Assembly (NCBI GenBank): GCA_043814605.1
Contig: JBDRJV010000010.1
Location: 1,340-65,339, forward strand
Length of the DNA: 64,000 bases
Direction: 5' to 3'
Source of the DNA: Candidatus Omnitrophota bacterium
Lineage (GTDB): Bacteria > Omnitrophota > Gorgyraeia > B26-G9
Position numbers and translations under genes: made by a program
The notes under the pieces: generated by a model
The model's input: the letters and a program-made list of their open reading frames with translations, nothing else
Databases searched by the model: none
Told to the model about the DNA's origin: nothing
Shown here: in pieces, positions 1 through 64,000 of the stretch
How the letters are laid out: the number at the start of each line of letters is the position of its first letter
Position numbering within the stretch: the stretch's first letter is position 1

Positions 1-113
1 AGGCGGATAAAGATACTCAGTTAGGTTCAGTCGTGCGGGTTTGGGATATTTGCCGCAAAGTAGGGATATCTCAAATTAATATTGCTACTTTGCAGGAAGT
101 AAAATAAACTAAA

Positions 114-770
114 ATGGAGGGAAAGAATATTTTTGGGATTGCTTTATCTTGTTCTGTCCTCTGGCATCTTTTAAGTGTACAGGCAGTTAATATTGTTTGG
201 CCGGATAAACTTATTTCTCATAACTTTACGGCAATTAACTTTTTAGGTGAAATTTTAGAAAAGTCAGAATATACACAGGCAGATTTAAATAAATTAAATT
301 CTTTGCAAAAAAATGTTAAAACAGAAGAAAAATTAATACCTAACGCCAAGCCAGAAGAGATATTATTTAATACAGAACGCAGACAATTAAAAAAAGAGTC
401 GTTGCCTTTATCCGAACTTTCCCAAAAAAGCGTGCCAGAAATTGTTTTTGACATTACTGATAATAAGCAGTTTTTAGTACTGGAAAAAATAGATGATAAG
501 AACAAAAGAAGTGTTTTGTTTAAACCGGAATTGCCGGAATACCCGGATTGGGCAAAAGAATGGGGTCATTACTTTGAGGTTGAATTAAAATTTTTGATTT
601 TACCCGATGGAACTGTGGCAAATGTGGAAAAAAATACATCTAGCGGGTATCCGGAGTTAGATGAAATTGGAGTTAGATATATAAGAAAATGGAAATTTGT
701 ACCGCTTTTGATCGATCAGACTCAAGCCGAACAATGGGGAACAATTAAATTGGTTTTTAAACTCCAATGA
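114..770 (+). CDS. TonB C-terminal domain protein (energy transducer TonB-like)
   Basis: C-terminal region YPDWAKEWGHYFEV...ILPDGTV...RKWKFVP resembles the TonB_C fold motif. There is an N-terminal hydrophobic anchor. Confidence 0.45.
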   Translation: MEGKNIFGIALSCSVLWHLLSVQAVNIVWPDKLISHNFTAINFLGEILEKSEYTQADLNKLNSLQKNVKTEEKLIPNAKPEEILFNTERRQLKKESLPLSELSQKSVPEIVFDITDNKQFLVLEKIDDKNKRSVLFKPELPEYPDWAKEWGHYFEVELKFLILPDGTVANVEKNTSSGYPELDEIGVRYIRKWKFVPLLIDQTQAEQWGTIKLVFKLQ

Positions 771-1009
771 TTAATTTAGAAATTGCACAGGCAATTGCTT
801 TTTATTTATTATTCTTTATCGTATTTTTTCTCGGGGGGTATTCTTTTTTTTATCTTAAGAGAACGCAGGATAAATTACATTGTAAAGAATACAAATTATG
901 GAAATGTTCTATTTGTACTTTTGTTTATTCGAGTGTTTTTGCCAGTAAAATGACCGTTTGTCCGCGTTGCGGCAGTTATAATAAAAAAGAAGAAGACGAA
1001 ACAGCTTAA
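767..1009 (+). CDS. small membrane protein with C-terminal zinc-ribbon (CxxC...CxxC)
   Basis: Has a TM helix followed by a CSIC...CPRCGS cysteine pattern. It overlaps the stop of the upstream gene (ATGA). Confidence 0.4.
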   Translation: MINLEIAQAIAFYLLFFIVFFLGGYSFFYLKRTQDKLHCKEYKLWKCSICTFVYSSVFASKMTVCPRCGSYNKKEEDETA

Positions 1010-1085
1010 GCGTGATCAGGTTTTAATGAATTTAGACGGGCTAAACAAGATCAATGTAAGATAAAATTAGTAAGGCAATATTTAT

Positions 1086-1409
1086 ATGATAAAAGCAAAT
1101 ACAGAGGTTGTTATCTTGATAACGGCTAGTTCTGCGGATGAGGCAAACATGTTAGCTGAAAAGCTGGTTGAGTTAAAATTAGCGGCTTGTGTGAATACAA
1201 CAAAAGTAAATTCTTTATTCCATTGGCAGGGGAAAATTGATAAAGCCGAGGAAACTCTTTTAATTGTAAAATCAAAATCAGAATTACTAGAAGAACTAGA
1301 AACAATTGTAAAAAAATATCACAGTTACGAGGTTCCGGAAATTATTGCTTTGCCGATTGTGGCGGCCAGTAATAACTATCTTAAGTGGATAAATAATTCT
1401 GTTAAATAA
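1086..1409 (+). CDS. cutA: divalent-cation tolerance protein CutA
   Basis: 107 aa, with a CutA1-like sequence throughout (VVILITASSADEANMLAEKLVELKLAACVN...HSYEVPEIIALPI). Confidence 0.65.
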   Translation: MIKANTEVVILITASSADEANMLAEKLVELKLAACVNTTKVNSLFHWQGKIDKAEETLLIVKSKSELLEELETIVKKYHSYEVPEIIALPIVAASNNYLKWINNSVK

Positions 1410-1441
1410 GAATAATGAAAGTAAACATGCGTATTTTTAAA

Positions 1442-1472
1442 ATGGGGCACGAATTTTTGTGCCCCATTTAAA
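1442..1472 (+). terminator. intrinsic terminator after cutA
   Basis: GC hairpin TGGGGCAC-loop-GTGCCCCA followed by a T-rich tract. Confidence 0.5.
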
Positions 1473-1508
1473 TTTAAATCACTTTTAGTTTATGTTATAA
1501 TACATACT

Positions 1509-2108
1509 ATGAAAAAAGGATTTACACTCCTAGAATTGTTGATTGGTATTGCAATTTTTGCAATTATTGCTGCTTGTGTATATTCAAGTTTATATTTAGG
1601 ACTTAAGGTTTTTAAGCAAGAAGAAAGCCGGGATGAACTTATGCAGCAAGCAATGCTGACCTTAGATAAATTAGCTAAAGATTTGCGTTGTGCATTTATC
1701 AACCCCAATAATGAACAAATAAAATTTATTGGTACAGATGCTAAAATTGACTTTTTTATTGTAAGTCCGGAATTAGATATTGAAAATACAGTTTTTTATT
1801 TAGAAGAAAATGAGGATTCAGATGTATTTTCATTGTTAATGTCAAAAACTAAGGTCCGGTATTTCGAGGGGGATGCAGAGGGAAAAAGTAAAATTAGTGT
1901 TATTAATAGAAGTATTAAAGAATTTAAATTAGCTTACTATGATCATGAAACTAAAGAGTGGTATGAGAACTGGCCTAGAGAACTGGAATTACCTAAATTA
2001 ATAAAAATTAAAATCAGTTTTGCCCAGAACTCAAATCAAGAAAATTTTTTAGATTTAGTTAAATATGTAGCTGTGCCAATTGCTCAAACTTTAGAATTTA
2101 CACGATAA
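1509..2108 (+). CDS. prepilin-type N-terminal cleavage/methylation domain pseudopilin
   Basis: N-terminus KKGFTLLELLIGIAIFAIIA is the class III signal peptide of type IV pilins/T2SS pseudopilins. Confidence 0.75.
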   Translation: MKKGFTLLELLIGIAIFAIIAACVYSSLYLGLKVFKQEESRDELMQQAMLTLDKLAKDLRCAFINPNNEQIKFIGTDAKIDFFIVSPELDIENTVFYLEENEDSDVFSLLMSKTKVRYFEGDAEGKSKISVINRSIKEFKLAYYDHETKEWYENWPRELELPKLIKIKISFAQNSNQENFLDLVKYVAVPIAQTLEFTR

Positions 2109-2169
2109 AATAGTTTTATGCATCTAAAAAAAAATAATTAGGTTTTGTTAAATTTTAAGAGGATTTATT

Positions 2170-3024
2170 TTGAACAGTTTTACAGATTATAATAGTAATA
2201 GCTCAAAAAAAGGGATAATTCTCGCTTTAGTATTATGGATATTATTTTTTCTTTCAGTTACGGTTCTGACTTTAAGTTTTCGCAATAGACTTAGTATTAA
2301 ACTGCGTAGTTTATATAATCAACAAATGCAAATGCATTATTTGGCTAAAGAAGGAATTAATCGGGCAATTATAAAACTAGCTCAGGATGATAATAATTTT
2401 GATTCCCGCAGCGAAGTTTGGGCCGAAGATTTTACTTTACAAAAAGAGCAAGGATTGTTATTGTGCAAAGTAGTAGATGAAGATAGATTTATAAATATTA
2501 ATACAGCCACTGAGGAAATGCTGGAAAATATACAGCTTATATTTCCTCAAATTAGTTTGCAGAACATTGAAAAACTTATTAAAAACCGCCCTTTTAATAT
2601 AAACGGGGAAATTAAAGCAATTATTAATCAAGATAAGGAAGATTTTAATTTAATTCAACCTCAAACAACAAGTATTGAGGATTTGGTAACAACTTTTTCT
2701 GATGGAAGGATAAATATTAATACAGCACCCCGGGAAGTGTTATTGATGATTCCTGGAATCAAAGAAATTACGGTGGATACAATTATTAATCATAGAGATA
2801 TTGAGGCTTTTATCGCTAATGAAACTCTTTCAGAAGATCTCTCTTTGCTGGGATTAAGTGCAGCTCAGGTGAGCGCATTAATTAAATACGTAAAGGTTGA
2901 TTCTGCGGTTTTCCGTATTGCCGCACAGGCTGTTTCAAAGACAAAGAATATTTCAAAGAATATAAATTTAGTATTACAACGTAAAGACCATAAGTTTAAA
3001 ATGTTGATGTTTCAGGAGAATTAA
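2170..3024 (+). CDS. GspK/PilX-like minor pseudopilin with tandem helix-hairpin-helix motifs
   Basis: TTG start and N-terminal TM. Carries two ININTA(T/P)xExL HhH repeats typical of GspK. Confidence 0.5.
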   Translation: MNSFTDYNSNSSKKGIILALVLWILFFLSVTVLTLSFRNRLSIKLRSLYNQQMQMHYLAKEGINRAIIKLAQDDNNFDSRSEVWAEDFTLQKEQGLLLCKVVDEDRFININTATEEMLENIQLIFPQISLQNIEKLIKNRPFNINGEIKAIINQDKEDFNLIQPQTTSIEDLVTTFSDGRININTAPREVLLMIPGIKEITVDTIINHRDIEAFIANETLSEDLSLLGLSAAQVSALIKYVKVDSAVFRIAAQAVSKTKNISKNINLVLQRKDHKFKMLMFQEN

Positions 3025-3026
3025 CA

Positions 3027-4376
3027 TTGTTAAAAACAATCAGTTATATTACTAAACAAAACTTTAAAATAGTACTTTTTAATATTACCACTGATTCTCT
3101 GCAGGTGGTTAAAGAAAAAAGTTTTGCTTTAAAAAACGGGATGATTGATTTTATTCCCATCATTGATTTTCTTAAAAAAGAAGGATTGCTGAATGTGCAC
3201 ATTGTTAGTTGCCTTTTCCGCTATCAAGTGGGGGCCCGGTTTTTTTCTTTTCCTTCCCCGGATGAAAAAGAAATTGCGAAAATGGTTAATTTTGAATCGG
3301 CTGAGCTCCTGCCGCTTAAGCCTGAGGAAATCGTGATGCGCTATAGCGTGCTTAATAAAAACAATAGCGGTTATTCCGATACTTTTGTTGTCGTTGTGCC
3401 AAAAGAAGAGGTGCGCCAATTTGTCGAAAAATTTCAAAAAACACAATTAGATATTGATATTTTAAGTTTAAGCAGTTTGGCAATTTTTAATTGTGTAAAA
3501 AAAGTAGCGGAAAGCAAAAATGGAATCGGTTTAAAAAACAATACGATGGTTGTTTATTTTGAGGATAATATTATAGAGGTTATTATTATAAAAAATAAGA
3601 AATTAGAATTCAGCCGCGGCTTCCTTGTTAACGATAATAAAAATTTTTTTCAAGTTTTAATCAGTGAAATTAGACACAGCATTGAATTATTTTTTAGTAA
3701 CCTGGAATTAAAAAAATTGGAAAAAATTATTGTTTGCGGGGTAAATATTGATTTAAAAAAGATTGCGGATACATTAGCAGCTATTTTTGAGATCCCGGTA
3801 TCGGTCAATCAAAAAATTAATATTGCTTACGGATTAGCTTTAGATGATGAAAATCGAATTAATTTATTAAGTGATGAAATTATAGCGAAAAAAATTAAAG
3901 AAAAATTAAAGAAAAAATTAATAATTTGCGGACTTATTTTACTGGTCAATATGATTTTAGCAGCCGCTGTGTTTTTTGTTTCATTAAATAATAAAAAGGC
4001 ATATATGGCCAAAATGGATGAAGAAATTCTAAAATTAAGGCCGCAAGCGCAGGAGATACAGAATAAAATTCAAAAATTAGAAATGGTAGAAATGCAGCTG
4101 AGTTCTCAGGCCTTAATCCTTAATGCTATTACCGATCTGGCTAATGTAACTTCGAGTGCTTGTACTTTAAACATGCTTTCGATTAATGAACAGGGGCAGC
4201 TTCTGGTGCGCGGACAAACAAAAAATTTGCAGGATGTTTTAGATTTTGTCAGTGCAATAGAAAAATCTGCGCATTTTAAAAATAGTCATCTTAATTATTC
4301 CAGCCGAAGAAAAATTAAAAATCAAGAGGTTATTGATTTTGAGATTCAAGCTGATCTAGATGAAAACCCGAATTAA
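3027..4376 (+). CDS. PilM-like (actin-fold) pilus assembly protein fused to PilN/GspL-like TM coiled-coil segment
   Basis: 449 aa. The N-terminal roughly 300 aa are PilM-like. Residues about 300-320 form a TM helix (LIICGLILLVNMILAAAVFFV), followed by coiled-coil. Confidence 0.45.
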   Translation: MLKTISYITKQNFKIVLFNITTDSLQVVKEKSFALKNGMIDFIPIIDFLKKEGLLNVHIVSCLFRYQVGARFFSFPSPDEKEIAKMVNFESAELLPLKPEEIVMRYSVLNKNNSGYSDTFVVVVPKEEVRQFVEKFQKTQLDIDILSLSSLAIFNCVKKVAESKNGIGLKNNTMVVYFEDNIIEVIIIKNKKLEFSRGFLVNDNKNFFQVLISEIRHSIELFFSNLELKKLEKIIVCGVNIDLKKIADTLAAIFEIPVSVNQKINIAYGLALDDENRINLLSDEIIAKKIKEKLKKKLIICGLILLVNMILAAAVFFVSLNNKKAYMAKMDEEILKLRPQAQEIQNKIQKLEMVEMQLSSQALILNAITDLANVTSSACTLNMLSINEQGQLLVRGQTKNLQDVLDFVSAIEKSAHFKNSHLNYSSRRKIKNQEVIDFEIQADLDENPN

Positions 4377-4381
4377 ACCGC

Positions 4382-4933
4382 ATGCAGATCATTACAGGTT
4401 TTTTAAAAAGCCGCACAATAAAAATCCCTAAATCAAAACTTATCCGGCCTACTTCAGGTAAAGTTAGAAAAGCGATATTTGATATTTTAGGTGATTTTAT
4501 TATCAAAAAAAATGTATTGGATTTATTTAGCGGCAGTGGAGCGTTAGGGCTTGAAGCATTAAGCAGCGGGGCTGAAAGTGTGACTTTTGTGGAAAAAAAT
4601 CAGTTTTTTGTGAAAGTGATTAAAGAAAATGCCAAAAATTTAGTTTTAGGCAAAAATACGCAGGTTTTTGGATGTGATGTATTTGAGGCACTTAATATAT
4701 TAGCAAGAAAAAAAATAAGTTTTGAAATAATTTTTATCGACCCGCCTTACTATCGAGATTTGGCAAAAAAATGCTTGCTCGAAATCAGCAAGTATGATAT
4801 AGTACATCCACTTGGAATCGTAGTGGCAGAACACCATAAAAAAGATGAATTGCCGGAAAACTGTAATTCGCTAACACGTTGGAAATACAAAAAATATGGA
4901 GATACTTTTGTCTCTTTTTATTCCTACTCATAG
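4382..4933 (+). CDS. rsmD: 16S rRNA (guanine966-N2)-methyltransferase RsmD
   Basis: Motif LDLFSGSGALGLEALSSGA and a DPPY motif (N6/N2-MTase), over 183 aa. Confidence 0.75.
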   Translation: MQIITGFLKSRTIKIPKSKLIRPTSGKVRKAIFDILGDFIIKKNVLDLFSGSGALGLEALSSGAESVTFVEKNQFFVKVIKENAKNLVLGKNTQVFGCDVFEALNILARKKISFEIIFIDPPYYRDLAKKCLLEISKYDIVHPLGIVVAEHHKKDELPENCNSLTRWKYKKYGDTFVSFYSYS

Positions 4934-5059
4934 CCACAGAAAATATATTTAAGCTGAATTTATCTAATTTTATGAAGAATTGAATTTTTCTTGAGGGCAG
5001 GTATTTAAAAGTAATTATTTAATAATATTATTCAGCTTAAAATCAGGGAGGGTTTTTTT

Positions 5060-5545
5060 TTGAAAAAACGTGCAGTTTACCCGGGAACTTTTGATCCCGT
5101 AACATACGGGCATATTGATTTAATTAAAAGAGCGGTTAAAATTTTTGATGAAGTTATCGTCTCAGTTGTGGATAATACGGCTAAAAATACTTTATTTAGC
5201 ACAAAAGAACGCATGGAGATGATAAAAAAAACAACCCAAGGGTTTTCAAAAGTCAAAGTAGAAAGCTTTAATCAATTAATGGTTGATTATGTTCATGAGA
5301 AAAAGATTAATGTGGTTATTCGTGGATTAAGAATGATTTCTGATTTTGAATATGAATTTCAGATGGCTTTGACTAATCGAAAAATTAATAAGAATATCGA
5401 AGTAATATTTATGATGCCTAATGAATCATATTCTTTTGTTTCCAGTAAACTAATAAAAGAAGTAGCGGCTTTAGGCGCAGATCTTTCCGCGTTTGTTCCT
5501 AAATTTGTTGAAAAAAAATTAAAGAAAATATTAAATAATTCTTAA
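5060..5545 (+). CDS. coaD: phosphopantetheine adenylyltransferase
   Basis: AVYPGTFDPVTYGHIDLI is the CoaD signature (T/HxGH). Confidence 0.9.
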   Translation: MKKRAVYPGTFDPVTYGHIDLIKRAVKIFDEVIVSVVDNTAKNTLFSTKERMEMIKKTTQGFSKVKVESFNQLMVDYVHEKKINVVIRGLRMISDFEYEFQMALTNRKINKNIEVIFMMPNESYSFVSSKLIKEVAALGADLSAFVPKFVEKKLKKILNNS

Positions 5546-5569
5546 AGTAAATATTTTATCGGGGGAGTA

Positions 5570-6565
5570 ATGAAAATTTTAAAAAGTATTAAAGCTAGAG
5601 CAAAACAATTGCAAAAAACGATAATTTTACCGGAAGCTAAGGAAAAAAGAATTTTACAGGCGGCGAAGATTATTATTGAGGAGCAGTTAGCCAAGATTAT
5701 TTTGTTAGGGGATAAAAATAATATTGCTGATTTATCCGAAAAAGTGGGATTAGATATTTCCCGGGTAAAAATAATTGAACCGTTAAAAACAGAAGAATTT
5801 GAAAAATTTTCACAGGAGTTTTATGAGTTAAGAAAAGCAAAAGGAATTAGCCTGGAAGATGCCCGAGCAACAATGGGAAATTTTGTTTATTATGCAGCAA
5901 TGATGATTCGTCATGGTTTAGCGGATGGTTTTGTTGCCGGAGCGATTACCACAACTGCAGATGTAGCCAAAGCCGCTATTTATTGTATTGGTTTTGGAGA
6001 AAAAGTGCGTACAATTTCTAGTTCTTTCCTGATTAGTGTTCCGGATTGTACTTATGGTCAAGAAGGGGTTTTTATTTTTGCGGATTGTGGAATTTTGCCG
6101 GATCCATCCGCAATGCAAATGGCAAATATCGCAATGTCGGCAGCGGAACTTTTTAAATTATTAGTTGAAAGTGAACCTCGAGTCGGACTTTTGAGTTTTT
6201 CTACAAAAGGCAGTGCAGAACATGTAATGGTGGAAAAAGTAGTTAAAGCTAAGGAATTAATTAATAATAAGTATCCGGAATTAATTGTGGATGGAGAACT
6301 GCAATTAGATGCGGCTATTGTTCCGGAAATTGCAAAAATTAAAGCTCCGGATAGCCCGGTAGCTGGTTCGGCCAATGTACTGATTTTTCCAGATTTGAAT
6401 GCGGGCAATATTGGGTATAAATTGGTACAGCGGTTAGCAAAAGCTGAGGTTATCGGGCCAATGATGGCTGGTCTTAAGAAACCTTGTTGTGATTTATCCC
6501 GGGGTTGTACTATTGATGAAATTGTTTACGGGGTTTGTACAACAGCGATTAGAGTGCTTGCTTAA
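5570..6565 (+). CDS. pta: phosphate acetyltransferase (Pta/Ptb family)
   Basis: PTA_PTB domain motifs (ADGFVAGA, SRGCT). It is adjacent to the acetate kinase gene. Confidence 0.8.
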   Translation: MKILKSIKARAKQLQKTIILPEAKEKRILQAAKIIIEEQLAKIILLGDKNNIADLSEKVGLDISRVKIIEPLKTEEFEKFSQEFYELRKAKGISLEDARATMGNFVYYAAMMIRHGLADGFVAGAITTTADVAKAAIYCIGFGEKVRTISSSFLISVPDCTYGQEGVFIFADCGILPDPSAMQMANIAMSAAELFKLLVESEPRVGLLSFSTKGSAEHVMVEKVVKAKELINNKYPELIVDGELQLDAAIVPEIAKIKAPDSPVAGSANVLIFPDLNAGNIGYKLVQRLAKAEVIGPMMAGLKKPCCDLSRGCTIDEIVYGVCTTAIRVLA

Positions 6566-6589
6566 ATAAGCATAAAGAATAATAGGCAT

Positions 6590-7735
6590 ATGAATATTTT
6601 AGTTATAAATTGCGGTAGTTCCTCGATTAAATATCAGCTTTTTTGCATGGAAAAATCTGTTAGTTTAGCTTGCGGTATAGCTGAAAAAATAGGCTGTAAA
6701 GATTCCTATCTTGTTTATGAAAAAGCTGGTAAAAAAATCAAATTTAAAATTGATTTACCAGACTATTTTAAAGCAATTGAAAAAATTGCACACTTATTAA
6801 CTGATCCTACCCAGGGGGTATTAAAAAATAAAAATTCAGTCCATGCGGTTGGGCATCGTGTTGTTCACGGAGGAGAAGAGTTTAAATCTTCCGTGATAAT
6901 TAATAAAAAAGTTTTAAAAAAAATAAAATTTTATTCTAAACTTGCGCCTTTACATAACCCCCCGGCTTATAATGGTATTAAAGCAACAATAAAAATTTTT
7001 CCGCAGATTAGACAAGTGGCGGTGTTTGATACCGCTTTTCATCAGACAATGCCCGAGCACGCATTTATCTACGGACTGCCGTTAAATTTGTATAAAAAAT
7101 ATTGCATTCGTCGTTACGGATTTCATGGAACAAGTCATCGTTATGTTGCTTGTGCTGCCGCAAAATTGTTAAAAAAACCTTTAAGTAAATTAAAATTAAT
7201 TACTTGCCATTTAGGTAATGGCTGCAGTATCACAGCGGTAAAAAATGGGTTTTCTGTTGATACCAGTATGGGATTTACGCCTTTGGAAGGATTAGTTATG
7301 GGAACACGTTGCGGAGATATTGATCCGGCATTAGTTTGTTATATTATGGAGAAAGAAAAGTTGGGAATTGACGAAGTTAATGAGTTGATGAATAATAAAA
7401 GCGGACTGATCGGATTATCCGGTATTAGTAATGATATGCGTGATTTACTCTTTGCCGCTAAGGGAGGGAATAAAAGAGCAAAGTTAGCAATTGATATTTT
7501 TATTTATAAAGTAAAGAAATATATTGGTGCTTATATTGCCGCAATGAATGGGGCGGATGCGGTCATTTTAACGGCAGGGATAGGTGAAAACGTTTTAATA
7601 ATTGAAAAACGGTTAAGAAAAGAATTGAGTAATATTTTTAAAAATAAGGTTAAACTATTGAGAATTCATACACAGGAAGAAAAATTGATTGCTATGGATA
7701 CTTTTGATATTATCAATAAGTTAAAGAAAAAATGA
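6590..7735 (+). CDS. ackA: acetate (or butyrate) kinase
   Basis: N-terminal ILVINCGSSSIKYQLF plus VGHRVVHGG and FHGTSH motifs of the acetokinase family. Confidence 0.8.
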   Translation: MNILVINCGSSSIKYQLFCMEKSVSLACGIAEKIGCKDSYLVYEKAGKKIKFKIDLPDYFKAIEKIAHLLTDPTQGVLKNKNSVHAVGHRVVHGGEEFKSSVIINKKVLKKIKFYSKLAPLHNPPAYNGIKATIKIFPQIRQVAVFDTAFHQTMPEHAFIYGLPLNLYKKYCIRRYGFHGTSHRYVACAAAKLLKKPLSKLKLITCHLGNGCSITAVKNGFSVDTSMGFTPLEGLVMGTRCGDIDPALVCYIMEKEKLGIDEVNELMNNKSGLIGLSGISNDMRDLLFAAKGGNKRAKLAIDIFIYKVKKYIGAYIAAMNGADAVILTAGIGENVLIIEKRLRKELSNIFKNKVKLLRIHTQEEKLIAMDTFDIINKLKKK

Positions 7736-8175
7736 AGATAAATTTAAATGAAATTCCTAAGGATGGGATAGTATTAAAAGAAACGAAGGCTGCCCCGGAT
7801 TTGGATATTGAGCGAGATGATTTTGAATTTTACGGTCCGGTTACAATTATTTCTGATATTAATCGAGACCATGATAATGTACAGATTTTGATTAATATTG
7901 AAGGAGAAATAAGGTTTACTTGTGCGCGTTGTTTAAGTCCGTTACGGCAGATAATAAAAAGGGAAGTAAAAATATTTAAAACTCTAAAAGAAGAAAGATC
8001 TGTTGATTTGACTCAAATTGCCAGAGAAGAAATTATATTAGGGTATCCTTTAAAATTATTGTGTAATGATAAATGTAAAGGCTTGTGTCCAATTTGCGGG
8101 ATTAATTTGAATAAAAGCCAGTGTGATTGTAAACCTCAGGAGATGTCTTCCGGAGGGATAAATATTGATATTTAA
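7732..8175 (+). CDS. yceD: YceD/DUF177 large-subunit-associated protein
   Basis: C-terminal CxxC...CxC cluster. Conserved position upstream of rpmF-plsX. Confidence 0.65.
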   Translation: MKINLNEIPKDGIVLKETKAAPDLDIERDDFEFYGPVTIISDINRDHDNVQILINIEGEIRFTCARCLSPLRQIIKREVKIFKTLKEERSVDLTQIAREEIILGYPLKLLCNDKCKGLCPICGINLNKSQCDCKPQEMSSGGINIDI

Positions 8176-8258
8176 GTAGCAGTTGAGATATATTAAAAAT
8201 TTTATTTTTTGTTTTATAATTTTAAAGATTTAATTTAAGAGTAACTAAGGAGGAAACA

Positions 8259-8453
8259 ATGGCTCATCCAAAAAGAAAACATTCTAAAACAAGACGCGAT
8301 AAGAAAAGAACTCACCAGAAATTAGAAACACCGACAGCATCTATTTGCCCGAGCTGCAAACAACCCAAGCAGCCCCATCGTGTTTGCCCGCATTGCGGTG
8401 AATATAAAGGGAAAAAATATATTGTAAAGAAAGAGAAAAAACCGAAAAAATAA
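8259..8453 (+). CDS. rpmF: 50S ribosomal protein L32
   Basis: MAHPKRKHSKTRRDKKR...CPSC...CPHCG with a strong upstream RBS (AAGGAGG). Confidence 0.9.
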   Translation: MAHPKRKHSKTRRDKKRTHQKLETPTASICPSCKQPKQPHRVCPHCGEYKGKKYIVKKEKKPKK

Positions 8454-8503
8454 ATTGCGAAACTTATAATTTACAAATAATTTTTTAAAAAAGGAAGTAT
8501 TGC

Positions 8504-9502
8504 ATGAAAATAGCAGTAGATGCAATGGGTGGAGATAATGCTCCGGATGTTGTAATTAAGGGAGCCATTGAAGCAGCTAAAGAAATAGATGCTGAAATAA
8601 TTTTGGTAGGCGAAAAGAATATTTTAGAATCAAAATTATCTTCTTATAATAATATCCCCTCAAATATTAGTCTGGCACAGGCAGCGGAAGTGATTGAGAT
8701 GAAAGAACCACCGGCAATAAGTGTCCGCCGAAAAAAAGATTCATCGATTAATGTTGCGGTTAATATGGTTAAAGATAAAAAAGCAGATGCTGTTGTTTCT
8801 GCAGGAAATACAGGAGCTGTTGTTTGTGCGGCAAGTCTATTTTTAAAAATTCTTCCGGGTATCGACAGGCCGGGGATTAGCGTGCTTTTACCGACACTAA
8901 AAGATGTTGTGCAGGTAATTGATATGGGGGCGAATATTGATGCTAAACCCGAACATCTTTTACAATATGGAATTATGGGAAGTATATATAGTAATTTTGT
9001 TCTGAATAAAGATAACCCTACAGTAGGGTTATTAAATATTGGGGAAGAAGAAACAAAGGGGCCTGAATTCGTCAAGGAAACTTTTAAATTACTGGAACAA
9101 AACAAAAATATTAATTTTATTGGTAATGTTGAAGGCCGAGACATTTATATGGGTAATTGTGATGTTATTGTTTGTGACGGGTTTTTAGGAAATGTTGTCT
9201 TAAAAGTATCTGAAGGATTAGCAGATGCAATAAAAGAAATGCTGAAAAGAAATCTTTCTTCTAATTTTATGGTAAGGCTAGGGGCGTTTTTAAGTGCGCC
9301 GGCTTTTAAAACATTAAAAAAAGAAATTGATTATTCTGAATATGGAGGAGCGCCGCTTTTAGGTGTGGATGGAGTTTGTATTATTGCGCATGGCGGCTCG
9401 AGTGCGAATGCTATAAAAAATGCGATTCGTGTTGCTCAAGAATCCCTGTTACAGAAAGTTAACCAGCATATTGTGGAAATAATTTCGGGCAATAAGGACT
9501 GA
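8504..9502 (+). CDS. plsX: phosphate acyltransferase PlsX
   Basis: MKIAVDAMGGDNAP start and conserved PlsX sequence. Sits in fab-cluster synteny. Confidence 0.9.
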   Translation: MKIAVDAMGGDNAPDVVIKGAIEAAKEIDAEIILVGEKNILESKLSSYNNIPSNISLAQAAEVIEMKEPPAISVRRKKDSSINVAVNMVKDKKADAVVSAGNTGAVVCAASLFLKILPGIDRPGISVLLPTLKDVVQVIDMGANIDAKPEHLLQYGIMGSIYSNFVLNKDNPTVGLLNIGEEETKGPEFVKETFKLLEQNKNINFIGNVEGRDIYMGNCDVIVCDGFLGNVVLKVSEGLADAIKEMLKRNLSSNFMVRLGAFLSAPAFKTLKKEIDYSEYGGAPLLGVDGVCIIAHGGSSANAIKNAIRVAQESLLQKVNQHIVEIISGNKD

Positions 9503-9552
9503 CCTTATATTAATAAGTTAATTTAAGAGAAGTTAAGCAGAAAGCTTATAAT

Positions 9553-10506
9553 ATGGATTATGAAAAAATTGCTTTTATATTTCCCGGCCAGGGAGCTCAA
9601 TATGTAGGGATGGGTAAGGATTTATATCAGAAATTTGAATCGGCCAAGACAATTTTTGAAAAATCTAACGAATGTTTAGGCTTTGACTTAAAATCTATTT
9701 GTTTTGAAGGCCCACAAGAAGAACTAACACAAAGTGCAATTTGTCAGCCGGCAATTCTTACGCTAAGTATTGCCGTGCTTGAGGTTTTAAAAGATAAGGA
9801 GGAATTTCAAGCTTTGATTCCTTATGCCTGTGCGGGTTTAAGTTTGGGTGAATATGCGGCATTAGTTGCTTGTGAAAGTTTAAAATTTGAGGATGCAGTT
9901 AGGTTAGTACATAAAAGAGGGCAATTTATGGATACAGCTTCAAAGGAAAATCCCGGAACAATGTCTTGTATCCTCGGATTGGATATTACTAAGACAAAGG
10001 AAATTTGTCAGAAAACTAAAGCAGAAATAGCTAATTTAAATTGCCCGGGTCAAATTGTACTCTCAGGTTCAGTGCAGGCGATTGCTCAAGCAAATACATT
10101 AGCGAATGAGCAAGGGGCAAAACGGGTTATTCCGCTTGATGTTAGCGGTCCTTTTCATTCCAGCCTGATGTCTTCTGCCGCAGCTAGTTTGAAAAAAGAG
10201 TTAGATAATGTAGAAATATCAAAGCCAAAAGTTATGTTTATACCTAATGTTACCGCACAGGAGACTGATGGTCCGGAACAAATCAGGCAATTACTAACCC
10301 AGCAGGTTGCGAGTACAACATACTGGGAAAAAAGTATTGGTAATTTAAGAAATCATAACATTAATACCTATCTGGAACTTGGTCCAGGAAAGGTGCTGAA
10401 AGGTCTTTTACAGCGAATTGACCGCAGCCTTGAAGTAATTAATCTGCAAAAAACTGCGGATTTTGATATTTTATTAGAAAAAATAATGGAGATACAGGGG
10501 GAATAA
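9553..10506 (+). CDS. fabD: malonyl-CoA:ACP transacylase
   Basis: FIFPGQGAQYVGMG and GLSLGEYAAL active-site serine motif. Confidence 0.9.
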   Translation: MDYEKIAFIFPGQGAQYVGMGKDLYQKFESAKTIFEKSNECLGFDLKSICFEGPQEELTQSAICQPAILTLSIAVLEVLKDKEEFQALIPYACAGLSLGEYAALVACESLKFEDAVRLVHKRGQFMDTASKENPGTMSCILGLDITKTKEICQKTKAEIANLNCPGQIVLSGSVQAIAQANTLANEQGAKRVIPLDVSGPFHSSLMSSAAASLKKELDNVEISKPKVMFIPNVTAQETDGPEQIRQLLTQQVASTTYWEKSIGNLRNHNINTYLELGPGKVLKGLLQRIDRSLEVINLQKTADFDILLEKIMEIQGE

Positions 10507-10507
10507 T

Positions 10508-11248
10508 ATGAAATTAGAAGGTAAGGTTGCGGTTATTACTGGTGGAGCACAAGGCATTGGTAAGCAAATTGCGATCACATTAGCTAAAGAAGGAGCAAAT
10601 TGTGTAATCTGTGATGTGAATGAGGAAGAACTGCAAAAAGCCGCAACAGAAATTCAAACTCAAGGAGTAAAGTGTTTACCAGTAGTTTTAAATGTAACAA
10701 ATTTATCTCAATGCGAGCAAATGGTAAACAAAATTATTGACAAATTCAAAAAAATAGATATACTAATCAATAATGCAGGGATAACCCGAGACGGGTTATT
10801 TATTCGAATGCGTGAAGAAGACTGGGATTCAGTCATTGCTGTTAATTTGAAAGGGACTTTTAACTGCACCAAAGCTACCGTTAAAGTAATGCTTAAACAA
10901 AGAGCGGGAAGCATAGTTAATGTCGCTTCAATCATTGGACTTATGGGTAATATGGGTCAGGCTAATTATGCCGCATCTAAGGCTGGAATAATTGGTTTGA
11001 CGAAGAGTGTAGCAAAAGAAGTAGCTTCTCGTAATATTAATGTAAATGCTATTGCTCCTGGGTTTATTGAAACAAAAATGACTCAAGTTTTATCCGAAGA
11101 TGTAAAAACAGCAATGCTAAAACAGATTCCGTTGAATAGGTTTGGAAATTCAGAAGATGTAGCAAAATTAGTGTTATTTTTAGTCAGTGATGACGCAAGC
11201 TATATCACAGGCCAGGTAATTCAAATAGATGGCGGGATGTTGATGTAG
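10508..11248 (+). CDS. fabG: 3-oxoacyl-ACP reductase
   Basis: SDR family: TGGAQGIG, NNAG, YAASKAG catalytic motif. Confidence 0.9.
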   Translation: MKLEGKVAVITGGAQGIGKQIAITLAKEGANCVICDVNEEELQKAATEIQTQGVKCLPVVLNVTNLSQCEQMVNKIIDKFKKIDILINNAGITRDGLFIRMREEDWDSVIAVNLKGTFNCTKATVKVMLKQRAGSIVNVASIIGLMGNMGQANYAASKAGIIGLTKSVAKEVASRNINVNAIAPGFIETKMTQVLSEDVKTAMLKQIPLNRFGNSEDVAKLVLFLVSDDASYITGQVIQIDGGMLM

Positions 11249-11272
11249 CATCTTGAAAGGAGGAAGTAAAAA

Positions 11273-11515
11273 ATGGCAGTTGAAGATAAAGTGAAATCAA
11301 TAATTGTTGATCAGTTAGGAGTTAAAGCAGAGGAAGTAACAGCAACAGCTTCTTTTGTGGATGATTTAGGTGCTGATTCTCTGGATACAGTAGAGTTGGT
11401 AATGGCGCTGGAAGAAGAGTTTGGGATTGAGATTCCAGATGAAGATGCTGAGAAAATGACTACTGTAGGCGAAGCAATTAAATATATTGACAGCAAAAGC
11501 AGCAATAAAGAATAG
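11273..11515 (+). CDS. acpP: acyl carrier protein
   Basis: [20 protein letters not shown] phosphopantetheine-attachment motif. Confidence 0.95.
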
Positions 11516-11611
11516 AGAAATCAATATTAAATTATCCCGTTAAACATATATTTTAGAAAAAGAAGCCATAGAGAGGAAAACCTGGGAATTAGTTTCTCTG
11601 AATAAAATATT

Positions 11612-12850
11612 ATGAATAGAAGACGTGTAGTTGTTACAGGTGTGGGAACAGTAACACCTGTTGGTAATACAAAACAAGAATTTTGGAATGCTCTTTGTGA
11701 AGGGAAAAATGGCGCAGGGAAAGTTAGCTATTTTGATGTCTCAGAATTTTCTTCACAAATTGATGCGGAAGTAAAAAATTTTGATCCTACCTATTGTATT
11801 AATCCCAAAGAACTCAAACGCATGGATAGATTTGTCCAATTTGCGGTATGTGCAAGCAAAATGGCGTTTGATGATTCCGGGGTTAATTTAGACAAAGAAG
11901 ATCCTACCAGAATTGGAGTCCTTATTGGTACAGGAATTGGCGGGTTGCATGTTGTGGAAGAACAGCAGGTTACTTATATGAAAAAAGGCCCAAAACGCAT
12001 ATCGCCTTTTTTAATTCCGATGCTTATTGTTAATATGGCTCCGGGACAGGTATCGATAAGCTTAGGATTAAAAGGTCCTAATTCCTGCGTAACAACTGCT
12101 TGTGCTTCCGGCGGTCATTCCATTGGCGATGCATTTATTTTAATCCAAAGGGGTGATGCGGAAATGATGCTTGCTGGCGGAACAGAAAGCTGTATTACAC
12201 CTTTAGGTTTTGGCGGTTTTTGTGCAATTAAAGCATTAACAACAAGAAATGATGATCCTTTACATGCTTGTCGTCCTTTTGATAAGGAAAGAGATGGGTT
12301 TTTAATGGCAGAAGGTTCAGGGATTGTAATGCTTGAAGAATATGAGCATGCTAAAGCCAGAGGTGCGAATATTTATGCAGAAATAGTCGGATACGGCCAA
12401 AGCGGTGATGCTTATCATATTACTGCGCCTGACCCAACAGGAGATGGGGGAGCCAGATGTATGCGGAGTGCACTTAATGATGCTAATGTTAGTATCGAAG
12501 CTGTTGATTATATTAATGCACATGGGACATCTACTCCTATGAATGATAAGGTAGAAACTTTAGCAATTAAAAAAGTTTTTCAGGAATATGCTAAAAAAGT
12601 AGCGATAAGTTCGACAAAATCTATGACCGGTCATTTACTCGGAGCTGCCGGAGGCGTAGAAGCTGCAGCATGCGTTTTAGCAATTAAATATGGGATTATT
12701 CCTCCCACAATAAACTATGAGCATCCAGACCCGGATTGCGACCTTGATTATGTGCCGAATACAGCGAGAAAACAACCCGTAAATGTTGCGATATCTAATT
12801 CGCTGGGTTTTGGTGGGCATAATGTAACTTTAGTATTTAAAAAAGCTTAA
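11612..12850 (+). CDS. fabF: 3-oxoacyl-ACP synthase II
   Basis: KAS II motifs: active-site Cys (TACASG) and HGTST His motifs. 412 aa. Confidence 0.9.
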
Positions 12851-13043
12851 CTATAATTATTAAAATAAATTTTAAACATTGAGGGCAACCATAAAAGTTG
12901 TCCTCAATTTTTTAGGAATTAGCCAATTGACAGTAAATATAATTTTAGGTATAATAAATTTCTATTTTATTACTTCAAGAATCGCTTAACTCAATAAATT
13001 TATAGAGTTTAAATATTTAGTCAATTGAAAGGGGTGTCAAATT

Positions 13044-14211
13044 ATGGATTATTTGCTTACTGAGGAGCAGCTAATGGTAAGAGATCTGGCCAGAAAAATT
13101 GCTCAGGAAAAATTAAAACCTGTAGTGGCTGAATATGATCAACAGGAGAAATTTCCTTGGCCAATTATGAAACTACTTGCTGAATCTGATCTTTTTGGAG
13201 TTTATATTGATGAAAAATACGGGGGGAATGGGTGCAGGAGTTCTGGAATTATGTTTAGTTACCGAAGAACTTTCCCGTATTTGCGGTGGAGTTGCCGTAA
13301 GTTATGCGGCAAGCGCATTGGGGACTGATCCGATTATTCTTTTTGGCTCAGAAGAGCAAAAGAAAAAATATTTACCAGATTTAGCTAGCGGTAAAAAAAT
13401 TGCGGCTTTTGGTGTGACTGAACCTAATGCAGGTAGTGACGCCGGGGCAATTGAAACTACAGCGAAAAAAACCGGGGATCATTATATTTTAAACGGGACA
13501 AAGCATTTTATTACTAACGGGGGAGAAGCGGAAATATATGTAATTATCGCTATGACCGATAAAGCCAAGGGCCAACGCGGTTCTAGTGCTTTTATTGTCG
13601 AAAAAGGAACCCCTGGTTTTACATTTGGCAAAAAAGAAGAAAAATTAGGAATTCGCACTTCCACTACCAGTGAACTTATTTTTCAAGATTGTAAGGTTCC
13701 CAAGGCTAATCTATTAGGTAAAGAGGGCATGGGGTTTATAATCACCATGAAAACATTTGATTTATCTCGTCCGGGAGTTGCGGCTCAAGCATTAGGAATA
13801 GCGCAAGGATCACTGGATCTGGCTTTGGAGTATTCACGGCAGCGAGTACAGTTTGGTAAACCGATTTCTAGTTTTCAAGGAATTCAATTTATGCTTGCAG
13901 ATATGGCAACACAAATTGAAGCAGCCCGGGGGCTTGTTTATGGTGTAGCGCGAATGATTGATAGCGGCAACACAAAGGTTGCTAAGGAATCAGCCATGGC
14001 TAAATTATTTGCATCTGATGTTGCGATGAAAGTCAGTATTGATGCAGTACAAATATTTGGTGGTTATGGATATATGCGTGATTATCCAATTGAGAAATTC
14101 ATGCGTGATGCTAAAATTACCCAGATATATGAAGGCACCAACCAAATTCAGCGCAGTATTATTGCGGCGAATTTAATCAAAGAAGCTTTAGCTGCTTCAA
14201 AAAAGGTTTAA
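13044..14211 (+). CDS. acyl-CoA (butyryl-CoA-type) dehydrogenase, interrupted by a +1 frameshift in a G6 tract (13221-13226)
   Basis: The N-terminal 60 aa sit in one frame (ORF 13044..13328) and the remaining ACAD sequence in another (13177..14211). The junction ..EKYGG|MGAGV.. is restored by deleting one G of GGGGGG. Confidence 0.7.
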
Positions 14212-14217
14212 CCAATT

Positions 14218-15012
14218 ATGAATATTATTGTTTGTATAAAACAAGTCCCGGATACAACTGATGTCCGGATTAATCCAGAGACAAATACTTTAATTAGAGA
14301 TGGAGTTCAATCAATTATTAACCCTTTTGATATGTATGCAATTGAAGAAGCGTTAAGGTTAAGGGAACGTTTTAAAGGAAAAGTTACGGTAATAACTATG
14401 GGGCCGCCGCAGGCGGAATCAGCTTTAAGGGAAGCGCTTTCATTAGGGGTTGATGAGGCAGTTTTATTATCAGATCGGGCATTTGCCGGAAGTGATACTT
14501 TAGCGACTAGTTATGCTTTAGCGCGGGCAATAGAAAAATTAGGCGGTGTAGATATAATTATCTGCGGTAAACAGGCGATTGATGGTGATACAGCTCAAGT
14601 TGGCCCAGGAATTTCTGTTTGGCTGGATATTCCGCAGGTTGCTTATGTTAAAAAGATTGAGGATGTTAGAGAAGAAAAAGGCAAAAATATTTTTCGGGTG
14701 CAAAGAATGGTTGAAGAAGGGTATGAAGTCTTGGATATCCCTGTACCGTGTCTTTTTACTGTGGTTAAAGAGATTAATGAACCCCGAATGCCTTCATTAA
14801 AAGGCATGATGCGGTCTAAAAAGGCAGAGATTATTAAATGGACAGCGGAAGATATTCAAGCCCAGGAAAAAAAGATTGGCTTGGATGGTTCTCCGACTCA
14901 AGTTGTGAAGATTTTCAGCCCTCCGGCTCGGGCCGGAGGTCAAAAGCTTATGGGAGAACCGGAAGATATTGCGGAAAAATTAGCAGAGTTGTTAAAAGAT
15001 AAAATTATTTAA
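14218..15012 (+). CDS. etfB: electron transfer flavoprotein beta subunit
   Basis: MNIIVCIKQVPDT start and EtfB fold sequence. Adjacent to ACAD and etfA. Confidence 0.85.
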   Translation: MNIIVCIKQVPDTTDVRINPETNTLIRDGVQSIINPFDMYAIEEALRLRERFKGKVTVITMGPPQAESALREALSLGVDEAVLLSDRAFAGSDTLATSYALARAIEKLGGVDIIICGKQAIDGDTAQVGPGISVWLDIPQVAYVKKIEDVREEKGKNIFRVQRMVEEGYEVLDIPVPCLFTVVKEINEPRMPSLKGMMRSKKAEIIKWTAEDIQAQEKKIGLDGSPTQVVKIFSPPARAGGQKLMGEPEDIAEKLAELLKDKII

Positions 15013-15045
15013 TATTTAAATTATTAAAAAAATAAAGAGAAAATT

Positions 15046-16230
15046 ATGGCAATTGAAGTTATTCAAGAAAAATGTGTTGGTTGTAAATTATGTTTAAAAT
15101 CATGCCCTTATGACGCAATTGATATAGTTAATAATGTGGCGGTAATTAATGATAAGTGTACGCTTTGCGGAGCATGTGTGGAGAGTTGTAAATTTGATGC
15201 TATTCTTTTAAGAAAACATGAAGAAGTTGAGATAAATCTTGATGAATACCAGGATGTTTGGGTTTTTGCCGAACAAAAAAAAGGGAAAATTCAGTCAGTA
15301 GTGTATGAACTCTTAGGTGAGGGTAAAAAACTTGCTCAAAAAAGGAAACAAAAATTAGCTGCGGTTTTGTTAGGAGATAAAGTTAAAGCCAGGGCAAAAG
15401 AGTTAATTGCCCGCGGTGCCGATAAAGTTTATTTACTGGAGCATCCGGCGCTTGTAAATTATCAGGCGGAAATTTATGCAAATGCATTAACAAAGATTAT
15501 TCAAGATTATAAGCCAGAAATTGTGTTAACCGGAGCCACAACCATTGGCCGTTCTGTAATTCCCCGGGTTGCGGTTGAGTTAAAAACAGGTCTTACTGCG
15601 GATTGTACGGGGTTAGATATTGATGAAGAAAGAGGGATGCTGCTGCAAACCCGTCCGGCTTTTGGCGGTAATATTATGGCCACAATTATTTGTCCCAGCC
15701 GACGGCCGCAAATGGCTACGGTAAGACATAAGGTGATGAAAGAGGCAGAAGTTGATAATAGCAATAAGGGAGAAGTTATTGAGATTGATGCGAAAAGTAT
15801 TAATTTTAAAGCCAAGGCTAGGTTTATTGACAGCATTGAAGAAATTGAGTCAACGATTAATATTGCGGAGGCAGATATAATTGTTTCCGGTGGCCGGGGA
15901 ATGGGTAATGCGGAGAATTTTAAACTACTGGAACAATTTGCAAAAACTATTGGCGCAGCTGTCGGTGCTTCACGGGCTGCTGTAGATAGCGGGTATATTC
16001 CTTATTCACATCAGGTCGGCCAAACCGGAAAAACAGTGTGTCCAAAAATTTATTTTGCCTGCGGAATTTCCGGGCAAATCCAGCATTTAGTAGGCATGCA
16101 ATCATCCGATATTATTGTTGCCATTAATAAGGATCCGGATGCGCCGATTTTTAAAGTTGCTACCTACGGCATTGTTGGCGATTTATTTACAATAATTCCA
16201 GTATTAATTAAAAAATTCCAGAAAAAATAA
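15046..16230 (+). CDS. etfA: electron transfer flavoprotein alpha subunit with N-terminal 2x[4Fe-4S] ferredoxin domain
   Basis: N-terminus has two CxxCxxCxxxCP motifs. The C-terminal part is an EtfA FAD-binding domain (…SGGRGMG…). Confidence 0.85.
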   Translation: MAIEVIQEKCVGCKLCLKSCPYDAIDIVNNVAVINDKCTLCGACVESCKFDAILLRKHEEVEINLDEYQDVWVFAEQKKGKIQSVVYELLGEGKKLAQKRKQKLAAVLLGDKVKARAKELIARGADKVYLLEHPALVNYQAEIYANALTKIIQDYKPEIVLTGATTIGRSVIPRVAVELKTGLTADCTGLDIDEERGMLLQTRPAFGGNIMATIICPSRRPQMATVRHKVMKEAEVDNSNKGEVIEIDAKSINFKAKARFIDSIEEIESTINIAEADIIVSGGRGMGNAENFKLLEQFAKTIGAAVGASRAAVDSGYIPYSHQVGQTGKTVCPKIYFACGISGQIQHLVGMQSSDIIVAINKDPDAPIFKVATYGIVGDLFTIIPVLIKKFQKK

Positions 16231-16368
16231 TCTGCAGATTAAAGATCCCGTAGATGCGAAACTCCGAAGAAATTCTAGAGAAGTTACTCTCTTCGGAGCA
16301 AAAGACTAAAGACCAGAAACTAAAACATACTCTTATAAGTTAATTTGTAAAAAATTATAATAATTTAC

Positions 16369-17070
16369 ATGTTCAATGGAAAAAAGCAAAAATTGCCGCA
16401 TTTCCCTATCCTGGTTATAATCGTTATTATAATCGTAATTTATATTCTAATGTATTTTCATCCGCATTATTTTACTGCCTACGATAAAAAATTAATTAAT
16501 GATTTTATCAATATTTTTTGGCTGTTTATTGGTTGTTATTTTATTGTGGATATCTTGAACAGAAAGTTAGTTTCTAGCTCTAAGGTTACGAATAAAATCC
16601 CGCAAAATTTTAAAAGGCACATATCCAAGGATAAAACTTTTAGTTTTTATTATCCAAAAAACTGGCAGTTGACCCGTGCTAAAGACCCTCTTTTATATAT
16701 ACAAGCTAAAGAACCGCATATTGAAAAAACAGATTTTTTAAAAAACTTTAATATTTCTTTTCAAAATATTACCGCTGCGGTTGATTTGGAGTTATTGTTT
16801 AAGATGGTTAAAGAAGGCGTATTATCTGGCTTGACAGATGCAAAATTAGAATACGAAACTATTTTTCATACAAGAAATTTATACGGAATTATTTATAAAA
16901 TTAATTACAAAAATAATAATGGATTAAAATTATGTTGCTATCAGATACCCATGACAAATAATTCTAAAACAAAAATGGTAATTCTAACTTTTACGGCTAA
17001 AGCTAAAGATTTTCCGCAAGCGAAATCTTTATTTGATACAATTGCCAACTTAATGGAAATTTCTAATTAA
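16369..17070 (+). CDS. hypothetical membrane protein
   Basis: Two N-terminal TM helices and no recognisable domain. Confidence 0.35.
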   Translation: MFNGKKQKLPHFPILVIIVIIIVIYILMYFHPHYFTAYDKKLINDFINIFWLFIGCYFIVDILNRKLVSSSKVTNKIPQNFKRHISKDKTFSFYYPKNWQLTRAKDPLLYIQAKEPHIEKTDFLKNFNISFQNITAAVDLELLFKMVKEGVLSGLTDAKLEYETIFHTRNLYGIIYKINYKNNNGLKLCCYQIPMTNNSKTKMVILTFTAKAKDFPQAKSLFDTIANLMEISN

Positions 17071-17478
17071 AAAAATAAAAAAAGGGAAACTTTTTGATAA
17101 AAAGAATAGCTAATCAGGCAGATTTAAAACTGCGGAGACGGTATATTAATATTGTTTAATGGTTTTTTGAATTTTCAGGTTGATATAAAGATAACCTGCT
17201 GATAGTAAAGGGGTTAATGTGCTGCTTTATAAGCCATAAGGAAGTTTTTAGTGATAATTTACTGTTTGTGTGGGTTAATGCAGAAAATTTTTTAAAATTA
17301 TTAAGTGATAAAATTTTTATACATCCGCGGCCTAAAACCGCGCCCATTTATAGCGTGGATAAAAGGAGGCCGCTTGAGTATTCCACCCCAGGAACCACGG
17401 GCTTTAGCCCGTGGGGGTTCCATTTGTAGTTTTTGGTATTTAGTCTATAGTCTATGTATTACTATTTTATCAAATATC

Positions 17479-17507
17479 TTGCATATATAATTTAAATTTG
17501 TTATAAT
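17479..17507 (+). promoter_or_regulatory. sigma70-like promoter upstream of smc (TTGCAT-17nt-TATAAT)
   Basis: -35 TTGCAT at 17479-17484 and -10 TATAAT at 17502-17507, with a 17-nt spacer. Confidence 0.5.
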
Positions 17508-17556
17508 TTTTTAAAGCAAGGGAGTGCCCCTGCCAAAGTTTGTATAAGGATATAAA

Positions 17557-20500
17557 ATGTATTTTAAAAAGCTAGAACTTTATGGTTTCAAGTCTTTTGT
17601 TGAAAAAACCACGCTAATTTTTGAGCCCGGAGTAACAGCAATTGTTGGGCCTAATGGTACAGGAAAAAGTAATATTTCTGATGCCATAAAATGGGTTTTA
17701 GGTGAGCAGAGTGCAAAATCTATGCGTGGATCTAAAATGGAAGATGTTATATTTAACGGAACCGAATCCCAGCCTCCGGTTAATATGGCTGAAGTTTCCC
17801 TGACTCTTTCGAATAAAGAAAAACTCTTACCCATTGATTACGATGAAGTGATCATTACCCGCCGTCTTTACCGCTCGGGTGAAAGTGAATATTTACTGAA
17901 TAAAACTTTAGTTCGTTTAAAAGATGTCCATGAACTTTTAATGGGTACAGGAATTGGAACAGAAGCTTATTCATTACTGGAGCAGGGACGTATTGATGCA
18001 ATTTTGAGTTCAAAGCCAGAAGAAAGACGCGTTGTTTTTGAAGAAGCCAGTGGAATTACACGTTATAAAAAGAAAAAGAACGAAGCAATGCGTAAATTAG
18101 AGGCAACGGAAGAAAATCTTTTAAGAGTTAATGATATCGTTGTAGAAGTTAATCGTCAATTAGGGTCGATTCAAAGGCAAGTATCTAAAGCCCGGCGCTA
18201 TAAAGAACATTTTGAACAGTTGAAAACATTAGATACACAATATGCATATTGCGAATATAAAATTTTAGGAACGGAAAAAAATTCATTTCAAGAAAAAGAA
18301 AATAATTATCACCGCGAGCAAACAAATTTAGAAAATTATCTTAATGAATTAACCCAGTCATTTTCTCGCGTAAAAGAAACTCTTTCCCTGGTTGAGCAAG
18401 ATTACAACCAGCTAAACAATAAAGTAATTAGTGCCAGCACTCAAATCGAAAAAAATTCTGACAGGATAAACCTGAATAAGGAACGGATTGATGAATTTAC
18501 ACAACGGGTAAGCAGTTTAGGCCTGGACATTGAAAATGCTAATAAAAAAATCCGTGAATTAACACAGCAATTATCTTTATTGCAAACTAAAATTGATCTT
18601 TTTACAGAGGAAAAAAATTCAAAAGAACACAATTTAAACTTAAAGCAGGCAACAATTTCGGAAATTGAAGGAGTAATCAAAACTACGCACCAAGTGGTGG
18701 ATGAAAATCGTTTAAGTGCCGTAAAATTACTCTCAGAACATGCACAAATTAAAAACGAATTAGCAAAACTTTCCGCGAATATTCATAATGCACAGTCACG
18801 ATTATTGCGTTTGAACCAAGAAAAAGAGAAAACAAATCAGGAGCTTAAAATAATCAATTCTCAGCTTCAAGAAAAAGCCAGTGAATTGGATCAGCTAAAC
18901 GGAAAAGTTGATCACGAACAATTACAGGAGAATGATTTAAAACAAGCCTATAGTCAGCTTAAAGTACAAATTAAAGATTTAAAATTAAAAATTCAGGATG
19001 ATAAACAAACATTAGTGGGGTATCAATCTCAACTTGAAGTTTTAGAAAAATTAAATAAGGAGTATGAAGGTTTTTCAACGGCGGTAAAAACTTTAATGCG
19101 GAATAAAAAAGAAAACCCTGAAATTTTTAACGGGGTGCATGATGTTCTAGTTAATTTAATTGATGTAAACCCCGGTTTTGAATTAGCCGCAGAAACCGCA
19201 TTGGCAGAATATTTGCAGGCTGTTGTTGTCGATAATAAAGAAACTATAAATAGATTATATAATTTTATTTCAAATCAGAAATTAGGCCGTGTTAAATTTT
19301 TAATGCTTGATTCAATCGAAGATTGCCATTGCCAAGGGAATCAACAATCTGAAAAACAAGGGTTTAAAAAAATCAGCCAGACAATTAGCTGCCAGGATAA
19401 ATATAAAAAATTAATTAATTTTCTACTTAAAAACACATATTTAATCCCCGGGGAGAAAACTTCGGAATCTCAATTTTCTCAAGAAATTATTCCCGATACT
19501 GTTAGCGGTCCGCAGATTTCCGATGCGGGTATTGTTTTTTCCTGCGCGGCGGGGAATGCAAAAACAGTGGAAATAATCGGCGAATTTAATAATTGGGGTG
19601 CTTCAGAACGGATTAATTTAAATTTTTATTCGGATCGGATTTGGCGCACTCATATTAAATTGAAGGAGGGAACATATCGCTATAAATTTGTTATCGATAA
19701 CCAGGCGGTAACAGATCCGAATAATCCGTATAAAGAGGCAGACCAAAATGGTAACATAAATTCCGTAATTAAAATTATAACAGCTAATGTGAGTGGGGAA
19801 AAACAGGATTTGAATTTATGGGGCAAAGTTCAAACTAATGATCGGATTGTAAATATTAATGGAGAACTTTATTCTTCTGTTGAGTTTATTACTTCTTGTC
19901 TGACAGAGCAGGGGATTGGTTTAATTTCGCAAAAAGCCCGGATGCGGCAGTTAAAAATTGAATGTCAAAATCTGGAAAATGCAATAATTAGGGAAAAGCA
20001 GATAGACTCAGAAAAAGAGCAGCAAATGTTTAATCTGGAAACACAATTAAACCAATTGCATGAGCTGCTGCAGGAGGAGAAAATTGTTTTAGCAAATATA
20101 AATTCTGAAAAAGCTAATATTGAATCAACCAGAAAAAAACTTGATGATGAACTAGCCGTAATTGATATTGAGATAGATGAAACAATTCTTGATGAGAAAG
20201 AGTTAATAGAAAAAGAGTCTCAGAAGAAAGAAAGGCTTAAGGAAATTGATAAAGCAGCCGCCTTAAATGAACACGAAATGGCACGCGGACAAGAATTAAT
20301 CGCGATTAAAACTCAGGAAAGAGAAGAGCTTTTGATTATTATCTCTAAAATGAAAACTGAGTTTTCTCTTTTAAGCGAGCAGGAAGAAACATTAAATGCT
20401 AATTTTTCTATGTTGAAACAATCTCAAGCAGAACAGCAAAATAATGTTAATGAGTATTTAACATTAACTGAGGAACTGAAATTCAAGACAGAGGATTGTA

Positions 20501-21516
20501 CCCGTCAGGTGATTGAACTTGAAGCAAACCTGCAAGCCTTAGAACAAGAAAAAAAACAGACGGAAACAGCATTAAATCAAATATCAGAAAAAAGAGCTTC
20601 ACTGCTGCAGGAATTTGAAGAGACTCAAAATCAAATAAAACAAAAAGAAAATGAACTTAATATAACTAAAAACAATATACGAGATTTAGATGTTAAAAAG
20701 GTAGAATTAAATTATAAAATTGAGTATTTGGTAAATAGAATTAAGCAAGCTTATAAAGTAGATATGGAAAATTTCAATGATTCTGAAATAAAAATTGAGG
20801 AAGATATTGATTGGGATAAACAAAAAGAACAGATTGATATTTTAAAGAGTAAAATTGATCATATCGGTACAGTTAATTTGGCAGCAGTTGAGGAAGAAGA
20901 AGAGTTAAGAGAAAGAGTAGAATTTTTGACAAGTCAGAAAGACGATTTATTAAATGCTAAACAATCATTAATGCAGGCAATTCAAAAGATAAACCGGCAA
21001 ACAAAAAGCTTATTTTTGGAGACATTTGAAAAGAGTAAAGTTACTTTTAAAGAATATTTCAAACTTTTATTTAGCGGGGGAGATGCACAGCTGCATTTAA
21101 CGGAAGGCAAAGATGTTTTAGAAAGCGGCATAGAAATTATTGTCCGGCCTCCGGGGAAAAGGCTGCAGAATATTAGTTTGCTCTCAGGCGGAGAGAAAAC
21201 GCTTACGGCAATTGCATTATTATTTGCAATTTTTAAAATTAAGCCAACTCCTTTCTGTGTTTTAGATGAGATGGATGCGCCTTTAGATGAATCAAATATT
21301 GATAGATTTACACGAGTTTTACAGGAATTCTTAACAAGTTCTCAATTTATTATTATTACTCATAACAAGAAGACGATTGCTATGGCTGATGTTATGTATG
21401 GAGTAACTATGCAGCAGCCTGGGGTTTCGAAACTTGTATCCGTTAAATTTAGTGAGTATAAAGAAAATCAGCAGCTTGAACATGTTCACGAAATTAAAGA
21501 GGCGGCACTTACCTAA
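17557..21516 (+). CDS. smc: chromosome partition protein SMC with an inserted CBM48/AMPK-beta-like carbohydrate-binding domain in the hinge
   Basis: Walker A GPNGTGKSN, long coiled coils, and the LSGGEK signature with Walker B CVLDEMDAPLD. The hinge carries an extra roughly 85-aa segment (nt about 19528-19780) matching the CBM48/AMPK1_CBM consensus (FNNW...YRYKFVIDNQAVTDPNNP...GNINSVI). Confidence 0.9.
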   Translation: MYFKKLELYGFKSFVEKTTLIFEPGVTAIVGPNGTGKSNISDAIKWVLGEQSAKSMRGSKMEDVIFNGTESQPPVNMAEVSLTLSNKEKLLPIDYDEVIITRRLYRSGESEYLLNKTLVRLKDVHELLMGTGIGTEAYSLLEQGRIDAILSSKPEERRVVFEEASGITRYKKKKNEAMRKLEATEENLLRVNDIVVEVNRQLGSIQRQVSKARRYKEHFEQLKTLDTQYAYCEYKILGTEKNSFQEKENNYHREQTNLENYLNELTQSFSRVKETLSLVEQDYNQLNNKVISASTQIEKNSDRINLNKERIDEFTQRVSSLGLDIENANKKIRELTQQLSLLQTKIDLFTEEKNSKEHNLNLKQATISEIEGVIKTTHQVVDENRLSAVKLLSEHAQIKNELAKLSANIHNAQSRLLRLNQEKEKTNQELKIINSQLQEKASELDQLNGKVDHEQLQENDLKQAYSQLKVQIKDLKLKIQDDKQTLVGYQSQLEVLEKLNKEYEGFSTAVKTLMRNKKENPEIFNGVHDVLVNLIDVNPGFELAAETALAEYLQAVVVDNKETINRLYNFISNQKLGRVKFLMLDSIEDCHCQGNQQSEKQGFKKISQTISCQDKYKKLINFLLKNTYLIPGEKTSESQFSQEIIPDTVSGPQISDAGIVFSCAAGNAKTVEIIGEFNNWGASERINLNFYSDRIWRTHIKLKEGTYRYKFVIDNQAVTDPNNPYKEADQNGNINSVIKIITANVSGEKQDLNLWGKVQTNDRIVNINGELYSSVEFITSCLTEQGIGLISQKARMRQLKIECQNLENAIIREKQIDSEKEQQMFNLETQLNQLHELLQEEKIVLANINSEKANIESTRKKLDDELAVIDIEIDETILDEKELIEKESQKKERLKEIDKAAALNEHEMARGQELIAIKTQEREELLIIISKMKTEFSLLSEQEETLNANFSMLKQSQAEQQNNVNEYLTLTEELKFKTEDCTRQVIELEANLQALEQEKKQTETALNQISEKRASLLQEFEETQNQIKQKENELNITKNNIRDLDVKKVELNYKIEYLVNRIKQAYKVDMENFNDSEIKIEEDIDWDKQKEQIDILKSKIDHIGTVNLAAVEEEEELRERVEFLTSQKDDLLNAKQSLMQAIQKINRQTKSLFLETFEKSKVTFKEYFKLLFSGGDAQLHLTEGKDVLESGIEIIVRPPGKRLQNISLLSGGEKTLTAIALLFAIFKIKPTPFCVLDEMDAPLDESNIDRFTRVLQEFLTSSQFIIITHNKKTIAMADVMYGVTMQQPGVSKLVSVKFSEYKENQQLEHVHEIKEAALT

Positions 21517-21537
21517 AAGAAAAATTAACCCCGCAAG

Positions 21538-22722
21538 TCACATTAATTCCCGGCTAAACATACAAACCCTGTTGCGGCCTGTATTTTTGGCAGCATAAAG
21601 CGCTTTATCGGCACAATTAACTAATTCTTCTTTAGTAGATGCATCTTGCGGAAAACTGGCAACTCCAATGCTGATTGTAATTCTTTTGGGGGTAGCCTTC
21701 TGATTGTGGCAGAAAGAATATGCAGCAACTAATTTTCTAATTCGCTCGGCTGAAGAATAAGCTTTTTCTTTATATGTTTCTGGTAAAATGATTGCAAATT
21801 CCTCGCCTCCATAACGGGTTACAGAATCAACTTCCCGGCATGAATTTTTGAGAATTTCTGCCAGATCTTTCAGTAAATCATCTCCGGCAATATGGCCTAA
21901 TGTATCATTAAAATCTTTAAAGTAATCAAGGTCCACCATGAGCAAACTTAAGTACCGATTAAACCGAGTGGCTCTTTTTACTTCTTCATTAATTTGATGC
22001 TGAAAATATCCGTAATTCCAAAGATTTGTAAGCCGGTCAGTATTAGACATAACCAATGCTTTTTCAAACTCTTGAGAATTCTCAATCGCTAAGCCGGCTT
22101 GATCGGCAAACATCGAAAGCTTCCAAATATCATCTGTTGTAATTGAACGTTTTGAATAAAAATTATCAACCAGCATTACTCCCACAACATGATTTTTAGC
22201 TAATAAAGGAACAGTAACAAAATATTCCATATTAAACAAAGACACAACCGGATCGTTTTTTTTAATTAAGAGTTTTTTTTCATCATTAATAATTTCAAAA
22301 GGGCTTTTATTTAAAACGGTTTGGGCTAAAATCCCGGAAGATAAGTTTATTGGTAGTGACATATTTTTGACGGTATTATTTAAATGCGAATCATTACTTC
22401 TGCCAAATTCTTGATAGGCATTGAGCAATTCATCCAAATTTTTACCGGATTTTTTTATAAATCGCCAAATATCCTGGGCATGATCCCCTGAATCCGGGCC
22501 GATGCCCATACGGCCTTCTAACTGATTAGTGTTTTCATTAACTAAAAAAACCATAGCTCGGTTAAAACCCAGCCCTTCGCCGGCGGTAACACTAGTTAGG
22601 ATAATGTAGAGAATTTCATCCAATCTCAGCGTTGAACGCATGGCATTACCAATTTCATAAAGCATTAATAGTTCCGCGCTGTATTGACTCTTAACTTTTG
22701 AGGGTATTGTTTTTCTTAACAT
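21538..22722 (-). CDS. GAF domain-containing diguanylate cyclase (GGDEF)
   Basis: N-terminal GAF-like region. C-terminal GGDEF domain with an RYGGEEF motif. Confidence 0.8.
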   Translation of the reverse strand: MLRKTIPSKVKSQYSAELLMLYEIGNAMRSTLRLDEILYIILTSVTAGEGLGFNRAMVFLVNENTNQLEGRMGIGPDSGDHAQDIWRFIKKSGKNLDELLNAYQEFGRSNDSHLNNTVKNMSLPINLSSGILAQTVLNKSPFEIINDEKKLLIKKNDPVVSLFNMEYFVTVPLLAKNHVVGVMLVDNFYSKRSITTDDIWKLSMFADQAGLAIENSQEFEKALVMSNTDRLTNLWNYGYFQHQINEEVKRATRFNRYLSLLMVDLDYFKDFNDTLGHIAGDDLLKDLAEILKNSCREVDSVTRYGGEEFAIILPETYKEKAYSSAERIRKLVAAYSFCHNQKATPKRITISIGVASFPQDASTKEELVNCADKALYAAKNTGRNRVCMFSRELM

Positions 22723-22795
22723 AGGTTTTATTGTATAATCAGTCGGTTTTTCTTGTCAATAACAAAAGCAGTAAAAAAATCAGGCAGGGAAGAAA

Positions 22796-23356
22796 TTAAT
22801 CCCAAGCAGCAGAAAATTCACAACAATTAGCTCCTTTTGTAACGCATTTAGTTTCAAATAGTTCTATATTTTTTGCCCCGCTCATTTTGAGAATAGCCTT
22901 AAAATAACCGATAGTGAGCATACAGAAACTTTGATGAGGAGTTTTATAATCCTGAATTTGTAAGGTTGCGGTATTATTTTTAACTGATGTCACTTTTATA
23001 GATCCATGATCATGTATTCTTTTCCAAAAAATTGGGCTGCGGGAAAGAACAAATAAGGGATCACCGAAATGAATAAATACTTTAAAAATTTTAGCAGTAC
23101 CCACCTCTGCTCCATAAGCACCTATTTCCTCGCATAATTTATAGTCTCCTTTTCCAAAAATCTTATCCAGGGCAATTATCAAATTAATAAGAGTTTGTTC
23201 CGGGTACATGTTTATGGAATAAAGATGCCGGCAAAGCAGGGTTTTGTCTGGATCCGGTAATTGTTCCAGAATCTTATCAAAAGCTTCTGGTCCAAATTTT
23301 TCTTCGATAAACTTTTTTGCGATTAAGAACTGGCTGCCTTTTAAATTTGCGTTCAT
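22796..23356 (-). CDS. V4R-like small-ligand sensor domain protein (putative)
   Basis: C-terminal E-x-K-C-x3-G-A-x-CCEF pattern resembles the V4R (4-vinyl reductase) domain end. It sits immediately upstream of, and co-oriented with, the GGDEF gene. Confidence 0.35.
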   Translation of the reverse strand: MNANLKGSQFLIAKKFIEEKFGPEAFDKILEQLPDPDKTLLCRHLYSINMYPEQTLINLIIALDKIFGKGDYKLCEEIGAYGAEVGTAKIFKVFIHFGDPLFVLSRSPIFWKRIHDHGSIKVTSVKNNTATLQIQDYKTPHQSFCMLTIGYFKAILKMSGAKNIELFETKCVTKGANCCEFSAAWD

Positions 23357-23445
23357 AGCTTTAATTTTAGATAAAATAATAACCTTGTCATATACTCTAA
23401 TTTATTCTAATATATAATTTGAATAAATACAAGGAGTAATAGAAA

Positions 23446-24033
23446 ATGAAGCCAAATAAAGCGTTGATTATTGTTGATATGCAGAATGATTTTTGCCCGG
23501 GCGGAAGTTTAGCTGTTCCAGGGGGGGATAGAATAGTCAGCATTTTAAATAAGTACATCCGTTTTTGTAAAAAAAACAAAATCCCTATTTTTCTTTCCCG
23601 GGATTGGCATCCTCCCAAAACTCGCCATTTTGAAAAATTTGGCGGACTCTGGCCAAATCATTGTATCCAGAAAACCCCCGGGGCTAAGTTTCATCCCCGG
23701 TTAAAATTCATAAAGCAGGCAGTTATTATTTCCAAGGGTATGGACCCGGGGAAAAACAGTTATTCTGCTTTTGATGCTGTCAATCATCAGGGAATAGGAT
23801 TACTGGATTTATTGAAAATATTAAGAGTTAAAAAACTTTTGATTGGAGGTTTAGCTACAGATTATTGCGTAAAAGCAACCGTGCACGATACGATCAAATA
23901 CGGGTTTAAAGTTGATTTATTACAGGATGCCATTAAAGGGGTTAATAAAAGAGCGTGTGATTCAGCCAAAGCAATCGAAAAAATGCTTAATTGGGGAGCA
24001 AAAAAAATTACGATTGATAAGTTTAATAAATAA
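23446..24033 (+). CDS. pncA: isochorismatase-family cysteine hydrolase (nicotinamidase-like)
   Basis: ALIIVDMQNDFCPGGSLAV...DWHP and a catalytic Cys in ATDYCV. Confidence 0.7.
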   Translation: MKPNKALIIVDMQNDFCPGGSLAVPGGDRIVSILNKYIRFCKKNKIPIFLSRDWHPPKTRHFEKFGGLWPNHCIQKTPGAKFHPRLKFIKQAVIISKGMDPGKNSYSAFDAVNHQGIGLLDLLKILRVKKLLIGGLATDYCVKATVHDTIKYGFKVDLLQDAIKGVNKRACDSAKAIEKMLNWGAKKITIDKFNK

Positions 24034-24060
24034 TTAATTATTACCGAGAAACTGAATAAA

Positions 24061-25434
24061 ATGAAATTAAAGAAACAAATAATAGTTTTTATAATTTTTA
24101 TAGTGATTTTTTATGGGGAGATTGTTTTTCTGCAGGCAGAAATAAATTATGAACAATTAACCGCAAAATATGAAAAACAACTTTCTCAAAATTGGTTCAA
24201 ATTTGGCATTAAAAGACAATTAAGCATTTTATATCATAATTGGGCGCATGAACTTACCGAAAAAGGGTTATGGGAAGAGGCGATAACAAAGCAAACCAGG
24301 GCGTATCAATTACAGCCCCAAGAGGCAATAATAAAAAACGCTCTGGCTTATTATTACAATGGCTATGCTTTAGAACTGAGGGAAAAAAAATATTTTCAAG
24401 AAGCAGTAATAAATTTAAAAGAAGCTATTAATTACGCATCAGAGCAGTCACAAATCAAAAAAAATCTTGCTGTAGTTTATGTGGACATGGCAAACGAAGA
24501 GTTTCACTTGGCGGAATATATGAGGTGTGAGAATTTTTTAAAAGAAGCAGAATTGCAAGACCCGGAAAATGCTTATCTTTATGTTTTAAAAGGAGAAGTA
24601 GATTATGTGCAGGATAATTATTATTTTGCCCAAGAAAATTGGGAAAAAGCTTTACAAATCAATCCGCACTTATCTGCAGTAAAATTAAAACTAGAAAAAC
24701 TTAAAAACGAAAAAAATATTGAAAAAAATTTTAATGTTCAGGAAGTAGAACATTTTCGCTTGAAATTTGAAGGTCTCGATAACCGGAAATTAGCTGATAA
24801 AGCCGCGGCAATACTTCGCGATGCTTATAGAGAAGTAGGGCAGGATTTTAGTTGTTTTCCGCAGCAAGTAATTCCAGTGATTATTTATCCCAAGAAGGAA
24901 TTAAAAAAACTGGATTATTTTCCAGACTGGGCAGCGGGGACTTATGATGGCAAAATCCGTATTGGCGAAGATTTGGCAATAATGGGTAAAAATGGTTTAC
25001 AAATGAATTCAGTATTATTTCATGAATATACGCATGTAATTATCAGGCTCTTGGGCGGGGATAATGTGCCGCTTTGGCTGAATGAAGGTTTAGCTGAGTG
25101 CCAGGCTCAAAAATTTAAAAATTTGGAGGAAAAAAGAGCCAGACAAATATTACTTAAGCTGGCGTTAAAAAACAATACACTTTTTTCTTTAGACCAGTTA
25201 GGAGCAATGAATCTAATGAAATTATTAGCTTTATCGGGGAAAAGCATTGAGCTTGTTTATGCACAGAGTGAGTCTTTTGTTAGTTATTTAATTGAACGAG
25301 CTTCTTATTATGATATAAGAAATTTATTAGGACGATTAGGAGAAGGTGAAAATATTTACAAAGCAGTAAAGGATGTTTTGTTTGTTGAACTGGAAGTATT
25401 AGAAAAAAATTGGAAAGCAGATGTTTTACAATAA
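24061..25434 (+). CDS. TPR-repeat protein with C-terminal zincin-like HExxH (HEYTH) domain
   Basis: Signal/TM at the N-terminus and TPR-like helical repeats. Carries LFHEYTHVII...NEGLAE (HExxH + downstream E). Confidence 0.45.
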   Translation: MKLKKQIIVFIIFIVIFYGEIVFLQAEINYEQLTAKYEKQLSQNWFKFGIKRQLSILYHNWAHELTEKGLWEEAITKQTRAYQLQPQEAIIKNALAYYYNGYALELREKKYFQEAVINLKEAINYASEQSQIKKNLAVVYVDMANEEFHLAEYMRCENFLKEAELQDPENAYLYVLKGEVDYVQDNYYFAQENWEKALQINPHLSAVKLKLEKLKNEKNIEKNFNVQEVEHFRLKFEGLDNRKLADKAAAILRDAYREVGQDFSCFPQQVIPVIIYPKKELKKLDYFPDWAAGTYDGKIRIGEDLAIMGKNGLQMNSVLFHEYTHVIIRLLGGDNVPLWLNEGLAECQAQKFKNLEEKRARQILLKLALKNNTLFSLDQLGAMNLMKLLALSGKSIELVYAQSESFVSYLIERASYYDIRNLLGRLGEGENIYKAVKDVLFVELEVLEKNWKADVLQ

Positions 25435-25477
25435 ATTATAAATTTAAAAATATTATGCTATAATAATTATTATTTTA

Positions 25478-25912
25478 ATGTACAAAAATCAATTCTTTTA
25501 TAAAGGAGGAAGCGTGGCTCAGAGAATACTAATTGTTGATGACGAAGCAGAATTGAGAGAGATATTAAGTACAGCATTAGTCCGGGCAGGATATGAATTT
25601 GAAACTGCAGCCGGGGGCAGGGAAGCGGTAGGTGCGTACCTGGAATCCTTAGACGAGGATAACCCCTATTCTGCGATAATTTTAGATATTATGATGCCTA
25701 AAGGGGATGGGCTGCAAACGATTGAGGCAATTAGAAAAGAAGAACAGCGCCGGGGAATTCAACTGGGGCATGGAGTGTATATAGTGATGCTGACCGCATT
25801 AAAAAATCCTTGGGTAGAAGCATTTAATAAAGGTTGTGATGATTATTTGCTTAAACCCTATAAGATAAATGAACTCTTAGAAAAACTAGAAAAAAAATTA
25901 AATAAAAATTAG
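25478..25912 (+). CDS. stand-alone response regulator receiver domain protein
   Basis: ILIVDDE...DIMMPKGDG...LTA..K receiver motifs. No output domain. Confidence 0.7.
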   Translation: MYKNQFFYKGGSVAQRILIVDDEAELREILSTALVRAGYEFETAAGGREAVGAYLESLDEDNPYSAIILDIMMPKGDGLQTIEAIRKEEQRRGIQLGHGVYIVMLTALKNPWVEAFNKGCDDYLLKPYKINELLEKLEKKLNKN

Positions 25913-25964
25913 CTTATAAAAATCAGCTGATTTTATTTTTCTTTTTTTACCTTCTGATTATAGT

Positions 25965-27104
25965 ATGGAACCGCTTAGTATATATATTCATGTCCCTTTT
26001 TGCCTGAAAAAATGTTTTTACTGTAATTTTAATTCAAAAGAAATTAAAAATCAGCAGCAAATAGAAAAATATGTACAAGCTTTAAAAAAAGATATTTTAA
26101 TTTCAAGTCTGAATTTAAAGAATTTAAATAATTACGAAATAAAAAGTATTTATTTTGGCGGGGGAACCCCATCTTTAGTCCGGCCGGATCAAATCTCAGA
26201 AATTATAAAGTTAATAAAAAAAATATTTATTTTTGATAAACTGGAAATAACCCTTGAGATTAATCCGGCAACAGCAATAAGTGGAAAAATAATCCTCTAT
26301 AGAAAAGCAGGGATAAACCGGATCAGTCTGGGAGTACAATCTTTTAATGATTGTTTTCTAAAGAGATTAGGCAGATTACATAATGCCTCGGATACATTAG
26401 CAACTGTTAAAATGATCAAAAAAGAAAAAATTTCTAATTTTAGCATTGACCTCATTTACGGAATTCCCGGGCAGACACTAAAAGATTGGCAGGAAGATTT
26501 AGATAAGGTTATTGGTTTAGATATTAATCATGTTTCTTTTTATGATTTAACTGTTGAAAAAGGCACAACTTTTTATAAAAAAAGGAAAAAGTTTAATTTT
26601 TTATCGGAAGATGAAAAAGCGCAAATGTATATCTTAGGGAGGCAGAAACTCAAATCTGCCGGATTTTTGCAGTATGAGATATCTAGTTTTGCCAAAAAGG
26701 GCTATGCATCAATGCATAACCAGGCATATTGGCTGAATCAAGAATATTTAGGCTTAGGAGCGGGAGCATATTCTTATTTAAACGGGTTGCGTTTTAGCCG
26801 CGTTAAAGATCACCAAAAATATCAGGATCAGGTACAACAAGGGAAAATTAAATTTTATAATCAGGAAAGGTTAAAGCAAGATGCATTGATCAAGGAGACA
26901 TTAATTCTTAATTTAAGACAGATGAAAGGAGTTAGTCTTAAAGACATAGAATACAGATTTAAGATCAAAATTCCAAAAACAATAATTGGTAAGTTAAAGG
27001 AATTAAATAAGTATAAGTTATTATCTAAAACTAAAACTGGGTATCGGCTAAGCCAAAAGGGGATTTTAGTTTACGATGCGATTGCCGGTGAGCTATTGGA
27101 TTAA
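25965..27104 (+). CDS. hemW: radical SAM family heme chaperone HemW (HemN-like)
   Basis: CxxxCxxC (CLKKCFYC) radical-SAM motif, HemN-like length and a GGGTPS motif. Confidence 0.8.
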   Translation: MEPLSIYIHVPFCLKKCFYCNFNSKEIKNQQQIEKYVQALKKDILISSLNLKNLNNYEIKSIYFGGGTPSLVRPDQISEIIKLIKKIFIFDKLEITLEINPATAISGKIILYRKAGINRISLGVQSFNDCFLKRLGRLHNASDTLATVKMIKKEKISNFSIDLIYGIPGQTLKDWQEDLDKVIGLDINHVSFYDLTVEKGTTFYKKRKKFNFLSEDEKAQMYILGRQKLKSAGFLQYEISSFAKKGYASMHNQAYWLNQEYLGLGAGAYSYLNGLRFSRVKDHQKYQDQVQQGKIKFYNQERLKQDALIKETLILNLRQMKGVSLKDIEYRFKIKIPKTIIGKLKELNKYKLLSKTKTGYRLSQKGILVYDAIAGELLD

Positions 27105-27182
27105 GTTGAGGCTTGAATTTTTTAGATGTTCGTGGTATAAATAATACCTTAATAATTACAAATTTATAAATTAAATGTTTAT

Positions 27183-27269
27183 GCGGAGGTGGTGGAATTG
27201 GCAGACACGCTAGCTTGAGGGGCTAGTGGGAGCAATCTCATGAGGGTTCAAATCCCTCTCTCCGCACCA
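27183..27269 (+). tRNA. tRNA-Leu (anticodon GAG)
   Basis: Cloverleaf with a long variable arm and anticodon loop TTGAGGG. T-arm GGTTCAAATCC and an encoded CCA. Confidence 0.85.
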
Positions 27270-27274
27270 TATTA

Positions 27275-27303
27275 AAATCTTCCTTTTTGGAAGATTTTTT
27301 TAT
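27275..27303 (+). terminator. intrinsic terminator after tRNA-Leu
   Basis: AATCTTCC-TTTTT-GGAAGATT followed by a T7 run. Confidence 0.6.
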
Positions 27304-27595
27304 TTAGGTGAGGGATTTGAAGCAAGCGCCCGCCAAGTGGACACTATGAAGTGGACAGTGGCGAGGTCTCGCCATGCTTTGTGGCGGAAACGCCGATTTT
27401 CACCCCACCCCATTGGTGTTGCTTCGCGATCTAAAAAAATAATCCTTTTTTACCTGCTTTTTTGGTTTAGGCTTGCACGGATTAAAATGTTGTGGTATAC
27501 TTCCACATCACTATCTTAAAGGAATTTATTCGACATGATAGTAATGTTATTTCTAGGGGGATAACAGAGTGAATTGTAGCATTTTATTAAATTTT

Positions 27596-27673
27596 GGGAT
27601 ACGAAGCGATAGCGTCTTTACTCTAATTAAGGCGTTATGAGAAGCCCCCTACTTCCCCCGTTCTTCGTATCCC
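27596..27673 (+). ncRNA. long-loop hairpin repeat, copy A (GGGATACGAAG...CTTCGTATCCC + U-tract)
   Basis: Perfect 11-bp inverted repeat enclosing a 56-nt loop with the conserved C-rich segment GCCCCTACTTCCCCC. Followed by TTTTTT. Confidence 0.5.
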
Positions 27674-27727
27674 TTTTTTATATTTAAATTTAAATTACTA
27701 TAGTTTATTGAAAAAAACTAATATATA

Positions 27728-27736
27728 TGGTATAAT
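27728..27736 (+). promoter_or_regulatory. extended -10 promoter (TGGTATAAT) between the two hairpin repeats
   Basis: TGnTATAAT consensus. The same TGGTATA(A/C)T element recurs upstream of other genes in the window (35044, 42894). Confidence 0.45.
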
Positions 27737-27846
27737 TCTACTAAAGATAAACACTTAACTTATTCAGGGGGGTAGCGGGTTTTTTTTTATTCGCATTAAT
27801 TAAACAGTTTTTAAAAGTATTGTTTAATAAACTTATTCTAAATTTT

Positions 27847-27920
27847 GGGATACGAAGAACAGAATCGCCTTATCCCCTAAGGCGGTTATTGGCCCCTACT
27901 TCCCCCTGTCTTCGTATCCC
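27847..27920 (+). ncRNA. long-loop hairpin repeat, copy B, in the 5' leader of the 27966 gene
   Basis: Same 11-bp stem as copy A. The loop has a CGCCTTA-TCCCC-TAAGGCG sub-hairpin and the conserved GCCCCTACTTCCCCC segment. Followed by a T-rich tract. Confidence 0.5.
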
Positions 27921-27965
27921 TTTATTTAATAAGTTTAATGAGGTTTAGAATTATAATTTACTAAC

Positions 27966-29669
27966 ATGGGGAGGGGAAAAGAAATGGTTAGCAAAAATAT
28001 AAAACAATGTTTGCATTCAAGAAAAATACTGATTTTTTTAGTTATTTTTGGGGTTTTATTTTTTTATGTAAGACCTTTATTTTCTCAAGAAACAGGTTTT
28101 CTTAAAACTAAAATTAAAACTGTTTCCGGGCCAAAACTTAATGAATCGGAACGGGTTAAACAAGTACTGCGCAACCTGGAGATTCCGGAAGATATGGGTT
28201 TTATTAAAGAAATCCATGTACCCAGTAATCCCAACGACCAGTTAATTATCACGATTCAGGATCTGCATTGCCATTATCAGGCGCAAAAAAATATTTGTAA
28301 AGTTATTGACTACCTGACGACAACCTACGGTTTAAAAGTAATCAGTGTTGAAGGCGGCAGCGGTAAAATTGATACTACTTTTTATAAGGAGCTTCCGGAT
28401 GAGAAAATTAAGGAACAGGTAGCCGATTATTTTTTAAAAGAGGCGAGGATTAATGGTACGGAGTATTTTGCGATAACCACAAATAAAGACATTGCTCTTT
28501 ACGGAGCAGAAGATGACAAATATTACAATAAAAATCTGGATGCGTTTCTCAAGGCTCTGCCAAACCGTGAGAGGATTTTAGAAAATATTTCTGTCTTAGA
28601 AAATGATTTAAGTATTCTTAAGAATAAAATATATAACAAAAAACTCAAAGCATTAGATGATTATATTGTTGCTTATGAAAATGGAGAAGTAGATTTTGAG
28701 AATTATATTACGTATATCTGTAAACTCTACGATTCGGATAAACTTGCCCGTGAATTTCCACAGGTTAATCAGCTTTATGAGAGTTTACAGATTAAAACTA
28801 AAGTAGATTTAAAAAAAGCAGAAGAGCAGCGCAAGGAGCTGATTGATTATTTAAGTAAAAATTTAACCCGGTATGCTCTGGAAGAATTTTTAAAAGCGAC
28901 ATTTGAATTCAAGGCAAAAAATCTAGACAGCTTAAGTTATCATAATACACTGGAAAAACTTTATCGTGAAATGCAGAATAAGTCTCAGGTTTTAGCCAAG
29001 GCTTGGCCGCAATTACATTGTTATATTCAATATTTAAATAAACATGAGACATTAGATAAATTTGAACTTTTCCACCAGCTGGATAAATTTGTAGAAAGGA
29101 TTAAGAACAATATTTATACCAGCTATACGCAGAAAACATTAGACCATAATTTAAAAGTTATTCGCTTGGCCCGTAACTTGTTTTCAACTAAATTATTAAA
29201 CCGGGATATGCAAGCCATAACTAAATACCGCAGTGAATTTAAAGCCAAAGATATGAAGAAGTTTATTAAAAGCCAGATGCAGCGGTTAAAGTTAGAGTTA
29301 CACATACCTTCCGATGAAGATCTAGAGGTGATGGAAAAAACTTTGCCGGATTTAGAGGATTTTTATGAATATGCGCACAAACGTAATAATATTTTGGCTA
29401 ATAATACGGTTCAAGCTATGGATGCAGAAAAAGAAAATATCGCGATTTTAGTTACCGGAGGGTTTCATACAGACGGGATCACAGATTATTTTAAAGATAA
29501 ACGAATTTCTTATGTGGTGATTGCCCCAAAAATTGATGAATTAGATCAAGATGATACCCGTTATATTAATGCTTTAAAAGGCAAAAAAACACCGTTTGAG
29601 GAAATGATTGAAAACGAAGCAACCCCCTTAAAAGATACATATTTTGAGGAAAATGAAAATAAAAATTAA
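27966..29669 (+). CDS. hypothetical signal-anchored protein (likely start 27984 with GGAGGGG RBS)
   Basis: N-terminal TM helix. Mostly charged/helical and no recognised domain. Strong SD GGGGAGGGG lies 8 nt before ATG 27984. Confidence 0.5.
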   Translation: MGRGKEMVSKNIKQCLHSRKILIFLVIFGVLFFYVRPLFSQETGFLKTKIKTVSGPKLNESERVKQVLRNLEIPEDMGFIKEIHVPSNPNDQLIITIQDLHCHYQAQKNICKVIDYLTTTYGLKVISVEGGSGKIDTTFYKELPDEKIKEQVADYFLKEARINGTEYFAITTNKDIALYGAEDDKYYNKNLDAFLKALPNRERILENISVLENDLSILKNKIYNKKLKALDDYIVAYENGEVDFENYITYICKLYDSDKLAREFPQVNQLYESLQIKTKVDLKKAEEQRKELIDYLSKNLTRYALEEFLKATFEFKAKNLDSLSYHNTLEKLYREMQNKSQVLAKAWPQLHCYIQYLNKHETLDKFELFHQLDKFVERIKNNIYTSYTQKTLDHNLKVIRLARNLFSTKLLNRDMQAITKYRSEFKAKDMKKFIKSQMQRLKLELHIPSDEDLEVMEKTLPDLEDFYEYAHKRNNILANNTVQAMDAEKENIAILVTGGFHTDGITDYFKDKRISYVVIAPKIDELDQDDTRYINALKGKKTPFEEMIENEATPLKDTYFEENENKN

Positions 29670-29831
29670 ATCATTTTAAAAGATAGAACATTTTATACAT
29701 CTTAAACGCTTAGTTTTCAACGTATTATAGCGTTTATTTTTATGTTTGGGAGTTAGCAAAAGAATGTTTTTTATGATATACTTTATGACTATTTTTAAAA
29801 ATTAAAAAACAGGGATTAAAGGATAGTTTTA

Positions 29832-32800
29832 GTGAAAAATTTTAATAGGAAAAAATTCAGTTTAGGGATTAAAATTATTGCCATTGTGCTTATTCAAGCA
29901 TTCTTGGTTTTAGATTTTGCTCAGGCGGCGCAAGGAGATTTTTCTTATCCTGCACAAAAGGAACAGCTGAGTACTTTGGCTCCGCAAATGCAGCTGGATG
30001 CGAAAGCTGTACAAAATATATTCACTACAGCTAATCAATCCCCTCAAAAAACACAGGATTTTGTGCAAACCAAACCTAAGGATTCTAATCCTCAAACTAA
30101 AGGATCTGGGCCTAGAAGAATTATAGCCAGTACAATATTATTTTTGTATTTAACGTTTCCATTTTTAAATACCCTGCCATTTTTTAATGCTTTGGTTTCA
30201 ATTGCTGCACCTGTTCAACAGACTCAGGCTGTGAGCATTACTGCCCCGGAAATGCCCCAAGAATTAGCACAATTAATTTCTAAAGTATCTATTGAAAAAC
30301 CTACAGATATCCAAGGAAGTCCAACTGAAGAGATTAAGGTAATTAAGACCAATATTTATGAAGGCAGGATGGAGTTTACCAATTTAAAGGCCAGAGAAAG
30401 AGTAGAACAAATTAATAAAGCTATAAATATAATTTGGCAGAAATATCCGCAATTGTGGCAATCAGATGATTATATTACAGAAAGAATCAAGGCTACGAAT
30501 AATTCTCCAGAATCAATTGCATTAGGGCATGCACTGCTTTTAGAGAAACTTATTAAGCATGAGAATGTAAAAGAGAAAAATGCTCTTTTATATATTGGTA
30601 ATGTTGATCAGGGAGTAGCGGAAACTCGGGGTTCACAACTGAGATGGTTTGGCAGGCCGCTCATAAAAATCAGTAAAGACTATATTGATAATCCATTCTG
30701 GATTGCATTTATGCTAGAGCATGAGAATATTCATGCTAAAGAAGGTATAATTCAAAGATTGATTCTTTATAATATTCTTAATTTTGCTAAATTCGTTTTT
30801 TCCTTTGCTATACCGGAAGAAAAAGAAGCTTATAAAGCAGAAGCAAGATTTACTAAGATTTTTGGCATAGAACCATTAGAAGAGGGGGGAATGTTTATTC
30901 ATGAATTAGATGTAATGCCACCATATTATCACCCAAAAACAGAAATTCTAATTAAGTTTTTAATTTTTAATTTTTTTACAACAATTTTACCTTTATATTT
31001 CATCGGGCGTTTAATTATAAGATATTTTCAAAATAGAACTGGTAACCAACGTAACACATATACAGAAAACAAGAGGGGTACTGGGTTAAGTTCAGGCGCA
31101 AGAAAAAGTTCACTAAATATTGGTTCTGGAAGAAGAAACGTAAGAAAAAACGTAAGAAAAAACCGTTATCGCTCACTTATATTACTTCCTTTTCTAAAAT
31201 TGTTTGAAGTTATTGACCCGGCAAACTCATTGGCTGCAGATTGGCTGAGTGATTTAACCTCAAATCCTTTGTTTGGTATTAATTTAGCAGGAGTTGTTTT
31301 TGGCATCGCAGCAATAATAATTATTATTACGCTTAGAAAAATAAGGGAATTAAGGGATTTAGATGATACTTTGCGATTTAATTTTAAGGGATTAGCTGAT
31401 TATTGGCATGAATTTGTCTTGAACAAATTGAAATTAATTAATGAAAATAAGATTATGGATAATTTAAAAAGGTATAAAGATAATCCAACTTTGGAAATCG
31501 TCCGGGGATTTATCTTAGAAACAATTACTAAATTTAAGGAAAATCGCCAGTTAATTCGTTATCATAATGAATTTCATATTAATGAAATGCTTGATTTTTT
31601 TGAAAAAATAACAATAAATAATAATTTTAAGTTTTTAAGAGGGAATAGATCGGAAACTTTAATCAAAGCCGCAATTTATATGCATGATGCCGGATATTTC
31701 AGAAAACTTAAAGAAAAAGAGTTTATCCGCATAGGCCATGAAGCAAAAAGTAATGAAATGTTCCGTGATTTTCAGGTTTACTTAAAGAATTTTATACTTG
31801 ATCCCATTGACCAAAATGATTTTCAATTATTTTCTCAACTGGAATTAAAGGCAATCGAACATATGGTAGATATGACTGCGCTTAAAACCGGGCAAGAAGA
31901 AAAAGAATTTGACCAGGAAGTCGCAGATTACACCCAGGCCTATAATCTATTAATGAAATATCAAAGCCCGGGAGCTATTAATCCTCAGGATTTAGAAACT
32001 TTAAAAAATAATAATTTCATCGTTAATAAATTTCAAGATAATGGAGTATTATTAGCAGACTTAAATAATCTTGAGCACCGCCAATTAATTCTGGATGCAA
32101 TCTTAGGCGGTGAAATATTAGCTATGGCAGATATTTATGGCCAGGATAAAAGTTATATTTTCCGTATTCCTTATCTGCAAAAGGAATTTAATGAAGACAG
32201 AAACCGGGGCGATCAAACCAGTCCAGCAGCAGAAACAATGCTTGAGCAGGTTGCCGGAAGTTATGGATTCCATCAGTTTGCTGAGAAAATAAAGCTGAAT
32301 AAATTAAAATTAATTTTACCTTATTTGAATTCGACTCCAGAATTAATTAAAGCCAGACAGGAAACATTAAAAATAAGCAGGAACATTGATGCCGCAATTA
32401 ATGAAATAAAATCAGGAGAATATATACAAGCGGATATTGATGTATTATTGGATTTTGTTAATCAAGGAAAAAAAGATTTTGGTTATGATCAGAATTTCAG
32501 CCAAGAGCTTTTTGATGAAATTAATGAATTTGTTCAAAAAGGGAAAAGGCAAAAAGAACAAGGTATTGTTCAAGATTTAAATTTTTTTCAGGCCGTAGAA
32601 AAGTCAGAACTATATCAGCTTATTGATCAAAAAGGAAAAGATCTTTTACTTAAAAGTTTAAAAGTTAAATTCGTTGATCCCCCTAAATCACCTGAAGAGG
32701 AACAAAACGGGGCAGGAATTATTATTAACCAGGGAGACTCGATTTCCCAGACCGGAGCGTATATTCTTTTATCCGGCTATGTAAAAGTTAAAAAAGATGG

Positions 32801-34925
32801 TTATCGAGTCAATACTTTAGTCCCCGGTGCTATTTTTGGGGAAATCGCGGTGATTAACGGATATGACCGGACTTCTACAGTACAAGTACCGCATAATGTA
32901 AAAGTGCCGGTAAATCTTGTAGAGATTCCTGCAGCAATATTAAAACAGCTTTATTCAGAAAATATCAGATTAAGAGAGTTTTTAGATAAAACGATTAATA
33001 CCAGATTACAGGAACTCGAAGAAATTGAAAAGTTTGATAAAACTAACCGGGAAATAAAAACAGATGAAATACTGAAAATTATATATGGACAAGATCATAT
33101 TATTAAAAGAAATGAAAATGCCCGAGAAATGGCGCAGCGTATAATAGATCGAGCTCCGGTATCAGAAGTTATGGAAAAACTGGAAAAGATATCACAAGGC
33201 CAAGCTCAGGAAATATCAAATGAGGAATTAAATTTAATAATCGCCTTATTGAATTCCCAAAATCCTTTGGGGCAAATTATTAATAAAGGGGAAAAAGGAG
33301 ATAAAATAGTTGCGTTACAGGTACCGGGGATATCTGAAACAAGTCTGGGAATTAAGCAATTAAATGATATTTTAAAGTATCAGTTGAATACACGTTTGAT
33401 TCAAATTAAAAGAGATATTATTCTTAAGTTAATGCAGGAGCAGGGATTAATTAATGATCAGCAGGGTAGAATTTATAGTACTTATAAAGAAGATGTTTTT
33501 TTAATTAACAAAAATATTCTGTTAACCCAAGCTAAACTTGAAGATTTACGCAAAGAATTTAGAAAAAGAATATTTGAGTTTATAAAAGAAAATTCTATCT
33601 TTAGGGATAGGCTTATTAGTAACAACATTACCCTTGAAGAAATAGCGCAGTTTCCCCTTGATTTTGGGGTAAGCGAAATAAAAGAAGCTTCTGCTCAAGG
33701 CCGGCTCTTAGCGGATATTAATGCGCATCAGGCAGTCACTATTTCTAAACTGAATAATTCTGCATTTTTTTCAGAACAAGATTATAAAAATGTAATTGCT
33801 AAAATTAATATTTTAAGAAATCAGCTTGTTTTTAAAACTTCAGTTTTTGACCAGGAAAATGGAGCCTATTTCTTGAAAAATAATATTAGTGATGCCTTAA
33901 GGAAAAATATGTTATGGAGCGGTCTTCCTCTAAACATTAAAGAGTATTTTAATAATTTAGAAGTTAATTATGATCTGGCCCGGGAATATTTTTCTTATTT
34001 AAATATCCATGATTACATAAAAAAATGGTCGATTGATGGTGATTTTGAATCGACTGCTGATGATGATGTTTTTGAATCGGCTTATGAAAGAGCAGAAAAG
34101 ATACTGGATATTACAAACCAACTTAAAACTATCCAAAAAAATCAAGATCCCAAGTTATTGTTTAGCCAGGCAAAGGAGTATTTAGAACGGGAAACCAAGG
34201 TCCAGGAGTTTACTTCAGCCCATGCTTTTTATAATTTTGGTTTAAAAGCTAAACATCCGGTTATAATCACACTGGATATTGAAAAAATGGGATTAATGAA
34301 TATAAAATCTTTTGAAATAGATTTGCAAAAAATCAGTAATGCTATTTCTGAAGGGGATCAGGAAAAACTGCAAATGCTTTGGATGAGTGCCGCTGATGAT
34401 GTGACTGAAAAGTTGGTTAAAACAATGCAAATCGTGAAAAAATTTATAATTAAAAAATTCGATTTAGAACAATATCAAATAGTCGAAGAAATGGGCGGGG
34501 ATGAATTCAGCTTAATTATTGATAAGAAAATTGAAACTCAAGAGTTAGCGCATTTGCTGAATGTTATTAAAAATTATGTGAGTCAGGAAATGGATATTGG
34601 GGTTCGCATGGCGGCAACGCAAGCCATAGAACAATTGCGGAAAGATTTTGAAAATAGAGGCAAAATACGGGATCCTTTAGCCTTTGCTGTAGGAATGAAT
34701 ACTTCCGATGAAATGATTGAGATAATTAAACAAAATTATGAAAATAATGGAGAGTATGATAAAGTAATTATTCAGAATGAAAAAGGCGACATGATTATAT
34801 ATGAAAACGTACTATTAGAACAGCCTGTAACAACAGTAGATTTAGATATCCTTGAAGCAATTATTGGGGACATGCACCCCAATGACATATTAAAAGATTT
34901 GGATTTAGTGGGCCAGGCTATTTAA
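29832..34925 (+). CDS. giant multidomain membrane signalling protein: conserved N-terminal module + TM segments + HD phosphohydrolase + cNMP-binding + GGDEF
   Basis: HD motifs (HNEFHINE...YMHDAGY). cNMP-binding consensus (GAIFGEIAVINGYDRTSTV). C-terminal GGDEF (EEMGGDEFSLI). Several TM helices and a basic R/K-rich linker. Confidence 0.7.
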   Translation: MKNFNRKKFSLGIKIIAIVLIQAFLVLDFAQAAQGDFSYPAQKEQLSTLAPQMQLDAKAVQNIFTTANQSPQKTQDFVQTKPKDSNPQTKGSGPRRIIASTILFLYLTFPFLNTLPFFNALVSIAAPVQQTQAVSITAPEMPQELAQLISKVSIEKPTDIQGSPTEEIKVIKTNIYEGRMEFTNLKARERVEQINKAINIIWQKYPQLWQSDDYITERIKATNNSPESIALGHALLLEKLIKHENVKEKNALLYIGNVDQGVAETRGSQLRWFGRPLIKISKDYIDNPFWIAFMLEHENIHAKEGIIQRLILYNILNFAKFVFSFAIPEEKEAYKAEARFTKIFGIEPLEEGGMFIHELDVMPPYYHPKTEILIKFLIFNFFTTILPLYFIGRLIIRYFQNRTGNQRNTYTENKRGTGLSSGARKSSLNIGSGRRNVRKNVRKNRYRSLILLPFLKLFEVIDPANSLAADWLSDLTSNPLFGINLAGVVFGIAAIIIIITLRKIRELRDLDDTLRFNFKGLADYWHEFVLNKLKLINENKIMDNLKRYKDNPTLEIVRGFILETITKFKENRQLIRYHNEFHINEMLDFFEKITINNNFKFLRGNRSETLIKAAIYMHDAGYFRKLKEKEFIRIGHEAKSNEMFRDFQVYLKNFILDPIDQNDFQLFSQLELKAIEHMVDMTALKTGQEEKEFDQEVADYTQAYNLLMKYQSPGAINPQDLETLKNNNFIVNKFQDNGVLLADLNNLEHRQLILDAILGGEILAMADIYGQDKSYIFRIPYLQKEFNEDRNRGDQTSPAAETMLEQVAGSYGFHQFAEKIKLNKLKLILPYLNSTPELIKARQETLKISRNIDAAINEIKSGEYIQADIDVLLDFVNQGKKDFGYDQNFSQELFDEINEFVQKGKRQKEQGIVQDLNFFQAVEKSELYQLIDQKGKDLLLKSLKVKFVDPPKSPEEEQNGAGIIINQGDSISQTGAYILLSGYVKVKKDGYRVNTLVPGAIFGEIAVINGYDRTSTVQVPHNVKVPVNLVEIPAAILKQLYSENIRLREFLDKTINTRLQELEEIEKFDKTNREIKTDEILKIIYGQDHIIKRNENAREMAQRIIDRAPVSEVMEKLEKISQGQAQEISNEELNLIIALLNSQNPLGQIINKGEKGDKIVALQVPGISETSLGIKQLNDILKYQLNTRLIQIKRDIILKLMQEQGLINDQQGRIYSTYKEDVFLINKNILLTQAKLEDLRKEFRKRIFEFIKENSIFRDRLISNNITLEEIAQFPLDFGVSEIKEASAQGRLLADINAHQAVTISKLNNSAFFSEQDYKNVIAKINILRNQLVFKTSVFDQENGAYFLKNNISDALRKNMLWSGLPLNIKEYFNNLEVNYDLAREYFSYLNIHDYIKKWSIDGDFESTADDDVFESAYERAEKILDITNQLKTIQKNQDPKLLFSQAKEYLERETKVQEFTSAHAFYNFGLKAKHPVIITLDIEKMGLMNIKSFEIDLQKISNAISEGDQEKLQMLWMSAADDVTEKLVKTMQIVKKFIIKKFDLEQYQIVEEMGGDEFSLIIDKKIETQELAHLLNVIKNYVSQEMDIGVRMAATQAIEQLRKDFENRGKIRDPLAFAVGMNTSDEMIEIIKQNYENNGEYDKVIIQNEKGDMIIYENVLLEQPVTTVDLDILEAIIGDMHPNDILKDLDLVGQAI

Positions 34926-35043
34926 GCGATAAAAAACATTTTAATCGAAAGTTATTTTTTGTAACTATAATAGAATAAATAAGTTAAGTTAATGATAATT
35001 TTTTAAAAAATTATCATTTTTTTTTGTAAAAATATAATTTATA

Positions 35044-35052
35044 TGGTATACT
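35044..35052 (+). promoter_or_regulatory. extended -10 promoter (TGGTATACT) upstream of 35161 gene
   Basis: TGnTATAcT preceded by TTGTAA at an appropriate spacing. Confidence 0.4.
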
Positions 35053-35160
35053 TTATAATCCTTTTTATTAAGTAGGCGGGTAAAATAGTATAAGTTATTA
35101 ATTTACAGGTAATAAAAGACTAATACTTCATTAGTAAAATTAAAAACATAAATTTAAAAA

Positions 35161-37719
35161 ATGAAGCCAAAAAACACAAAATTTCAAAAAATAATTGCAT
35201 TTTTATTAATGCAGACATTTCTAATCATAACTTGTTTGCCAGTGCCGGGATATGCGGGGAAGAATACTCAAGAAAAAAAGGTAAATCAGGTTAATTTAGA
35301 TAATCTTTCTCCCGTGCTTGGCTTAAATAGTGAAACAATAACAAATGTATTCAAACAAATTTCTCTTGAGCAGCGAGATAAAACAAAGGATATCATAACA
35401 AAAGGTGCATTAAGGCCATTGTTTTTAAGAGAAGATAATTTATTGATTTATGATAAGGCAAGTAAACAAGCAATGCTGGGGTTTTTTTTGGGTAAGGGAG
35501 TGGTCTTATTAAGAAAGATTTCTCTAAAATATTATAAGCCGGCAGTCAGAAGAATTGATGGATGTGCTTTGATAACTTTAAAAACAGAAAAAGGAATAGG
35601 ACTAATCCACTTTTTCCCGGATAATACTTTTAAAAGAGTTAATCATGTTATAAAGGCTCTGGTAAAAGAGCTAAAACAGCAAATAAATGCAGATTCTCAT
35701 GCAAAGGTTGAAATAATTTTTTCTAAGCTAACTTTTGAAAACAATGACGTAAGTTATGCGCCTTTTGAACAAACACTGATTCAGGGGTTTAAAAGAGAGT
35801 TAGGCATCAAGGATATTAAAATAATAATTGAAGATGGAATAATCGGCAATCTCGAATTTGATATGGAGCAGGAAAAATGGGATTATGGAATAGCTGAGAT
35901 TAAAGTAAAACAGAAGAAGTTTTTTTATAACCGTAATTTATTAATAAAATTAAAGGCTATATTAAAAATAATTAATGATATTTATGAAAAAATAGTATAT
36001 TTTCCCGCTCTATTTATAAGATCTAAAGATGAAAAAAGATCATCAGCTCTAAAACCGTTATTACTTGTTACGAAAGGCTCATATGATGAGCCCTCAATCA
36101 GGCGTAGCTATAGTGATTTAAATAATATTACTTTTCGGGGAAAAATTGATGAAGTTATTTTACAATTTGCAAAAAAATATCCCGGCCGGAAAAATAAGAT
36201 AAATATTCTGCTTATCGGCGGAGGAAGATTGCAGGATGAACAGCTTAAAGTGCATATCGAGGCTGATTTAAAGATCCCAAAGAACAAGGTGAATGTATTT
36301 TCATACGCAAATGAAAACTTAGCTTTAATGAGAGATAAAAATCAGTTAACGATTGGCGATATTGATAATGGGTTGCCATATAATAGTGATTTTTTTCATC
36401 TGGCTATTGTTTCTGATGTTGTCGCTCCTTATTTTAAGAATAAATTTGCAGCCTTAAGACAGATACAAAGGACATTAACTAATGACGGAAAAGCTTTTGT
36501 TGCTGATTTTGGATTATTTTCATTCGTGGATAAACGGGGGAAATTCCATAATCTAAATCTCCTAATGTTTAAAACAATCAGTCAAAATAAATATGAAAGA
36601 GATGATGGTAAAGATTCAGTCATCTTAAGAAATATAATATTTGGTAAAACTCCCCGGATTCCTGAGTTTAAATTAAAAGAACCTATCCCGTTTAAGTTCG
36701 GAAAAGCTCTAAAATATGAAAGCAGATATGAATGGAATCAAACACTGGCTGATTTATTAGATAAAATATCCAGCCAAAATAGATTTTTTTCATTTTTTAC
36801 ATTTAGTATATCTATCTTTAGCTTTTCATTTTGGGGAAAAGAAATAAACATTAATATTCCCGCAGGATATATTTATACTGGCCTGGGATTTTTTATTGCT
36901 GCGCTTGCTTTTAAATTTCTCCCTAAAATCATAATAGGTATTAACTCAATAAAAAATTCTTTTAATCCGCAAAGAAGGGAAATGCTTGAGAAAATTTTTA
37001 ACCCTTATTTATTATTAGGAATAATGCTTATTCCTTTTATCAGTTTAAAAGGGGATTCTAATTTACAACATACAACCAGGTCTTTAGTTGTAACTCTTTT
37101 ACTCAAAATAGCATTAACGCGAGAAACTTCTGATGATGTTTTTGAACGTGATAAGCTGATTATTAATTTAACCTATACCCAGGCATGGCTGGTTTTTGAT
37201 GAAATAAATAATAAAGAAATCGCGGGGATTGCTTGTGATATTTATACAAAAGCGGCAAATGCAGTTTTAACTGTAAGAGATGGATATTATCCGGAAACTG
37301 ACTTTTATGATTATCAGTTATTTAGAGTTATTGCGGCAAAAATTAATGGCGAAGACTGGGTTTCTCTAATGCAGGAGTTTGCGGATGAAAATAATAAAAA
37401 CAAAAAAAGACCTATGCAAAATGAAGATGCGCAAGATGGTGATACAGGAATTATCATTGCTGCGGGTATTGGCTGGAATAATAATGGGAAAATTCCTCTT
37501 AATGCTTATAAACGTAAGGTGCAACCAATTTCTAAATACCCAGTCCTGAAAGAATATTTTGATGAAAATAGCCAAACAGTTCAAAATTCTGTTCCGGAAG
37601 GAAGGGAAAAACCCGAAAAATTACAGGCAAATTTACCTTATATCGTTAATATATCAAAGGCAGGAAAAGCATTATTGCAAACAATAGAAAAACACAGTTT
37701 AATTGAACAATCAATTTAA
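35161..37719 (+). CDS. large membrane protein with conserved N-terminal module (paralog family), central Rossmann-like region, multiple TM helices
   Basis: N-terminus is homologous to those of 29832, 38072 and 61699. TM cluster at aa about 530-620. No confident catalytic domain. Confidence 0.5.
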   Translation: MKPKNTKFQKIIAFLLMQTFLIITCLPVPGYAGKNTQEKKVNQVNLDNLSPVLGLNSETITNVFKQISLEQRDKTKDIITKGALRPLFLREDNLLIYDKASKQAMLGFFLGKGVVLLRKISLKYYKPAVRRIDGCALITLKTEKGIGLIHFFPDNTFKRVNHVIKALVKELKQQINADSHAKVEIIFSKLTFENNDVSYAPFEQTLIQGFKRELGIKDIKIIIEDGIIGNLEFDMEQEKWDYGIAEIKVKQKKFFYNRNLLIKLKAILKIINDIYEKIVYFPALFIRSKDEKRSSALKPLLLVTKGSYDEPSIRRSYSDLNNITFRGKIDEVILQFAKKYPGRKNKINILLIGGGRLQDEQLKVHIEADLKIPKNKVNVFSYANENLALMRDKNQLTIGDIDNGLPYNSDFFHLAIVSDVVAPYFKNKFAALRQIQRTLTNDGKAFVADFGLFSFVDKRGKFHNLNLLMFKTISQNKYERDDGKDSVILRNIIFGKTPRIPEFKLKEPIPFKFGKALKYESRYEWNQTLADLLDKISSQNRFFSFFTFSISIFSFSFWGKEININIPAGYIYTGLGFFIAALAFKFLPKIIIGINSIKNSFNPQRREMLEKIFNPYLLLGIMLIPFISLKGDSNLQHTTRSLVVTLLLKIALTRETSDDVFERDKLIINLTYTQAWLVFDEINNKEIAGIACDIYTKAANAVLTVRDGYYPETDFYDYQLFRVIAAKINGEDWVSLMQEFADENNKNKKRPMQNEDAQDGDTGIIIAAGIGWNNNGKIPLNAYKRKVQPISKYPVLKEYFDENSQTVQNSVPEGREKPEKLQANLPYIVNISKAGKALLQTIEKHSLIEQSI

Positions 37720-38071
37720 AAATAACTCTTTCCCGGCATTCTTTAATTACATAAAGAACATATTCAACCCCCCCCTAGAAACAGTAGATTTTAAACTTAT
37801 TTTGCTTTTTTAATAGCTTTTTTACTAATTCTCCGATACAAAAGAAAAAAAATTTCTCACTCCCCTTGCAGAATTAAAAATTATGTGATACACTTAAAAA
37901 GTCTTTTTAAAGTTGTTTAAAAATTGTTCGCTCTTTAAATTAAATATCTTTAGAAGAAAGTTTAAAAAGAAACTTAGAAACTCTTCTAAAAACGCATATT
38001 AGGGGTATGCGCAGTTTTACCTAAATTGCAGTTTAAATAGTTGAATAGCAATTAGAAAGAAAGGTGAAATT

Positions 38072-40546
38072 ATGAAGCAAACCTCTAAATCAAAATGGAT
38101 TTATTTGCGGATAATTAGTTTAGTCTTAATCCAGGCATTTTTTTGTCTTAATATTAGTTATTCCTTTTCCCCAAAGCTTTCCTCATATAAGAATCAAAAA
38201 CAAACGGAAGTGGCAACTTTATCCCCGCAAATTTGTATCAGTATTGAATCATTTCAGTATAACTATTCTAACTATCACAAGTATTTTAATCAATCCGGGA
38301 ATAATCAAACAGATTTTACTAATCCGGATCATGATCAGCAGATTTCCATTATTGATTTTTATGAACAGATTAACCCTGATGAAGCAGGTAAAAAGGATCC
38401 TGGAAGTACGCAAATTTATCATCTCTCCTGGAGAACAATTAGCTTAGCATTAGCAGGTTCTTTTATTGCTGCGGTGGAGTTTTTTTCTTTCTTGCAGGTT
38501 TTAGGCTTAACAGGGCAAATTACGTTACTAACACTTGCCGGTCCGTATTTTGCCGCATTATTTATGGGAAGCTTGATTTCTGTATTGTGTGGGATCGGGT
38601 TCAGAGGAATAGGGTACTCTCTGGCTGCTGCTAGGCAAGGATTAAAGGGTAAAAATCATGTAAACCAAAAAGGAGTATTTTTAAAAATTCCTGGTTTAGT
38701 AAATCAGGAACAACGCAAACAAATTATGGAAAATGGGAAAAAGGTACATAATACGTCAACTTTTACATTAATCAGTGCGATGCTGGCTTTAATTATTATT
38801 CCAGTACAAATTGAACTGGCTGCTTTTGTCATTATCCCTATGGTTGTAAATATTATATTATATTTAGCCAAGTCCATAAATACAGAGATTCAATATCAAG
38901 AAAAGACTAAGTTTAATAAGATCTATTGTACCTGGCAAACTTTAATTCAGGCGTTTATTGTACCGTTTATGTACTTACGTATTGAAACAGTTCTTAAAGC
39001 TTTTGCGCAATCGCCAACTATAACCGGTCTAATCAGTGCTTTAACAATCCCGGTAAGTTTGCTAAGTATTGGCGGGTTTGCCGGGATTGGTTTTCTAATT
39101 GTGGTAATTGCTTTAATAATGCATGAGATGGGGCATAATAGCGTTGCGCAGAGTTTAAAAGTTGAAAGATCTTTTGGTATTGATAAAAAGGGAATATCTA
39201 TGGAATTAAGTAAAGAGCTGGAGCTGGAAAAAATCAGGATGATTGTACAAAGAGGAATTTATAATAATAAATGGTTTATTTCATTAGGTATGCAGTTTTT
39301 CTGGTTCATTTTTTTTGGGATAATTGCTTGTTTGTCAAGTATCCAAATTTTTATAGTTATCCCGCTGATTATTGGAAAAGTAAATAAAATCTTTTCTGAA
39401 ACTGAGGAAGATGAGTTATTTTTAGAGAAAACCAAGGGAAAAAATGTTTTTGAAATATTAAGAGAAGTAAAAGATTTTGTTTCAGTGTTAGCAAAATCTA
39501 TAAAGAAAGAGGAAAAGCCGGCAATAATACTGCTTGGCGGTTATTTTGCCGTAGGTAAAAATGAACTTTTTGAACTGATAAATAAAACTTTAAAGGGAAG
39601 TAAAATGTTCAATAAGAAAATCCGTATTATATCCATAGACCGGTTATTAAAGACAGAATCTAAAAGAGAAAAGAATTTATCCTATCCTTATAATACCTAT
39701 GAATATGAAAAATATATCAAAATGGTGGAGGATTTTTCTGAGGGGAAACCGATTTATTTGCCATTTTACCTGCATATTTTTTCAAAGAGATTGTTAATTA
39801 GTAAAGAAATAATTCAAGCATTAATTAAAGAAAAAGGTGTAATTTTAAGTGATTTTGATGGTGTTAAAATGATAAAGCTGGATAAGGCTAAGAAAAATTT
39901 GCCAGTGAAGAATTTTGTAAGTTCTCAGCGATTAGAAAGGATAAAAAAACAAATAAAATCAAAAAGGCAGAAACCGGAAAAATATCTCCAAATTTTTAAG
40001 GTTTTAAGTGAAAAGCCATTGAGCAGTTTTTTAGTTAATAGCGCTAATGATATCTATGTAAGAATTAATAATGATGGGACAGGGGAAATTGTTGAGCAAA
40101 TCCGGCCGGAAAAAGAAGCGATTCATGTTTTTGAGTTTGAACAGGCATTGACATCTCCCCGGGCAAGAAACAAGGCAAAGAAAACACTGGTAGTCATGGC
40201 TTCTCAGAAAAAACGGCAGGAATATTTCATGAAAAGGTGGAGAAACGGGTTAAGATACCTTCATCTGAGTGAGCAGGAGATAGTGGAAAAGTTTAATAAT
40301 TTCATAAAAAGAGAGAATAATGATTTTGAATTTAAAAACGGGCTCTTAAAAGCACAACTAATTTTAAATACGGAAGTGCCGATAGCTGAGCAATTGCAGA
40401 AAAAAAAGAAAATTAATCATAAAATTGATGAAGAAAAAAAACAAAAACTTATTAATAAACTAAGTCAAACATTAAGCTGCTTAAAAAGTTTAAAGATATC
40501 AAAAGAAAAATCACCAATTTTTCAAACTATTCAAATAGCTATTTAA
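38072..40546 (+). CDS. large polytopic membrane protein with conserved N-terminal module, intramembrane HExxH (HEMGH) motif and C-terminal degenerate uridine-kinase/PRK-like P-loop domain
   Basis: Shared N-terminal module. MHEMGHN sits inside a TM helix (site-2-protease-like). The C-terminal ILLGGYFAVGKNE...ISIDRLL...P(F)Y pattern resembles the Udk/PRK family but has a non-canonical P-loop. Confidence 0.5.
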   Translation: MKQTSKSKWIYLRIISLVLIQAFFCLNISYSFSPKLSSYKNQKQTEVATLSPQICISIESFQYNYSNYHKYFNQSGNNQTDFTNPDHDQQISIIDFYEQINPDEAGKKDPGSTQIYHLSWRTISLALAGSFIAAVEFFSFLQVLGLTGQITLLTLAGPYFAALFMGSLISVLCGIGFRGIGYSLAAARQGLKGKNHVNQKGVFLKIPGLVNQEQRKQIMENGKKVHNTSTFTLISAMLALIIIPVQIELAAFVIIPMVVNIILYLAKSINTEIQYQEKTKFNKIYCTWQTLIQAFIVPFMYLRIETVLKAFAQSPTITGLISALTIPVSLLSIGGFAGIGFLIVVIALIMHEMGHNSVAQSLKVERSFGIDKKGISMELSKELELEKIRMIVQRGIYNNKWFISLGMQFFWFIFFGIIACLSSIQIFIVIPLIIGKVNKIFSETEEDELFLEKTKGKNVFEILREVKDFVSVLAKSIKKEEKPAIILLGGYFAVGKNELFELINKTLKGSKMFNKKIRIISIDRLLKTESKREKNLSYPYNTYEYEKYIKMVEDFSEGKPIYLPFYLHIFSKRLLISKEIIQALIKEKGVILSDFDGVKMIKLDKAKKNLPVKNFVSSQRLERIKKQIKSKRQKPEKYLQIFKVLSEKPLSSFLVNSANDIYVRINNDGTGEIVEQIRPEKEAIHVFEFEQALTSPRARNKAKKTLVVMASQKKRQEYFMKRWRNGLRYLHLSEQEIVEKFNNFIKRENNDFEFKNGLLKAQLILNTEVPIAEQLQKKKKINHKIDEEKKQKLINKLSQTLSCLKSLKISKEKSPIFQTIQIAI

Positions 40547-40648
40547 AATTAAAAAATATAAGAGTTATTATTTATCTTGCCTATCTATTTTTCTATTGTT
40601 AAAATAAAACTGAGGATATATCATTTTTAATGAAACAAATAGTAATCT

Positions 40649-42811
40649 ATGCCAATCTATGATTCAAAACAACATATCAAATCTGGAATTCCTTTAGGCG
40701 GTATTGGCGCCGGGAAGTTAGAAATAACGCCTTATGGCACTTTAGATTATATTACTTACCAGAATAATTGGACTAACCCGATATGTAATGCGACAAATAA
40801 AGATAAACAAAAAGCGCAGGGAATTGCGGGTTTTCATTTCGCCTTGTATGTAAATGCCCAGGCCGCGGTAATTTGTAAGTTATTACAGACAGAAAAAATC
40901 CAAAATTATCGGACGATAAGTCAAATTGAATTTAAAGGCGAATTTCCTTATGCGCGTTTGAATTATAAAGATCGTAACTTACCAGTTAAAATTTCTCTTT
41001 GTGCCAATTCAATCTTCATCCCTGCGGATATAAAAAATTCCAGTTTGCCGGCTTGTGTTTTTGAATTTGAAGTTATGAATCCAATGCCGAAGAATATTGA
41101 AGTGGGCATTATGTGTGTAGCGCGGAATTTAATTTCTAAAAACTCCGTGGGCAGATTAAACAGTTTAAAAAAATACGGGAAACTTGTGGGGTTAGAATTC
41201 TTACATACCCAGCCATTAGCGCAGGATTCTCAAGCGGGCGATACTTTCTTGAGTGTTTCCAAAAAATCCGGCAGAATTAGTTTTCTCTCTGGCTGGAATA
41301 TGCAAAAGGAAAATTTTTGTTTTGAACCTAAAGTAGGATTAGATGCTTTTGAATATTTTGAAAAAAATGGCACATTACCTAATCTAAGGATGAAACACCC
41401 TACTCAAAGCCAGAGTTTTGAACTCGGCGGTGCATTAGCTGTAAGTTTTAAATTAACTCCTGGTCAAAATAAAAAAGTACCGTTTTTCTATACCTGGCAT
41501 TTTCCGCAGCATTTTCAGGGCCATTTATATGAAAAAAGTTTTAGAAAAAGTAAAGATGTTGCGATTTATGTAGATAAAAACATAAATTTTTTGCAAGCCA
41601 GAACAAGGCAATTACCCGCGATAATAAAAAGTATGGAACTTGCGCCCTGGTTAGCAGATGCTTTAATGAACAATCTCTATACGCTTTTTTCCTCAAGCTG
41701 GTTAACCCGTAATAATGATTTTACTATGTATGAGTCTCCCTTAATTTGTCCTTTGATGGGGACTTTGGATGTTTATTTTTATGCATCCGTAGTGATTGGC
41801 TTGTTATACCCGGAACTGGATAAAAAAGCTTTATTATTATTTAAAAAAAATATTCGCAAAAACGGATATATACCGCATGATTTAGGGTTAGATAGAATTG
41901 ATTTGCCTTCAAATGGAACAACCATGCTGTTATGGAAAGATTTAAATCCTAAATTTATTCTGCTGGTTTATCGGGCATATCTTTTTTCCGGAGACCGGAA
42001 ATTTTTAAAAGATATGTATCCGGCTCTAAAACGGGTTTTTGAGTGTAGTTTAAACTTCGATAAGAATAATGACGGTTTGCCGGACAATGAAGGTTTTGAT
42101 ACCACTTTTGATACATGGGGATTTACTGGGGCGGGTTCTTATAATGGGAGTATTTTTCTGGTAAGCCTTTTGGCGCTTAAAAAAATTGCGGATTATTTTA
42201 ACGATAAGGGATTAGCAAAAAAGTGCTTACATTGTTTTTTAAAAGGACAAAAAAGTTTTGAGGATAAATTATGGAACGGGAAGTTTTATATCACATCAAA
42301 TGATCAAGATAAGATGTATGAGTCTTGTACTGTTGCGCAATTAGCGGGTCAGTGGTATGCATATCTTTTAGGTTTGGGAAGAGTTTTCCCGGAAGATAAT
42401 ATTAAAAGTGCGATAAAATGGATTTTTAAATTAAATGATCAAGATTCTTCATATGGCGCAACAAATTCTGTATTTGTTAATAAAAGAAGAGATAAAGAAT
42501 CCTACCATTCTCAAAATATTTGGCCGGGCGTGTGTTATTCTTTTGCTGCCTTAGCTATATATGAGGGGTTTGAGAAACAAGCTTTAAAACTAACAAAAAA
42601 AGTTTGGGAAACGATAAGTATAAAAAACAAAAGCCCTTGGAATCAGCCGGATGTAATCATTGCCCAAGACGGAAGTTTCGGGTTTGGTGATTATTATATG
42701 CGTAATAATGTAATTTGGGCTGTGCTTTTAGCTTTAGCAAAAAATAATCCTAACATAGAAATCGGCCTTGAGAAAATCAAGGTTTTAGTCAGATTTATGC
42801 ATAAACTCTAA
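40649..42811 (+). CDS. glycoside hydrolase family 116 (GBA2-like glucosylceramidase / beta-glucosidase)
   Basis: N-terminal GIPLGGIGAGKLEI motif characteristic of the GH116 N-domain. 720 aa with (alpha/alpha)6-like C-terminal region. Confidence 0.65.
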   Translation: MPIYDSKQHIKSGIPLGGIGAGKLEITPYGTLDYITYQNNWTNPICNATNKDKQKAQGIAGFHFALYVNAQAAVICKLLQTEKIQNYRTISQIEFKGEFPYARLNYKDRNLPVKISLCANSIFIPADIKNSSLPACVFEFEVMNPMPKNIEVGIMCVARNLISKNSVGRLNSLKKYGKLVGLEFLHTQPLAQDSQAGDTFLSVSKKSGRISFLSGWNMQKENFCFEPKVGLDAFEYFEKNGTLPNLRMKHPTQSQSFELGGALAVSFKLTPGQNKKVPFFYTWHFPQHFQGHLYEKSFRKSKDVAIYVDKNINFLQARTRQLPAIIKSMELAPWLADALMNNLYTLFSSSWLTRNNDFTMYESPLICPLMGTLDVYFYASVVIGLLYPELDKKALLLFKKNIRKNGYIPHDLGLDRIDLPSNGTTMLLWKDLNPKFILLVYRAYLFSGDRKFLKDMYPALKRVFECSLNFDKNNDGLPDNEGFDTTFDTWGFTGAGSYNGSIFLVSLLALKKIADYFNDKGLAKKCLHCFLKGQKSFEDKLWNGKFYITSNDQDKMYESCTVAQLAGQWYAYLLGLGRVFPEDNIKSAIKWIFKLNDQDSSYGATNSVFVNKRRDKESYHSQNIWPGVCYSFAALAIYEGFEKQALKLTKKVWETISIKNKSPWNQPDVIIAQDGSFGFGDYYMRNNVIWAVLLALAKNNPNIEIGLEKIKVLVRFMHKL

Positions 42812-42873
42812 TCTCGTATTCATAAACCAAAAAATTATAAAACCTAAACCCTAGATCATAAAATCAAAGTAAA

Positions 42874-42902
42874 TTGCAAACATTTTTTTGATATGGTATA
42901 AT
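42874..42902 (+). promoter_or_regulatory. promoter upstream of smpB (TTGCAA-17-TATAAT with TGG extension)
   Basis: -35 TTGCAA at 42874-42879 and extended -10 TGGTATAAT at 42894-42902. Confidence 0.45.
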
Positions 42903-42910
42903 TTTCGCTA

Positions 42911-43375
42911 ATGGGGAAAATGGAAAAAAAGACAATTGCGACTAATAAAAAAGCTTTATATCAATATGATATTGCGGAGAAAATTGAAGCGGGGATTGAG
43001 CTTTGCGGTACAGAGGTTAAATCTTTAAGGCAGAACAAGTTAGATTTAAAAGACAGCTTTGCCCGGATTAATAATGGAGAAGTATTTTTACATAATTTAT
43101 ATATAAGTCCTTATGATAAAGGCAGTTATAATAATGTTGACCCCCGGCGTATAAGGAAACTTTTATTACATAAAGCCCAAATCAGTAAGCTGATTGGCAA
43201 AATTAATCAAAAAGGCTTTACATTAATTGCGATTAGTTTATACTTTAATGACAAAGGTAAAGCTAAGGTAAATTTGGCATTAGCCAAAGGGCGTAAACTT
43301 TATGATCAGCGGGATAAGATCAAGGATAAGGAAACTGAACAGCGTTTGCGTAAAATATCCAGTATCCGGAAATAA
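42911..43375 (+). CDS. smpB: SsrA-binding protein SmpB
   Basis: ALYQYDI...GIEL.GTEVKSLR and a C-terminal basic tail. It is adjacent to tmRNA. Confidence 0.85.
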   Translation: MGKMEKKTIATNKKALYQYDIAEKIEAGIELCGTEVKSLRQNKLDLKDSFARINNGEVFLHNLYISPYDKGSYNNVDPRRIRKLLLHKAQISKLIGKINQKGFTLIAISLYFNDKGKAKVNLALAKGRKLYDQRDKIKDKETEQRLRKISSIRK

Positions 43376-43545
43376 AACGCTAATGGCGATTCGAGTTCAT
43401 AAAGCTATAAAGTTTATAAAGTGAAAAGCAGGTTACGGGCTAACTGGTTAACACTTGAACATAAGATAAATTACTAAAAAATTTAACGTTGTTTTTTCTA
43501 ATCGTTAACCGCTATACACTAAACGCTTATAGTTAATAGGAATTG

Positions 43546-43974
43546 GGGGGTGAAAGGGTTCGACTTAAGTGGATTAAGTAAGAGCAGCATGTCGAGGTGG
43601 TCGGGAGGCCTCGTTAAACACCTGGCAAAAAAATAAACGCTAAAACTGAAGTTCCAGCTAGCGTGGATGCACTTCTTGAAAAAATCGGAACGGGCATTGC
43701 TCATCCGACATTTTCCGGAATGCTTCCAACACCAGTGTTGTTTTAAAATAAAACAACCCGCTTTTTTATCTGCGCCTGCGGGGTAGAAAAGCGTCATCAG
43801 CAGGATCGTCCCGCCGCCTAGCTTTTAGCGGGCGGGATTAAACCCTTAAAAGCTGCCTTTTGAAATACCCTGTTTGCTGGGGATTTTAAAAGAAAGATTT
43901 ATAAACAGACTAAACATGTAGATACTCTTATTGGTTGCTTAAGGACGCGAGTTCAATTCTCGCCACCTCCACCA
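43546..43974 (+). ncRNA. ssrA: tmRNA (ssrA)
   Basis: 5' end GGGGGTGAAAGGGTTCGAC and 3' tRNA-like end GGACGCGAGTTCAATTCTCGCCACCTCCACCA (T-arm + acceptor + CCA). smpB is immediately upstream. A canonical ALAA-type tag reading frame could not be identified by eye. Confidence 0.75.
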
Positions 43975-44034
43975 AATTTTCTTGCGAAAATTTCCACAGG
44001 AGAAAACGAAGTTTTCCCCTTATGGCGCTCGCCA
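43961..44034 (+). repeat. direct repeat copy 1: last 14 nt of tmRNA + about 60 nt trailer (two small hairpins)
   Basis: Near-identical to 44263-44336 (one mismatch in the first 56 nt). Confidence 0.8.
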
Positions 44035-44193
44035 TCATGCATTGGGCTCGCTGTAACCCCTTTCCAAATGGAATAGATCTTAGTCAAAGAAGAAGGGGAG
44101 TATCCCCCTCTTCTTTAGAAATCTGTACCCCCTATAAAGGAGTCGCTTCGCGACCTGGAATAATAGAGTTATGATTTTGGTGGGTTCTATGGT

Positions 44194-44219
44194 GTTGAAA
44201 ATTGATTTTTGTGATATAA
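44194..44219 (+). promoter_or_regulatory. extended -10 promoter (TGATATAAT) inside the segment between the direct repeats
   Basis: TGnTATAAT at 44211-44219 with TTGAAA upstream (short 14-nt spacer). It would drive a roughly 110-nt transcript ending at the copy-2 hairpin + T-run. Confidence 0.35.
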
Positions 44220-44262
44220 TACATACTGTTCAAGGAGTTATGGCGTTTGCAAGTAAGACATC

Positions 44263-44336
44263 CGCCACCTCTACCAAATTTTCTTGCGAAAATTTCCACA
44301 GGAGAAAACGAAGTTTTCTTTTTATGGCGTTCGTCT
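44263..44336 (+). repeat. direct repeat copy 2 (tmRNA 3'-end fragment CGCCACCTCTACCA + trailer), ends in hairpin + TTTTT
   Basis: See copy 1. Here the trailer hairpin GAAAAC-GAA-GTTTTC is followed by a T5 run (terminator-like). Confidence 0.8.
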
Positions 44337-46193
44337 CGCTGTTGCCGGGAGCATTTCTTCGATAAACTTCCATGATTCGGGGTACCAGCTTAATCCATTA
44401 ATTTCAAATTTATGAATATATTCTAAGTAGTTGTGGTTGTGGTTATTCCCGGCGAAATAAACAAAAAAATTCCGAGTAATCTGATTATTTTCATTAATAT
44501 CAAAAATAGAAGGATATAATATATCTGCTTGTATTTTTAATTCCTGGAAGATTGTCGGAGCAATATTATTGAGTCCTACCGGAGCATCAGAAACCTGTAG
44601 TTGAGTATTGGTTTTAAAAGGTTTAACGAGGATTAAAGGTAAAGCGCGGGAGATTTTGCATTCAAGGTTATTATAACTAAAATAATCTGATTTTTTTGAT
44701 GCGCCTATTTGTTCAAAGCCTGAGATTTCGCAATTAGAGCCATGGTCGCCGATAATAAAAATCAATGAATTATCATAAAGATTGTTTTCTTTAAGAATTT
44801 CTAAAAATTTTAAAGTTATTTTTAAATGTCCTTTAGCGCAGGAAATAAATGATTTTCTGGTTTGAGGCAAATTGTTATAATGAATTTTCAAGTTTTCATC
44901 TAGACATAACGGCGGGTGAAATCCACTTAGATGATAATATTTGAAAGTTGGCAGCGGACTGTCTAAAGATATATTATTAACTGCGTTTTGTGTAAACAGA
45001 GCAAAATCATTATTTAATGTGTTTTCCGAATAAATTATTTCATTGTGTAATTCTTCCGGATTATCTGGGAGTAGTTTTAAATCACAGCCTGTTTTAAAAG
45101 TTAGTATTTTTTGAATATTGTTCAAGGAGAAGATTCTTTTTAAAAACCAAGTGCGGTTATTGTAAATATATCTTCTAAAATAATGCGGCATTATTCTAAA
45201 TAATGCCGCATCGTATAATTGAATAATATCAAAGAATTCATCGTTGGCAGATGTTCGAACAGTATTTTCATTAGTTTTAGGCTTAGGATCGATCGTGTTT
45301 TTTATATAATTCGATGCTATTCTTTTATCAATTAATACCCTTACATAAGCGTACAAATCTACTAAAAATCCGTTTTCTTTCAGCTTTTTAGGAAGGCAGG
45401 AGCTAGATAAATAAGCTTTTTCAATAAATAAATCTATCGGCAGAGTATTATCATAATATTTACCAGTTAAAATTACAGGTGTAGAAAATTCTGTTACAGG
45501 AAAAGCTCCTAAAGCATTTCGGTAATAGGTGAAACCGGCAAAATTGTTTCTCATGGTTTTGTCGTGTTCAATTATTTCGTTAAACCAATCAGATTGAAAA
45601 CTGTCTAGAACAAGAATAATCACATTTTTTTCTTCTGAAAATCTGAATTTATTAGAAGAATCAATTGTGCATTCATGACGTTGTGCTATAGACGTATCAT
45701 TTTTGCTATTTATGTATGAAAATATAAGGGAAAATAACTGAATTAAAATTAAGATTATACTGGTTTTTTTTGCAAAACTGTAAACAAGATTTGTTTTTCG
45801 AGTGAGTAATGTAAAGGTAAGAATATAAACCCCAATATCAATAATCCCTCGATAATGAAATTTGCCCCAGTCAATGTGTTTACCGTCAAACAATCCGTAA
45901 TCCCAGACCAAAATATTAGCGTTAAACCAAAACAGAAAACCTAAGACAAATAAAGTGCTGATATTTTTTTTAAATCTGTCTATATTTTTATTGTATGCTG
46001 TTAATAAATAAAGTAAAAAAATTAATGTAATTGTTATTTTGAAACAGGTAAGTACTAATCTGAAAAAAGAAGAATAAAAATTGAAATTATTTAAGTTTGC
46101 CAGGTAGAGATGTAAGGGGACAAAGAAAAAAACTGTTAAAACAAAAAAACTTACTACAACTAAAGAATGTGCAAGTTTGTTCTCTTTATTCAC
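44322..46193 (-). CDS. LtaS/EptA-like sulfatase-family membrane transferase (polytopic N-terminus + periplasmic alkaline-phosphatase-fold domain)
   Basis: Five or more N-terminal TM helices. The IILVLDSFQSDWFN motif is equivalent to LtaS VVLESFQ. The region DHGS...IFIIGDHG is typical of the sulfatase superfamily. Confidence 0.55.
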   Translation of the reverse strand: MNKENKLAHSLVVVSFFVLTVFFFVPLHLYLANLNNFNFYSSFFRLVLTCFKITITLIFLLYLLTAYNKNIDRFKKNISTLFVLGFLFWFNANILVWDYGLFDGKHIDWGKFHYRGIIDIGVYILTFTLLTRKTNLVYSFAKKTSIILILIQLFSLIFSYINSKNDTSIAQRHECTIDSSNKFRFSEEKNVIILVLDSFQSDWFNEIIEHDKTMRNNFAGFTYYRNALGAFPVTEFSTPVILTGKYYDNTLPIDLFIEKAYLSSSCLPKKLKENGFLVDLYAYVRVLIDKRIASNYIKNTIDPKPKTNENTVRTSANDEFFDIIQLYDAALFRIMPHYFRRYIYNNRTWFLKRIFSLNNIQKILTFKTGCDLKLLPDNPEELHNEIIYSENTLNNDFALFTQNAVNNISLDSPLPTFKYYHLSGFHPPLCLDENLKIHYNNLPQTRKSFISCAKGHLKITLKFLEILKENNLYDNSLIFIIGDHGSNCEISGFEQIGASKKSDYFSYNNLECKISRALPLILVKPFKTNTQLQVSDAPVGLNNIAPTIFQELKIQADILYPSIFDINENNQITRNFFVYFAGNNHNHNYLEYIHKFEINGLSWYPESWKFIEEMLPATARRTP

Positions 46194-47574
46194 AGGATTC
46201 CTTTTGTTTAAATAAATAAATTTTTCTTAAGGATTGGGTTATGTCTTTACACTTTTGCAGTTCAAAATACCGCTGAAAAACATTTTCAAATTGCGATTGA
46301 TAGTAATCGTCAAAGATATCTTTACGGTCCTTAAGCATTTTTTCAACTTGGGAATCATTTTTGGGAATAAATTCAATGATTAGCCATTTACAGATCTGGC
46401 TAAAGAATTTAGCTAAATTCTCAAAACAGATATTATCAGTAATTCTTAAGTGGTGCATTAATCCTAGCACGAAAACCATATCTGCGGGGCCTCGTTTAAC
46501 TAAAGAATCTCTTTCTTGATTAGCCCAGCCCAGGCTAGGGCTGGGATTGGCAATATCAACAACCAGAGGTAAAATATTTTTTAGATTAGCATTTTGACAT
46601 TGATGATAATTCTTTTCAATGCAGGATTCATTTTTATCTAAAGATAAAGTAAAAATTCCTTTTTCCTGGGCAATTTGGCTAAATATCCCGGTATTTGCTC
46701 CTAAGTCCCAAATGTTTTCAGGATTAGTTTGGGCTAAAAAATTATTAACTAGTTGCTGTTTATTTTTTAAAGCCTCAGGAGTATAACTATTTTGTTCATT
46801 ATAATAATTATCCCAATAAGTTGCTTGAGGCTTCCAATATAAATTTTTTACAGTGTTTTCTAGATTATCAATTAGTGCGCAGAGAGATTTTTTACTTATT
46901 TTTTGCCCAGAAGAATTAATTTCTTTTTGAAAAAATATATTTTGTGTTTTTGCATGCAGGTGAATATGGGTTAATAATGAAAAATTAAAATAACTTGAAA
47001 AAGGAAGCAGTTTACTGGCGAAAGCTAAAGGAACTCCGTCAATAAAAGACTTAAAAAAAGAAGTGCATTCTGGCCCAGCGTATTTTATTAAAGCTAACGG
47101 GGCTAAAAAATGCTGTATAAATTGTTTGTAACCTGGCCACAATTGATTATTTTTGTATTTTTCAAAGGAGAGAGTATCAATTAAAATTGGATGGCAATCT
47201 TTAAATTGAATATTATAAACGCTAGAGTCTTTTAAAATCATGCCAAATTCTAGAGCTATTTTTTGAACTTTTAAAGTTAATAATGCAGCATCTTTTAACT
47301 GGCTAAAACACCATTCGTAAGGGTAAGATACAAAAGGGATTTTTTCCGGCTGAATAATTTTATAATGGCTGGGCAGAGAACTAATATTTAAAGAAACTTC
47401 CTGATGAGGAATGAGTAAATTTTCCTGACTTAGCTGTGTATAGAGTCCGGATTGCATTAAATGATCATAATTTTCTTTATAATCATAATTAATTTGGCGG
47501 TATAAGACATGGTTATGATATAAAATAAAACCGCTAGGATCACGGAATGAGGCTGAATGTATTTTATTTACCAT
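46186..47574 (-). CDS. fusion of kinase-like (choline/aminoglycoside phosphotransferase-type) domain and class I SAM methyltransferase domain
   Basis: The N-terminal half has a Brenner-like catalytic loop (ILKDSSVYNIQF...ILIDTLSFE). The C-terminal half has MTase motif I (IWDLGANTGIF) and downstream acidic motifs. Confidence 0.45.
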   Translation of the reverse strand: MVNKIHSASFRDPSGFILYHNHVLYRQINYDYKENYDHLMQSGLYTQLSQENLLIPHQEVSLNISSLPSHYKIIQPEKIPFVSYPYEWCFSQLKDAALLTLKVQKIALEFGMILKDSSVYNIQFKDCHPILIDTLSFEKYKNNQLWPGYKQFIQHFLAPLALIKYAGPECTSFFKSFIDGVPLAFASKLLPFSSYFNFSLLTHIHLHAKTQNIFFQKEINSSGQKISKKSLCALIDNLENTVKNLYWKPQATYWDNYYNEQNSYTPEALKNKQQLVNNFLAQTNPENIWDLGANTGIFSQIAQEKGIFTLSLDKNESCIEKNYHQCQNANLKNILPLVVDIANPSPSLGWANQERDSLVKRGPADMVFVLGLMHHLRITDNICFENLAKFFSQICKWLIIEFIPKNDSQVEKMLKDRKDIFDDYYQSQFENVFQRYFELQKCKDITQSLRKIYLFKQKESCE

Positions 47575-47803
47575 CTAAATGTTTATTTTTCCGAGAAAAA
47601 AAAGATTTAAGAAAAGATTTATATTTATTAAAAATCAATTTTAAAACAAAAAAACCACTGAGTAATCCGGCGATTATTAGCTGAAATAAATTGCTGCCGC
47701 TACCAGGATCAAGATAAGCATAACTTGTTTTAGTGAAAACAGTTATATAAATGAAAATAAAAGTAATATAAAATAACATGGTTTTTATTGGTTTCTCATG
47801 CAT
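47564..47803 (-). CDS. small membrane protein (2 TM)
   Basis: 79 aa. Overlaps the start of the downstream gene. Hydrophobic. Confidence 0.3.
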   Translation of the reverse strand: MHEKPIKTMLFYITFIFIYITVFTKTSYAYLDPGSGSNLFQLIIAGLLSGFFVLKLIFNKYKSFLKSFFSRKNKHLDGK

Positions 47804-47972
47804 TCTTAATTTTCTTTTGCAAATAATCTCTTCTTATTATATAGAAATATTGTTAAAATTCAAACAGGAAATTTTATGATCATTAAATTAGGTTTTTCTG
47901 TTGGCAAAAATAGTACTTAGTGATACAATACTACGCATAACACTAATCCGCTAATTAAAATAGAATTAAAAG

Positions 47973-49088
47973 ATGTTTAAAAATAAATATAAATATAATT
48001 TGACAGTTTTAATATTTTTTTCAGTTATTCTTTCTCTAACTCTAAGTGGCTGTGCTGGTTCGGGAAAAACAAGAGCATCTTTGGGTAAAATAACGGAAAG
48101 ATCAGTTAAAATTAACGGAAAACGTTATGTTTCTGTTTTTGAAATTTGTAAAAATCAAAATATTTCCTATGATTGGGACGGATTTTCTAATATTATTACT
48201 TTAAAAAAAGAAGGTATTCAGATAAAGCTTTGTCTGGGCAGTTCGCTGATACTGTATGCAGATCAAGTGCATGATTTGGAATCACCGGTGCGAGTTTATA
48301 ACGGTTTAATTATGGCCCCGGATTCTTTTGTAAAATTTTTTCTGATAGAAAAAGAAATAATTCCGCCAAAAGAAGCAAAACCAGGTATTTTTAAAATTAA
48401 AAAAATAGTTATCGACGCTGGCCACGGGGGAAAAGATCCCGGAGCTGTTGGTAAAAGTGGCATAAAAGAGAAAGACATTGTTTTAGATCTTGCCCAGCGT
48501 TTAGGTAAAGAGCTTAAAAAACAAGGCATTAATGTAGTTTTAACTCGGAATACGGATATTTTCCATTCTTTGCAAAAACGCAGTCAGATTGCAAATGAAG
48601 AAAATGCAGATTTTTTTATCAGTATCCATGCCAATGCTGCGCAAACATCATCGGCACAGGGGTTTGAAGCCTATTATTTATCTGTAGATCATGATGATTT
48701 TTCTAAAGCTGTGCAAATCAGAGAAAATGCCGCAATAAAATTTGAAGACAATACAGAATACCAATATTCAACAGATTTAAATGCAACACTTTGGGACATG
48801 ATTCTTTCCGAAAATAGGATTGAATCCATAAAGATGGCAAAATTTGTGGCTGACGAATTAAAAAGAAATTTAAAATTAAATACGCGCTATATCAAAGGTG
48901 CTAATTTTTATGTTTTAAAAGGCGCAAAAATGCCGGCGGTTCTTTTAGAAGCCGGGTACTTGACAAATTCTCAGGAAGCCGCCAGGCTTAATAATGCATA
49001 TTATCGCCAGATGTTGGCCGAGGCAATTAGTTCCGGGATTATAAAATATAAAAGAACGTTTGAATTAAATAATGGGTTTAGCCGATGA
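47973..49088 (+). CDS. N-acetylmuramoyl-L-alanine amidase (Amidase_3, AmiC-like) lipoprotein
   Basis: Lipobox LTLSGC. IVIDAGHGGKDPGAVG and the zinc-binding motif of Amidase_3. Confidence 0.8.
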   Translation: MFKNKYKYNLTVLIFFSVILSLTLSGCAGSGKTRASLGKITERSVKINGKRYVSVFEICKNQNISYDWDGFSNIITLKKEGIQIKLCLGSSLILYADQVHDLESPVRVYNGLIMAPDSFVKFFLIEKEIIPPKEAKPGIFKIKKIVIDAGHGGKDPGAVGKSGIKEKDIVLDLAQRLGKELKKQGINVVLTRNTDIFHSLQKRSQIANEENADFFISIHANAAQTSSAQGFEAYYLSVDHDDFSKAVQIRENAAIKFEDNTEYQYSTDLNATLWDMILSENRIESIKMAKFVADELKRNLKLNTRYIKGANFYVLKGAKMPAVLLEAGYLTNSQEAARLNNAYYRQMLAEAISSGIIKYKRTFELNNGFSR

Positions 49089-49894
49089 ATAATTTAAGAC
49101 CGATAGGAATTTTTGATTCTGGCATGGGGGGATTAACAGTTGTCAAAGAGGTAATGCGTACACTGCCGCAGGAAAAGATCATTTATTTTGGGGATACAGC
49201 GCGTGTGCCTTATGGGCCAAAATCAAAAGAAACTGTTGTGCGTTTCTCAATTGAGAATATTCTTTTTTTGCTTAAACATAATGTAAAAATGATAATTATT
49301 GCCTGTAATACAGCTTCCAGTGTGGCGCTTTCTATTGTCCAGGAAAATTTTAAGGTGCCGGTTATGGGTGTAATTACCCCGGGGGTAAAAAAAGCTTTGA
49401 GTATTACAAAAAATAATCGGATTGGAGTTATTGGCACAAAGACAACAATAAAAAGTAAATCCTATGAAAAGCAAATACTTAAAATTTCTAAAAATACAAA
49501 AATATACAGTAATGCTTGTCCGTTATTTGTGCCTTTAGTGGAAGAAGGCTGGTTAAATCGGCCGATAACCAAGATTATTGCGCAAGAATATTTGTCTCCT
49601 TTTAAAAAGAAAAAAATTGATACAATGATCTTAGGCTGCACTCATTATCCGTTATTAAAGCCGGTGATAAAAGATGTCTTAGGCACAGGAGTAGTTTTGG
49701 TTGATTCCGCTAAGGAAGTTGCTCAAGGGGCTAAACAAATTTTAGTTAAAGAGAATTTACTGGCGACAAAACAAAAATCAAAAATCAATAATATCAGTTT
49801 TTATGTTAGCGACGAACCGGAAAATTTTTCGCATCTGGGGCAAAAATTTTTAGGTTTTGCTCTTAATAATGTAAAGAAGGTAAATCATGTTTGA
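49085..49894 (+). CDS. murI: glutamate racemase
   Basis: IGIFDSGMGGLTV and the CNTAS...GCTHYP catalytic cysteine motifs. Confidence 0.85.
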   Translation: MNNLRPIGIFDSGMGGLTVVKEVMRTLPQEKIIYFGDTARVPYGPKSKETVVRFSIENILFLLKHNVKMIIIACNTASSVALSIVQENFKVPVMGVITPGVKKALSITKNNRIGVIGTKTTIKSKSYEKQILKISKNTKIYSNACPLFVPLVEEGWLNRPITKIIAQEYLSPFKKKKIDTMILGCTHYPLLKPVIKDVLGTGVVLVDSAKEVAQGAKQILVKENLLATKQKSKINNISFYVSDEPENFSHLGQKFLGFALNNVKKVNHV

Positions 49895-50255
49895 AATTAG
49901 CGTAAGTATGGATTTCAGTGCGGCACATAACTTGCGTAATTATCAAGGTAAGTGCGAGAGACTGCACGGACATAATTGGCAGGTTGAGGTAACGTTTGGA
50001 TCAGAAAAATTAGATAAAAGTAATATGGTCATGGATTTTTCTCAAGCAAAAAAAATGTTAAAGCAGGTACTTGCATATTTCGATCATTCTTATATTAATG
50101 AAACAGAATATTTCAAAAAATTTAATCCCACTTCTGAAAATATTGCAAAATTTATTTTTGAAAAGCTAAAATCAGAAGCAAAAAAAATGGATTGTGATGT
50201 TATGCGTGTTAATGTTTGGGAAACACCGCGGAGTAAGGCAACTTATTATGAGTAG
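49887..50255 (+). CDS. queD: 6-carboxy-5,6,7,8-tetrahydropterin synthase QueD
   Basis: CERLHGHNW motif (CxxxHGH) of the QueD/PTPS family. 122 aa. Confidence 0.85.
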   Translation: MFEISVSMDFSAAHNLRNYQGKCERLHGHNWQVEVTFGSEKLDKSNMVMDFSQAKKMLKQVLAYFDHSYINETEYFKKFNPTSENIAKFIFEKLKSEAKKMDCDVMRVNVWETPRSKATYYE

Positions 50256-50413
50256 AGAGAATCTAAAAGCTATTATTAATAAGATGAGAATATAAACAAA
50301 AACTATAGTGTTTAGCGGTTAGAGGTTAGAGGGGATTTTTTAATTTTAGAAAAATAAATACTCTCTCTACTCTTTTCTTGCTACTCGCTACTTAATTGTT
50401 TTAAAGGTGAGTT

Positions 50414-51103
50414 GTGCTAAAAAAAGAACTGCTTAATAAAAAAGTGAAGAAAGCCGTGGTTTTGTTATCCGGAGGATTGGATTCTACGGTTACGCTTTAT
50501 TATGCAAAAACTCAGGGTTATCAAACTTATGCGTTAACCTTTGATTATGGCCAGCGTCATAAAAAAGAAATTAATTTAGCCCGGCAGATTGCCGGAAAAG
50601 CAAAAAGCTCCTGGCGGTTAGTGAAGATGCAGTTGCCCTGGGGCGGGTCAGCATTGTTGGATAAAAAAATAAAAATCCCCCAAAGGCGAAAAAATATGAA
50701 TAATATTCCCGCAACTTATGTTGCGGCGAGAAATATAATTTTTTTAAGTTTTGCCGCTTCCTGTGCAGAAACAATAAAGGCAGAAGCGATTTTTATCGGA
50801 GCAAATCAAATTGATTACTCCGGGTATCCGGATTGCCGAATGAGTTTTTTGAAAATGTTTGAAAAGATTTTGGAAAAAGGGACAAAACAAGGAACTGGCG
50901 GTAAGAAAATTTCTGTTTGTGCTCCATTAGTTAAAAAAAATAAAGAACAAATTGTAAAAATGGCTTTAGATTTAAAAATTCCGCTGGAACTGACCTGGTC
51001 GTGTTATCTGGGCGGTAAATATCCTTGCGGTATTTGCGATAGCTGTGTTTTAAGAAAACAGGGTTTTATGGCTGCGAAAACTAAAGACCCGGCTTATGCA
51101 TAA
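50414..51103 (+). CDS. queC: 7-cyano-7-deazaguanine synthase QueC
   Basis: AVVLLSGGLDSTV PP-loop and a C-terminal CxxC...CxxC zinc site. GTG start. Confidence 0.9.
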   Translation: MLKKELLNKKVKKAVVLLSGGLDSTVTLYYAKTQGYQTYALTFDYGQRHKKEINLARQIAGKAKSSWRLVKMQLPWGGSALLDKKIKIPQRRKNMNNIPATYVAARNIIFLSFAASCAETIKAEAIFIGANQIDYSGYPDCRMSFLKMFEKILEKGTKQGTGGKKISVCAPLVKKNKEQIVKMALDLKIPLELTWSCYLGGKYPCGICDSCVLRKQGFMAAKTKDPAYA

Positions 51104-51806
51104 GGCGAAAATTAAGGCAAAGATTAAAGAAGTTTTTTTTAGTTTGCAGGGAGAAGGGCCTTATTTAGGCACAGGGCACATCTTTGTGCGTTTTGATGCT
51201 TGTAATATAAATTGTGTTTATTGTGATACTCAGGCAAAAATAAACCGCAAAGCTGATAAAGTCAAAGAATATACAGTGCCGCAGCTAACAACGCGAGTTT
51301 TAGCTTTACAAAAAAAAAATAACGCACAGTTTTTAAGTTTAACTGGCGGAGAACCGCTGCTTTATGTTGATTTTATTAAAGAATTTTTGAAAAAGATTAA
51401 GCAAAAAAAATTATTAATTTATCTTGAGACCAACGGCATACTATATGCTGATTTTGCTCAAATCAGAGAATTGATCGATATCGTGGCTATGGATGTGAAG
51501 CTGCCGAGTTCCGGCAAACATAAATCTTTTTGGCTTGAACATGAGAAATTTTTAAAATTGTGCCGCGGGAAAAATATTTTTATTAAAGCTATAATCTGCT
51601 TAAAAACTACAATTGCGGATATAAAAAAGCTGACAAATTTAATTGCCCGGGTGGATAGAAACAAAATACTAATTTTACAGCCAAACAGTGATGATTTGTC
51701 TAAAGAATTAATAAAAAAGATGATGATGTTTAAGCAAATTGCTCAGAATAAGATTAAAGATGTCCGGATTATTCCTCAAATGCATAAACTTATCGGAGTT
51801 AAGTGA
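51096..51806 (+). CDS. queE: 7-carboxy-7-deazaguanine synthase QueE (radical SAM)
   Basis: CNINCVYCDT radical-SAM motif and LTGGEPLL. Sits in the que operon. Confidence 0.8.
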   Translation: MHKAKIKAKIKEVFFSLQGEGPYLGTGHIFVRFDACNINCVYCDTQAKINRKADKVKEYTVPQLTTRVLALQKKNNAQFLSLTGGEPLLYVDFIKEFLKKIKQKKLLIYLETNGILYADFAQIRELIDIVAMDVKLPSSGKHKSFWLEHEKFLKLCRGKNIFIKAIICLKTTIADIKKLTNLIARVDRNKILILQPNSDDLSKELIKKMMMFKQIAQNKIKDVRIIPQMHKLIGVK

Positions 51807-51831
51807 TATTAAAAAAGGGAAAATAGAAAAA

Positions 51832-52257
51832 ATGAAAAAAAATCAAAGAACATTAAGTGATTATGAAAATCTGCAAAAAAAAGTACGGAAATTTAAAATG
51901 CCCGAGGTTGAAGTATGGCAAAATATGTATGCTGATAAAAATTACTGGATTCAAATGGATATTCTGGAATTCACCTGTATTTGTCCGAAGACCGGATTAC
52001 CGGATTTTGCCCAAATCACTGTTGAGTATAGCCCGGGGAAATATTGTTTAGAATTGAAATCATTAAAATACTATATTAATGCTTACCGAGATTTAGGGGT
52101 TTTCCATGAACATGCAGTCAATAGAATTTTAGATGATTTAGTTAAGTCCTGTAAGCCGCGGCAGATGATTGTAACCGGTGATTTTAATTTACGCGGGGGG
52201 ATTAAAACCACAGTTAGTGCAGAGTTTAAAGAGAAAAAGACAAAGGGTAAAAGATAA
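51832..52257 (+). CDS. queF: NADPH-dependent 7-cyano-7-deazaguanine reductase QueF (type I); ORF track allows earlier start 51739
   Basis: EFTCICPKTGLPDFAQI (catalytic Cys + QueF motif). The ATG at 51832 is preferred because QueF type I is about 140 aa. Confidence 0.8.
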   Translation: MKKNQRTLSDYENLQKKVRKFKMPEVEVWQNMYADKNYWIQMDILEFTCICPKTGLPDFAQITVEYSPGKYCLELKSLKYYINAYRDLGVFHEHAVNRILDDLVKSCKPRQMIVTGDFNLRGGIKTTVSAEFKEKKTKGKR

Positions 52258-53096
52258 TGCGAAGGGTAACCGCAGAATTAATAAAGGATAAGGTTATTAA
52301 GACAGCAATTTTAGCCAATATAAAATTGCGGGCTGATGTTTTGGCGTGTTTGAAAAATGCATGCTTAAAAGAAAAAAATAGTTTAGCTAAAAAAGCTATT
52401 TCCTCAATCATTGAAAATGCAGAGATTGCGCAAAAGAAAAAAATAGCAATTTGTCAGGATACAGGCTTACCCGTTGTTTTTGCGGAGATTGGTAATGAGG
52501 TTTTTATTGATGGAGATATTAAGAAAATCATAATTCAAGCTGTCGGGAACGCTTACCGGGATACAGCGCTGCGTGCTTCTATCCAAGCTGATCCTATTAC
52601 GCGAAGCAGAAAAAATTCATTTTCTCCCTGTATTGTGCATACAGATGTTATCAAAGGGAAAAAAATAAAAATCACGTTAATGCCTAAAGGATTTGGGTCG
52701 GAAAATAAAGCACAAGTGAAAATGTTATCTCCTACGGCAACCGTACAGGAGATTGAAGATTTTATTGTCCAAACTGTAAAGCAGGCTGGAGCCAGTGCTT
52801 GTCCGCCTTATATCATTGGGGTCGGGATAGGAGGGACACAAGACTATGCCGCTCTTTTAGCTAAAAAAGCATTACTTAATCCGATCAGTAAACAAAATAA
52901 AAATTTAAAGTTAGCAAAATTGGAAAAACAATTATTAAAAAAAATTAATAAACTTAACATCGGAGCTTTTGGTTTTAAAGGAAAAAATACAGCAATAGCC
53001 GTAAAAATTAAAACTTATCCGACGCATATCGCCGGATTGCCGGTGGCCGTGAATATCAGTTGTCACGCATTAAGAAGTGCGAGTGTTACGATTTAG
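52257..53096 (+). CDS. class I fumarate hydratase / L(+)-tartrate dehydratase alpha subunit (Fe-S hydro-lyase)
   Basis: CQDTGLPVVF motif of the Fe-S hydrolyase alpha domain. Confidence 0.75.
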   Translation: MRRVTAELIKDKVIKTAILANIKLRADVLACLKNACLKEKNSLAKKAISSIIENAEIAQKKKIAICQDTGLPVVFAEIGNEVFIDGDIKKIIIQAVGNAYRDTALRASIQADPITRSRKNSFSPCIVHTDVIKGKKIKITLMPKGFGSENKAQVKMLSPTATVQEIEDFIVQTVKQAGASACPPYIIGVGIGGTQDYAALLAKKALLNPISKQNKNLKLAKLEKQLLKKINKLNIGAFGFKGKNTAIAVKIKTYPTHIAGLPVAVNISCHALRSASVTI

Positions 53097-53244
53097 GGGA
53101 TAGAGGGTTAATCCAATATTTTGGATTCTTAATCCTAAACCATAGAAAAACACGGATGATATTATTAAAAATTATTAATCCTGTAGGGTTCAGGCATGCC
53201 TGAACCGTAATTTAAGAAATGGTTATTAAATAGAAGAAAGATTA

Positions 53245-53772
53245 ATGAAGATACTAAAAGATCCATTAACAAAAAATGATATTAAGAATCTAAAAGCTGG
53301 GCAGGAAATTGCCTACAGCGGAATTTTATATACAGCACGCGATCAAGCACATCAGCGTATTGTAAATATGCTTAAACATAAAAAAAAATTACCATTTTCT
53401 TTAAAAAATAAACTGATCTATTATTGCGGGCCTAACCCGGCACAAAAAGGAAGAGTGATCGGAGCTTGTGGTCCCACAACATCAAGCCGGATGGATGTGT
53501 TTACGCCAAAATTATATGAAAACGGAATATTAGGGACTCTGGGTAAAGGAGAAAGATCTAAAGAGGTAATCAAGGCAATAAAAAAATATAAAGGAATATA
53601 TTTTGTTACCTACGCTGGCTGCGGAGCTTTGTTATCAGAATATGTAGTAAATAAACGTTTAGTATGCTTTGCGGATTTAGGGACAGAAGCAGTGTTTGCT
53701 TTAGAAGTAAAAAATTTTCCTTTGATTGTGGGGATTGATACCAGGGGGGTAAATATTTATGAGTATCGTTAA
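53245..53772 (+). CDS. class I fumarate hydratase beta subunit
   Basis: YCGP.P....[10 protein letters not shown] consensus of the Fe-S hydro-lyase beta domain. Confidence 0.75.
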
Positions 53773-54493
53773 TAAACGTAAACCGGATACAATACGTAAG
53801 GTTACAATGACCAGAAATATTATGAAGTATGCAGAAGGTTCTTGTCTAATTGAGATCGGTAACACTAAAGTGATTTGTACGGCATCGTGCGAAGATAAAG
53901 TGCCGCTTTTCTTAAGAGATAAAGGACAAGGCTGGATTACTGCAGAATATGGTATGCTGCCGCGTTCTTGCCGCAGCCGGATTGCGCGGGAATCAAGTTT
54001 AGGCAAACAAGGCGGCCGGACACAGGAAATTCAACGTTTAATCGGGCGTTCTTTGCGTACCGTAGTTGATTTAAAACAATTAGGCGAAAGAACAATTTGG
54101 ATTGATTGTGATGTATTGCAAGCGGATGGCGGCACACGTACAGCCAGTATTACCGGAAGTTTTGTGGCACTGGTTGATGCTCTTTATAAGTTGCAAACTG
54201 CCGGAACAATTCCGATTTTTCCTGTAAGAAAATATGTTGCGGCAATCAGTGTCGGCATTGTAAACGGCCAGGCAGTATTAGATTTAGATTATGAACAAGA
54301 TTCTCAGGCTGATGTAGATATGAATGTGATTATGACCTCATCTGGTGAATTTATTGAATTGCAAGGCACTGCTGAGAAAAAACCTTTTAGCCAAAAGCAG
54401 TTAACTCAATTAACGAGGCTGGCAAAGAAAGGTATTGATAAATTAATTAAATTGCAAAAAAAAGCACTCAAAGACATTCCCTTGCATTTTTAA
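53759..54493 (+). CDS. rph: ribonuclease PH
   Basis: RPD…[10 protein letters not shown]…[10 protein letters not shown]…GRTQEI conserved RNase PH sequence. Confidence 0.9.
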
Positions 54494-54586
54494 TTTTTTA
54501 AGTAGCGAGAGTATTTTAAACTCTCTACTTGTTACTCGCTTGTGCCCTTAAGGGTGCTACTTGTTACTTTAAAAGAGGAGAAAGTA

Positions 54587-55210
54587 GTGGAGGTTGTAGT
54601 TTCAACACGTAATAAAAATAAGTTTAAAGAAATCTACCGGATTTTAAAAGACAAAAAAATTAAAGTAATCAGTTTAGAAAAATTTTCACATATTCCAGAG
54701 GTAAAAGAAAACGGAAAAACTTTTAATGCTAATGCCTGCAAAAAAGCTCTAGAAATTGCTAAAATAACAAAACACTTAACGGTTGCGGATGATTCAGGAT
54801 TAGAAGTGGCTGTTCTAAATAATACGCCGGGTATCTATTCCGCACGTTTTTCCGGGCCGGGGGCAACATATGAAAAAAATAATGAAAAGCTTTTAACAAA
54901 ATTAAAAGGTGTTCCCAAATCAAAAAGAAAGGCGCGCTTTGTTTGTTGTGTTGCCGTTGCCGATGCTCAAGGTATTATTGATGTTGTTGAGGGATTTTAT
55001 CCGGGGTTTATTCTTGATAAAATAAAAGGGAAAAATGGGTTTGGCTATGACCCGGTTTTTTATTGCCCCAGGCTTAAAAAAACATTTGCGCAAATATCAA
55101 GTTTGCAGAAAAATAGAATAAGCCATAGAGCCCGAGCGTTTAATAAAGCTAAAAAAGTAATTTTGCGTTATATTGAAAATAAAAAAAATAAAAAGGAAAA
55201 ATTATTATGA
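54587..55210 (+). CDS. rdgB: dITP/XTP pyrophosphatase RdgB/HAM1 (refined GTG start; ORF track starts 54542)
   Basis: VVSTRNKNKFKE start, TFxxNAxxKA and the FGYDPVF motif. The RBS AGAGGAG lies 8 nt upstream of GTG 54587. The 54542 start would add a 15-aa non-conserved extension covering a leader motif. Confidence 0.8.
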   Translation: MEVVVSTRNKNKFKEIYRILKDKKIKVISLEKFSHIPEVKENGKTFNANACKKALEIAKITKHLTVADDSGLEVAVLNNTPGIYSARFSGPGATYEKNNEKLLTKLKGVPKSKRKARFVCCVAVADAQGIIDVVEGFYPGFILDKIKGKNGFGYDPVFYCPRLKKTFAQISSLQKNRISHRARAFNKAKKVILRYIENKKNKKEKLL

Positions 55211-56994
55211 ATTTATATTTCAGGTTATTAAGATTTATTAAACCGCATATGTTCACATTATCATTGGCAGTTTTATTTATGGTTTTTTCTGCATTCTTTG
55301 ATAGCGTATCATTAACAATGTTAGTGCCCTTGAGTGATAAAGTTCTCAGCCAAAATCCGATAATTTTTGACCGGCCATTACCTGAATTTTTAACTGTTTT
55401 AATTAATAAAATTAATGTAACAGAGTCTTTAGTGCTGCTTAATTTTACGGTCATCGCAATTATAATTTTATTTATTTTAAAAGGGCTGTTTTTCTTTGGC
55501 CGTACATATTTAATCACAAAATTAAGCCAATTGGTTATTCGGGATATTCGAGACGGGATTTATAAAAAGATTCAAAATTTTTCTCTTGATTATTTTACGC
55601 AAAGTGCAACCGGACACCTTGTTTCCCGGATAACTTATGATGTAGATATCTTAAAAGGGATAATCTCTGTCGGGATAACAGATTTAGTATATCAATTTTT
55701 GACAATGATATTTTTGGCATCCATAGTTTTTTATATCAACTGGAAATGGGCATTAATGTCGGTGGGAATTATTCCTATTGTCGCATTTCCGATTTTTAGT
55801 ATCGGGAAAGTGATTAAAAAAATTAGCACACAAGCCCAGGAAAAAATGGGAGATTTAAATCGTAAATTATTTGAAACTATTTCCGGGGTTAGAATCGTAA
55901 AAGCATTTTCTATGGAAGATGAAGAAATTAATAAAGTAGGAAATCATAACAATGCTTTTTATAAAATTATGATGCGGATGCAAAGAAGGACTCTCTTGCT
56001 TGGGCCCATGACAGAAATTATCGGTGCTTGCGGCGGAGCCGTGGTGCTTTATTATGGAGGGCGGGAGGTTATAAATCAGCAAATGTCTTTTGGGATTTTC
56101 GTTTTATTTTTAGGGGCTTTGTTATCATTGATCCGGCCTTGCCGCAGATTGAGTGAAATCCACAGTATTAATCAGCAAGGACTGGCTGCGGCAAGACGTG
56201 TATTTGACATCTTAGATGCACCGATAAAAGTAACGGAGAAAAAAGATGCGATTGAATTACCCCTTATAAGTAAAGAGATTGTTTTTGAAAATTTAAGTTT
56301 TGGTTACGATGAAAAAATGATTTTAGAAAATATTAATTTGAAGGTCAAAAAGGGGGAAGTTATTGGTTTGGTAGGGGCGAGCGGGGTGGGAAAAACAACA
56401 TTGGTTAATTTAATCCCGCGTTTTTATGATCCGATTAAAGGCGCAGTTAAAATCGATGGTATTGACTTAAAAGATGTAACTTTTAAATCTTTGAGAAAAC
56501 AAATAGGTATTGTTACCCAGGATTTAATGCTTTTCCATGACAGTGTAAAAAATAATATTGCCTACAGCCGTGAAGATGCGAGTGAGGAAGAGATAATCAA
56601 AGCCGCAAAAGTAGCCGAAGCGCATGATTTTATTATAGAGTTACCGCAAGGATATGACACTGTTATCGGGGATATGGGGATGAAACTTTCCGGCGGTCAA
56701 AAGCAGCGTTTAGCCATAGCGCGAGCAGTTCTAGACAATCCGCCGATTCTGATATTGGACGAAGCAACTTCTCAATTAGATGCGGAATCCACCCGTTTGG
56801 TACAAGAAGCGTTGGATAAATTATTAGTAAACCGGACAGCATTTGTAATTGCCCATCGCCTGGCGACAGTGAAAAAACTGGAACGAATTCTTGTTTTTGA
56901 TGATGGTAAGATTATTGAAGAAGGTACACATAATGAATTAATGAGAAAAAACGGGCCATATAAGAAACTCTTTAATTTAGAATTTCTCGCATAA
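55207..56994 (+). CDS. msbA: ABC transporter permease/ATPase, MsbA-like lipid exporter
   Basis: Six-TM domain followed by an NBD with Walker A GASGVGKTT, LSGGQKQR and Walker B ILILDEATS. Confidence 0.85.
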   Translation: MNLYFRLLRFIKPHMFTLSLAVLFMVFSAFFDSVSLTMLVPLSDKVLSQNPIIFDRPLPEFLTVLINKINVTESLVLLNFTVIAIIILFILKGLFFFGRTYLITKLSQLVIRDIRDGIYKKIQNFSLDYFTQSATGHLVSRITYDVDILKGIISVGITDLVYQFLTMIFLASIVFYINWKWALMSVGIIPIVAFPIFSIGKVIKKISTQAQEKMGDLNRKLFETISGVRIVKAFSMEDEEINKVGNHNNAFYKIMMRMQRRTLLLGPMTEIIGACGGAVVLYYGGREVINQQMSFGIFVLFLGALLSLIRPCRRLSEIHSINQQGLAAARRVFDILDAPIKVTEKKDAIELPLISKEIVFENLSFGYDEKMILENINLKVKKGEVIGLVGASGVGKTTLVNLIPRFYDPIKGAVKIDGIDLKDVTFKSLRKQIGIVTQDLMLFHDSVKNNIAYSREDASEEEIIKAAKVAEAHDFIIELPQGYDTVIGDMGMKLSGGQKQRLAIARAVLDNPPILILDEATSQLDAESTRLVQEALDKLLVNRTAFVIAHRLATVKKLERILVFDDGKIIEEGTHNELMRKNGPYKKLFNLEFLA

Positions 56995-57188
56995 ATAATT
57001 GCTTTAAAAATAAATTTTTAGTATAACCTTAAGAAACATATAAAGATATAATTTTTTAAAAAAATATAAAAAATGCTTGTAAAAATAAAAAGTTATGATA
57101 TAGTATTAAAACATTAAATAATTAATTTTCTTAGAAATATTAAATTTTTGAAACTTCAGTAATTTTTTTAATTAAAAGGAGGAATAAT

Positions 57189-58040
57189 TTGGCAGTTTCT
57201 ATAAAAGAACTATTAGAAGCAGGGGTACATTTCGGCCACCAAACTAAGCGTTGGAACCCAAAAATGGCAAATTATATTTTTGGAGAACGAAATGGGATTT
57301 ATATTATAAATTTGGAAAAAACAGAAAAAGAGCTTGAAAACGCTTGCCAGTTTTTATTAAAAATTGCCAGCCGGGGAGAGAACATTCTTTTTGTCGGAAC
57401 TAAGAAACAGGCTCAGCAGGCAGTTGTGGATGAAGCTAATCGCTGCGGCATGTTTTTTGTTGATCAACGCTGGCTGGGGGGTACGCTGACAAATTTTGAA
57501 ACTATTCGTAAAAGTATAAAGCGTTTGGATCAGCTGGAAAAAATGCGGGATGATGGAACTTTTGATAAGCTGAAAAAGAAAGAAATTGCAGTTTTCAACA
57601 AAGAAATGTCTAAATTACTTAAAAATTTAGGCGGGATCAGAACCATGAACAAGTTGCCGAGTGCAATTTTTATTGTTGATGTTAAAAAGGAAGAGACGGC
57701 AGTAAAAGAAGCGCGTCGTTTAAATATTCCGGTGGTAGCTTTAGTGGATACAAATTCCGATCCGGACATTATTGATTATGTTATTCCCGGTAATGATGAT
57801 GCCATAAAATCAATCCGGTTAGTTGCCGCAACAATTGCCGATGCAATTTTAGAAGGTAAAAGTAAGTATTTAAAAACTGATGCTGCTGCGCCGAAAAAAG
57901 AAGAAGTTATCGATAAGGCTGAAAAAATTGAAAAAAAAGAAGATGCTCAAGTAAAAAAATCTGAACCTAGGATAAAAAAACAAGAAACAGCAACTTCTGT
58001 AAAAAGGGGAGCAAAAGCAAAAAGAAAGGTTGAAAAGTAA
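57189..58040 (+). CDS. rpsB: 30S ribosomal protein S2
   Basis: [19 protein letters not shown] start and a C-terminal K/E-rich tail. Confidence 0.95.
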
Positions 58041-58633
58041 TGGCCGTATCTACAGAACAAATTAAGCTTTTAAGAGAAAAAACCGGCGCCGGGTTTATGG
58101 ATTGCAAAAAAGTTCTCTCTGAAACCGGGGGTGACATTGAAAAAGCAATTGCGGAATTGAGAAAAAAAGGTCTGGCTGTAGCTGCGAAAAGGTCCGGGCG
58201 TACAGCTAAAGAAGGATTGGTCGAGTCTTATATCCATATGGGCGGTAAAATCGGAGTTATGGTTGAAATAAATTGTGAAACTGATTTTGTGGCCCGGAAT
58301 GAAGATTTTAAACAATTTGTGAAAGATGTAGCAATGCACATTGCTGCGGCAAATCCAACCTATCTTAATAGTGATGAGGTGCCTGAGGAAATTATCGAAA
58401 GAGAAAAAGATATCATTAAATCTCAAGCTGGAAATAAACCGGCAAATGTTGTCGAAAAAATGATTGCGGGTAAATTAAATAAATTTTATCAAGAGGTCTG
58501 TCTTTTAGACCAGCCTTTTGTTAAGGATGATAAAATAAGTATTAAAGATTATTTAAATTCTGTTATCGCTAAAATTGGTGAAAATATTTTAATCCGAAGA
58601 TTTGCCCGTTTCCAGCTAGGAGAGGAGTTATAA
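58040..58633 (+). CDS. tsf: elongation factor Ts
   Basis: [19 protein letters not shown]-like N-terminus. Confidence 0.9.
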
Positions 58634-58635
58634 TT

Positions 58636-59355
58636 TTGAAGAAAAAACCAGCATTCCGCCGAATTGTGCTCAAGCTCAGCGGTGAAGCATTGCAAAATGC
58701 CAAAAAAGGTTACGGTATTGATGCGGGTGTGCTTTTAGAAATAGCGGAGCAATTGAAGGAAATTAAAAGTCTGGGGTTGGAAATTGCCGTGATTGTTGGT
58801 GCAGGTAATATTTTTCGTGCGGCTTCCACCATCGGCCGGGCGATTGAAAGGGTTACCGCGGATTACATGGGGATGCTTGCCACGGTTATTAATGGCCTGG
58901 CTTTACAAGATGCTTTAGAAAAATTAGGTGTACATACCCGTGTCCAAACAGCTATTGATATGCAGGAACTAGCGGAACCTTATATCCGCAGAAAAGCGGT
59001 CCGGCATTTAGAAAAAGGCAGAATTGTAATTTTTACGGGCGGCACGGGAAATCCGTATTTTACAACTGATACCGCGGCTGCTCTCAGAGCGACAGAGATA
59101 AATGCTGATGTTATTTTGAAGGCAACTAAAGTTGACGGTGTTTATTCTGATGATCCGGTTAAAAATAAAAAAGCGAAAAAATTTAATAAATTAAGCTACA
59201 TTGAAGTAGTTAATAAAAACCTCAAGGTGATGGATCGTACAGCGGTGACACTTTGCATGGAAAACAAATTACCGATTGTGGTTTTTAATTTATTCAAAAA
59301 AGGTAATATTAAAAGAGCAGTTTTGGGCGAAAACATTGGTACGCTTGTTGAGTAA
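58636..59355 (+). CDS. pyrH: UMP kinase
   Basis: [11 protein letters not shown]...GAGNIFRG...[13 protein letters not shown]. Confidence 0.9.
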
Positions 59356-59381
59356 TTAATATTAATTAGCAGGAGGTATTC

Positions 59382-59942
59382 ATGGGTGTTAAAGAAATTA
59401 TTCGTCAGACAGAAGATAAGATGAAGAAATCCGTGGATGTAATTGTAAACGATTTTAGTGCAATTAGAACTGGCCGGGCCAATTCCGGATTAGTTGAAGG
59501 CATTAGAGTTGATTACTATGGCACGCCGACGCCTCTTAAGCAATTAGCCGGGATTTCTATTCCTGAGGCAAGATTAATTGTAATTCAGCCGTGGGATCCT
59601 TCTTGTATCGGTGCGATTGAAAAAGCAATTTTAAAATCAGAATTAGGCATTACCCCTTCTAATGACGGGAAGGTAATTCGCTTGAGCGTACCGCCTTTGA
59701 CCAAAGAAAGGCGGGCAGAATTAGTTAAAGTTGTTTATAAGCTGACGGAAGAAGGCCGTATTTCAATTCGGGCTATAAGACGTGAAGCTAATGAGAGTTT
59801 AAAAAAACAAGAGAAAGATAAAAATATTACGGAAGATGACAGTTTTAAAGGTCACGAAGATATTCAAAAATTGACGGACAAATATATAAAGCAGTTAGAA
59901 GACCTTTCCCAGAAAAAAGAAGCAGATATCATGGAAGTATAG
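59382..59942 (+). CDS. frr: ribosome recycling factor
   Basis: RTGRANSGLVEGIRVDYYGTPTPL...IPPLTEERR. Confidence 0.9.
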   Translation: MGVKEIIRQTEDKMKKSVDVIVNDFSAIRTGRANSGLVEGIRVDYYGTPTPLKQLAGISIPEARLIVIQPWDPSCIGAIEKAILKSELGITPSNDGKVIRLSVPPLTKERRAELVKVVYKLTEEGRISIRAIRREANESLKKQEKDKNITEDDSFKGHEDIQKLTDKYIKQLEDLSQKKEADIMEV

Positions 59943-60017
59943 CAGGCAGCAGGTTGCAAGTAGCATGTAGCAGGCTAGTTATTTGAAATAAAAAAATATT
60001 TTTGTATAGAATTTAGT

Positions 60018-60093
60018 GGGCCGCTAGCTCATCTGGTAGAGCACCGCCCTTTTAAGGCGGTTGTGCTTGGTTCGAGACCAAGGCGGCTCACCA
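60018..60093 (+). tRNA. tRNA-Lys (anticodon UUU)
   Basis: Cloverleaf with anticodon loop CTTTTAA. T-arm TTCGAGA and CCA end. Confidence 0.8.
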
Positions 60094-60170
60094 TCTTTTG
60101 CTTATTTTAAGAACTATCAAATAAATAAGCTACAGATGGCAGGCCACTCAAAAAAATTTAAAAATTAAAC

Positions 60171-60248
60171 GTCCCCATCGTCTAGTTAGGTCTAGGACAA
60201 CAGATTTTCGATCTGTCGACAGGGGTTCAAATCCCCTTGGGGACGCCA
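60171..60248 (+). tRNA. tRNA-Glu (anticodon UUC)
   Basis: Strong similarity to canonical tRNA-Glu (GTCCCC..TCTAG...GGGGTTCAAATCCCC..GGGACGCCA). Anticodon loop TTTTCGA. Confidence 0.8.
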
Positions 60249-60256
60249 TAAAAATA

Positions 60257-60290
60257 AAACCACCCATGCAATTCGGGTGGTTTTTATTTT
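60257..60290 (+). terminator. intrinsic terminator after tRNA-Glu
   Basis: AAACCACCC-loop-GGGTGGTTT followed by a T-rich tract. Confidence 0.6.
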
Positions 60291-60351
60291 TATCACCGTA
60301 GCTGGGATTTGAAGCAAGCGAACGCAGACCTTTTAGATTCTTGGATTCTAA

Positions 60352-61098
60352 TAGGGACAGCGACTATTTTATTGACTTTTTTTGCGATGATTTGTATTAT
60401 AATCATATGCCAAGAATAGCCAGATTAGTAGCCGTTGATTTGCCGCATCATATAACGCAGCGAGGTAATTATCAAAATGATATTTTTAAAGATGATGCAG
60501 ATAAGCAAATGTATATGGAGTTTATTTCTGAAGCGAGTAAGAAATTTGATCTTACAATACTAGCGTATTGCTTAATGAATAATCATGTTCATTTTATTGC
60601 AATCCCCCGAGAAGCAAATTCTTTAGCCAAAACCTTTAATACCGCCCACATGAGATATTCTCAATATTTTAATAAGAGACAAGGAGTAAAAGGGCATTTA
60701 TGGCAGGGAAGGTTTTACTCCTGTGTTTTAGATGAAGGACATTTTTTAGCCGCAATACGTTATATAGAAAGAAATCCTGTTCGGGCAAAGATAGTGAAGA
60801 AAGCCTGGGAATGGAAGTATTCTAGTGCGGGAGCGCATATTGGCAAAGATGAAAAATATTTAAATTCAGTAAAACAAATTTTTAAATATATTGATTTTAA
60901 TGAAAAAAGCTGGAAAGAGTACATCGAAAGGCAAGATAAAGAAGAAGATAAAAAGCAGATTAAAAAGCATACGATGAATGGCCGGCCTTTAGGAGAAGCC
61001 TCTTTTATTGCAAAATTAGAAAAAAACAGCGGAAGGCGATTACATGCTTTAGCTTGGGGAAGGCCTCCCAAAGCTAAATAAAATGGTCGCTGTCCCTA
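60352..61098 (+). mobile_element. compact IS200/IS605-family-like (Y1 HuH transposase / RAYT-like) element bounded by 13-bp perfect inverted repeats
   Basis: TAGGGACAGCGAC at 60352-60364 and its reverse complement GTCGCTGTCCCTA at 61086-61098 flank a single transposase ORF. Confidence 0.65.
60407..61081 (+). CDS. tnpA: Y1 (HuH) transposase, IS200-like / REP-associated tyrosine transposase-like (likely ATG 60407; ORF track TTG 60341)
   Basis: HuH motif LMNNHVHFIA and a catalytic-Tyr region (GHLWQGRFYS) typical of COG1943/Y1_Tnp. Confidence 0.75.
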   Translation: MPRIARLVAVDLPHHITQRGNYQNDIFKDDADKQMYMEFISEASKKFDLTILAYCLMNNHVHFIAIPREANSLAKTFNTAHMRYSQYFNKRQGVKGHLWQGRFYSCVLDEGHFLAAIRYIERNPVRAKIVKKAWEWKYSSAGAHIGKDEKYLNSVKQIFKYIDFNEKSWKEYIERQDKEEDKKQIKKHTMNGRPLGEASFIAKLEKNSGRRLHALAWGRPPKAK

Positions 61099-61103
61099 TT
61101 TAA

Positions 61104-61349
61104 CATGAAAATAGTATCGAATCGCTGGTTTCGTCTTTCGGCCGCAAAATAATAAAAAAAAATCTCAAACTTACACCCAAAGAGATCGAGATTTGCAATA
61201 TGGTCAAATTCGGCCTGACGACCAAGGAAATAACAAGTCTTTTAAATACTTCCTCTCTGACAATCGATAAACATCGCAGGAATATCCGCAGAAAACTCGG
61301 CCTTTCGCACAAGGATATAAACTTAACCTCTTATCTGCAAAGCCTTTAA
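61104..61349 (+). pseudogene. 5'-truncated LuxR/GerE-type HTH regulator fragment (C-terminal HTH only, no usable start)
   Basis: The open frame encodes LTPKEIEICNMVKFGLTTKEITSLLNTSSLTIDKHRRNIRRKLGL (LuxR_C HTH consensus). The frame opens 5 nt after the IS right inverted repeat. There is no ATG/GTG/TTG upstream of the HTH. Confidence 0.55.
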
Positions 61350-61698
61350 ATCAGTGATCCCAATAAAATCTTAATAGGTATTTCTTCACTAGTGTCCGGT
61401 TATAAGTTGAATAATTCTAGTTGGTTACAAGAATCAGTTAATTTGTTGTTGTATTCATAATCTGTAAGTAGTTGTAATATCGGCACTTTCTCAAAAATAG
61501 TAACACTAAAAATCTGTAAAATTGTGTAGAGATTTAACTTTATTTTTAGCTGTTTTTTGATAATTGCTATTAGCACATATATGGAAATAGCTATCCAAAT
61601 TTGGGTTTTCACCGCATTTTCTGATTTATTTGAAAAAAGGAGGATATTCAGGTATACTTTAGTGCTTATTAACTAAAGGAAAAAAATAGGGAAAAAAA

Positions 61699-63183
61699 GT
61701 GAAACTCACAGTAAATACTACTTTTAGAATAATTGCTATCTTTATTATTGCAACATTTTTAACGTTAGATATTGCCTGGGCTTATCCAGTTAATATCCAT
61801 AAGGATAATCTTACTACTGAGTGTCTTTCTCCCAAAGTAGCAATATTTGCAGATAGTTTTTCTTTTGCATACAACAATTTTTACACCTTAAAAAGCAAAA
61901 CCAATATAGAACAATCCTCATTCCTTACAAACAAAAATCAGATACAGAGAAAAAATCCTATAAAAAGACTGGTTTTGAAAATAATCCCTTTATTATTAGT
62001 TTCCTCACTCATATCTGGAATTGTAATATTCTATTTTGTCCCTGTTCTGGATATTGCTGTCTTAACCAAAGTCACGGGAATACTTATTGCCATAAATATC
62101 GGCTACGCAATTATCACAACTAGGACATTAAAAAAAGAAGGCATATTAGAACAGGGTTTTCTAAAAAATCCTTGGTCTCGGGCTTTATTAGTAAATTTTT
62201 CCATAGTTTCTTTGTACATCTTATACTTAATCGAGCTTTGCAATTTTCATGCATTACAGAAATTAGGATACTATCCTCATGAGATCAAGTCTCAAGCCTT
62301 ATATACTCTTACCGAACTTCAAGTATCTAGCGGCCTAATCAAAAACTTTTATAGTGAAGAAAATCTAGTCAAAAGTGCGTTTGAAAAAGCAAAAGATGAT
62401 TATCCCTATAAAAGACACTTATACGATATTAATGAGGTATTTGAAACAAATCGCGCTAATTGTTTAGGAAAAGCACAACTAGTTTATTCTGAATTAAAAG
62501 CATTAGGGTTAAATGTTGATTTAGTTTATCAATATCCTTATCATTATTTTGTCTTAGTTCATTATTCTAACGGAAAATCTCAAATTATTGATTCAAGCAT
62601 GCAATGGTTAAGCCCTATTTTTATTTTCAATAAAGCATATAAACAAATCGATGACGGATACAGCAAATACCAAGGCAATCAAACAAAAAAAGAATTTAAC
62701 AAAGATTATCAATACATCAAAATTTTAAAAAATGAAAATCAATTAAAATCAACCAAGCACTTAGCTTTTATTTTCAACTTATTGTCCTCGGGCTGGGAAA
62801 ACAAAGATCGAGAAAAATTAGAAGAAGCTATCAAACTATTAAAATCAACAATATCACTAGAAGGAGAGTCATTTGAAACCAGAATGACCATGGGAAGAAT
62901 TTTTTGGAGATTAGGCGATAACAATAATGCACGCATACATTTTAAAAAAGCAGAAAAAATCAGCCCTTCTTATTTTGAAGATGCAGCAAAAGAAGACAAA
63001 ATAAATATCCCTGCTCTTCGAAGATTAATGGGAAAATACAAAAAAAAGAAAAAACAACAGGCAAGCAAAGCAGATGCAGCCGCAAAAGATGAACCTTTTA
63101 TCCTGCCAAGTAGTATAGTAATATTTAGTAGAAAACAACAAAACTTACTGACGAGTAATACTCTTATATTCCAAGCAATTTAA
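61699..63183 (+). CDS. membrane-anchored protein with the conserved N-terminal module (4th paralog), transglutaminase-like Cys-His-Asp core candidate and TPR-like C-terminus
   Basis: N-terminus RIIAIFIIATFLTLDI...CLSPKV is homologous to the three giant proteins. NRANCLGKAQL...YHYFVLVHY...IIDSS matches the C-H-D order of transglutaminase-like peptidases. Confidence 0.4.
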   Translation: MKLTVNTTFRIIAIFIIATFLTLDIAWAYPVNIHKDNLTTECLSPKVAIFADSFSFAYNNFYTLKSKTNIEQSSFLTNKNQIQRKNPIKRLVLKIIPLLLVSSLISGIVIFYFVPVLDIAVLTKVTGILIAINIGYAIITTRTLKKEGILEQGFLKNPWSRALLVNFSIVSLYILYLIELCNFHALQKLGYYPHEIKSQALYTLTELQVSSGLIKNFYSEENLVKSAFEKAKDDYPYKRHLYDINEVFETNRANCLGKAQLVYSELKALGLNVDLVYQYPYHYFVLVHYSNGKSQIIDSSMQWLSPIFIFNKAYKQIDDGYSKYQGNQTKKEFNKDYQYIKILKNENQLKSTKHLAFIFNLLSSGWENKDREKLEEAIKLLKSTISLEGESFETRMTMGRIFWRLGDNNNARIHFKKAEKISPSYFEDAAKEDKINIPALRRLMGKYKKKKKQQASKADAAAKDEPFILPSSIVIFSRKQQNLLTSNTLIFQAI

Positions 63184-63475
63184 TTTTAATACATGTTTAG
63201 CGAATATTTGTACATTAAAAAAATAGTTAATTATTCCAACATGCTTTACTTGATATAACTCTCAAAAACTCTATTACTTAACCGTATCTTATATTCCTCG
63301 ATTTCGCTCAGGATAAGTTTTTTCGCCGCCGCAATTTTGATAGAACTTGCCTAAAACTTTCCCTCGATATACAATATACCCGCTGTATAAATTAAAAATT
63401 TCAAATAATTTCAAATTACGAATTGCTTGACAAAATAATTTGTTATGGTAATTTATTACCATAACCATGGTGAAA

Positions 63476-64000
63476 AGATGATATCCTTACGTTCAAAAGT
63501 GACAATAAAATTACTGGATTACTATTTTCTCAATCCTGAAGCGCAAGTCTACATTAATGAGCTGGCAAGGATTTTGGAACTTGATCCCAAGAATACTGAA
63601 ACCAAGCTTAAAGAGATGGAAAAAGAAGGCCTCTTTAAGAGCGAATTCCGCGGAAAACAAAGGTATTTTTTCCTTGCAAAAGATAATCCGGTTTTAAAGC
63701 ATTACCGTCAGATTTTCCTGAAAACCTACGGCATAGAAAAGAGGCTCAAAGACGCGTTAAGCGGTATTAAAGGGCTCAGGGAAGCGTACCTGTTTGGTTC
63801 ATACGCGAGCAATAAGATGGATTCTTCAAGCGACATCGATCTTTTAGCCATTGGCACGCATTCTGTTTTGGAATTACAAAGAGTCGCCACTAAATGGCAG
63901 AAAGATACGGGCCGGGAATTTAATGTAACAAACCTAAACTCGCAGGAATTTGCGGCAAAGAAAAAAGACAAGAACCATTTTATAAATAGCGTCTTTAAAA
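63476..64000 (+). CDS. winged-HTH + minimal nucleotidyltransferase (MNT-like) domain protein, 3'-partial (runs off window)
   Basis: The N-terminus is a wHTH. GSYASN...SSDIDLLA is the GS-x9-DxD NTase-fold motif. No stop occurs before the window end. Confidence 0.45.

Follow-up and report, generated by a model that had tools for sequence, protein, structure and literature searches.

The smc gene and the layout of its hinge

The 64-kb window, by which we mean the whole stretch of Omnitrophota DNA that was analyzed, carries an smc gene (positions 17557 to 21516, forward strand) whose 1319-amino-acid product matches TIGR02168 and the Pfam families SMC_N, SMC_hinge, and AMPK1_CBM. The match to TIGR02168 (SMC_prok_B) scores 980 bits, with a cut-off of 567, and comes in two stretches that break at an insert. 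An identical protein is annotated as SMC in one NCBI Omnitrophota MAG. We found the ATPase head motifs in this protein, with Walker A at residues 31 to 38, the LSGGE signature at 1209 to 1213, Walker B at 1235 to 1240, the H-loop at 1268 to 1270, and the Q-loop likewise at its expected position; the SMC heads share 87 to 91% identity within the clade to which the protein belongs. The original prediction had described the product as longer than typical SMCs, and the open reading frame bears this out, with a median length of 1197 aa for canonical Omnitrophota SMCs and lengths of 1278 to 1336 aa for full-length insert-bearing SMCs. The peptide that it quoted is present in the translated frame.

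The upstream neighbors of smc are etfB and etfA (with a ferredoxin domain; 14218 to 16230, forward strand), identified as open reading frames, and downstream lies a convergent gene for a GAF-GGDEF diguanylate cyclase (21538 to 22722, reverse strand), identified by Pfam. The order acd-etfB-etfA-smc-GGDEF is shared by the window, by a second locus whose SMC carries the CBM (P0016), by a sister locus whose SMC does not (P0019), and by a locus with a canonical SMC of 42% identity (P0054). Because this order is conserved, the window gene is the orthologous housekeeping smc and not a paralogue, as judged from gene order within the 64-kb window.

Hinge matches flank the insert on both sides, in agreement with the placement of the extra domain inside the hinge that had been proposed. 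The N-terminal and middle part of the hinge (residues 495 to 631; 19039 to 19449, forward strand) ends on the strand LLKNTYLI, aligns with residues 10 to 121 of the T. maritima hinge 1gxl, contains the Pfam SMC_hinge match (residues 524 to 630, 77 bits), and is modeled by AlphaFold2 with pLDDT values of 87 to 96, the loop at residues 592 to 599 excepted. The C-terminal strands, together with the start of the returning coiled coil (residues 761 to 800; 19837 to 19956, forward strand), align with residues 157 to 211 of 1gxl, and the Foldseek matches of the hinge to 5h69 and 1gxl, with E values of 4e-11 to 4e-9 over 309 to 326 columns, cover both sides of the insert. The first half of the hinge had been thought to end at the sequence LDSIED (residue 589), but this boundary is about 40 aa too early; residues 604 to 631 (GFKKISQTISCQDKYKKLINFLLKNTYLIP) have pLDDT values above 90 and align with the T. 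maritima hinge, so they still belong to it. The insert-bearing Smc keeps an intact hinge fold and intact ATPase motifs. The conserved glycine-rich dimer-interface motif, on the other hand, is absent, with SVEFITSC standing opposite GRGAITGG of T. maritima. None of the 28 subclade members has this motif, with or without the CBM, and it is present in four of five other Omnitrophota SMCs.

The extra material spans residues 632 to 760 and consists of a 26-aa linker (residues 632 to 657; 19450 to 19527), an 84-aa beta-sandwich domain of the CBM48/AMPK-beta type (residues 658 to 741; 19528 to 19779), and a 19-aa linker (residues 742 to 760; 19780 to 19836), all on the forward strand. These roughly 129 residues stand in place of the short helix-loop of canonical hinges. 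The strands LLKNTYLI and RIVNINGE border the surface loop that received them, which belongs to the C-terminal half of the hinge. The extent first given for the insert thus holds for the CBM itself and falls short of the total, which includes the two linkers.

The assignment of the insert to the CBM48/AMPK-beta family passed the Pfam check. AMPK1_CBM (PF16561) matches residues 666 to 741 with 55.3 bits when the full-length protein is searched, and the isolated 84-aa stretch with 60.2 bits (E value, 2.3e-16), compared to a cut-off of 26.8, and CBM_48 (PF02922) scores 25 to 28 bits compared to a cut-off of 22.4. AlphaFold2 predicts an eight-strand beta-sandwich for the insert with a pLDDT of 92.4, in keeping with the independent fold that had been anticipated. 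Its best PDB neighbors by Foldseek are the CBMs of AMPK beta1 and beta2 (1z0m, 4yef, and 4yee), with TM scores of 0.88 to 0.90 and rmsd values of 1.3 to 1.7 Å, and it also matches the CBM48 domains of SEX4 and a feruloyl esterase. Both linkers are poorly modeled and poorly conserved. The first is disordered, with pLDDT values below 50 at residues 633 to 649, a mean pairwise identity of 0.07, and a length of 5 to 33 aa among orthologues; the second has pLDDT values below 50 at residues 744 to 752, a vestige of the hinge helix modeled with low confidence at residues 752 to 757, a mean pairwise identity of 0.11, and a length of 14 to 26 aa. As modeled, the insert is an autonomous folded beta-sandwich on two flexible, unconserved linkers.

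Conservation and history of the insert

A domain of this kind could also appear in an smc gene through an assembly chimera, a mis-joined frame, or an intein-like mobile insertion, and the slightly higher GC content of the insert (0.37 to 0.39, compared to 0.30 to 0.33 immediately upstream) would fit such an origin. However, the reading frame runs uninterrupted through the insert, with nucleotide 19528 as the first base of Gly658, and we found about 23 SMC clusters that have the CBM at the same hinge loop, in the same architecture, in independent NCBI, JGI, ENA, and Logan assemblies of Omnitrophota. Contigs that bear an smc gene of this type are up to 507 kb long. This orthologue survey rules out an assembly chimera, the artefact of which the original prediction had warned. 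As for an intein, no intein or endonuclease Pfam family matches the window SMC at E values up to 1, the junctions are unconserved linkers, and the Omnitrophota SMCs that do contain an intein match PF14528 and PF14890. We therefore give explanations of this group almost no chance of being correct.

Among the orthologues, the CBM is 83 to 84 aa long without indels and has a mean pairwise identity of 0.47, with 11 residues invariant across the SMC inserts; the lineages that keep it share as little as 48 to 63% SMC identity. The conservation of the CBM equals that of the hinge itself. The combination of 47% identity in the CBM, compared to 7 to 11% in the linkers, with a fixed length and the 11 invariant residues points to purifying selection on the folded domain. 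In the tree, the clade has a bootstrap support of 100%. Its deepest branches carry the CBM, with 40 to 70% support for their branching order, and the insert-less P0019 is nested within the CBM clade with 95 to 100% support. These relationships suggest that the CBM was gained once, early in the clade, and that it was lost within the clade at least once, the latter being well supported; there were probably two or three such losses. Besides P0019, the insert-less sisters are P0020, P0021, P0025, and P0023.

Repeated losses within the clade would also be expected of a tolerated passenger, that is, a free-standing CBM gene captured in a permissive hinge loop, with little or no function, which would be degenerating in the window lineage and would have disappeared from others. 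Omnitrophota commonly have free-standing CBM proteins of 90 to 150 aa that could have been donors, and in the window copy Ala occupies the position of W133 of AMPK beta1 (see below). In Bacillus subtilis, the Smc hinge tolerates insertions in its loops, and a zinc hook can even take its place (PMC5344682). A passenger is hard to reconcile with the fixed length without indels across such diverged lineages and with the difference in identity between the CBM and its neighboring linkers, and we consider this explanation quite unlikely.

Searches beyond these orthologues returned other CBM proteins. Homologue searches with sub-length queries yielded only proteins near the query length, so SMCs were outside their reach; what they did bring up were the free-standing CBM proteins and the ParA-CBM fusions described below. 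A profile search with the insert alignment against 1.84 billion representatives gave 17,617 matches, the best 150 of which are all multi-repeat CBM proteins. A contig scan with the hinge plus insert gave at least 600 matches, dominated by a GDFNxW pattern; the matches listed were CBM-only loci, and the sole extended match among them, L029 from Rubripirellula, proved to be GlgB rather than an SMC.

Glucan contacts and a possible link to glycogen

In AMPK beta1, W100 is a sugar-stacking residue, glycogen binding needs each of W100, K126, W133, L146, and T148, and mutation of W133 markedly reduces it (PMC2642990). In the window gene, the codons for Trp680 (19594 to 19596), Lys710 (19684 to 19686), and Asn735 (19759 to 19761), all on the forward strand, correspond to W100, K126, and N150, respectively, and each of these residues is invariant in 21 of 21 SMC inserts. 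At the position of W133, the window gene has a GCG codon for Ala717 (19705 to 19707, forward strand), where 20 of the 21 orthologues encode Trp. Across the clade, the equivalents of W100, K126, W133, and N150 are the most conserved positions of the CBM. Those of L146 and T148 are not conserved among the SMC inserts, which weighs against glucan binding. At W100, K126, W133, L146, T148, and N150, the window protein reads W, K, Ala, Asn, Asn, and Asn. Because Ala717 replaces one of the two stacking Trp residues, the window protein is the least certain glycan binder, and the substitution predicts that its affinity is probably lowered or its specificity altered.

The explanation that we favor, with a probability of about 0.45, is that the CBM in the Smc hinge acts as a tether between the hinge and cytoplasmic glycogen and may in this way link glycogen granules with the nucleoid. 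In this clade of Omnitrophota, the housekeeping Smc acquired its AMPK-beta-type CBM48 once and early, as the tree suggests. Since the CBM sits in the hinge on flexible linkers of about 5 to 33 aa, an Smc dimer would display two CBM modules at the tip that is far from the heads. If these modules bind the cytoplasmic alpha-glucan glycogen, the hinge end of DNA-loaded Smc-ScpAB would thereby be tethered to glycogen granules, and the granules would stay with the nucleoid and be partitioned along with it instead of being inherited asymmetrically. Glycogen synthesis is encoded in Omnitrophota MAGs (PMC8542988), and in Escherichia coli glycogen that lacks a tether passes asymmetrically to the progeny and pushes the nucleoid aside (PMC12706056). 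The tolerance of the B. subtilis hinge for insertions, noted above, also fits this explanation. Other observations count against a tether. The CBM is dispensable, given that it has been lost within the clade, and we found no glycogen-metabolism genes either within the 64-kb window or in the neighborhood of the SMC orthologues.

We also found the same domain on a second type of ATPase. ParA/Soj-like ATPases with a C-terminal AMPK1_CBM form eleven clusters in Omnitrophota (P0275-P0286), with L012 in addition, and their genes are followed by ones for small unknown proteins. In one lineage, two diverged members share a conserved gene cluster of GH57 (an alpha-glucan enzyme), a 190-aa protein, and ParA-CBM, which supports the tether indirectly; proteins of 108 and 146 aa are also encoded in this cluster. 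With the tether, these proteins would form a second arm of nucleoid-granule coupling, and the two arms together would amount to a dedicated Omnitrophota system in which Smc hinge CBMs couple glycogen granules to the chromosome and ParA-CBM distributes the granules over the nucleoid. We regard a system of this scope as doubtful. GH57 does not adjoin ParA-CBM in L012 and L078, and in the four ParA copies examined the K126 position is Arg in three and the N150 position is Asp in all four, each of which counts against the tether. The contig records of the ParA-CBM and SMC-CBM proteins have no assembly accession in common.

These substitutions in the ParA copies can also be read as evidence that the insert is a protein-protein module or another module that does not bind glucan, one that brings a partner to the hinge tip, for example ParB, ScpAB, an anchor at the membrane or the pole, or a small adaptor, with the same partner for ParA-CBM. 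The missing W133 of the window copy and the variable L146 and T148 positions fit this explanation, a protein partner common to both could explain why one domain occurs on two nucleoid ATPases of different types, and the small proteins encoded after ParA-CBM could be adaptors. The CBM of AMPK, moreover, also docks onto the kinase domain. Nevertheless, the most conserved surface residues of the insert are the set that contacts glucan in AMPK, its nearest structures are glucan-bound CBMs, and GH57 adjoins one ParA-CBM lineage. A protein partner as the ligand seems unlikely to us.

By analogy with AMPK, the CBM could instead be a glycogen sensor without a tether, in which occupancy of the hinge module would modulate opening of the hinge and arms or DNA binding and so make chromosome compaction or loading depend on the state of the carbon reserve. 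The hinge and the hinge-proximal arm have a role in DNA binding and rod opening. Two reports describe both activities there (PMC4306524; bioRxiv 10.1101/495820), the CBM is what turns AMPK into a glycogen sensor (PMC2642990), and the glucan-contact residues are conserved in the SMC inserts. On the other hand, long, disordered linkers of variable length are ill suited to transmitting an allosteric signal, and no conserved interface between the CBM and the hinge is predicted, with an AlphaFold2 pTM of 0.59 despite the high local pLDDT values. We consider a sensor of this type very unlikely.

Our literature search found no published description of a CBM48 in an SMC hinge, in accordance with the view from which this analysis started, or of a ParA with CBM48 or glycogen, or of chromosome segregation in Omnitrophota. 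To our knowledge, the prevailing view is that SMC complexes are purely DNA motors and that the hinge serves for dimerization and DNA contact. A selected ligand-binding domain at the hinge tip of a housekeeping Smc would mean that SMC complexes are capable of a physical link with cellular structures other than DNA. The SMC-CBM and ParA-CBM proteins together suggest a so far undescribed bacterial way to position or partition glycogen. If the coupling of glycogen to the chromosome is real, it would be without precedent on two counts, as an SMC complex that carries a cargo other than DNA and as an active system for partitioning glycogen. For the engineering of SMC hinges, the architecture also points to a loop that naturally accepts an insertion.

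Comparison with known systems

The window protein has the same head-arm-hinge-arm-head layout, ATPase motifs, and hinge fold as canonical bacterial Smc of the Smc-ScpAB complex (1GXL, 5H69), and it is encoded at an orthologous locus; it differs in the approximately 129 extra residues in its hinge and in belonging to a subclade without the hinge glycines. An extra domain within the SMC frame is also found in the intein-containing SMCs of Omnitrophota (P0073, P0100, P0108, and P0118). Inteins, with their Hint and LAGLIDADG domains, are removed by splicing, whereas the CBM insert lacks both domains and stays in the protein permanently.

The insert has the same fold as the beta CBMs of AMPK/SNF1 (1Z0M, 4YEF, 4YEE), with which it shares 31 to 35% identity. 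In contrast to these, its host is an SMC and not a kinase scaffold, the L146 and T148 positions are unconserved, and glucan binding is predicted. The plant PTST proteins combine a coiled coil with a CBM48 and target their partners to starch granules. They resemble the insert-bearing Smc in having a CBM48 on a coiled-coil protein, but they belong to eukaryotic plastids, are not known to have an ATPase or a link to DNA, and are homologous to it only in the CBM. The ParA-CBM proteins of Omnitrophota share the domain family, the phylum, and a nucleoid-type ATPase with the insert-bearing SMCs, and their CBM is terminal, whereas that of the SMCs is internal.

Coupling of cytoplasmic inclusions to the nucleoid has precedents in PhaM with PHB granules and McdAB with carboxysomes, both of which position inclusions in this way. 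We know of no SMC or CBM in these systems or in that of polyP granules, and of no such system described for glycogen. For the polyP granules of Caulobacter, one report describes nucleoid-coupled inheritance (PMC3806658). The logic proposed here for Smc and glycogen would be like that of these systems, which rely on the chromosome or on nucleoid ATPases to place and partition inclusions of the cytoplasm.

The SMC protein and its inserted domain

The smc ORF (17557..21516, + strand) encodes a 1319-aa protein that is a bacterial SMC as judged by all sequence tests except the hinge glycine motif. It matches NCBIfam TIGR02168 at 980 bits (cut-off 567) in two stretches, with a break after residue 630, and Pfam places SMC_N at residues 3-1291 and SMC_hinge at residues 524-630. 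The head motifs (Walker A, Q-loop, signature LSGGE, Walker B, and H-loop) are intact, and the exact protein is present in NCBI as the SMC of a Candidatus Omnitrophota MAG. Source databases label SMCs with a carbohydrate-binding module (CBM) in the hinge (SMC-CBM proteins) just "SMC" or "AAA family ATPase"; the precomputed Pfam matches do list the CBM.

The original prediction of a CBM48/AMPK1_CBM-type insert in the SMC hinge was confirmed far above chance. Nucleotide 19528 is base 1 of Gly658, and the peptide quoted in that prediction is present there. AMPK1_CBM (PF16561; cut-off 26.8) was found by Pfam at residues 666-741, scoring 55 bits within the full-length SMC; a scan of the 84 residues by themselves raised this to 60 bits (E 2.3e-16). 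CBM_48 (PF02922) likewise scored above its Pfam threshold. Among solved structures, the carbohydrate-binding modules of AMPK beta1 and beta2 are nearest in sequence (E 2e-7). Folded by itself with AlphaFold2, the insert formed the independent beta-sandwich that had been proposed, with a pLDDT of 92.4 and eight strands, and the model superposed on the AMPK CBM structures 1z0m, 4yef, and 4yee with TM scores of 0.88-0.90 and an rmsd of 1.3-1.7 A. By profile and fold, the insert is a CBM48/AMPK1_CBM member. Pfam detected no intein or endonuclease domain in the window SMC.

We aligned 23 insert-bearing SMCs with 10 insert-less relatives, using the T. maritima hinge for comparison. The first half of the hinge had been predicted to end at "...LDSIED"; instead, the hinge also includes aa 590-603, which form a variable loop, and aa 604-631, a helix-strand unit that is well conserved and ends "...YKKLINFLLKNTYLIP". 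The extra material (aa 632-760) consists of linker 1 (aa 632-657), the CBM (aa 658-741, nt 19528-19779), and linker 2 (aa 742-760), after which the hinge picks up again at "NDRIVNINGELYSS"; canonical SMCs have just a short helix-loop ("DLxDAxxLL...") at this site. An AlphaFold2 model of hinge plus insert, with the alignment as input, had a mean pLDDT of 80.9, with values above 90 in the hinge core, 85-92 in the insert, and below 50 in the two linkers (aa 633-649 and 744-752). A pTM of 0.59 alongside good local pLDDT is consistent with two rigid bodies whose mutual orientation is predicted to be unfixed. In Foldseek searches of the PDB, this model matched the SMC hinges 5h69 and 1gxl (E 4e-11 to 4e-9) over 309-326 columns flanking the insert on either side, and the same run gave a separate match to AMPK beta CBMs. 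That the domain senses glycogen as in AMPK and acts on the hinge is an improbable reading, against which the floppy linkers speak.

The conserved glycine-rich hinge motif (window 19837-19920, aa 761-788) is absent from the whole Omnitrophota subclade to which the protein belongs, CBM or not. The T. maritima "GRGAITGG" is "SVEFITSC" in the window SMC and "ISKPAxEQ" in its relatives, and "GFITGG" is kept by other Omnitrophota SMCs. This clade may have a remodelled hinge dimer interface.

Orthologues, locus, and history of the insert

Among the best 120 homologues of the window SMC, the survey for the insert recovered PF16561 in 23 SMCs (protein clusters P0001-P0018, P0022, P0024, and P0026-P0028). 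These are 48-63% identical to the window protein and, when full-length, are 1278-1336 aa long; the other SMCs among the 120 have a median length of 1197 aa. Independent assemblies from NCBI, JGI, ENA, and Logan contain these carriers, the longest of their contigs reaching 507 kb, and this recurrence of the architecture rules out an assembly artefact; a chimera or an intein is exceedingly improbable as an account of the insert. Four Omnitrophota SMCs (P0073, P0100, P0108, and P0118) are ~1760 aa long and carry the intein domains PF14528 (LAGLIDADG_3) and PF14890 (Intein_splicing).

The gene order acyl-CoA dehydrogenase - etfB - etfA - smc, followed by a convergent GAF-GGDEF gene, is present at four loci: the window, the CBM-bearing orthologue P0016, the insert-less sister P0019, and P0054, a canonical Omnitrophota SMC of only 42% identity. 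Because this order is common to all of them, the insert-bearing gene is the housekeeping smc ortholog at its conserved locus, not a specialised paralogue; a second smc may lie elsewhere in the genome, beyond these 64 kb. Between etfA and smc, the window has a 233-aa ORF (16369-17070) with a hydrophobic N-terminal stretch and no Pfam match; the P0016 locus lacks it, and near P0019 different genes, for a 253-aa protein and DUF4139, occupy this interval. Elsewhere in the window, ORFs of 567, 852, and 824 aa (27966-29669, 35161-37719, and 38072-40546, + strand) lie in series, none of them matched by Pfam at E 1e-5, and a GH116-family glycosidase (40649-42811) comes next. A 1697-aa ORF (29832-34925) has a cyclic-nucleotide-binding domain (aa 963-1043) as its sole Pfam match.

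In a neighbour-joining tree (1129 columns, insert region left out, 100 bootstraps), the SMC subclade is monophyletic with 100% bootstrap, and its deepest branches (P0024, P0022/P0028, and P0026) are all CBM-bearing. The insert-less P0019 (contig locus L010, 7001-10612) is nested within a CBM-bearing group with 95-100% support; the insert-less P0020/P0021/P0025 and P0023 are nested too, with node support of only 40-70%. The simplest history is a single early gain of the CBM, one well-supported loss, and probably two further losses. The P0019 hinge loop reads "NSQIEQ" where its CBM-bearing sisters show the last CBM strand, "NSVIEV", which is weakly suggestive of a deletion scar.

Mean pairwise identity among 21 full-length CBM-bearing SMCs is 87-91% in the heads, 54% in the arms, and 39-61% in the hinge parts without the loop at aa 591-603, all of conserved length, and 15% in that loop. 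The CBM is 47% identical with its length fixed at 83-84 aa, and the linkers (5-33 and 14-26 aa) are 7-11% identical. Such a pattern is the signature of purifying selection acting on a folded domain, whose spacers need only be present.

The glucan site and other CBM-bearing proteins

The carbohydrate contacts of AMPK beta1 are W100, K126, W133, L146, and T148, and mutation of each markedly reduces glycogen binding (McBride et al. 2009, PMC2642990). When the inserts were aligned to AMPK beta2, the equivalents of W100, K126, and N150 were found in 21/21, accounting for three of the domain's 11 invariant columns, and those of L146 and T148 are variable. The W133 position is Trp in 20/21 inserts, the sole exception being the window protein ("IDNQAV", Ala717, codon GCG, two changes from TGG). 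The canonical glucan site thus looks preserved at the clade level and is probably weakened in the window protein, whose copy would, within this set, be the poorest candidate for glucan binding. A tolerated passenger, decaying in the window lineage, is an unlikely reading given conservation at the domain level. That the insert serves as a protein-interaction module is rather unlikely.

A profile search with hinge plus insert unexpectedly recovered eleven clusters of Omnitrophota ParA/Soj-type ATPases (361-365 aa), every one with a C-terminal AMPK1_CBM domain; a locus L012 protein is a further case. These ParA-CBM proteins are annotated by JGI as "chromosome partitioning protein", have a deviant Walker A ("KGGCGKT"), and have ParA_partition as their best NCBIfam match (115 bits, under the cut-off of 180). 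Examples of 361-372 aa lie on contig loci L001 (10001-11098), L009 (3091-4179), L012 (3179-4297), L078 (4445-5530), and L079 (6001-7095). In one lineage, which includes the 44%-identity member P0284, they occur in a conserved cluster of Alginate_exp - GH57 - uncharacterised 190-aa protein - ParA-CBM - 108-aa protein (faint MamF_MmsF match) - 139/146-aa protein. Enzymes of the GH57 family act on alpha-glucans; a GH57 neighbour is absent at two other ParA-CBM genes. In the four ParA CBM copies examined, the N150 position is Asp in 4/4 and the K126 position is Arg in 3/4. One possibility is that the cluster positions glycogen granules by a ParA-type mechanism; we found no paper describing such a system.

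Free-standing 90-150-aa proteins made solely of this CBM are common, several of them in Omnitrophota (P0287-P0406), and are plausible donors of the SMC insert. The same subfamily also occurs as tandem arrays (P0121-P0270), including many ~480-aa proteins with four copies and a single 1812-aa protein with 18.

Possible function and known systems

The hinge of a housekeeping Smc thus carries, on flexible linkers, a CBM48 domain with an autonomous fold, and this CBM is long conserved, with glucan-contact residues retained clade-wide. Insertion need not harm Smc function, since the B. subtilis Smc hinge accepts loop insertions and even replacement by the Rad50 zinc hook (PMC5344682). Glycogen synthesis is encoded in Omnitrophota MAGs (PMC8542988). 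E. coli glycogen forms old-pole condensates, which push the nucleoid aside and are inherited asymmetrically (PMC12706056), and in Caulobacter the inheritance of polyphosphate granules is coupled to the chromosome (PMC3806658). Our leading proposal, to which we give a probability of roughly 45%, is that the CBMs on Smc would bind glycogen in the cytoplasm and anchor the hinge tip of Smc loaded on DNA to glycogen granules, which would remain with the chromosome and partition alongside it; in this nucleoid-granule coupling, ParA-CBM would provide a second arm, of ParA type.

Full-text searches found no paper linking an SMC hinge or ParA with CBM48. The SMC-CBM architecture, found in uncultured organisms, is clear-cut, conserved, and unexpected, and its function is putative. 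The window protein is a member of the bacterial SMCs, but the conserved hinge glycine motif is missing across its whole subclade. The function proposed for SMC-CBM is most like that of CBM48-bearing targeting proteins and of nucleoid-coupled granule inheritance systems, all of which operate without SMC.

Follow-up and report, generated by a model that had tools for sequence, protein, structure and literature searches.

The spacer between a tRNA-Leu gene and a gene for a secreted protein in a Candidatus Omnitrophota genome carries two copies of a long hairpin, and the locus raises the question of what these copies are and whether they act on the gene that follows them. Omnitrophota is a widespread uncultured phylum, and the sequence under study is a 64-kb window from a Candidatus Omnitrophota MAG, where the window means the whole stretch of DNA that was analyzed. 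The locus consists of the following features, with A and B denoting the upstream and downstream copy, respectively, and fam2 the gene downstream of B.

27183-27269, plus strand: tRNA-Leu(GAG), the context gene upstream of copy A.
27274-27301, plus strand: intrinsic terminator of tRNA-Leu (stem 27274-27298 plus T-run).
27473-27501, plus strand: predicted promoter of RNA A, with -35 TTGCAC (27473-27478), a 17-nt spacer, and extended -10 TGGTATACT (27493-27501).
27508-27595, plus strand: variable 5' leader of RNA A, with a weak G-rich stretch, CTAGGGGGATAAC, at 27553-27565.
27596-27679, plus strand: core domain of RNA A, with stem P1 (27596-27606 / 27663-27673), hairpin P2 (27609-27618 / 27629-27638), unpaired C-box 27644-27659 (invariant core 27646-27659), and U-tract 27674-27679.
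27708-27736, plus strand: predicted promoter of RNA B and the fam2 mRNA, with -35 TTGAAA, a 17-nt spacer, and extended -10 TGGTATAAT (27728-27736).
27767-27788, plus strand: G-box GGGGGGTAGCGGG with T9 immediately after it, ~25 nt from the predicted start of the B transcript.
27808-27817, plus strand: AU-box TTTTTAAAAG in the B leader, with conserved columns (T)TTTAAAAG.
27847-27927, plus strand: core domain of RNA B, with stem P1 (27847-27858 / 27909-27920, plus 2-3 extension pairs), hairpin P2 (27863-27872 / 27878-27887) closed by an invariant UCCCC loop (27873-27877), unpaired C-box 27891-27906, and a weak U-rich tail, TTTATTT (27921-27927).
27968-29669, plus strand: ribosome-binding site GGGGAGGGG (27968-27976) and the fam2 gene (ATG 27984, stop 29669).

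Copies A (27596-27673) and B (27847-27920) lie where a preliminary description of this DNA had placed them, and inspection of the sequence and a repeat finder agree that their P1 arms, GGGATACGAAG and CTTCGTATCCC, are identical. The stem length of 11 bp given there holds for the shared arms, but the stem of B is actually 12 bp long, with two to three further pairs. Likewise, the reported loop sizes are correct, as P1 encloses 56 nt in A and 52 nt in B of the window, but the enclosed region is not a long loop: it holds the P2 hairpin and an unpaired C-rich strand. The C-rich segment described as shared is indeed identical in both copies and corresponds to a 14-nt C-box, CCCCUACUUCCCCC (DNA CCCCTACTTCCCCC), at 27646-27659 in A and 27893-27906 in B. 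Of the flanks thought to be conserved, the upstream TAAATTTT precedes both copies, whereas the 3' UUUUUUA follows A but not B, which has UUUAUUUA. The P1 11-mer occurs in the 64 kb of the window at the four arm positions only (0.51 expected with at most one mismatch; four copies reached in 0/100 shuffles), and the C-box is present only twice. Since both copies also fold far better than their shuffles, with z = -4.7 for A and z = -7.5 for B, a chance origin is excluded.

The fold common to both subtypes consists of the outer stem P1, the inner hairpin P2, and the unpaired C-box, whose mean unpaired probability is 0.62-0.95 across A and B copies and 0.62-0.89 among those of A. The consensus of P1 in A and B is GGGAUrCGrAG/CUyCGyAUCCC, and the 3' arm of P2 reads UAAGGCG. 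Apart from a 1-nt deletion in each of two genomes, L019 and L094, the C-box is invariant, even in copies detected without it as bait, and the UCCCC loop of P2 is equally invariant. The A domain measures 77-85 nt, varying by 1-nt indels that keep the helices. A joint MAFFT alignment of A and B shifted the 5' arm of P2 out of register, and the two subtypes were modeled separately. Both helices covary: in 16 A sequences 97.9% of cells are paired, and in 17 B sequences 97.7%, with seven pairs changed on both sides in each subtype, a result reached in 0/500 shuffles for either. When the 3' partners are slid by 1-3 columns, pairing falls from ~98% to 36-55%. RNAalifold recovers P1 and P2 from the full B leaders, and an alignment of 16 such leaders shows the AU-box columns (T)TTTAAAAG to be nearly invariant. 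That A and B are functional structured RNAs, and not chance hairpins, is thus supported, and the related genomes do carry the covarying copies that the preliminary description had proposed to look for.

We found the A-then-B pair in about 16-17 further Omnitrophota loci, one per genome, always in that order and on the same strand, within the synteny hemW, often tRNA-Leu, A, B, fam2. A genome scan with the pattern TAAGGCG-N4-16-CCCCTACTTCCCCC returned 11 loci, all in Omnitrophota or PVC MAGs (one RNA-bearing MAG is labeled Planctomycetia), seven of them with two copies and each the only locus of its genome. A route through fam2 homologs, blind to the RNA, added L013, L016, L019, and L092-L096. 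A and B co-occur wherever the contig is long enough, and one genome (L005) has the pair in a different gene context, with no fam2 downstream of B. Across the whole window, matches to Rfam 15 (4227 covariance models) are limited to tmRNA and three tRNAs; at 27270-28000, with E up to 10, the best overlapping match is Ref1C, at 20.7 bits versus a gathering score of 90 and in the stem only. The RNA likewise has no Rfam match in L009, L016, and L019 with E up to 1, which agrees with the earlier statement that no riboswitch class could be matched and extends it to every Rfam class. A literature search on RNA motifs or sRNAs of Omnitrophota/Omnitrophica yielded nothing relevant and no description of a regulatory RNA. 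A and B therefore appear to be paralogous members of one undescribed family, so far seen only in MAGs of Candidatus Omnitrophota and the PVC group. A phage or mobile origin was considered and rejected, as viral contigs hold no copy and no integrase or transposase was found near the locus.

Each copy belongs to a predicted transcription unit of its own, a better description than that of tandem hairpins flanking a promoter, although the promoter between them is conserved. The original promoter inventory was incomplete: a second promoter, TTGCAC-17-TGGTATACT at 27473-27501, precedes A. Its -35 is weak (3/6 matches) and a generic promoter scan skipped it, but the sigma-70-type pattern TTGnnn-17-TGnTAnnnT lies upstream of 15/16 A copies. 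In the window, transcription of A would start near 27508. The distance from the -10 to P1 ranges from 12 to 94 nt among genomes, so the A leader is dispensable and poorly conserved; in L005 the transcript would begin ~5 nt before P1, which indicates that the domain alone is the functional unit. All 16 A copies carry U-tails with 5-8 T in the first nine positions, and A has the layout of an intrinsic terminator, an 11-12-bp P1 and then a U-tract. The 52-60 nt enclosed by P1 far exceed the 3-8-nt loop allowed in the terminator scan, and the terminators of A and B are thus predicted ones.

No consistent gene follows A. In five genomes (the window, L003, L004, L008, and L009) no gene stands between A and B, and A is followed directly by the B promoter. 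The remaining genomes have unrelated genes in this position: an alpha/beta hydrolase, a radical-SAM protein, an Rpe fusion, and two unknown families. Of eight such genes inspected, six carry a TTGnAA-17-TGnTATACT promoter of their own, and a 250-aa gene that begins 58-59 nt after A in L093 and L094 has no visible promoter. Because A has its own promoter and a U-rich tail, and the genes that follow it are unrelated and usually self-promoted, it is best read as an independent gene for a predicted stand-alone small RNA of roughly 90-175 nt. A has the promoter, the terminator, the non-coding character, and the conservation apart from its neighbors that mark such a gene, and its action in trans is a prediction. 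The idea that A is the leader or riboswitch of a defined gene does not survive this gene survey. Nor is the proposal that A stops read-through from tRNA-Leu upheld: A is not needed for it, given the canonical terminator that the tRNA already has, the conserved A promoter, and the different gene context of the pair in L005. An inverted 12-nt tRNA fragment lies at 27310-27321, where the minus strand holds no tRNA-like gene.

The B promoter of the window matches the consensus at 11/12 positions, with the TG present. The extended -10 TGGTATAAT, reported earlier at 27728, is conserved: TTGnnn-17-TGnTAnnnT stands 97-114 nt from P1 in 15/17 B copies. In 16/17 genomes, B is part of the 5' leader of the gene that follows it, and visual inspection of orthologous loci found no promoter-like site between B and that gene. 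The leader position given in the preliminary description is therefore upheld, but the start of its '27966 gene' is most likely ATG 27984, and its cis-regulatory reading is plausible for B and not for A, which is not a gene leader. B tails have 2-8 T in the first nine positions across genomes (TTTATTT in the window) and resemble an intrinsic terminator only in part. From these sequence features, B is predicted to be the same fold set within the ~240-nt 5' leader of the fam2 mRNA, with a promoter of its own; most genomes would lack an efficient terminator at B, and transcription would run on into fam2.

Fam2 is a 561-aa secreted protein (NCBI protein P0001 equals 27984-29669 with 100% identity and coverage) that has a conserved, signal-peptide-like N-terminus and no match in Pfam, NCBIfam, or PDB. 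Inspection of its orthologs in L017 and L020 revealed no B and no G-box, and L018 gives no CM hit, so the link between B and fam2 is not obligatory. The G-rich ribosome-binding site was said to be complementary to the C-rich loop, which is true of the window and L003, but most orthologs have ordinary AAGG/GGAG sites, and sequestration of the binding site by the C-box in cis is rejected as a conserved mechanism for this reason. The possibility that the G-box or the B domain encodes a leader peptide or contains a small ORF is also rejected, as frames and starts (judged by eye) are unconserved and B contains 1-nt indels.

What the fam2 leader does conserve is a possible partner for the C-box. The G-box has two G-runs that complement the two C-runs of the C-box, and in 16/17 B leaders a site that best complements the C-box is located 79-89 nt ahead of the B domain. 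When both strands of 254 kb of Omnitrophota DNA were searched with a regular expression for the G-box plus T-run, every match fell inside a B leader, and the first G-run ranges from 4 to 11 G among genomes. Predicted C-box:G-box duplex energies are -18 to -25 kcal/mol; relative to a shuffled C-box, the mean z is only -1.15, with three loci at z ~0 or above, and the complementarity is largely compositional, two C-runs against two G-runs. A target scan of both strands of the window ranks the G-box high, with several coding-region sites pairing about as well. The minimum free energy fold of full leaders alternates between a P1 form and a G-box:C-box form, and nothing comparable is conserved for A. 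The U-tract directly after the G-box is conserved as well, a trait that plain sRNA-mRNA pairing does not explain.

We propose, with about even confidence in the mechanism, that A and B are a C-rich-seed regulatory RNA pair that acts on the fam2 leader by C-box:G-box pairing. The C-box would serve as the base-pairing seed for a G-rich RNA, and the sole conserved candidate for this partner is the G-box, with its two G-runs and U-tract, close to the start of the B/fam2 leader. This leader may alternate between a state in which P1 is closed and both C-box and G-box are free, and a state in which G-box and C-box are paired. Abundant free RNA A would occupy the G-box in trans, and this occupancy could shift the balance of folds and thereby, by way of mRNA stability, premature termination, or translation, set the output of fam2. 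In a variant that we consider very unlikely, the C-box of free A completes a two-molecule terminator hairpin at the G-box and aborts fam2 transcription. The G-box and its U5-9, at +25 to +45, would then be half a terminator, its G-rich 3' arm, and the fam2 transcript has no C-rich 5' arm upstream of the G-box. The C-box of B, made ~110 nt later, would come too late for this and might instead protect or refold full-length leaders. Yarnell and Roberts reportedly described oligonucleotide-induced termination in vitro in 1999, and to our knowledge it is known only in vitro.

Recognition by a protein offers a different account, in which a protein binds the P1/P2 scaffold with its C-strand on the fam2 leader and A titrates it by mimicry. 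A and B are near-identical even in paired regions, beyond what base-pairing requires; they occur together in every genome with a sufficient contig, and the invariance of the C-box and UCCCC loop, together with the precedents of GlmY/GlmZ and CsrB-type decoys, points the same way. However, the locus holds no candidate RNA-binding protein beside the RNAs (its neighbors are hemW, tRNA-Leu, fam2, and large cNMP-binding proteins), and mimicry leaves unexplained why B leaders alone carry a G-box that complements the C-box. We regard this account as unlikely, though a serious candidate. The conservation of P1 and the UCCCC loop extends to their sequence, which is as compatible with protein recognition as with antisense pairing, if not more so. 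A cis-acting riboswitch or attenuator, an idea of the preliminary description, with P1/P2/C-box sensing a ligand or factor and P1 plus U-tract acting as terminator in both A and B, is less plausible and in our judgment doubtful. It would account for a covarying fold whose core is closed by a terminator-type stem, for B always lying in a 5' leader at a fixed promoter distance, for the competition of G-box:C-box with P1 in nested folds, and for the 250-aa gene after A in L093 and L094. Yet riboswitch aptamers precede functionally related genes, and here A faces variable genes or none, mostly self-promoted where inspected, and B faces only fam2, which does not follow B in L005. Moreover, A has no conserved anti-terminator and a leader of only ~5 nt in L005, and the B tail of many genomes (2-4 T in nine) is no usable U-tract. 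Known aptamers display mixed conserved junction nucleotides, unlike a C-rich strand of 14 nt for which the domain offers no G partners, and no Rfam riboswitch matches. The riboswitch reading thus fits A poorly.

The most skeptical reading, to which we attach almost no weight, takes the copies for a mere repeated intergenic element or an ordinary terminator pair (REP/MITE-like) with no RNA function. Two similar palindromic units do stand in one AT-rich spacer, each followed by T-rich sequence. Dispersed repeats, however, come in many copies, in variable contexts, and in either orientation, whereas this element occurs twice in 64 kb and at a single locus in each genome, is absent from viral contigs, and keeps its order and synteny in related genomes. 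In addition, the copies have dedicated promoters, two helices are preserved through compensatory changes, the CM score depends on the strand (88-105 bits sense versus 16-26 antisense), and the upstream tRNA has a terminator of its own. Copy number, synteny, promoters, and covariation likewise contradict a known repetitive intergenic terminator family, one of the findings that the preliminary description had named as fatal to its interpretation.

The proposed C-rich-seed pair has partial counterparts among known RNAs. GlmY and GlmZ are homologous free sRNAs of Enterobacteria that work through RapZ and RNase E; they too are two paralogous RNAs of the same fold in one circuit, where one may mimic the other, but both are free, whereas the Omnitrophota B is part of an mRNA leader. 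In the HMP-PP (thiS) motif, a conserved core is enclosed by a stem that doubles as an intrinsic terminator, as in A and B, and its genes are functionally coherent; this motif conserves mixed nucleotides, unlike the C-run strand of A and B, and A has no consistent gene. RepG-like sRNAs are a candidate parallel in mode of action, with a C/U-rich seed inside a terminator hairpin and a G-run partner in the 5' UTR of one specific mRNA, where the length of the G-run varies between strains or genomes, as does run 1 of the G-box. The likeness is a functional analogy, with no sequence or structural homology. The Omnitrophota seed shares a 52-60-nt region enclosed by P1 with a second hairpin, a paralogous sRNA domain is present in the target leader, the G-box has two runs and then a U-tract, and the pairing is predicted.

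In Firmicutes, RsaE/RoxS and FsrA use unpaired C-rich motifs as seeds on G-rich or Shine-Dalgarno-like sequences, and RosA and RsaI are G-rich sponges with two G-rich regions (PMC8216469, PMC6158497). The two G-runs of the G-box resemble the two G-rich regions of RosA and RsaI, and RsaI, like the B leader, has both G-rich and C-rich regions. RsaE/RoxS and FsrA differ from the PVC-group RNAs, for which cmscan gives no Rfam match, in carrying their C-rich regions in several small hairpin loops in place of one long strand closed by a terminator stem, and in having no known paralog embedded in a target leader.

With two subtypes whose helices both covary and whose predicted promoters and terminators are defined, A and B make a well-supported structured-RNA family that could be added to Rfam. 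Its layout is unusual in that a free sRNA is accompanied by a paralog inside the leader of one gene, which also carries seed-complementary sequence. Should the pairing be real, the locus would be a compact, self-contained circuit of sRNA, target, and decoy, and the logic of C-rich seed versus G-rich target known from Firmicutes and Helicobacter would extend to the PVC group. The family also provides an annotation handle on a conserved operon that begins with a secreted protein of unknown fold and continues with giant cNMP-binding proteins. Finally, the invariant 14-mer and the adjacent TAAGGCG of the P2 arm may mark the clade in metagenomes.

Copies A and B were delimited from the sequence and with a repeat finder, and lie in the window among the following features.

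27183–27269, tRNA-Leu(GAG), upstream of A
27274–27298 plus T-run, canonical intrinsic terminator of tRNA-Leu
27473–27501, putative promoter of A, TTGCAC-17-TGGTATACT, upstream of A
27596–27673, + strand, copy A
27708–27736, putative promoter of B, TTGAAA-17-TGGTATAAT (11/12 matches, TG present)
27847–27920, + strand, copy B

A and B have identical 11-nt arms (GGGATACGAAG / CTTCGTATCCC), share the 5′ flank TAAATTTT, and contain the same C-rich segment, CCCCTACTTCCCCC (the C-box), unchanged, which bears out the two hairpin units with identical stems reported in the preliminary description. The arm 11-mer has no further sites in the 64-kb window (0.51 expected by chance), and the C-box occurs there only in A and B. 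Folded as RNA of the + strand, A reaches −28.6 kcal/mol and B −35.2 kcal/mol, with z-scores of −4.7 and −7.5 against dinucleotide shuffles. The outer closing stem, P1, does not enclose a long loop, as first read, but a structured region consisting of an inner hairpin, P2, and a ~20-nt unpaired stretch that holds the C-box. The original observation is confirmed, and its interpretation is supported in part.

Because tRNA-Leu has its own terminator, A is not required to stop tRNA-Leu read-through, the role tentatively proposed for it, and a role of A or B as tRNA terminator is ruled out. Between this terminator and the A promoter lies a ~130-nt GC-rich insert (27304–27430, +), missing from the orthologous loci L003 and L008, that opens with a 12-nt inverted copy (27310–27321) of the tRNA-Leu T-arm (27247–27258), folds at z = −2.3, and overlaps a mechanical 60-aa ORF (27337–27519) with no Pfam match; an integration or rearrangement event at the tRNA may have left it behind. 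T6 directly follows A, and B is followed by TTTATTT, GGGGAGGGG (27968–27976), and ATG 27984, the start of the fam2 gene in NCBI protein P0001 (561 aa, 100% identical), a match that assigns the window to a Candidatus Omnitrophota MAG. The window neighbors are a peptidase-MA/TPR protein, a response regulator, a HemW-like radical-SAM protein, fam2, and a 1697-aa cNMP-binding protein. The 561-aa fam2 product, without known domain, has a signal-peptide-like N-terminus and 35 homologs, almost all in Omnitrophota. It matched nothing in Pfam, NCBIfam, or PDB sequences, and its AlphaFold model, a confident one (pLDDT 82.5) in which a long, entirely helical central part separates strand-helix regions close to either terminus, has no significant match among PDB folds.

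Scanning 185,579 species genomes with the pattern TAAGGCG-N4-16-CCCCTACTTCCCCC returned 11 loci, all in Omnitrophota or PVC MAGs (one labeled Planctomycetia), seven of them with two matches; on inspection, the loci contain two conserved subtypes corresponding to A and B. An RNA-blind route combined a metagenome scan using a fam2 alignment with contig look-ups for fam2 homologs. Searches with covariance models of the B (R1) and A (R2) subtypes added A/B pairs in L013 and L092–L096 and B copies in L016 and L019. Sense strands score 88–105 bits versus 16–26 bits for antisense. In every sufficiently long contig, A precedes B in the same orientation, within the order peptidase-MA, hemW, (tRNA-Leu), A, B, fam2, large signaling proteins. 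The fam2 orthologs L017, L018, and L020 have no copy nearby, nor do L097 and L099, which are second fam2 paralogs from genomes already examined. Distant fam2 paralogs (21–30% identity; L021–L091), of which single contigs from termite-gut and rumen metagenomes hold several, likewise have no such RNA nearby. Viral contigs contain none, which rules out a viral origin.

These related copies carry compensatory changes, the kind of evidence that the preliminary description had asked for. The consensus consists of P1 (12 bp), a short spacer, P2 (9–10 bp), an 18–28-nt unpaired strand with the C-box, and the P1 3′ arm. In MAFFT alignments, 96.8% of pair cells are canonical for A (12 sequences, six pairs changed on both sides) and 96.7% for B (10 sequences, five pairs); in CM-based alignments, the values are 97.9% (16 sequences) and 97.7% (17 sequences), with seven such pairs each. 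None of 500 shuffles reaches the score in any of the four alignments, and shifting the 3′ partners by 1–3 columns drops pairing to 36–55%. RNAalifold independently recovered P1 and P2 from full-length B leaders. Typically, the eighth P1 pair of A changes from A-U to G-C (six versus nine sequences), and P2 of B shows C-G to U-A and U-A to C-G replacements. Since 1-nt indels occur and compensatory changes preserve the helices, a coding region is ruled out. The C-box is invariant except in L019 and L094, which each lack one C, and its predicted mean unpaired probability is 0.62–0.89 in A and 0.84–0.95 in B; the P2 loop reads UCCCC in every B copy and varies among A copies.

A TTGnnn-17-TGnTAnnnT promoter precedes 15/16 A copies at a variable distance (12–94 nt) and 15/17 B copies at a nearly fixed one (97–114 nt). 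All A copies have a U-rich tail (5–8 T among the first nine positions); B tails hold 2–8 T. The A–B spacer contains the B promoter alone in the window, L003, L004, L008, and L009, and elsewhere one gene that depends on the genome (alpha/beta hydrolase, radical-SAM protein, Rpe fusion, or a 250-aa or 690-aa family), with its own promoter of the same consensus in six of eight inspected cases. Because A has a promoter and U-tail of its own, and the next gene varies or is absent and mostly has its own promoter, A is, by these signals, a stand-alone transcription unit. Judged from sequence, A and B are thus two paralogous, strand-specific structured RNAs, each with its own predicted promoter, A carrying a putative terminator and B embedded in the predicted fam2 leader. 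The spacer behaves as an insertion hot-spot (L002 2434–4859; L010; L011 4145–6638; L013 740–3858; L092–L095). A lineage-wide promoter consensus with extended −10, cTTGnAA-N17-TGnTATAcT, precedes A, B, and cargo genes (window 27473–27501 and 27708–27736; spacers of L002, L010, L011, L013, L092, and L095) and could help annotate transcription units in Omnitrophota MAGs.

Locus L005 is the exception in placement: the whole pair (minus strand, 5297–5563) precedes a GH116 glycosidase homolog instead of fam2 (window homolog 40649–42811) and has thus moved as a unit. The predicted A start there, only ~5 nt before P1, points to the P1/P2 domain itself as the functional RNA. Both copies have U7–8 tails, and the U8 tail of this B suggests that B, too, can occur as a free-standing RNA.

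Alignment of 16 B leaders showed additional conservation: a 5′ GAAGUUA-like box, two G-runs termed the G-box, and a AUUUUAAAAG box. The G-box has the form G4–11, N1–9, G3–5, with U5–9 directly after. A G-box plus T-run expression gave 11 matches in 254 kb of Omnitrophota DNA (both strands), all in B leaders, with a single window match at 27767–27788. The only B copy not before fam2, that of L005, lacks the G-box, which therefore appears to travel with the fam2 leader rather than the B domain. The first G-run, 4–11 G long depending on the genome (window 27767–27772; L002, L006, L010, L013), is simple-sequence-repeat-like and recalls the phase-variable G-repeat that RepG targets. The two C-runs of the C-box are complementary to the two G-runs; predicted duplexes reach −18 to −25 kcal/mol in 16/17 B leaders, and real C-boxes are modestly preferred over shuffled ones (mean z = −1.15). 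Minimum-energy folds of whole leaders adopt the P1 form or the G-box:C-box form, depending on the genome. The C-rich strand is thus invariant and, by prediction, accessible, and the G-box that complements it occurs in B leaders only. Both halves of the perfect C-box complement, GGGGGAAGT and GTAGGGGC, also occur 13 nt apart at 56350–56379 (+) in ORF 55207–56994, possibly a trans target or a coincidence.

A and B form a new structured-RNA family of an uncultured phylum, with an unusual architecture: a free sRNA, a leader-embedded paralog, and a G-box. The family most likely works like known C-rich-seed regulatory RNAs, for which RoxS and FsrA, with the G-rich sponges RosA and RsaI, are among the closest functional precedents (PMC8216469); our literature search found no description of the A/B RNA. 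The C-box would act as an antisense seed and the G-box as its conserved partner, with pairing in cis (B), in trans (A), or both setting fam2 expression, a mechanism to which we give even chances as a whole. No C-rich partner lies upstream of the G-box within the B leader. The conserved U-tract abutting the G-box, otherwise unaccounted for, suggests an intrinsic terminator whose missing 5′ arm might be provided in trans by A, a reading we regard as quite improbable.

Conservation of sequence inside the helices would suit a pair of protein-binding mimics, a reading we hold unlikely. Somewhat less likely is a riboswitch or attenuator: the cis-regulatory role first proposed is plausible for B, but A is unlikely to be a metabolite riboswitch, as its downstream gene is inconsistent and no anti-terminator is conserved. 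Rfam 15 holds no family matching the window copies or the RNA in the three other loci scanned (L009, L016, L019), in line with the earlier failure to assign a riboswitch class. That the copies are a meaningless repeat or terminator is barely credible, with only two in 64 kb and one locus per genome in the species scan; arm and C-box copy counts rule out a dispersed repeat and speak against a known repetitive intergenic terminator family.

Elsewhere in the window, SmpB (42911–43375, +) is directly followed by a long tmRNA (43546–43974; 429 nt; Rfam 194.7 bits). ARAGORN gives it the tag peptide 'APAG*', which seems too short to be plausible, so that the resume codon has probably been called wrongly.

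Follow-up and report, generated by a model that had tools for sequence, protein, structure and literature searches.

Why do four proteins with unrelated bodies, encoded within one stretch of a Candidatus Omnitrophota genome, begin with the same short segment? The stretch, referred to here as the window, comprises 64,000 nt (GCA_043814605.1, contig JBDRJV010000010.1, positions 1,340–65,339, forward strand). Its plus-strand ORFs B (29832–34925, 1697 aa), C (35161–37719, 852 aa), D (38072–40546, 824 aa; identical to NCBI ABIG64_02975) and F (61699–63183, 494 aa) were described in the original prediction as giant proteins, which is generous for lengths of 494–1697 aa. The best explanation is that they belong to an Omnitrophota-specific family marked at both ends, and the whole has the appearance of a protein-sorting or processing system not yet described.

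Common termini on unrelated proteins

BLAST comparison of the four proteins, after trimming 75 residues from the N-terminus and 10 from the C-terminus, revealed no similarity to each other, which bears out the proposal that their bodies are unrelated. The annotations suggested for these bodies fared unevenly. B contains TM segments and an HExxH domain, and its HD-like motif, cNMP-binding domain (Pfam match) and literal GGDEF motif are all present, as is the HEMGH motif that lies beside a predicted TM helix in multi-pass D. The matches for the P-loop uridine-kinase-like domain of D and for the methyltransferase-like body of C, which also has TM segments, are weak, and the TPR-like C-terminal part of F, a dispersed member with three TM segments, scores 20.8 bits with TPR_8, below the 25.7-bit cut-off. 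F is neighboured by tRNA-Lys, tRNA-Glu and an IS200-type transposase gene.

The shared N-terminal module spans ~65 aa (B, aa 1–68, 29832–30035; C, aa 1–68, 35161–35364; D, aa 1–73, 38072–38290; F, aa 1–67, 61699–61899; all plus strand). It consists of a Sec-type signal peptide with the core KIIAhhLIQAFLhhDhAWA (family-wide K/R-I-I-A/S-h-h-L-I-Q-A-F-L-h-h-D-h-A-W-A), a variable spacer of 0–25 residues and a near-invariant L[SA]P-x-h-x-h…F/Y motif, in full [ST]-L-[SA]-P-x-h-x-h-[NDS]-xxx-F-Q-xx-[FY], with an alternating hydrophobic pattern after L[SA]P. The motif reads LAP in B (29976–29984) and LSP in C (35305–35313), D (38219–38227) and F (61825–61833). An HMM of the first ~70 aa picks out only these four among the 468 six-frame ORFs of the window (67–115 bits; runner-up 8.8), and when each was left out in turn the omitted protein was always the top non-training match (B 27.8, D 28.3, F 22.5 and C 7.9 bits), which makes C the weakest of the four by this test.

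In a consensus of 104 unique modules, L45, [SA]46 and P47 are conserved at 99%, 96% and 96%, and Q and F of the hydrophobic core at 82% and 89%. This conservation survives the addition of many members, thus indicating that the module is not generic signal-peptide composition. The original prediction read the hydrophobic part as a signal-anchor; however, the stretch is short (13 columns) and small residues (AWA) occupy −3 and −1 in 75% and 88% of the modules, so a cleaved signal peptide is more probable on sequence grounds. Lipobox, Tat and prepilin signals are absent from the 104-module consensus, and neither the module nor the C-terminal tail described below is represented in Pfam or NCBIfam, which supports the view that the N-terminal tag is of no known class.

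A second shared feature is the C-terminus, [LF][VI]xQ[AS]I-COOH in all four proteins, and a regular expression for this tail matches the same four only among the ORFs of the window. The plus-strand tails are LVGQAI in B (34905–34922), LIEQSI in C (37699–37716), TIQIAI in D (40526–40543), where IFQTI just before it looks like a duplicated tail, and LIFQAI in F (63163–63180). Upstream of the tail, D and F carry Lys-rich stretches resembling flexible linkers. The original prediction noticed neither the tail nor the head gene A described below.

Distribution of the family and its tags

An exhaustive hmmsearch of 1.84 billion proteins (E ≤ 1e-3) returned 62 significant proteins of 73–3711 aa, nearly all matching at residues ~1–70, so the expectation of a multi-member family tagged at the N-terminus was borne out. 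The match starts within the first ~11 residues in all but three, namely P0013 (residue 26), P0042 (residue 19) and P0024 (excluded). One further giant member, of 10,644 aa, carries the module, and in the hmmsearch output the module forms a single N-terminal stretch that is not repeated inside giant proteins. Some members have an ordinary signal peptide yet retain L[SA]P and the tail, and in one member the two sites abut with zero spacer (VWA|LSP).

A terminal [AS][IV] is present in 37 of 61 proteins from the profile search; most of the remaining 24 are short (73–615 aa) or long (1458–3711 aa), and we take them to be fragments or truncated sequences. Across seven loci the tail occurs in 20/21 members and in 0/94 non-members (Fisher p = 1.8e-21), and the conservation of the hexapeptide is residue-specific at −1, −2, −3, −5 and −6. 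The bodies of members are diverse cytoplasmic-type enzymes, including GGDEF proteins, methyltransferases, kinases, NDK, GluDH, patatin and NUDIX. B-like homologues with both tags (P0008, P0009, P0012, P0013 and P0018) and without the tail (P0005 and P0019) were found, P0006 is D-like, and the methyltransferase-bearing P0007 and P0011 are possibly C-like; a word-index search found no homologue of the D body.

The head gene A and its linkage to tagged genes

The original prediction anticipated that the tag would co-occur with a specific peptidase or transporter, and members do lie beside a conserved gene, A (27966–29669, plus strand), which heads the array and is predicted to encode a membrane-anchored hydrolase of the TIKI/TraB superfamily. 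An N-in TM helix (aa 21–39) is preceded by 6 Lys/Arg and one His, a charge distribution that places the following TIKI/TraB/ChaN/Ere-fold domain outside. The 2His/2acid+Arg constellation matches the superfamily, with Asp rather than Glu as the first acidic residue, and the core is split by a ~300-aa helical insert (residues 178–482). The Pfam TraB, ChaN and Ere models do not match A, nor does any Pfam or NCBIfam superfamily profile; Foldseek against the PDB ranks the same families at the top, with a best E of 0.068 that is not significant.

An A orthologue is directly flanked by one or more tagged members in ~23 independent Omnitrophota loci. These comprise the window and L001–L004, 12 of the 17 loci from species-representative genomes, those for which flanking DNA was available, and ~6 further non-duplicate loci among 15 found in metagenomes. 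The next gene downstream of A is a member in every locus that has DNA there. This adjacency holds both in primary loci, where tRNA-Leu lies ahead of A (L001, L003, L004, L022 and L024; tRNA-Leu(GAG), 27183–27269, plus strand, in the window), and in secondary loci, which lack it (L002 and L018). Distant A homologues (29–40% identity, including kinase fusions) have no detectable members flanking them.

The accessory-looking block of the original prediction, downstream of tRNA-Leu, proves to be a chromosomally conserved site, in the order HemN, tRNA-Leu, A, array, GH116, SmpB, with array content that differs between genomes. The untagged GH116 glycosidase (40649–42811, plus strand) forms the conserved downstream boundary, with synteny in L003 and L011. 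A is 57–71% identical between genomes, and the members in the rapidly changing tandem arrays that it heads are far more divergent. Members far from A also occur, such as F and P0022 in L009. The upstream regions of A, B and C share recurring promoter-like elements; DNA similarity among the tagged genes is low within the coding ends and absent past them.

Candidate roles and known systems

Our leading explanation, held tentatively, is that the tagged proteins are an uncatalogued substrate family and that A is their cognate TIKI-like processing or recognition enzyme. A mechanism is proposed where the proteins would be exported via Sec and cut by signal peptidase I after AWA; A would then recognize, and probably trim, the exposed L[SA]P segment, by analogy with the removal of N-terminal Wnt residues by TIKI, and the tail could serve as a second short recognition motif for a reader. 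What the analysis shows is the family, its two tags and their strict co-occurrence, the linkage to A, and the fold and catalytic-type residues of A. We infer the action of A on the tags, the signal-peptide cleavage and the role of the tail, and genomics is what points to a cellular function of the family; adjacency alone does not prove an enzyme–substrate relation. Many bodies (GGDEF, P-loop kinases, SAM methyltransferases, NDK and GluDH) depend on cofactors of the cytoplasm, so the tail of multi-pass members may be cytoplasmic, on the side opposite A, which could not then read both tags.

The module could instead be a specialized export signal of accessory-Sec type, in which the LIQAF core and L[SA]P route proteins, giants included, to a dedicated translocation route and A plays an unrelated or downstream role. 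Substrates of accessory Sec carry an AST domain early in the mature region, to which the position of L[SA]P may be parallel; conservation in the h-region (Q 82%, F 89%) exceeds what hydrophobicity would need, and the 10,644-aa protein bears the module. A candidate route is offered by the divergent SecA-like domains of Omnitrophota giant proteins, for which export of the giants themselves or of accessory proteins has been proposed (10.1101/2023.11.21.568195). We consider this unlikely, although worth keeping in view: the members with ordinary signal peptides show that the family can do without the special core, none of the loci examined has a linked SecA2/SecY2-like gene, and both the tail and the invariant adjacency of A are left unexplained. 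There is a slim chance that the tagged proteins are effectors whose bodies act in the cytoplasm of a host or prey cell, with the tags as secretion or translocation signals and A as a maturation enzyme. Omnitrophota have been proposed to be host-dependent or predatory (PMC10066038; 10.1101/2023.11.21.568195), the range of body types (patatin, GDPD, dual-specificity phosphatase, trypsin-like protease, NUDIX, methyltransferases, kinases and cyclic-nucleotide modules) is reminiscent of an effector repertoire, and the TIKI-fold proteins HopBA1 and RRSP are effectors. Fast divergence, hypervariable array content at a conserved site and members such as P0022, which has no TM segment beyond its signal peptide yet carries a SAM- or ATP-dependent domain type, fit as well. 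However, strongly hydrophobic segments occur several times in most members and would halt their transfer in the inner membrane of the producer, and no secretion apparatus is consistently linked.

Improbable, too, is a role of the tags in docking, where the N-terminal strand and the tail bind a scaffold or each other to build a membrane-associated super-complex, a split version of the giant multi-enzyme proteins of the phylum. Giant multi-domain membrane proteins with comparable enzyme modules are a known trait of the phylum, array members carry both tags (tail in 20/21 members of the seven loci), the alternation after L[SA]P fits beta-strand addition, and linker-like Lys-rich stretches precede the tail in D and F. 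Yet tags that are near-identical across members cannot encode order, the two ends are predicted on opposite sides in members such as B (N-tag outside, C-tail inside), the module never recurs within giant proteins, and an AF2 model of F built with the family alignment has no N–C contact, at low confidence (pLDDT 54.5). Tandem arrays of paralogues next to a tRNA are what duplication and recombination typically leave behind; this, with the reused promoter-like elements, would suit termini that are vestiges of common descent, retained as no more than an adequate signal peptide and a harmless tail while bodies were swapped in a duplicated gene frame beside a chance neighbour A. This is very improbable given that DNA similarity is low within the coding ends and does not reach past them, that protein positions are 96–99% conserved despite unrelated bodies in at least a dozen genomes, that the tail is conserved residue by residue, and that the linkage of A recurs in two independent genomic contexts.

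Returning to the substrate–enzyme reading, we know of no member of the TIKI/TraB/PrgY/ChaN/erythromycin-esterase superfamily that has been linked to a multi-protein tagged family as its partner, and A differs from TIKI1/2, PrgY/TraB, RRSP, HopBA1, EreA–C and Bcr135/136 in lacking a sequence-profile match, in its insert and in its first acidic residue. The C-terminal tails recognized by ClpX (ssrA LAA and MuA RRKKAI) and by the PDZ domains of Prc/Tsp and DegS, and those of type I secretion proteases, offer a possible analogy, being very short motifs at a free carboxyl end with a small-then-aliphatic finish ([AS]-I in the family), but a conserved Gln at −3 and a hydrophobic pair at −5/−6 are not known features of them; the tmRNA tag in the window bears no resemblance to the family tail. 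YSIRK-G/S and KxYKxGKxW signals with AST (accessory Sec) are likewise Sec-type signal peptides with family-specific residues and a conserved or required segment where the mature protein begins, and YSIRK with LPXTG pairs an N-terminal with a C-terminal signal; none of these motifs is present in the 104-module consensus or found by NCBIfam, no SecA2/SecY2 is linked, and the organisms are diderm Omnitrophota rather than Firmicutes. PEP-CTERM/exosortase, LPXTG/sortase, GlyGly-CTERM/rhombosortase and PGF-CTERM/archaeosortase share with the present system a short terminal signature on many otherwise unrelated proteins, several paralogues per genome, restriction to a lineage and one conserved membrane enzyme tied to the signature by genomics. 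Their signature is C-terminal and tripartite (motif, TM helix and basic cluster), whereas here the main signature is N-terminal and follows a signal peptide, the C-terminal part is a bare hexapeptide, and the enzyme has a predicted TIKI/TraB fold instead of that of a sortase, exosortase or rhomboid.

A two-ended signature on unrelated proteins

The four open reading frames B (29832-34925, 1697 aa), C (35161-37719, 852 aa), D (38072-40546, 824 aa) and F (61699-63183, 494 aa), all on the forward strand, are present as originally described, and the N-terminal segment said to unite them is specific. An HMM of the first ~70 residues, run against all 468 six-frame ORFs of the window with 40 aa or more, picked out only these four (67-115 bits; next best 8.8), and in leave-one-out searches the omitted protein was each time the best non-training match (B 27.8, D 28.3, F 22.5 and C 7.9 bits). 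No BLAST similarity is left among the four bodies once the first 75 and last 10 residues are removed, and the N-terminal region matches no Pfam-A or NCBIfam model. D is identical to NCBI ABIG64_02975 ('MAG: hypothetical protein', Candidatus Omnitrophota bacterium). The shared segment of ~65-70 aa, which comprises a signal peptide, a spacer and an L[SA]P motif, is referred to here as the N-module.

The four proteins also end alike, in …LVGQAI (B), …LIEQSI (C), …(IFQTI)QIAI (D) and …LIFQAI (F), and the terminal pattern [QI][AS]I retrieves exactly these four from all six-frame ORFs of at least 60 aa in the window. The consensus of this tail among family matches is [LFI]-[VI]-[EGN]-Q-[AS]-I. Of 61 library matches to the N-module, 37 end in [AS][IV]; the other 24, most of them either short at 73-615 aa or very long at 1458-3711 aa, are presumed to be truncated. 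Crude sets of non-overlapping ORFs were counted for the window and for six related loci: of the 21 N-module proteins whose 3' end is complete, 20 have [AS][IV] as their last residues, compared with 0 of 94 other ORFs (Fisher p = 1.8e-21), the sole exception being a doubtful 5-bit match. Proteins carrying both N-module and tail are called members or tagged proteins, and tandem runs of their genes arrays. The shared ends are not a repeated DNA cassette or a mobile element carrying gene ends, because DNA alignments show no similarity past the coding ends. A C-terminal signal of the sortase/exosortase type, with a TM helix and a basic tail after the motif, was likewise rejected, since the chain ends directly in …Q[AS]I with no terminal hydrophobic helix. 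The …[AS]-I-COOH terminus, a candidate C-terminal degron or ligand for ClpX, SspB or a PDZ protease, resembles the …KAI of MuA. An AF2 prediction of F with the family alignment, run to look for contact between the N- and C-termini, reached a pLDDT of only 54.5, too low to be of use.

A consensus of 104 unique modules, to whose alignment the column numbers refer, defines the N-terminal end more closely. The n-region is rich in Lys/Arg (93% K/R at column 10, 61-62% at columns 4 and 6, and often Lys at columns 2 and 5), and those of B, C, D and F agree with this positively charged consensus. It is followed by an h-region of 13 hydrophobic columns (11-23), in which L16 (85%), Q18 (82%) and F20 (89%) are conserved and which is closed by D/N24 (83%); this length lies within the 7-15 residues of signal peptides and is not that of a 20-residue transmembrane (TM) anchor. 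After D/N24 comes A-W-A, with small residues at -3 and -1 (column 26 A/S/G 75%, column 28 A/C/S 88%); the corresponding residues in the window are AQA in B, AWA in F and the weaker YAG in C and SYS in D. The exported segment, which follows a spacer of variable length, features T44 (56%), L45 (99%), [SA]46 (96%) and P47 (96%), and then aliphatic residues at 49 (89%) and 51 (88%), N/D/S52 (79%), F/L56, Q57 and F/Y60 (86%). Individual N-termini are strikingly similar, as in MKxKKSKFSLIFRIISLVLIQAFLVMDIAWAAGG…TLAPKLQLD…F. A predicted cleavable Sec (signal peptidase I) signal peptide, with a conserved exported segment behind it, fits this consensus better than the signal anchor of the original reading. 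Some members have ordinary signal peptides yet keep L[SA]P and the tail, and one reads VWA|LSP with no spacer at all; judging from these sequences, the signature consists at its core of L[SA]P and the tail, and can do without the spacer.

The stated absence of lipobox, Tat and class III pilin signals held across the 104 modules. There is no conserved Cys after the h-region to form a lipobox [LVI][ASTVI][GAS]C (column 28 is Cys in only 9%), the Lys-rich n-region has no RR consensus of the Tat type (S/T-R-R-x-F-L-K), and the Gly-Phe junction and Glu of type IV prepilins (class III, G|F(M)xxxE) are missing, the core having Gln instead. A double-glycine leader of the C39-substrate type, a non-hydrophobic stretch of 15-30 aa that closes with GG and keeps hydrophobic residues at -4, -7 and -12, was also rejected: at columns 29-31 Gly is more frequent than any other residue but reaches only 47%, 32% and 39%, it is missing from all four window proteins, and the leader is a hydrophobic signal peptide.

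An exhaustive hmmsearch with the N-module profile over 1.84 billion representatives (E<=1e-3) matched 62 proteins of 73-3711 aa, B, C and F among them, nearly all in a single stretch at residues ~1-70; all named members are from Omnitrophota. A word-index search with the four-sequence N-terminal alignment gave no match, the same search with D returned only D itself, and a genome scan with B found no relative. Pfam domains on the 37 complete members include cNMP-binding and GGDEF domains, several methyltransferase families, DUF218, glutamate dehydrogenase, NDK, GDPD, patatin, CN-hydrolase, NUDIX and HEAT repeats, members at locus L001 add a dual-specificity phosphatase and a trypsin-like protease, and NCBIfam holds no family common to the members. 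By hydropathy, members range from those with no further TM segment (P0022 at 2372 aa, P0041, P0042, P0046 and P0062) to those with many, and a gene called as 10,644 aa at locus L002 begins with the N-module. B (aa ~126-371) and its homologues keep an HExxH motif (HENIH, HEAIH, HESVH…) in a domain between TM segments, and D (aa ~345-360) and P0006 have HEMGH/HEAGH beside a predicted TM helix, as in site-2 proteases, fused to a P-loop kinase; because of these motifs, several tagged substrates may themselves be proteases.

Gene A and the tagged arrays

The ORF just upstream of B, gene A (27966-29669, forward strand, 567 aa), has 66% identity to the ORF that precedes a B-like protein at L001. About 30 orthologues (57-71% identity) were found, every one from an Omnitrophota or 'PVC group' MAG and annotated as hypothetical, and an alignment scan with them yielded 17 loci from species-representative genomes and 15 from metagenomes. 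In every locus with downstream DNA, ~23 independent loci without exception, the next gene downstream of A encodes a tagged member, and often a member lies upstream as well. The primary locus has the order HemN, tRNA-Leu(GAG), an optional small member, A, the array, GH116 and SmpB; this order is kept in the window, L001, L003, L004, L011, L022 and L024, while the array content is wholly different in each genome. At the secondary loci L002 and L018 the tRNA is absent and A is again followed by members. Dispersed members also occur (F in the window, P0022 at L009). Peptidase_MA_2/TPR and HemN were rejected as partners, being syntenic at the primary locus only and missing from secondary loci. With a multi-member N-terminal family linked to gene A, the proposal of an unrecognised, dedicated N-terminal tag passes the check put forward with it, and the original observation proves genuine and wider in extent than at first reported.

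Several further genes accompany these loci. Secondary loci (L002 1-9844, L005 1-9891, L018 1523-5247 and L035/L040) carry extra A paralogues, ~29% identical to A and in some cases of 1277-1409 aa, which lie upstream of A and directly downstream of ~7.8-kaa giants with Peptidase_C39; a conserved, untagged ~630-aa protein is encoded between paralogue and A, and the C39-bearing giants near some secondary loci are untagged. Another untagged ORF of ~620 aa, 84% identical between two MAGs, lies inside tagged arrays (L013 6733-8616, L026 8186-10048; also L033 and L042). More distant A homologues were rejected as markers of the tag system, as no members were detectable in the flanks of remote homologues, Ser/Thr-kinase fusions included. 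Two such homologues, P0094 and P0095 (L007 and L008; 33-35% identity), carry fused Ser/Thr protein kinase domains and neighbour PP2C, FHA/sigma-54 activator, ClpB-like and ClpP genes, a context quite different from that of A.

The AF2 model of A, built with 25 homologues (pLDDT 84), has an N-terminal TM helix and an alpha/beta core in two parts, residues ~72-175 and 486-515, between which a large helical insert (178-482) intervenes. The core, with its parallel beta-sheet, is shared in the model with structures of the TIKI/TraB/ChaN/Ere superfamily; those listed against it were the Bcr135-type, Ere-like 2rad (10.0), HopBA1 (9.7), ChaN (9.3), a TraB-family protein (9.2), EreC (8.5) and RRSP (8.0). 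Foldseek against the PDB ranked EreC, Bcr135, HopBA1 and ChaN first, none significantly; a profile of A found nothing among PDB sequences, and neither A nor its 25 homologues matched Pfam TraB, Cofac_haem_bdg or Erythro_esteras. H95, E123, R467 and H495 are invariant in 25/25 homologues, and D93 in 16/16 close orthologues. The constellation of RRSP is E3900-x-H3902, E3930, R4001 and H4030, and that of Bcr135 includes H85/E113 (PMC6254334); the His-to-Glu spacing is 28 in A, RRSP and Bcr135. Matched by position and secondary structure rather than by 3D superposition, the residues of A appear to reproduce the superfamily 2His/2Glu plus Arg constellation, with Asp as the first acidic residue. As modelled, A is a TIKI-fold protein with catalytic-type residues, for which a hydrolase role is predicted. 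Six Lys/Arg and one His precede the TM helix, so that by the positive-inside rule the catalytic domain should face outward and share its compartment with the exported L[SA]P segment.

Genomic setting in the window

The window (G+C 33.7%) is ordinary chromosome around the tagged genes, with fatty-acid synthesis genes, ack-pta, SMC, HemN-like radical SAM, tRNA-Leu(GAG), GH116, SmpB, tmRNA, an amidase, queCEF, fumarase and rpsB-tsf-pyrH-frr. The SMC protein (17557-21516, forward strand, 1319 aa) has a glycogen-binding module (AMPK1_CBM/CBM48) inserted at aa ~653-741, just after the hinge, as does its orthologue in another Omnitrophota MAG (L004 395-4351); to our knowledge this is unusual for a bacterial SMC. 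The genes at 1509-4376 (forward strand) encode a pseudopilin (ORF 1509-2108, matching N_methyl), a T2SS-K-like protein and a PilM/PilN fusion, and are not consistently linked with the tagged arrays elsewhere. For the tmRNA (43546-43974, forward strand; Rfam 195 bits), ARAGORN predicts an odd 4-residue tag, APAG*, and frame 0 holds the long alternative AKTEVPASVDALLEKIGTGIAHPTFSGMLPTPVLF*. The idea that the family tail mimics the tmRNA tag was rejected: the likely tag has …PVLF at its end and ARAGORN gives APAG, neither of which resembles the tail.

A ~700-bp gap without an ORF (27270-27965) separates tRNA-Leu from gene A, at the place where a small tagged protein is encoded in other genomes; G+C in the first 200 bp of the gap is 0.42-0.44 versus 0.34, and the gap has no Rfam match. 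A degraded small member in this gap was rejected after tblastn with small members found no remnant. An extended -10-like box, TGnTATACTTTA, is common to B, C and F, 60-100 nt upstream of the start (~29753-29782, ~35024-35052 and ~61570-61590), and gene A has a near-consensus promoter, TTGAAA-17-TATAAT with TG (27708-27736); a promoter scan of the window overall showed no enrichment against shuffles. An IS200-type Y1 transposase gene (60341-61081, forward strand) between tRNA-Lys/tRNA-Glu and F hints, by adjoining it, that this dispersed member reached its present site by insertion.

A possible maturation pathway

The tagged proteins form a lineage-specific family with a two-ended signature whose ends are strictly paired and whose genes lie in hypervariable arrays, and this family is invariantly linked to the gene for the conserved, outward-facing TIKI-fold protein A. 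By analogy with the action of TIKI on Wnt, and because the spacer is variable in length and dispensable and the compartment is shared, we infer that A would recognise or trim the N-terminal segment once signal peptidase has cut. Since many of the bodies depend on cytoplasmic cofactors, multi-pass members may have their tail in the cytoplasm, or the tagged proteins may work in another cell. Rival readings are a specialised export signal, effector delivery, docking or assembly, and vestigial conservation of the termini; the last is the least compatible with these data, as positions conserved at 96-99% sit on unrelated bodies. We regard as possible, if on balance doubtful, a new Omnitrophota sorting and maturation pathway in which a membrane-tethered TIKI-fold enzyme serves a whole regulon of substrates of 170 aa to 10 kaa that bear an exported L[SA]P strand motif at the N-terminus and Q[AS]I-COOH at the C-terminus, many of them cytoplasmic-type enzymes that would be sent out of the cell or into prey.

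The uncultured phylum Omnitrophota is known for cells that are ultra-small and possibly predatory and for proteins of record length, and the function of bacterial members of the TIKI/TraB fold is mostly unknown. Such a pathway would open a route into Omnitrophota handling of giant and effector-like proteins, and the present data sharpen the existing puzzle of cytoplasmic-type enzymes predicted to be exported. The two motifs provide a simple computational handle for listing substrate sets in any Omnitrophota genome, and gene A with a small tagged protein would make a well-defined pair to test in a heterologous host. Of the long proteins of Omnitrophota treated in two preprints, most are reported to have signal peptides and/or TM helices, and C39 and SecA-like domains are noted there as well (SecA-like: 10.1101/2023.11.21.568195). 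The N-module, the tail and gene A are described in neither, and in the papers searched we found no link between Omnitrophota and TIKI-family proteins in this sense.

Short terminal signals with a dedicated enzyme, such as LPXTG and PEP-CTERM, have repeatedly revealed how classes of surface and secreted proteins are handled. The concept of a terminal sorting signal with a cognate enzyme has precedents in these and similar systems; we know of none for where this tag sits, for its two-endedness or for the class of enzyme. If true, the proposed pathway would give the sortase/exosortase paradigm its first N-terminal counterpart, and would add to it an N-terminal, two-ended signature with a TIKI/TraB-type enzyme as partner.

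Follow-up and report, generated by a model that had tools for sequence, protein, structure and literature searches.

An Omnitrophota protein combining a phosphodiesterase-like domain, a cyclic-nucleotide-binding domain and a tandem-palm module: a possible membrane-anchored second-messenger converter

Can one polypeptide make, break and sense a second messenger, and which messengers would it handle? The question is raised by a gene within a stretch of 64,000 nucleotides from a Candidatus Omnitrophota bacterium (referred to below as the window). A preliminary description of this gene had named three domains in one chain, an HD phosphohydrolase, a cyclic-nucleotide-binding (CNB) domain and a GGDEF domain with a canonical GGDEF sequence. 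As had been described, the gene is a single unbroken ORF (29832..34925, plus strand, GTG start, stop codon included) coding for 1,697 aa. A protein with 100% match exists in NCBI ('MAG: cyclic nucleotide-binding domain-containing protein [Candidatus Omnitrophota bacterium]') and carries no other annotation there. As the homologues P0002 and P0003 are colinear with the N-terminus of the ORF from residue 1, the start codon is considered to be correct. A promoter/terminator scan gave results no better than those for shuffled sequence.

When the whole protein and four segments of it were scanned with Pfam and NCBIfam, cNMP_binding was the sole match, so that the HD and GGDEF domains are not supported by Pfam in the form proposed. 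A word-indexed homologue search returned two relatives only. The motifs HENIH (297-301), YHNEFH (577-582), HD (618-619) and GGDEF (1555-1559) are all present and are kept in homologues and thus are not chance strings. Spotting of 'HD' and 'GGDEF' had led to the right superfamilies but had missed the actual families. The features of the gene and of its neighbours are listed in Table 1.

Table 1. Features assigned to the gene and its two flanking genes (positions in the window).
Feature	Residues	Position	Strand	Basis or remark
Upstream gene, 567 aa		27966..29669	+	Fusion and synteny
Lineage-specific N-terminal leader	1-70	29832..30041	+	K/R-rich start, hydrophobic IAIVLIQAFLVLDFAQA, then LSTLAPQMQL motif
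Hydrophobic TM segment	97-125	30120..30206	+	GPRR just before
HExxH domain	126-371	30207..30944	+	Alignment A4, 6 proteins
TM segment	372-396	30945..31019	+	Hydropathy
Arg/Lys-rich linker	397-447	31020..31172	+	15 K/R versus 1 D/E; also in P0002/P0003
Signal-peptide-like stretch (...ANSLAA, aa 448-462), strong TM (aa 478-507), RKIRELR		31173..31352	+	P0003 has an equivalent
HD-superfamily class I PDE-like domain	540-860	31449..32411	+	Alignments A2/A7, AlphaFold, Foldseek
CAP/PKG-type CNB domain	963-1043	32718..32960	+	Pfam PF00027
Tandem-palm module (~580 aa), one compact predicted unit	1090-1670	33099..34841	+	Homologues and AlphaFold
Palm lobe 1, degenerate	~1150-1315	33279..33776	+	A3 invariants
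Palm lobe 2, GGDEF-type, apparently catalytic	~1464-1664	34221..34823	+	A1/A3 invariants
C-terminal tail, low model confidence		34842..34922	+	Ends ...VGQAI-COOH, family [QSA][SA]I tail
Downstream gene, 852 aa; leader and tail as above		35161..37719	+	Fusion

The CNB domain reaches 34.2 bits with PF00027 (gathering score 27.5), and its best PDB matches are the CNB domains of PKG and PKA (E 2e-8). Its phosphate-binding cassette FGEIAVINGYDRTSTV (32835-32882) has an intact FGE...RT, where F1002-G-E-IAVINGYD-R1013-T-S-T-V aligns to FGEAALIHNTQRSAT of PKG; the cassette also aligns to that of PKA. A cNMP-binding domain with an intact FGE(I/L)A motif had been predicted, and this prediction holds. 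The intact F-G-E-...-R-T cassette and the PF00027 match are shared with the CNB domains of CAP, PKA and PKG, whereas its neighbours in the chain, a PDE-like domain on one side and a palm cyclase on the other, set the domain apart from them.

The HD region and about 25 relatives make up a conserved family, which has the motifs Y577-H578-N-x-x-H582, H618-D619, H636-E637, T682, A766-D767 and E785. Invariant or nearly so in 17-19 relatives are H578, H582, H618, D619, H636, E637 and D767, and these include the HD-type metal-ligand pattern H ... HD ... D (H582, H618-D619, D767). Pfam HD (PF01966) scores only 13.2-13.5 bits on the 1,697-aa protein, which is below the gathering score of 22; it matches 10 of 19 family members (E<=1; best 1.3e-5). 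The AlphaFold model of the domain has a pLDDT of 93.9 and a pTM of 0.92. In a Foldseek search of the PDB with this model, the best eight matches were all class I PDE catalytic domains (probability 0.99-1.00, about 300-360 columns), as weak matches with E 0.02-0.11 and TM-scores of 0.39-0.48; the class I PDE similarity overall spans E 0.02-0.3 and TM-scores of 0.4-0.5. Class I PDEs are also the best two matches of the family in a PDB profile search, at a level that is not significant (E 0.08-0.14), and trimming of the profile brought no improvement. An hhalign comparison of the family with PDE4D aligns only the YHNxxH motif, which aligns to the T. cruzi and Leishmania PDEs as well. A single-sequence PDB search with the HD region found nothing, and Pfam PDEase_I (PF00233) matches neither the segment nor any of 19 family members at E<=10.

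The likeness to class I PDEs (PDE5 1UDT, PDE4D, T. brucei PDEB1) is thus at the level of fold and motifs only, and the module is from a bacterial host. In common are an all-helical catalytic domain of the HD superfamily with about 300 aa, the Y-H-N-x-x-H motif, an H-D 36 residues further on, and a late A-D. The 36-residue gap equals that between H164 and H200 of PDE4D2, the sequence of which was checked. The PDE signature H-D-x-x-H-x-x-x-x-N is absent, and the family has H-D-x-G-Y-F. A near-invariant E-Q ... G-F segment (Q239 of alignment A7) may contain the counterpart of the invariant purine-clamping Gln of PDEs. Fusion of the catalytic domain to a cyclic-nucleotide sensor is also known from PDE2/5/6/10, but their sensor is an N-terminal GAF domain, while here it is a CAP-type CNB domain which is C-terminal to the catalytic domain.

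HD-GYP c-di-GMP phosphodiesterases also belong to the HD superfamily and adjoin GGDEF-type domains, but are characterized by HHExxDGxGYP. The preliminary description had left it to a signature check whether the domain is of this type. Neither HHExxDGxGYP nor GYP occurs anywhere in the protein, and the best 50 Foldseek matches include no HD-GYP structure, so that an HD-GYP identity is ruled out. We conclude that the region is neither an HD-GYP nor a generic HD domain but, according to its predicted structure, a class-I-cNMP-phosphodiesterase-like domain. With such a fold, degradation would most likely concern the mononucleotide bound by the sensor and not c-di-GMP.

The GGDEF motif turned out to be part of a larger unit, which we refer to as the tandem-palm module. 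There are about 17-20 homologues, and these always have both halves. A 608-aa AlphaFold model of the module has a pLDDT of 84.3 and a pTM of 0.83. The best 15 matches of this model in the PDB (Foldseek) are Cas10/Csm1 structures, which are colinear over about 570 columns with E 1.7e-5 to 1e-3 at TM-scores of about 0.2. They are followed by GGDEF cyclases, GTP cyclohydrolase III, soluble adenylyl cyclase and mCpol. Lobe 1 has 'VALQVPG...GIKQLND' in place of the Asp-bearing strand and 'YSTYKEDVF' in place of GGDEF, and holds a conserved ADINAHQA. Its secondary structure in the model is beta-alpha-beta-beta-alpha-beta, and it aligns colinearly with lobe 2 by hhalign (P=0.026). Lobe 2 carries the GGDEF hairpin G1555-G-D-E1558(-F) at 34494-34508. 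Besides G1555-G-D-E1558, the residues D1482 (LDIE), G1487, N1490 and D1522-x-x-T1525 are invariant, and for GGDE and D1482 this holds in 12-14 relatives. N1490 (+8 from D1482) and D1522 are found at the motif positions where diguanylate cyclases such as PleD read guanine, and may have this role (residue roles in part after PMC12657218).

When a profile of lobe 2 was compared to the PDB, the best matches were all diguanylate cyclases (E 0.004-0.01), while a single-sequence PDB search with the C-terminal region found nothing. The GGDEF models of Pfam and NCBIfam do not match the 1,697-aa protein even at E<=1-10 (gathering score of PF00990, 23.8 bits). Pfam GGDEF gives a weak match in two of the 14 members of the tandem-palm family, and one member weakly matches Pfam Csm1_B. 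Lobe 2 shares with GGDEF cyclases (PleD; Thermotoga TM1788, 4URG/4URS/4URQ) the palm fold, the strand-1 Asp, the Asn at +8, a segment A-D-x-V-T that takes the place of G-D-x-x-L, and the GGDEF hairpin. It differs from them in being below PF00990 detection, in a helical insertion of about 25 aa between N1490 and D1522, in the absence of the RxxD I-site and in an F of GGDEF that is not conserved across the family. In addition, it never occurs without a preceding degenerate palm lobe and helical domain in its chain. Of the C-terminal GGDEF domain that had been claimed, the pentapeptide is confirmed and the catalytic Asp is kept, but the 'GGDEF' is lobe 2 of a divergent tandem-palm module and not a canonical GGDEF domain.

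These results bear upon the idea of a node that is devoted to c-di-GMP, which is made by a canonical GGDEF domain and broken by an HD domain of the HD-GYP type, with the cNMP-type domain as allosteric sensor. The GGDEF pentapeptide with its invariant GGDE, the retained Asn and Asp of the putative guanine-reading positions and the diguanylate cyclases as best profile matches are in line with this idea, as are P0002, P0008 and P0019, in which PDE-like and CNB modules are followed by a borderline Pfam GGDEF match. GGDEF domains and PilZ genes have also been reported for giant-protein loci of Omnitrophota (10.1101/2023.11.21.568195). Against this stand the class I PDEs in place of HD-GYP structures among the fold matches, the Pfam GGDEF result, the missing I-site and the permanent pairing of the active lobe with a degenerate one, and we regard such a node as distinctly unlikely. 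The tandem-palm layout with a degenerate lobe 1 resembles that of Cas10, and the product need not be c-di-GMP.

Cas10 (Csm1/Cmr2) has the same order of HD, degenerate palm, helical, active palm and helical domains, and one active site served by a pseudo-dimer of lobes. Together with the structure matches and the single Csm1_B match, this would fit a non-CRISPR Cas10-like enzyme that makes a cyclic oligonucleotide, where the HD/PDE-like domain is a built-in degrader similar to ring nucleases and the CNB domain is the receptor or regulator. However, Cas10 has GGDD and Ser where lobe 2 has GGDE(F) and Asn; at the base-reading position Asn is the guanine type and Ser the Cas10 type (PMC12657218). 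In addition, the HD domain is PDE-like and not of the Cas10 nuclease type, the protein has membrane anchors, and the TM-scores are low. There are no cas domains in the 12 ORFs of the window that were scanned with Pfam, no short-spaced direct repeats of CRISPR type in the 64 kb window, and no Cas10 match by PADLOC. Thus, a Cas10-like enzyme in this strict sense seems improbable. PADLOC reported only weak, CNB-based matches to Pycsar effectors, and for this reason an interpretation as a defence system was dropped.

Pycsar effectors sense cyclic mononucleotides, and the PDE-like fold and the CNB domain both handle 3',5'-cNMPs in known families. A third possibility is therefore that all three modules deal with one cNMP: the palm module as a class III pseudo-heterodimeric cyclase would make the ligand of the CNB domain, which is also the substrate of the PDE-like domain, resulting in a self-limiting oscillator or homeostat. 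An arrangement of two palm lobes in a single chain, one of them degenerate, is found in class III pseudo-heterodimers (mammalian C1-C2, soluble adenylyl cyclase 7OVD) as well as in GTP cyclohydrolase III (2QV6), and 7OVD is among the fold matches with 532 columns. The hairpin (GGDE) and the base-reading positions of lobe 2 are, however, of the GGDEF type and do not show class III motifs, profile matches are restricted to GGDEF enzymes, and both 7OVD and 2QV6 rank below Cas10 and GGDEF structures. We thus consider this possibility to be unlikely.

It might also be argued that neither enzyme-like module is active, that both serve for binding or as scaffolds within a large protein of the leader/tail family at the surface or membrane, and that no messenger is turned over at all. 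The Pfam thresholds for HD and GGDEF are not reached, and degenerate palms do exist in this superfamily, namely lobe 1 and the palm domains with 'RGPPAGP' in P0002 and P0003. But at only 24-40% identity, none of the canonical metal ligands and catalytic residues varies in the PDE-like domain or in lobe 2, which is a signature of selection on catalysis and makes a protein of pseudo-enzymes very improbable.

The N-terminal half of the protein has hydrophobic segments at aa 7-34, 97-125, 372-396 and 478-507 and a weaker one at aa 448-462. The several TM helices of the preliminary description are borne out by the four stronger segments, its Arg/Lys-rich linker by the composition given in Table 1, and its family N-terminal module by the leader, which is common to four ORFs of the window and to many homologues. 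With respect to membrane orientation (hydropathy and charge), the parity implied by the hydrophobic leader at the N-terminus conflicts with that from the positive-inside rule. Between TM helices is the domain with the HENIH motif (30720-30734), which had been noticed outside the named domains. H297, E298, H301, N314 and E330 are invariant in all six aligned proteins, so that the gluzincin-type ligand pattern of HExxH with a downstream Glu (E330) is present. For this domain, no family or fold match was obtained in Pfam, a PDB profile search or hhalign, and in a comparison with the Peptidase_MA_2 protein of ORF 24061 only the HExxH helix aligns.

The modules recur in other combinations. PDE-like and CNB modules are found together in eight proteins, and an Omnitrophota protein from locus L005 contains all three modules in one ORF, reordered as palm, methyltransferase, PDE-like and CNB. 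The segment between its palm and PDE-like modules is homologous to the methyltransferase-like region (aa 310-534) of the downstream protein, the N-terminal 250 aa of which match P0030, another carrier of the PDE-like module. The upstream 567-aa protein is homologous over about 500 aa to the N-terminal parts of P0010, P0011, P0013 and P0017, which have the tandem-palm module, and of P0020, which has the PDE-like module. In L001 (66% identity) and L002, the syntenic cluster begins with an orthologue of it. Both flanking genes are linked to the gene by fusion elsewhere and by synteny, and for the upstream gene this is taken as a functional link. Pfam, a PDB profile search and hhalign gave no family assignment for the upstream protein; its QDxH ... 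GGFH motifs give us the impression of a TIKI/ChaN-type likeness.

Within the same phylum, giant proteins of the 'Archaeovorin' type (with GGDEF, phosphatase and receiver domains) are likewise TM- or signal-anchored with signalling domains in one chain, as described in two reports (10.1101/2023.11.21.568195, 10.64898/2026.06.07.730766), but the protein described here is far smaller (1.7 kaa). PDE-like and tandem-palm modules are not named in the passages of these reports that concern GGDEF, cyclic nucleotides, termini and signal peptides.

In summary, a self-contained node that makes, breaks and senses messengers, as had been suggested, is plausible in outline, because the catalytic residues of the enzyme modules are invariant, the sensor cassette is intact and the three modules recur in combination. 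The messengers, however, probably differ from those that had been supposed. With moderate confidence, we propose as the gene product a membrane-anchored, modular converter of second messengers, in which a PDE-like domain, a cNMP sensor and a tandem-palm cyclase/polymerase are combined. For this converter we infer substrates, product and direction of regulation as follows. The soluble part with the three modules is taken to be cytoplasmic on account of the positive-inside rule and the NTP/cNMP substrates, and not from a topology prediction. A cyclic mononucleotide, cAMP or cGMP, would bind to the central CNB sensor, where the Arg-Thr of the cassette is compatible with cGMP. Binding may switch the palm module via the helical linkers on either side of the sensor, and the palm module would turn GTP into a guanine-nucleotide messenger. 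Pairing of the active lobes from two chains could yield c-di-GMP, whereas an acceptor site provided by the degenerate lobe, as in Cas10, could lead to an oligonucleotide, either linear or cyclic. The PDE-like domain would hydrolyse the cyclic mononucleotide and so end or tune the input; PDE2/5/6, which are GAF-regulated PDEs, offer an analogy for such an input termination. It is probable that the HExxH domain and the products of the two flanking genes (the 567-aa protein upstream, the methyltransferase-like one downstream) act in this pathway too, on the side of input or processing.

A more far-reaching view is that this is a previously undescribed class of Omnitrophota signalling enzymes, in which a bacterial class-I-type PDE with a CAP-type sensor and a non-CRISPR Cas10-like tandem-palm synthase respond to a cNMP with a linear or cyclic guanine oligonucleotide other than c-di-GMP and which, together with the 567-aa and methyltransferase-like proteins, be they fused or neighbours, is a housekeeping relative of cyclic-oligonucleotide systems that to date are known from defence alone. 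In this full form the view is speculative and unlikely to be correct.

The PDE-like and tandem-palm modules are missed by standard databases, being invisible to Pfam, and the converter looks like a new variety. As far as we are aware, class I cAMP/cGMP phosphodiesterases are treated as essentially eukaryotic, and Cas10-type tandem-palm synthases are known from CRISPR immunity and from minimal systems derived from it. If the PDE-like and tandem-palm modules are what their models and invariant residues point to, the known range of class I PDE and tandem-palm architectures would be widened, and about 50 large proteins that lack annotation would gain a handle for it. The protein would also provide a compact test case for sensing, degradation and synthesis in a single chain. 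Remote versions of PDE and Cas10-type enzymes would then have given rise, in an uncultivated, host-dependent bacterial phylum, to converters of cNMP into (oligo)nucleotide signals.

The gene under study is a single unbroken ORF on the + strand, which starts with GTG and codes for 1,697 aa. Two homologues align colinearly with the protein from residue 1, so the start codon is correct. An identical NCBI entry is annotated as 'MAG: cyclic nucleotide-binding domain-containing protein [Candidatus Omnitrophota bacterium]'. The preliminary description had proposed that one polypeptide combines HD, cNMP-binding (CNB) and GGDEF domains as a make/break/sense node. The ORF and the CNB domain were confirmed, the latter being the sole domain that Pfam supports in the protein (cNMP_binding; score 34.2 bits, gathering score 27.5), but HD and GGDEF do not reach their Pfam thresholds. 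The HD score (13.2-13.5 bits) lies under the threshold of 22, and GGDEF and PDEase_I gave no match, even when isolated segments were scanned at E<=10. Read literally, domain scans thus fail for two of the three domains. No NCBIfam match was obtained for the protein, and single-sequence searches of the PDB with the HD region and the C-terminal region came back empty. All motif strings looked for were found except GYP, which does not occur in the 1,697 aa.

A word-indexed homologue search retrieved two relatives and no more; aa 500-1697, used as query in an exhaustive run of HMMER, gave 97 matches. These split into generic CNB matches and two separate conserved modules, a PDE-like HD region (module A) and a tandem-palm region (module B). 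When relatives were counted by module profile, both halves of module B were present in 17 proteins, module A and CNB in 8, and the N-terminal HExxH domain and module A in 5.

Features of the studied protein (aa) and of the surrounding window (nt)
Feature	aa	nt	Remark
Studied ORF		29832..34925	+ strand
Hydrophobic segments	7-34, 97-125, 372-396, 478-507		hydropathy
Weaker hydrophobic stretch	448-462		hydropathy; signal-peptide-like
HENIH	297-301		string
Basic linker	397-447		15 K/R vs 1 D/E
Module A	~540-920		CNB domain often next after
Y-H-N-x-x-H	577-582		conserved in module A; string YHNEFH
A-I-Y-x-H-D-x-G-Y	H618-D619		conserved in module A; string HD
H-E	636-637		conserved in module A
Thr	682		conserved in module A
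A-D	766-767		conserved in module A
E-F	E785		conserved in module A
E-Q...G-F			conserved in module A alignment
cNMP_binding	963-1043		Pfam
FGE	1002		string
Module B	~1090-1670
GGDEF	1555-1559		string
Peptidase_MA_2 protein		24061-25434	TPR, HExxH
Upstream gene		27966-29669	567 aa
Downstream gene		35161-37719	852 aa
Methyltransferase-like middle		36088-36762	aa 310-534 of the 852-aa protein
Leader module		29832-30041
Leader module		35161-35370
Leader module		38072-38290
Leader module		61699-61900
C-terminal tail		34911-34922
C-terminal tail		37705-37716
C-terminal tail		40532-40543
C-terminal tail		63169-63180
tmRNA		43546-43974	Rfam, 194.7 bits

The best PDB matches of the CNB domain are the CNB domains of PKG and PKA (E 2e-8). 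Its cassette FGEIAVINGYDRTSTV lines up with FGEAALIHNTQRSAT in the PDB match, and it keeps both residues that grip the cyclic phosphate, Glu and Arg. The Arg is followed by a Thr, a residue type tied to cGMP tolerance when PKG is compared with PKA; this is only a hint that the domain may tolerate cGMP.

Module A was aligned for 19 sequences (17 after trimming), which are 24-39% identical to the studied protein. Pfam HD is touched by 10 of the 19 (best E 1.3e-5). The AlphaFold model computed from the family alignment is all-helical and confident (pLDDT 93.9, pTM 0.92). When it was compared to the PDB with Foldseek, the best eight matches were all catalytic domains of class I cyclic-nucleotide phosphodiesterases (PDE5, T. 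brucei PDEB1, PDE4D, PDE10A and PDE2A), with PDE6 next; probabilities are 0.99-1.00 over ~300-360 columns, with weak E (0.02-0.3) and TM (0.4-0.5) values. Neither HD-GYP nor any other HD family came near them in this ranking. Independently of the structure search, the sequence profile of module A found two class I PDEs as its top PDB matches (5H2Q and 2R8Q; weak, E 0.08-0.14), with alignments that cover the YHNxxH helix and the helix preceding the late Asp. The gap from H582 to H618 is 36 residues, equal to that between H164 and H200 of PDE4D2; the PDE4D sequence itself was checked against 5K32. Against PDE4D alone, hhalign aligned nothing beyond the YHNxxH motif, and a trimmed profile brought no gain in the match to PDEs. 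Where class I PDEs have the signature HDxxHxxxxN, module A has HDxGY.

We predict with high confidence that module A is a metal-dependent HD phosphohydrolase; that the class I cNMP PDE is the known shape nearest to it is a conclusion of moderate confidence. The HD claim holds for the conserved H...HD residues and the Pfam HD touched by the family, but the score of the protein is below threshold and the domain is not HD-GYP, an identity that is ruled out by the missing GYP and by the lack of HD-GYP among near fold matches. A node that handles c-di-GMP only is rather unlikely; no RxxD I-site was found ahead of the GGDEF motif of the protein, though the invariant GGDE of that motif speaks in its favour.

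For module B, 12-14 relatives were compared (18-41% identical). Invariant in its C-terminal half are D1482 (in P-V-x-I-x-x-D-[IV]), G1487, N1490, A-D1522-x-V-T1525 and G1555-G-D-E1558, while the last residue (F) of 'GGDEF' is not constant. The N-terminal half has its own invariant or near-invariant stretches ('V-P-G ... G-I-K-x-L-N', 'Y-S-T-Y-K-E-D-V-F', 'A-D-I-N-A-H-Q-A', 'Q-D-Y-I-K-K-W') and reads like a palm domain in which the strand-1 Asp and the GGDEF hairpin have been replaced. The two halves were aligned colinearly by hhalign, the VPG strand to the LDIE strand and STYKED to GGDEF (P=0.026). An AlphaFold model of 608 aa (pLDDT 84.3, pTM 0.83) has two beta-alpha-beta-beta-alpha-beta cores with helices between and suggests one compact unit. 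The best PDB matches of the sequence profile are all GGDEF cyclases, around the hairpin (E 0.004-0.01), and the family weakly touches the Pfam entries DUF3095, GGDEF and Csm1_B. Of the canonical GGDEF domain that had been described, the string is present, but there is no Pfam match and the motif belongs to one lobe of a tandem palm; what module B forms is a tandem-palm unit rather than the canonical domain.

At the base-reading position of GGDEF and Cas10 enzymes, Asn reads guanine and Ser adenine, as described in the Panoptes paper (PMC12657218). Module B has an invariant Asn there, so that GTP is its likelier substrate. An all-cNMP node, which the PDE-like shape of module A would suit, is unlikely. 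The catalytic residues being invariant, a set of pseudo-enzymes is very improbable. A Cas10-like enzyme that makes oligonucleotides and carries its own degrader, a reading that the Csm1_B touch would favour, is quite doubtful: the Pfam scan found no cas genes in the neighbourhood, the window has no CRISPR-like repeats, and PADLOC reported no defence matches on it except CNB-based ones.

Two homologues hold another palm-like pair, P0002 at aa ~1630-1714 and ~1960-2050, and P0003 at aa ~830-900 and ~1190-1260, with an active-looking domain (VDVDLMRLTN ... RRGGDEF) and a degenerate one (DIRDFKVVNE ... ARGPPAGP). Active/degenerate palm pairs thus seem to be a general theme of the superfamily.

The modules recur together. 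In P0002 and two further homologues (P0008, P0019), a Pfam GGDEF domain of borderline score (22.4-23.6 bits; threshold 23.8) lies no more than ~40 residues behind the PDE-like and CNB domains. Another Omnitrophota MAG (L005, isolate RS_8_62) has one ORF made up of leader, tandem palm, methyltransferase-like domain, PDE-like module, CNB and an '...EQAI' tail, which contains the same three modules in another order and lacks the TM/HExxH part. We conclude from this recurrence that PDE-like, CNB and palm modules are coupled. Omnitrophota MAGs such as Candidatus Gygaella obscura account for most occurrences of the tandem palm, which is otherwise found in one 'Planctomycetia' MAG and two unclassified MAGs.

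In the N-terminal 500 residues, the HENIH motif and the Arg/Lys-rich linker had been recognized correctly. HENIH represents an H-E-x-x-H that is invariant in 6 of 6 aligned proteins, followed by an invariant Asn at 13 and an invariant Glu at 29 residues; gluzincins have this pattern of ligands. Pfam, PDB profile and hhalign searches revealed no family or fold for the domain. A few genes upstream, a TPR protein carries a Peptidase_MA_2 domain, of which the HExxH helix alone aligns. The positive-inside rule would place the basic linker and the whole part beyond aa 508 in the cytoplasm; the HExxH domain would then be outside if helix 372-396 crosses the membrane once. This parity clashes with the N-terminal leader taken as an ordinary signal anchor.

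The 567-aa protein encoded upstream has one N-terminal TM and invariant I-x-D-x-H, E-G, E-D and G-G-x-H (alignment A5), with no Pfam or PDB match. About 500 of its residues are homologous to the N-termini of five homologues, of which P0010, P0011, P0013 and P0017 carry the tandem palm and P0020 the PDE-like module. In giant proteins of 2,047-5,695 aa with a tandem-palm or PDE-like module, its family makes up the first ~500 residues; the genes are fused there, and the fusion links it to the studied gene as a Rosetta-stone partner. The 852-aa protein encoded downstream is homologous in its N-terminal 250 aa to part of another homologue, P0030, and its methyltransferase-like middle (weak NCBIfam MTase match) is the one between palm and PDE-like modules in the L005 ORF.

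We compared window 27966-43974 with L002 1-16207 and with L001. Orthologues of the 567-aa gene come first in the syntenic clusters of L001 (66% identity) and L002, and across Omnitrophota genomes they are followed by several large leader/tail proteins, GH116 and SmpB; in the window and L002 the cluster lies upstream of GH116, SmpB and tmRNA. The large proteins vary in domain content from genome to genome, P0003 sharing with the studied protein the leader and HExxH part and nothing more; domains may thus have been shuffled while the locus stayed in place.

Four window ORFs (1,697, 852, 824 and 494 aa) and many homologues have a conserved N-terminal module and C-terminal tail in common. The leader has a K/R-rich start, 'I(A/S)(I/L)VLIQAF(L/F)..D(I/F)AWA' and ~20 aa later 'TL(A/S)P..(Q/S)L'; the tail '[QSA][SA]I-COOH' occurs as GQAI, EQSI, QIAI and FQAI in the window and EQAI in L005. 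Together they look like a lineage-specific pair of sorting or recognition signals, not an ordinary signal peptide. In the tmRNA, the tag assigned by ARAGORN ('APAG*') begins at nt 227, unusually deep into the gene, while the frame from GCT (43639), at the usual 5' distance, would give a far longer tag ending ...PVLF. The window is AT-rich (~33% GC). Its GC skew is positive throughout, with the cumulative skew climbing almost monotonically, and the + strand carries 41 of the 47 ORFs that reach 150 aa (the 41 include one of 166 aa nested antisense), as would fit a single replichore in a small AT-rich genome.

In summary, the preliminary observation is confirmed in part, and the make/break/sense node is partly supported. 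All superfamilies in the protein were already known, two of the three soluble modules belong to families invisible to Pfam, and the combination is unusual. The best explanation, to which we give about an even chance as a whole, is that of a membrane-anchored converter. The domains themselves, their confidently modelled folds, the invariant catalytic residues, the recurring module combinations and the fused genes are computational results, whereas substrates, product and control direction are inferred from them. A cyclic mononucleotide would occupy the central CNB, and the PDE-like domain would cleave it hydrolytically, ending or tuning the input. Under control of the CNB, the tandem palm would produce a GTP-derived messenger, which would be c-di-GMP if the active lobes of two chains pair; should the degenerate lobe instead offer an acceptor site, as in Cas10, the product would be an oligonucleotide, linear or cyclic.
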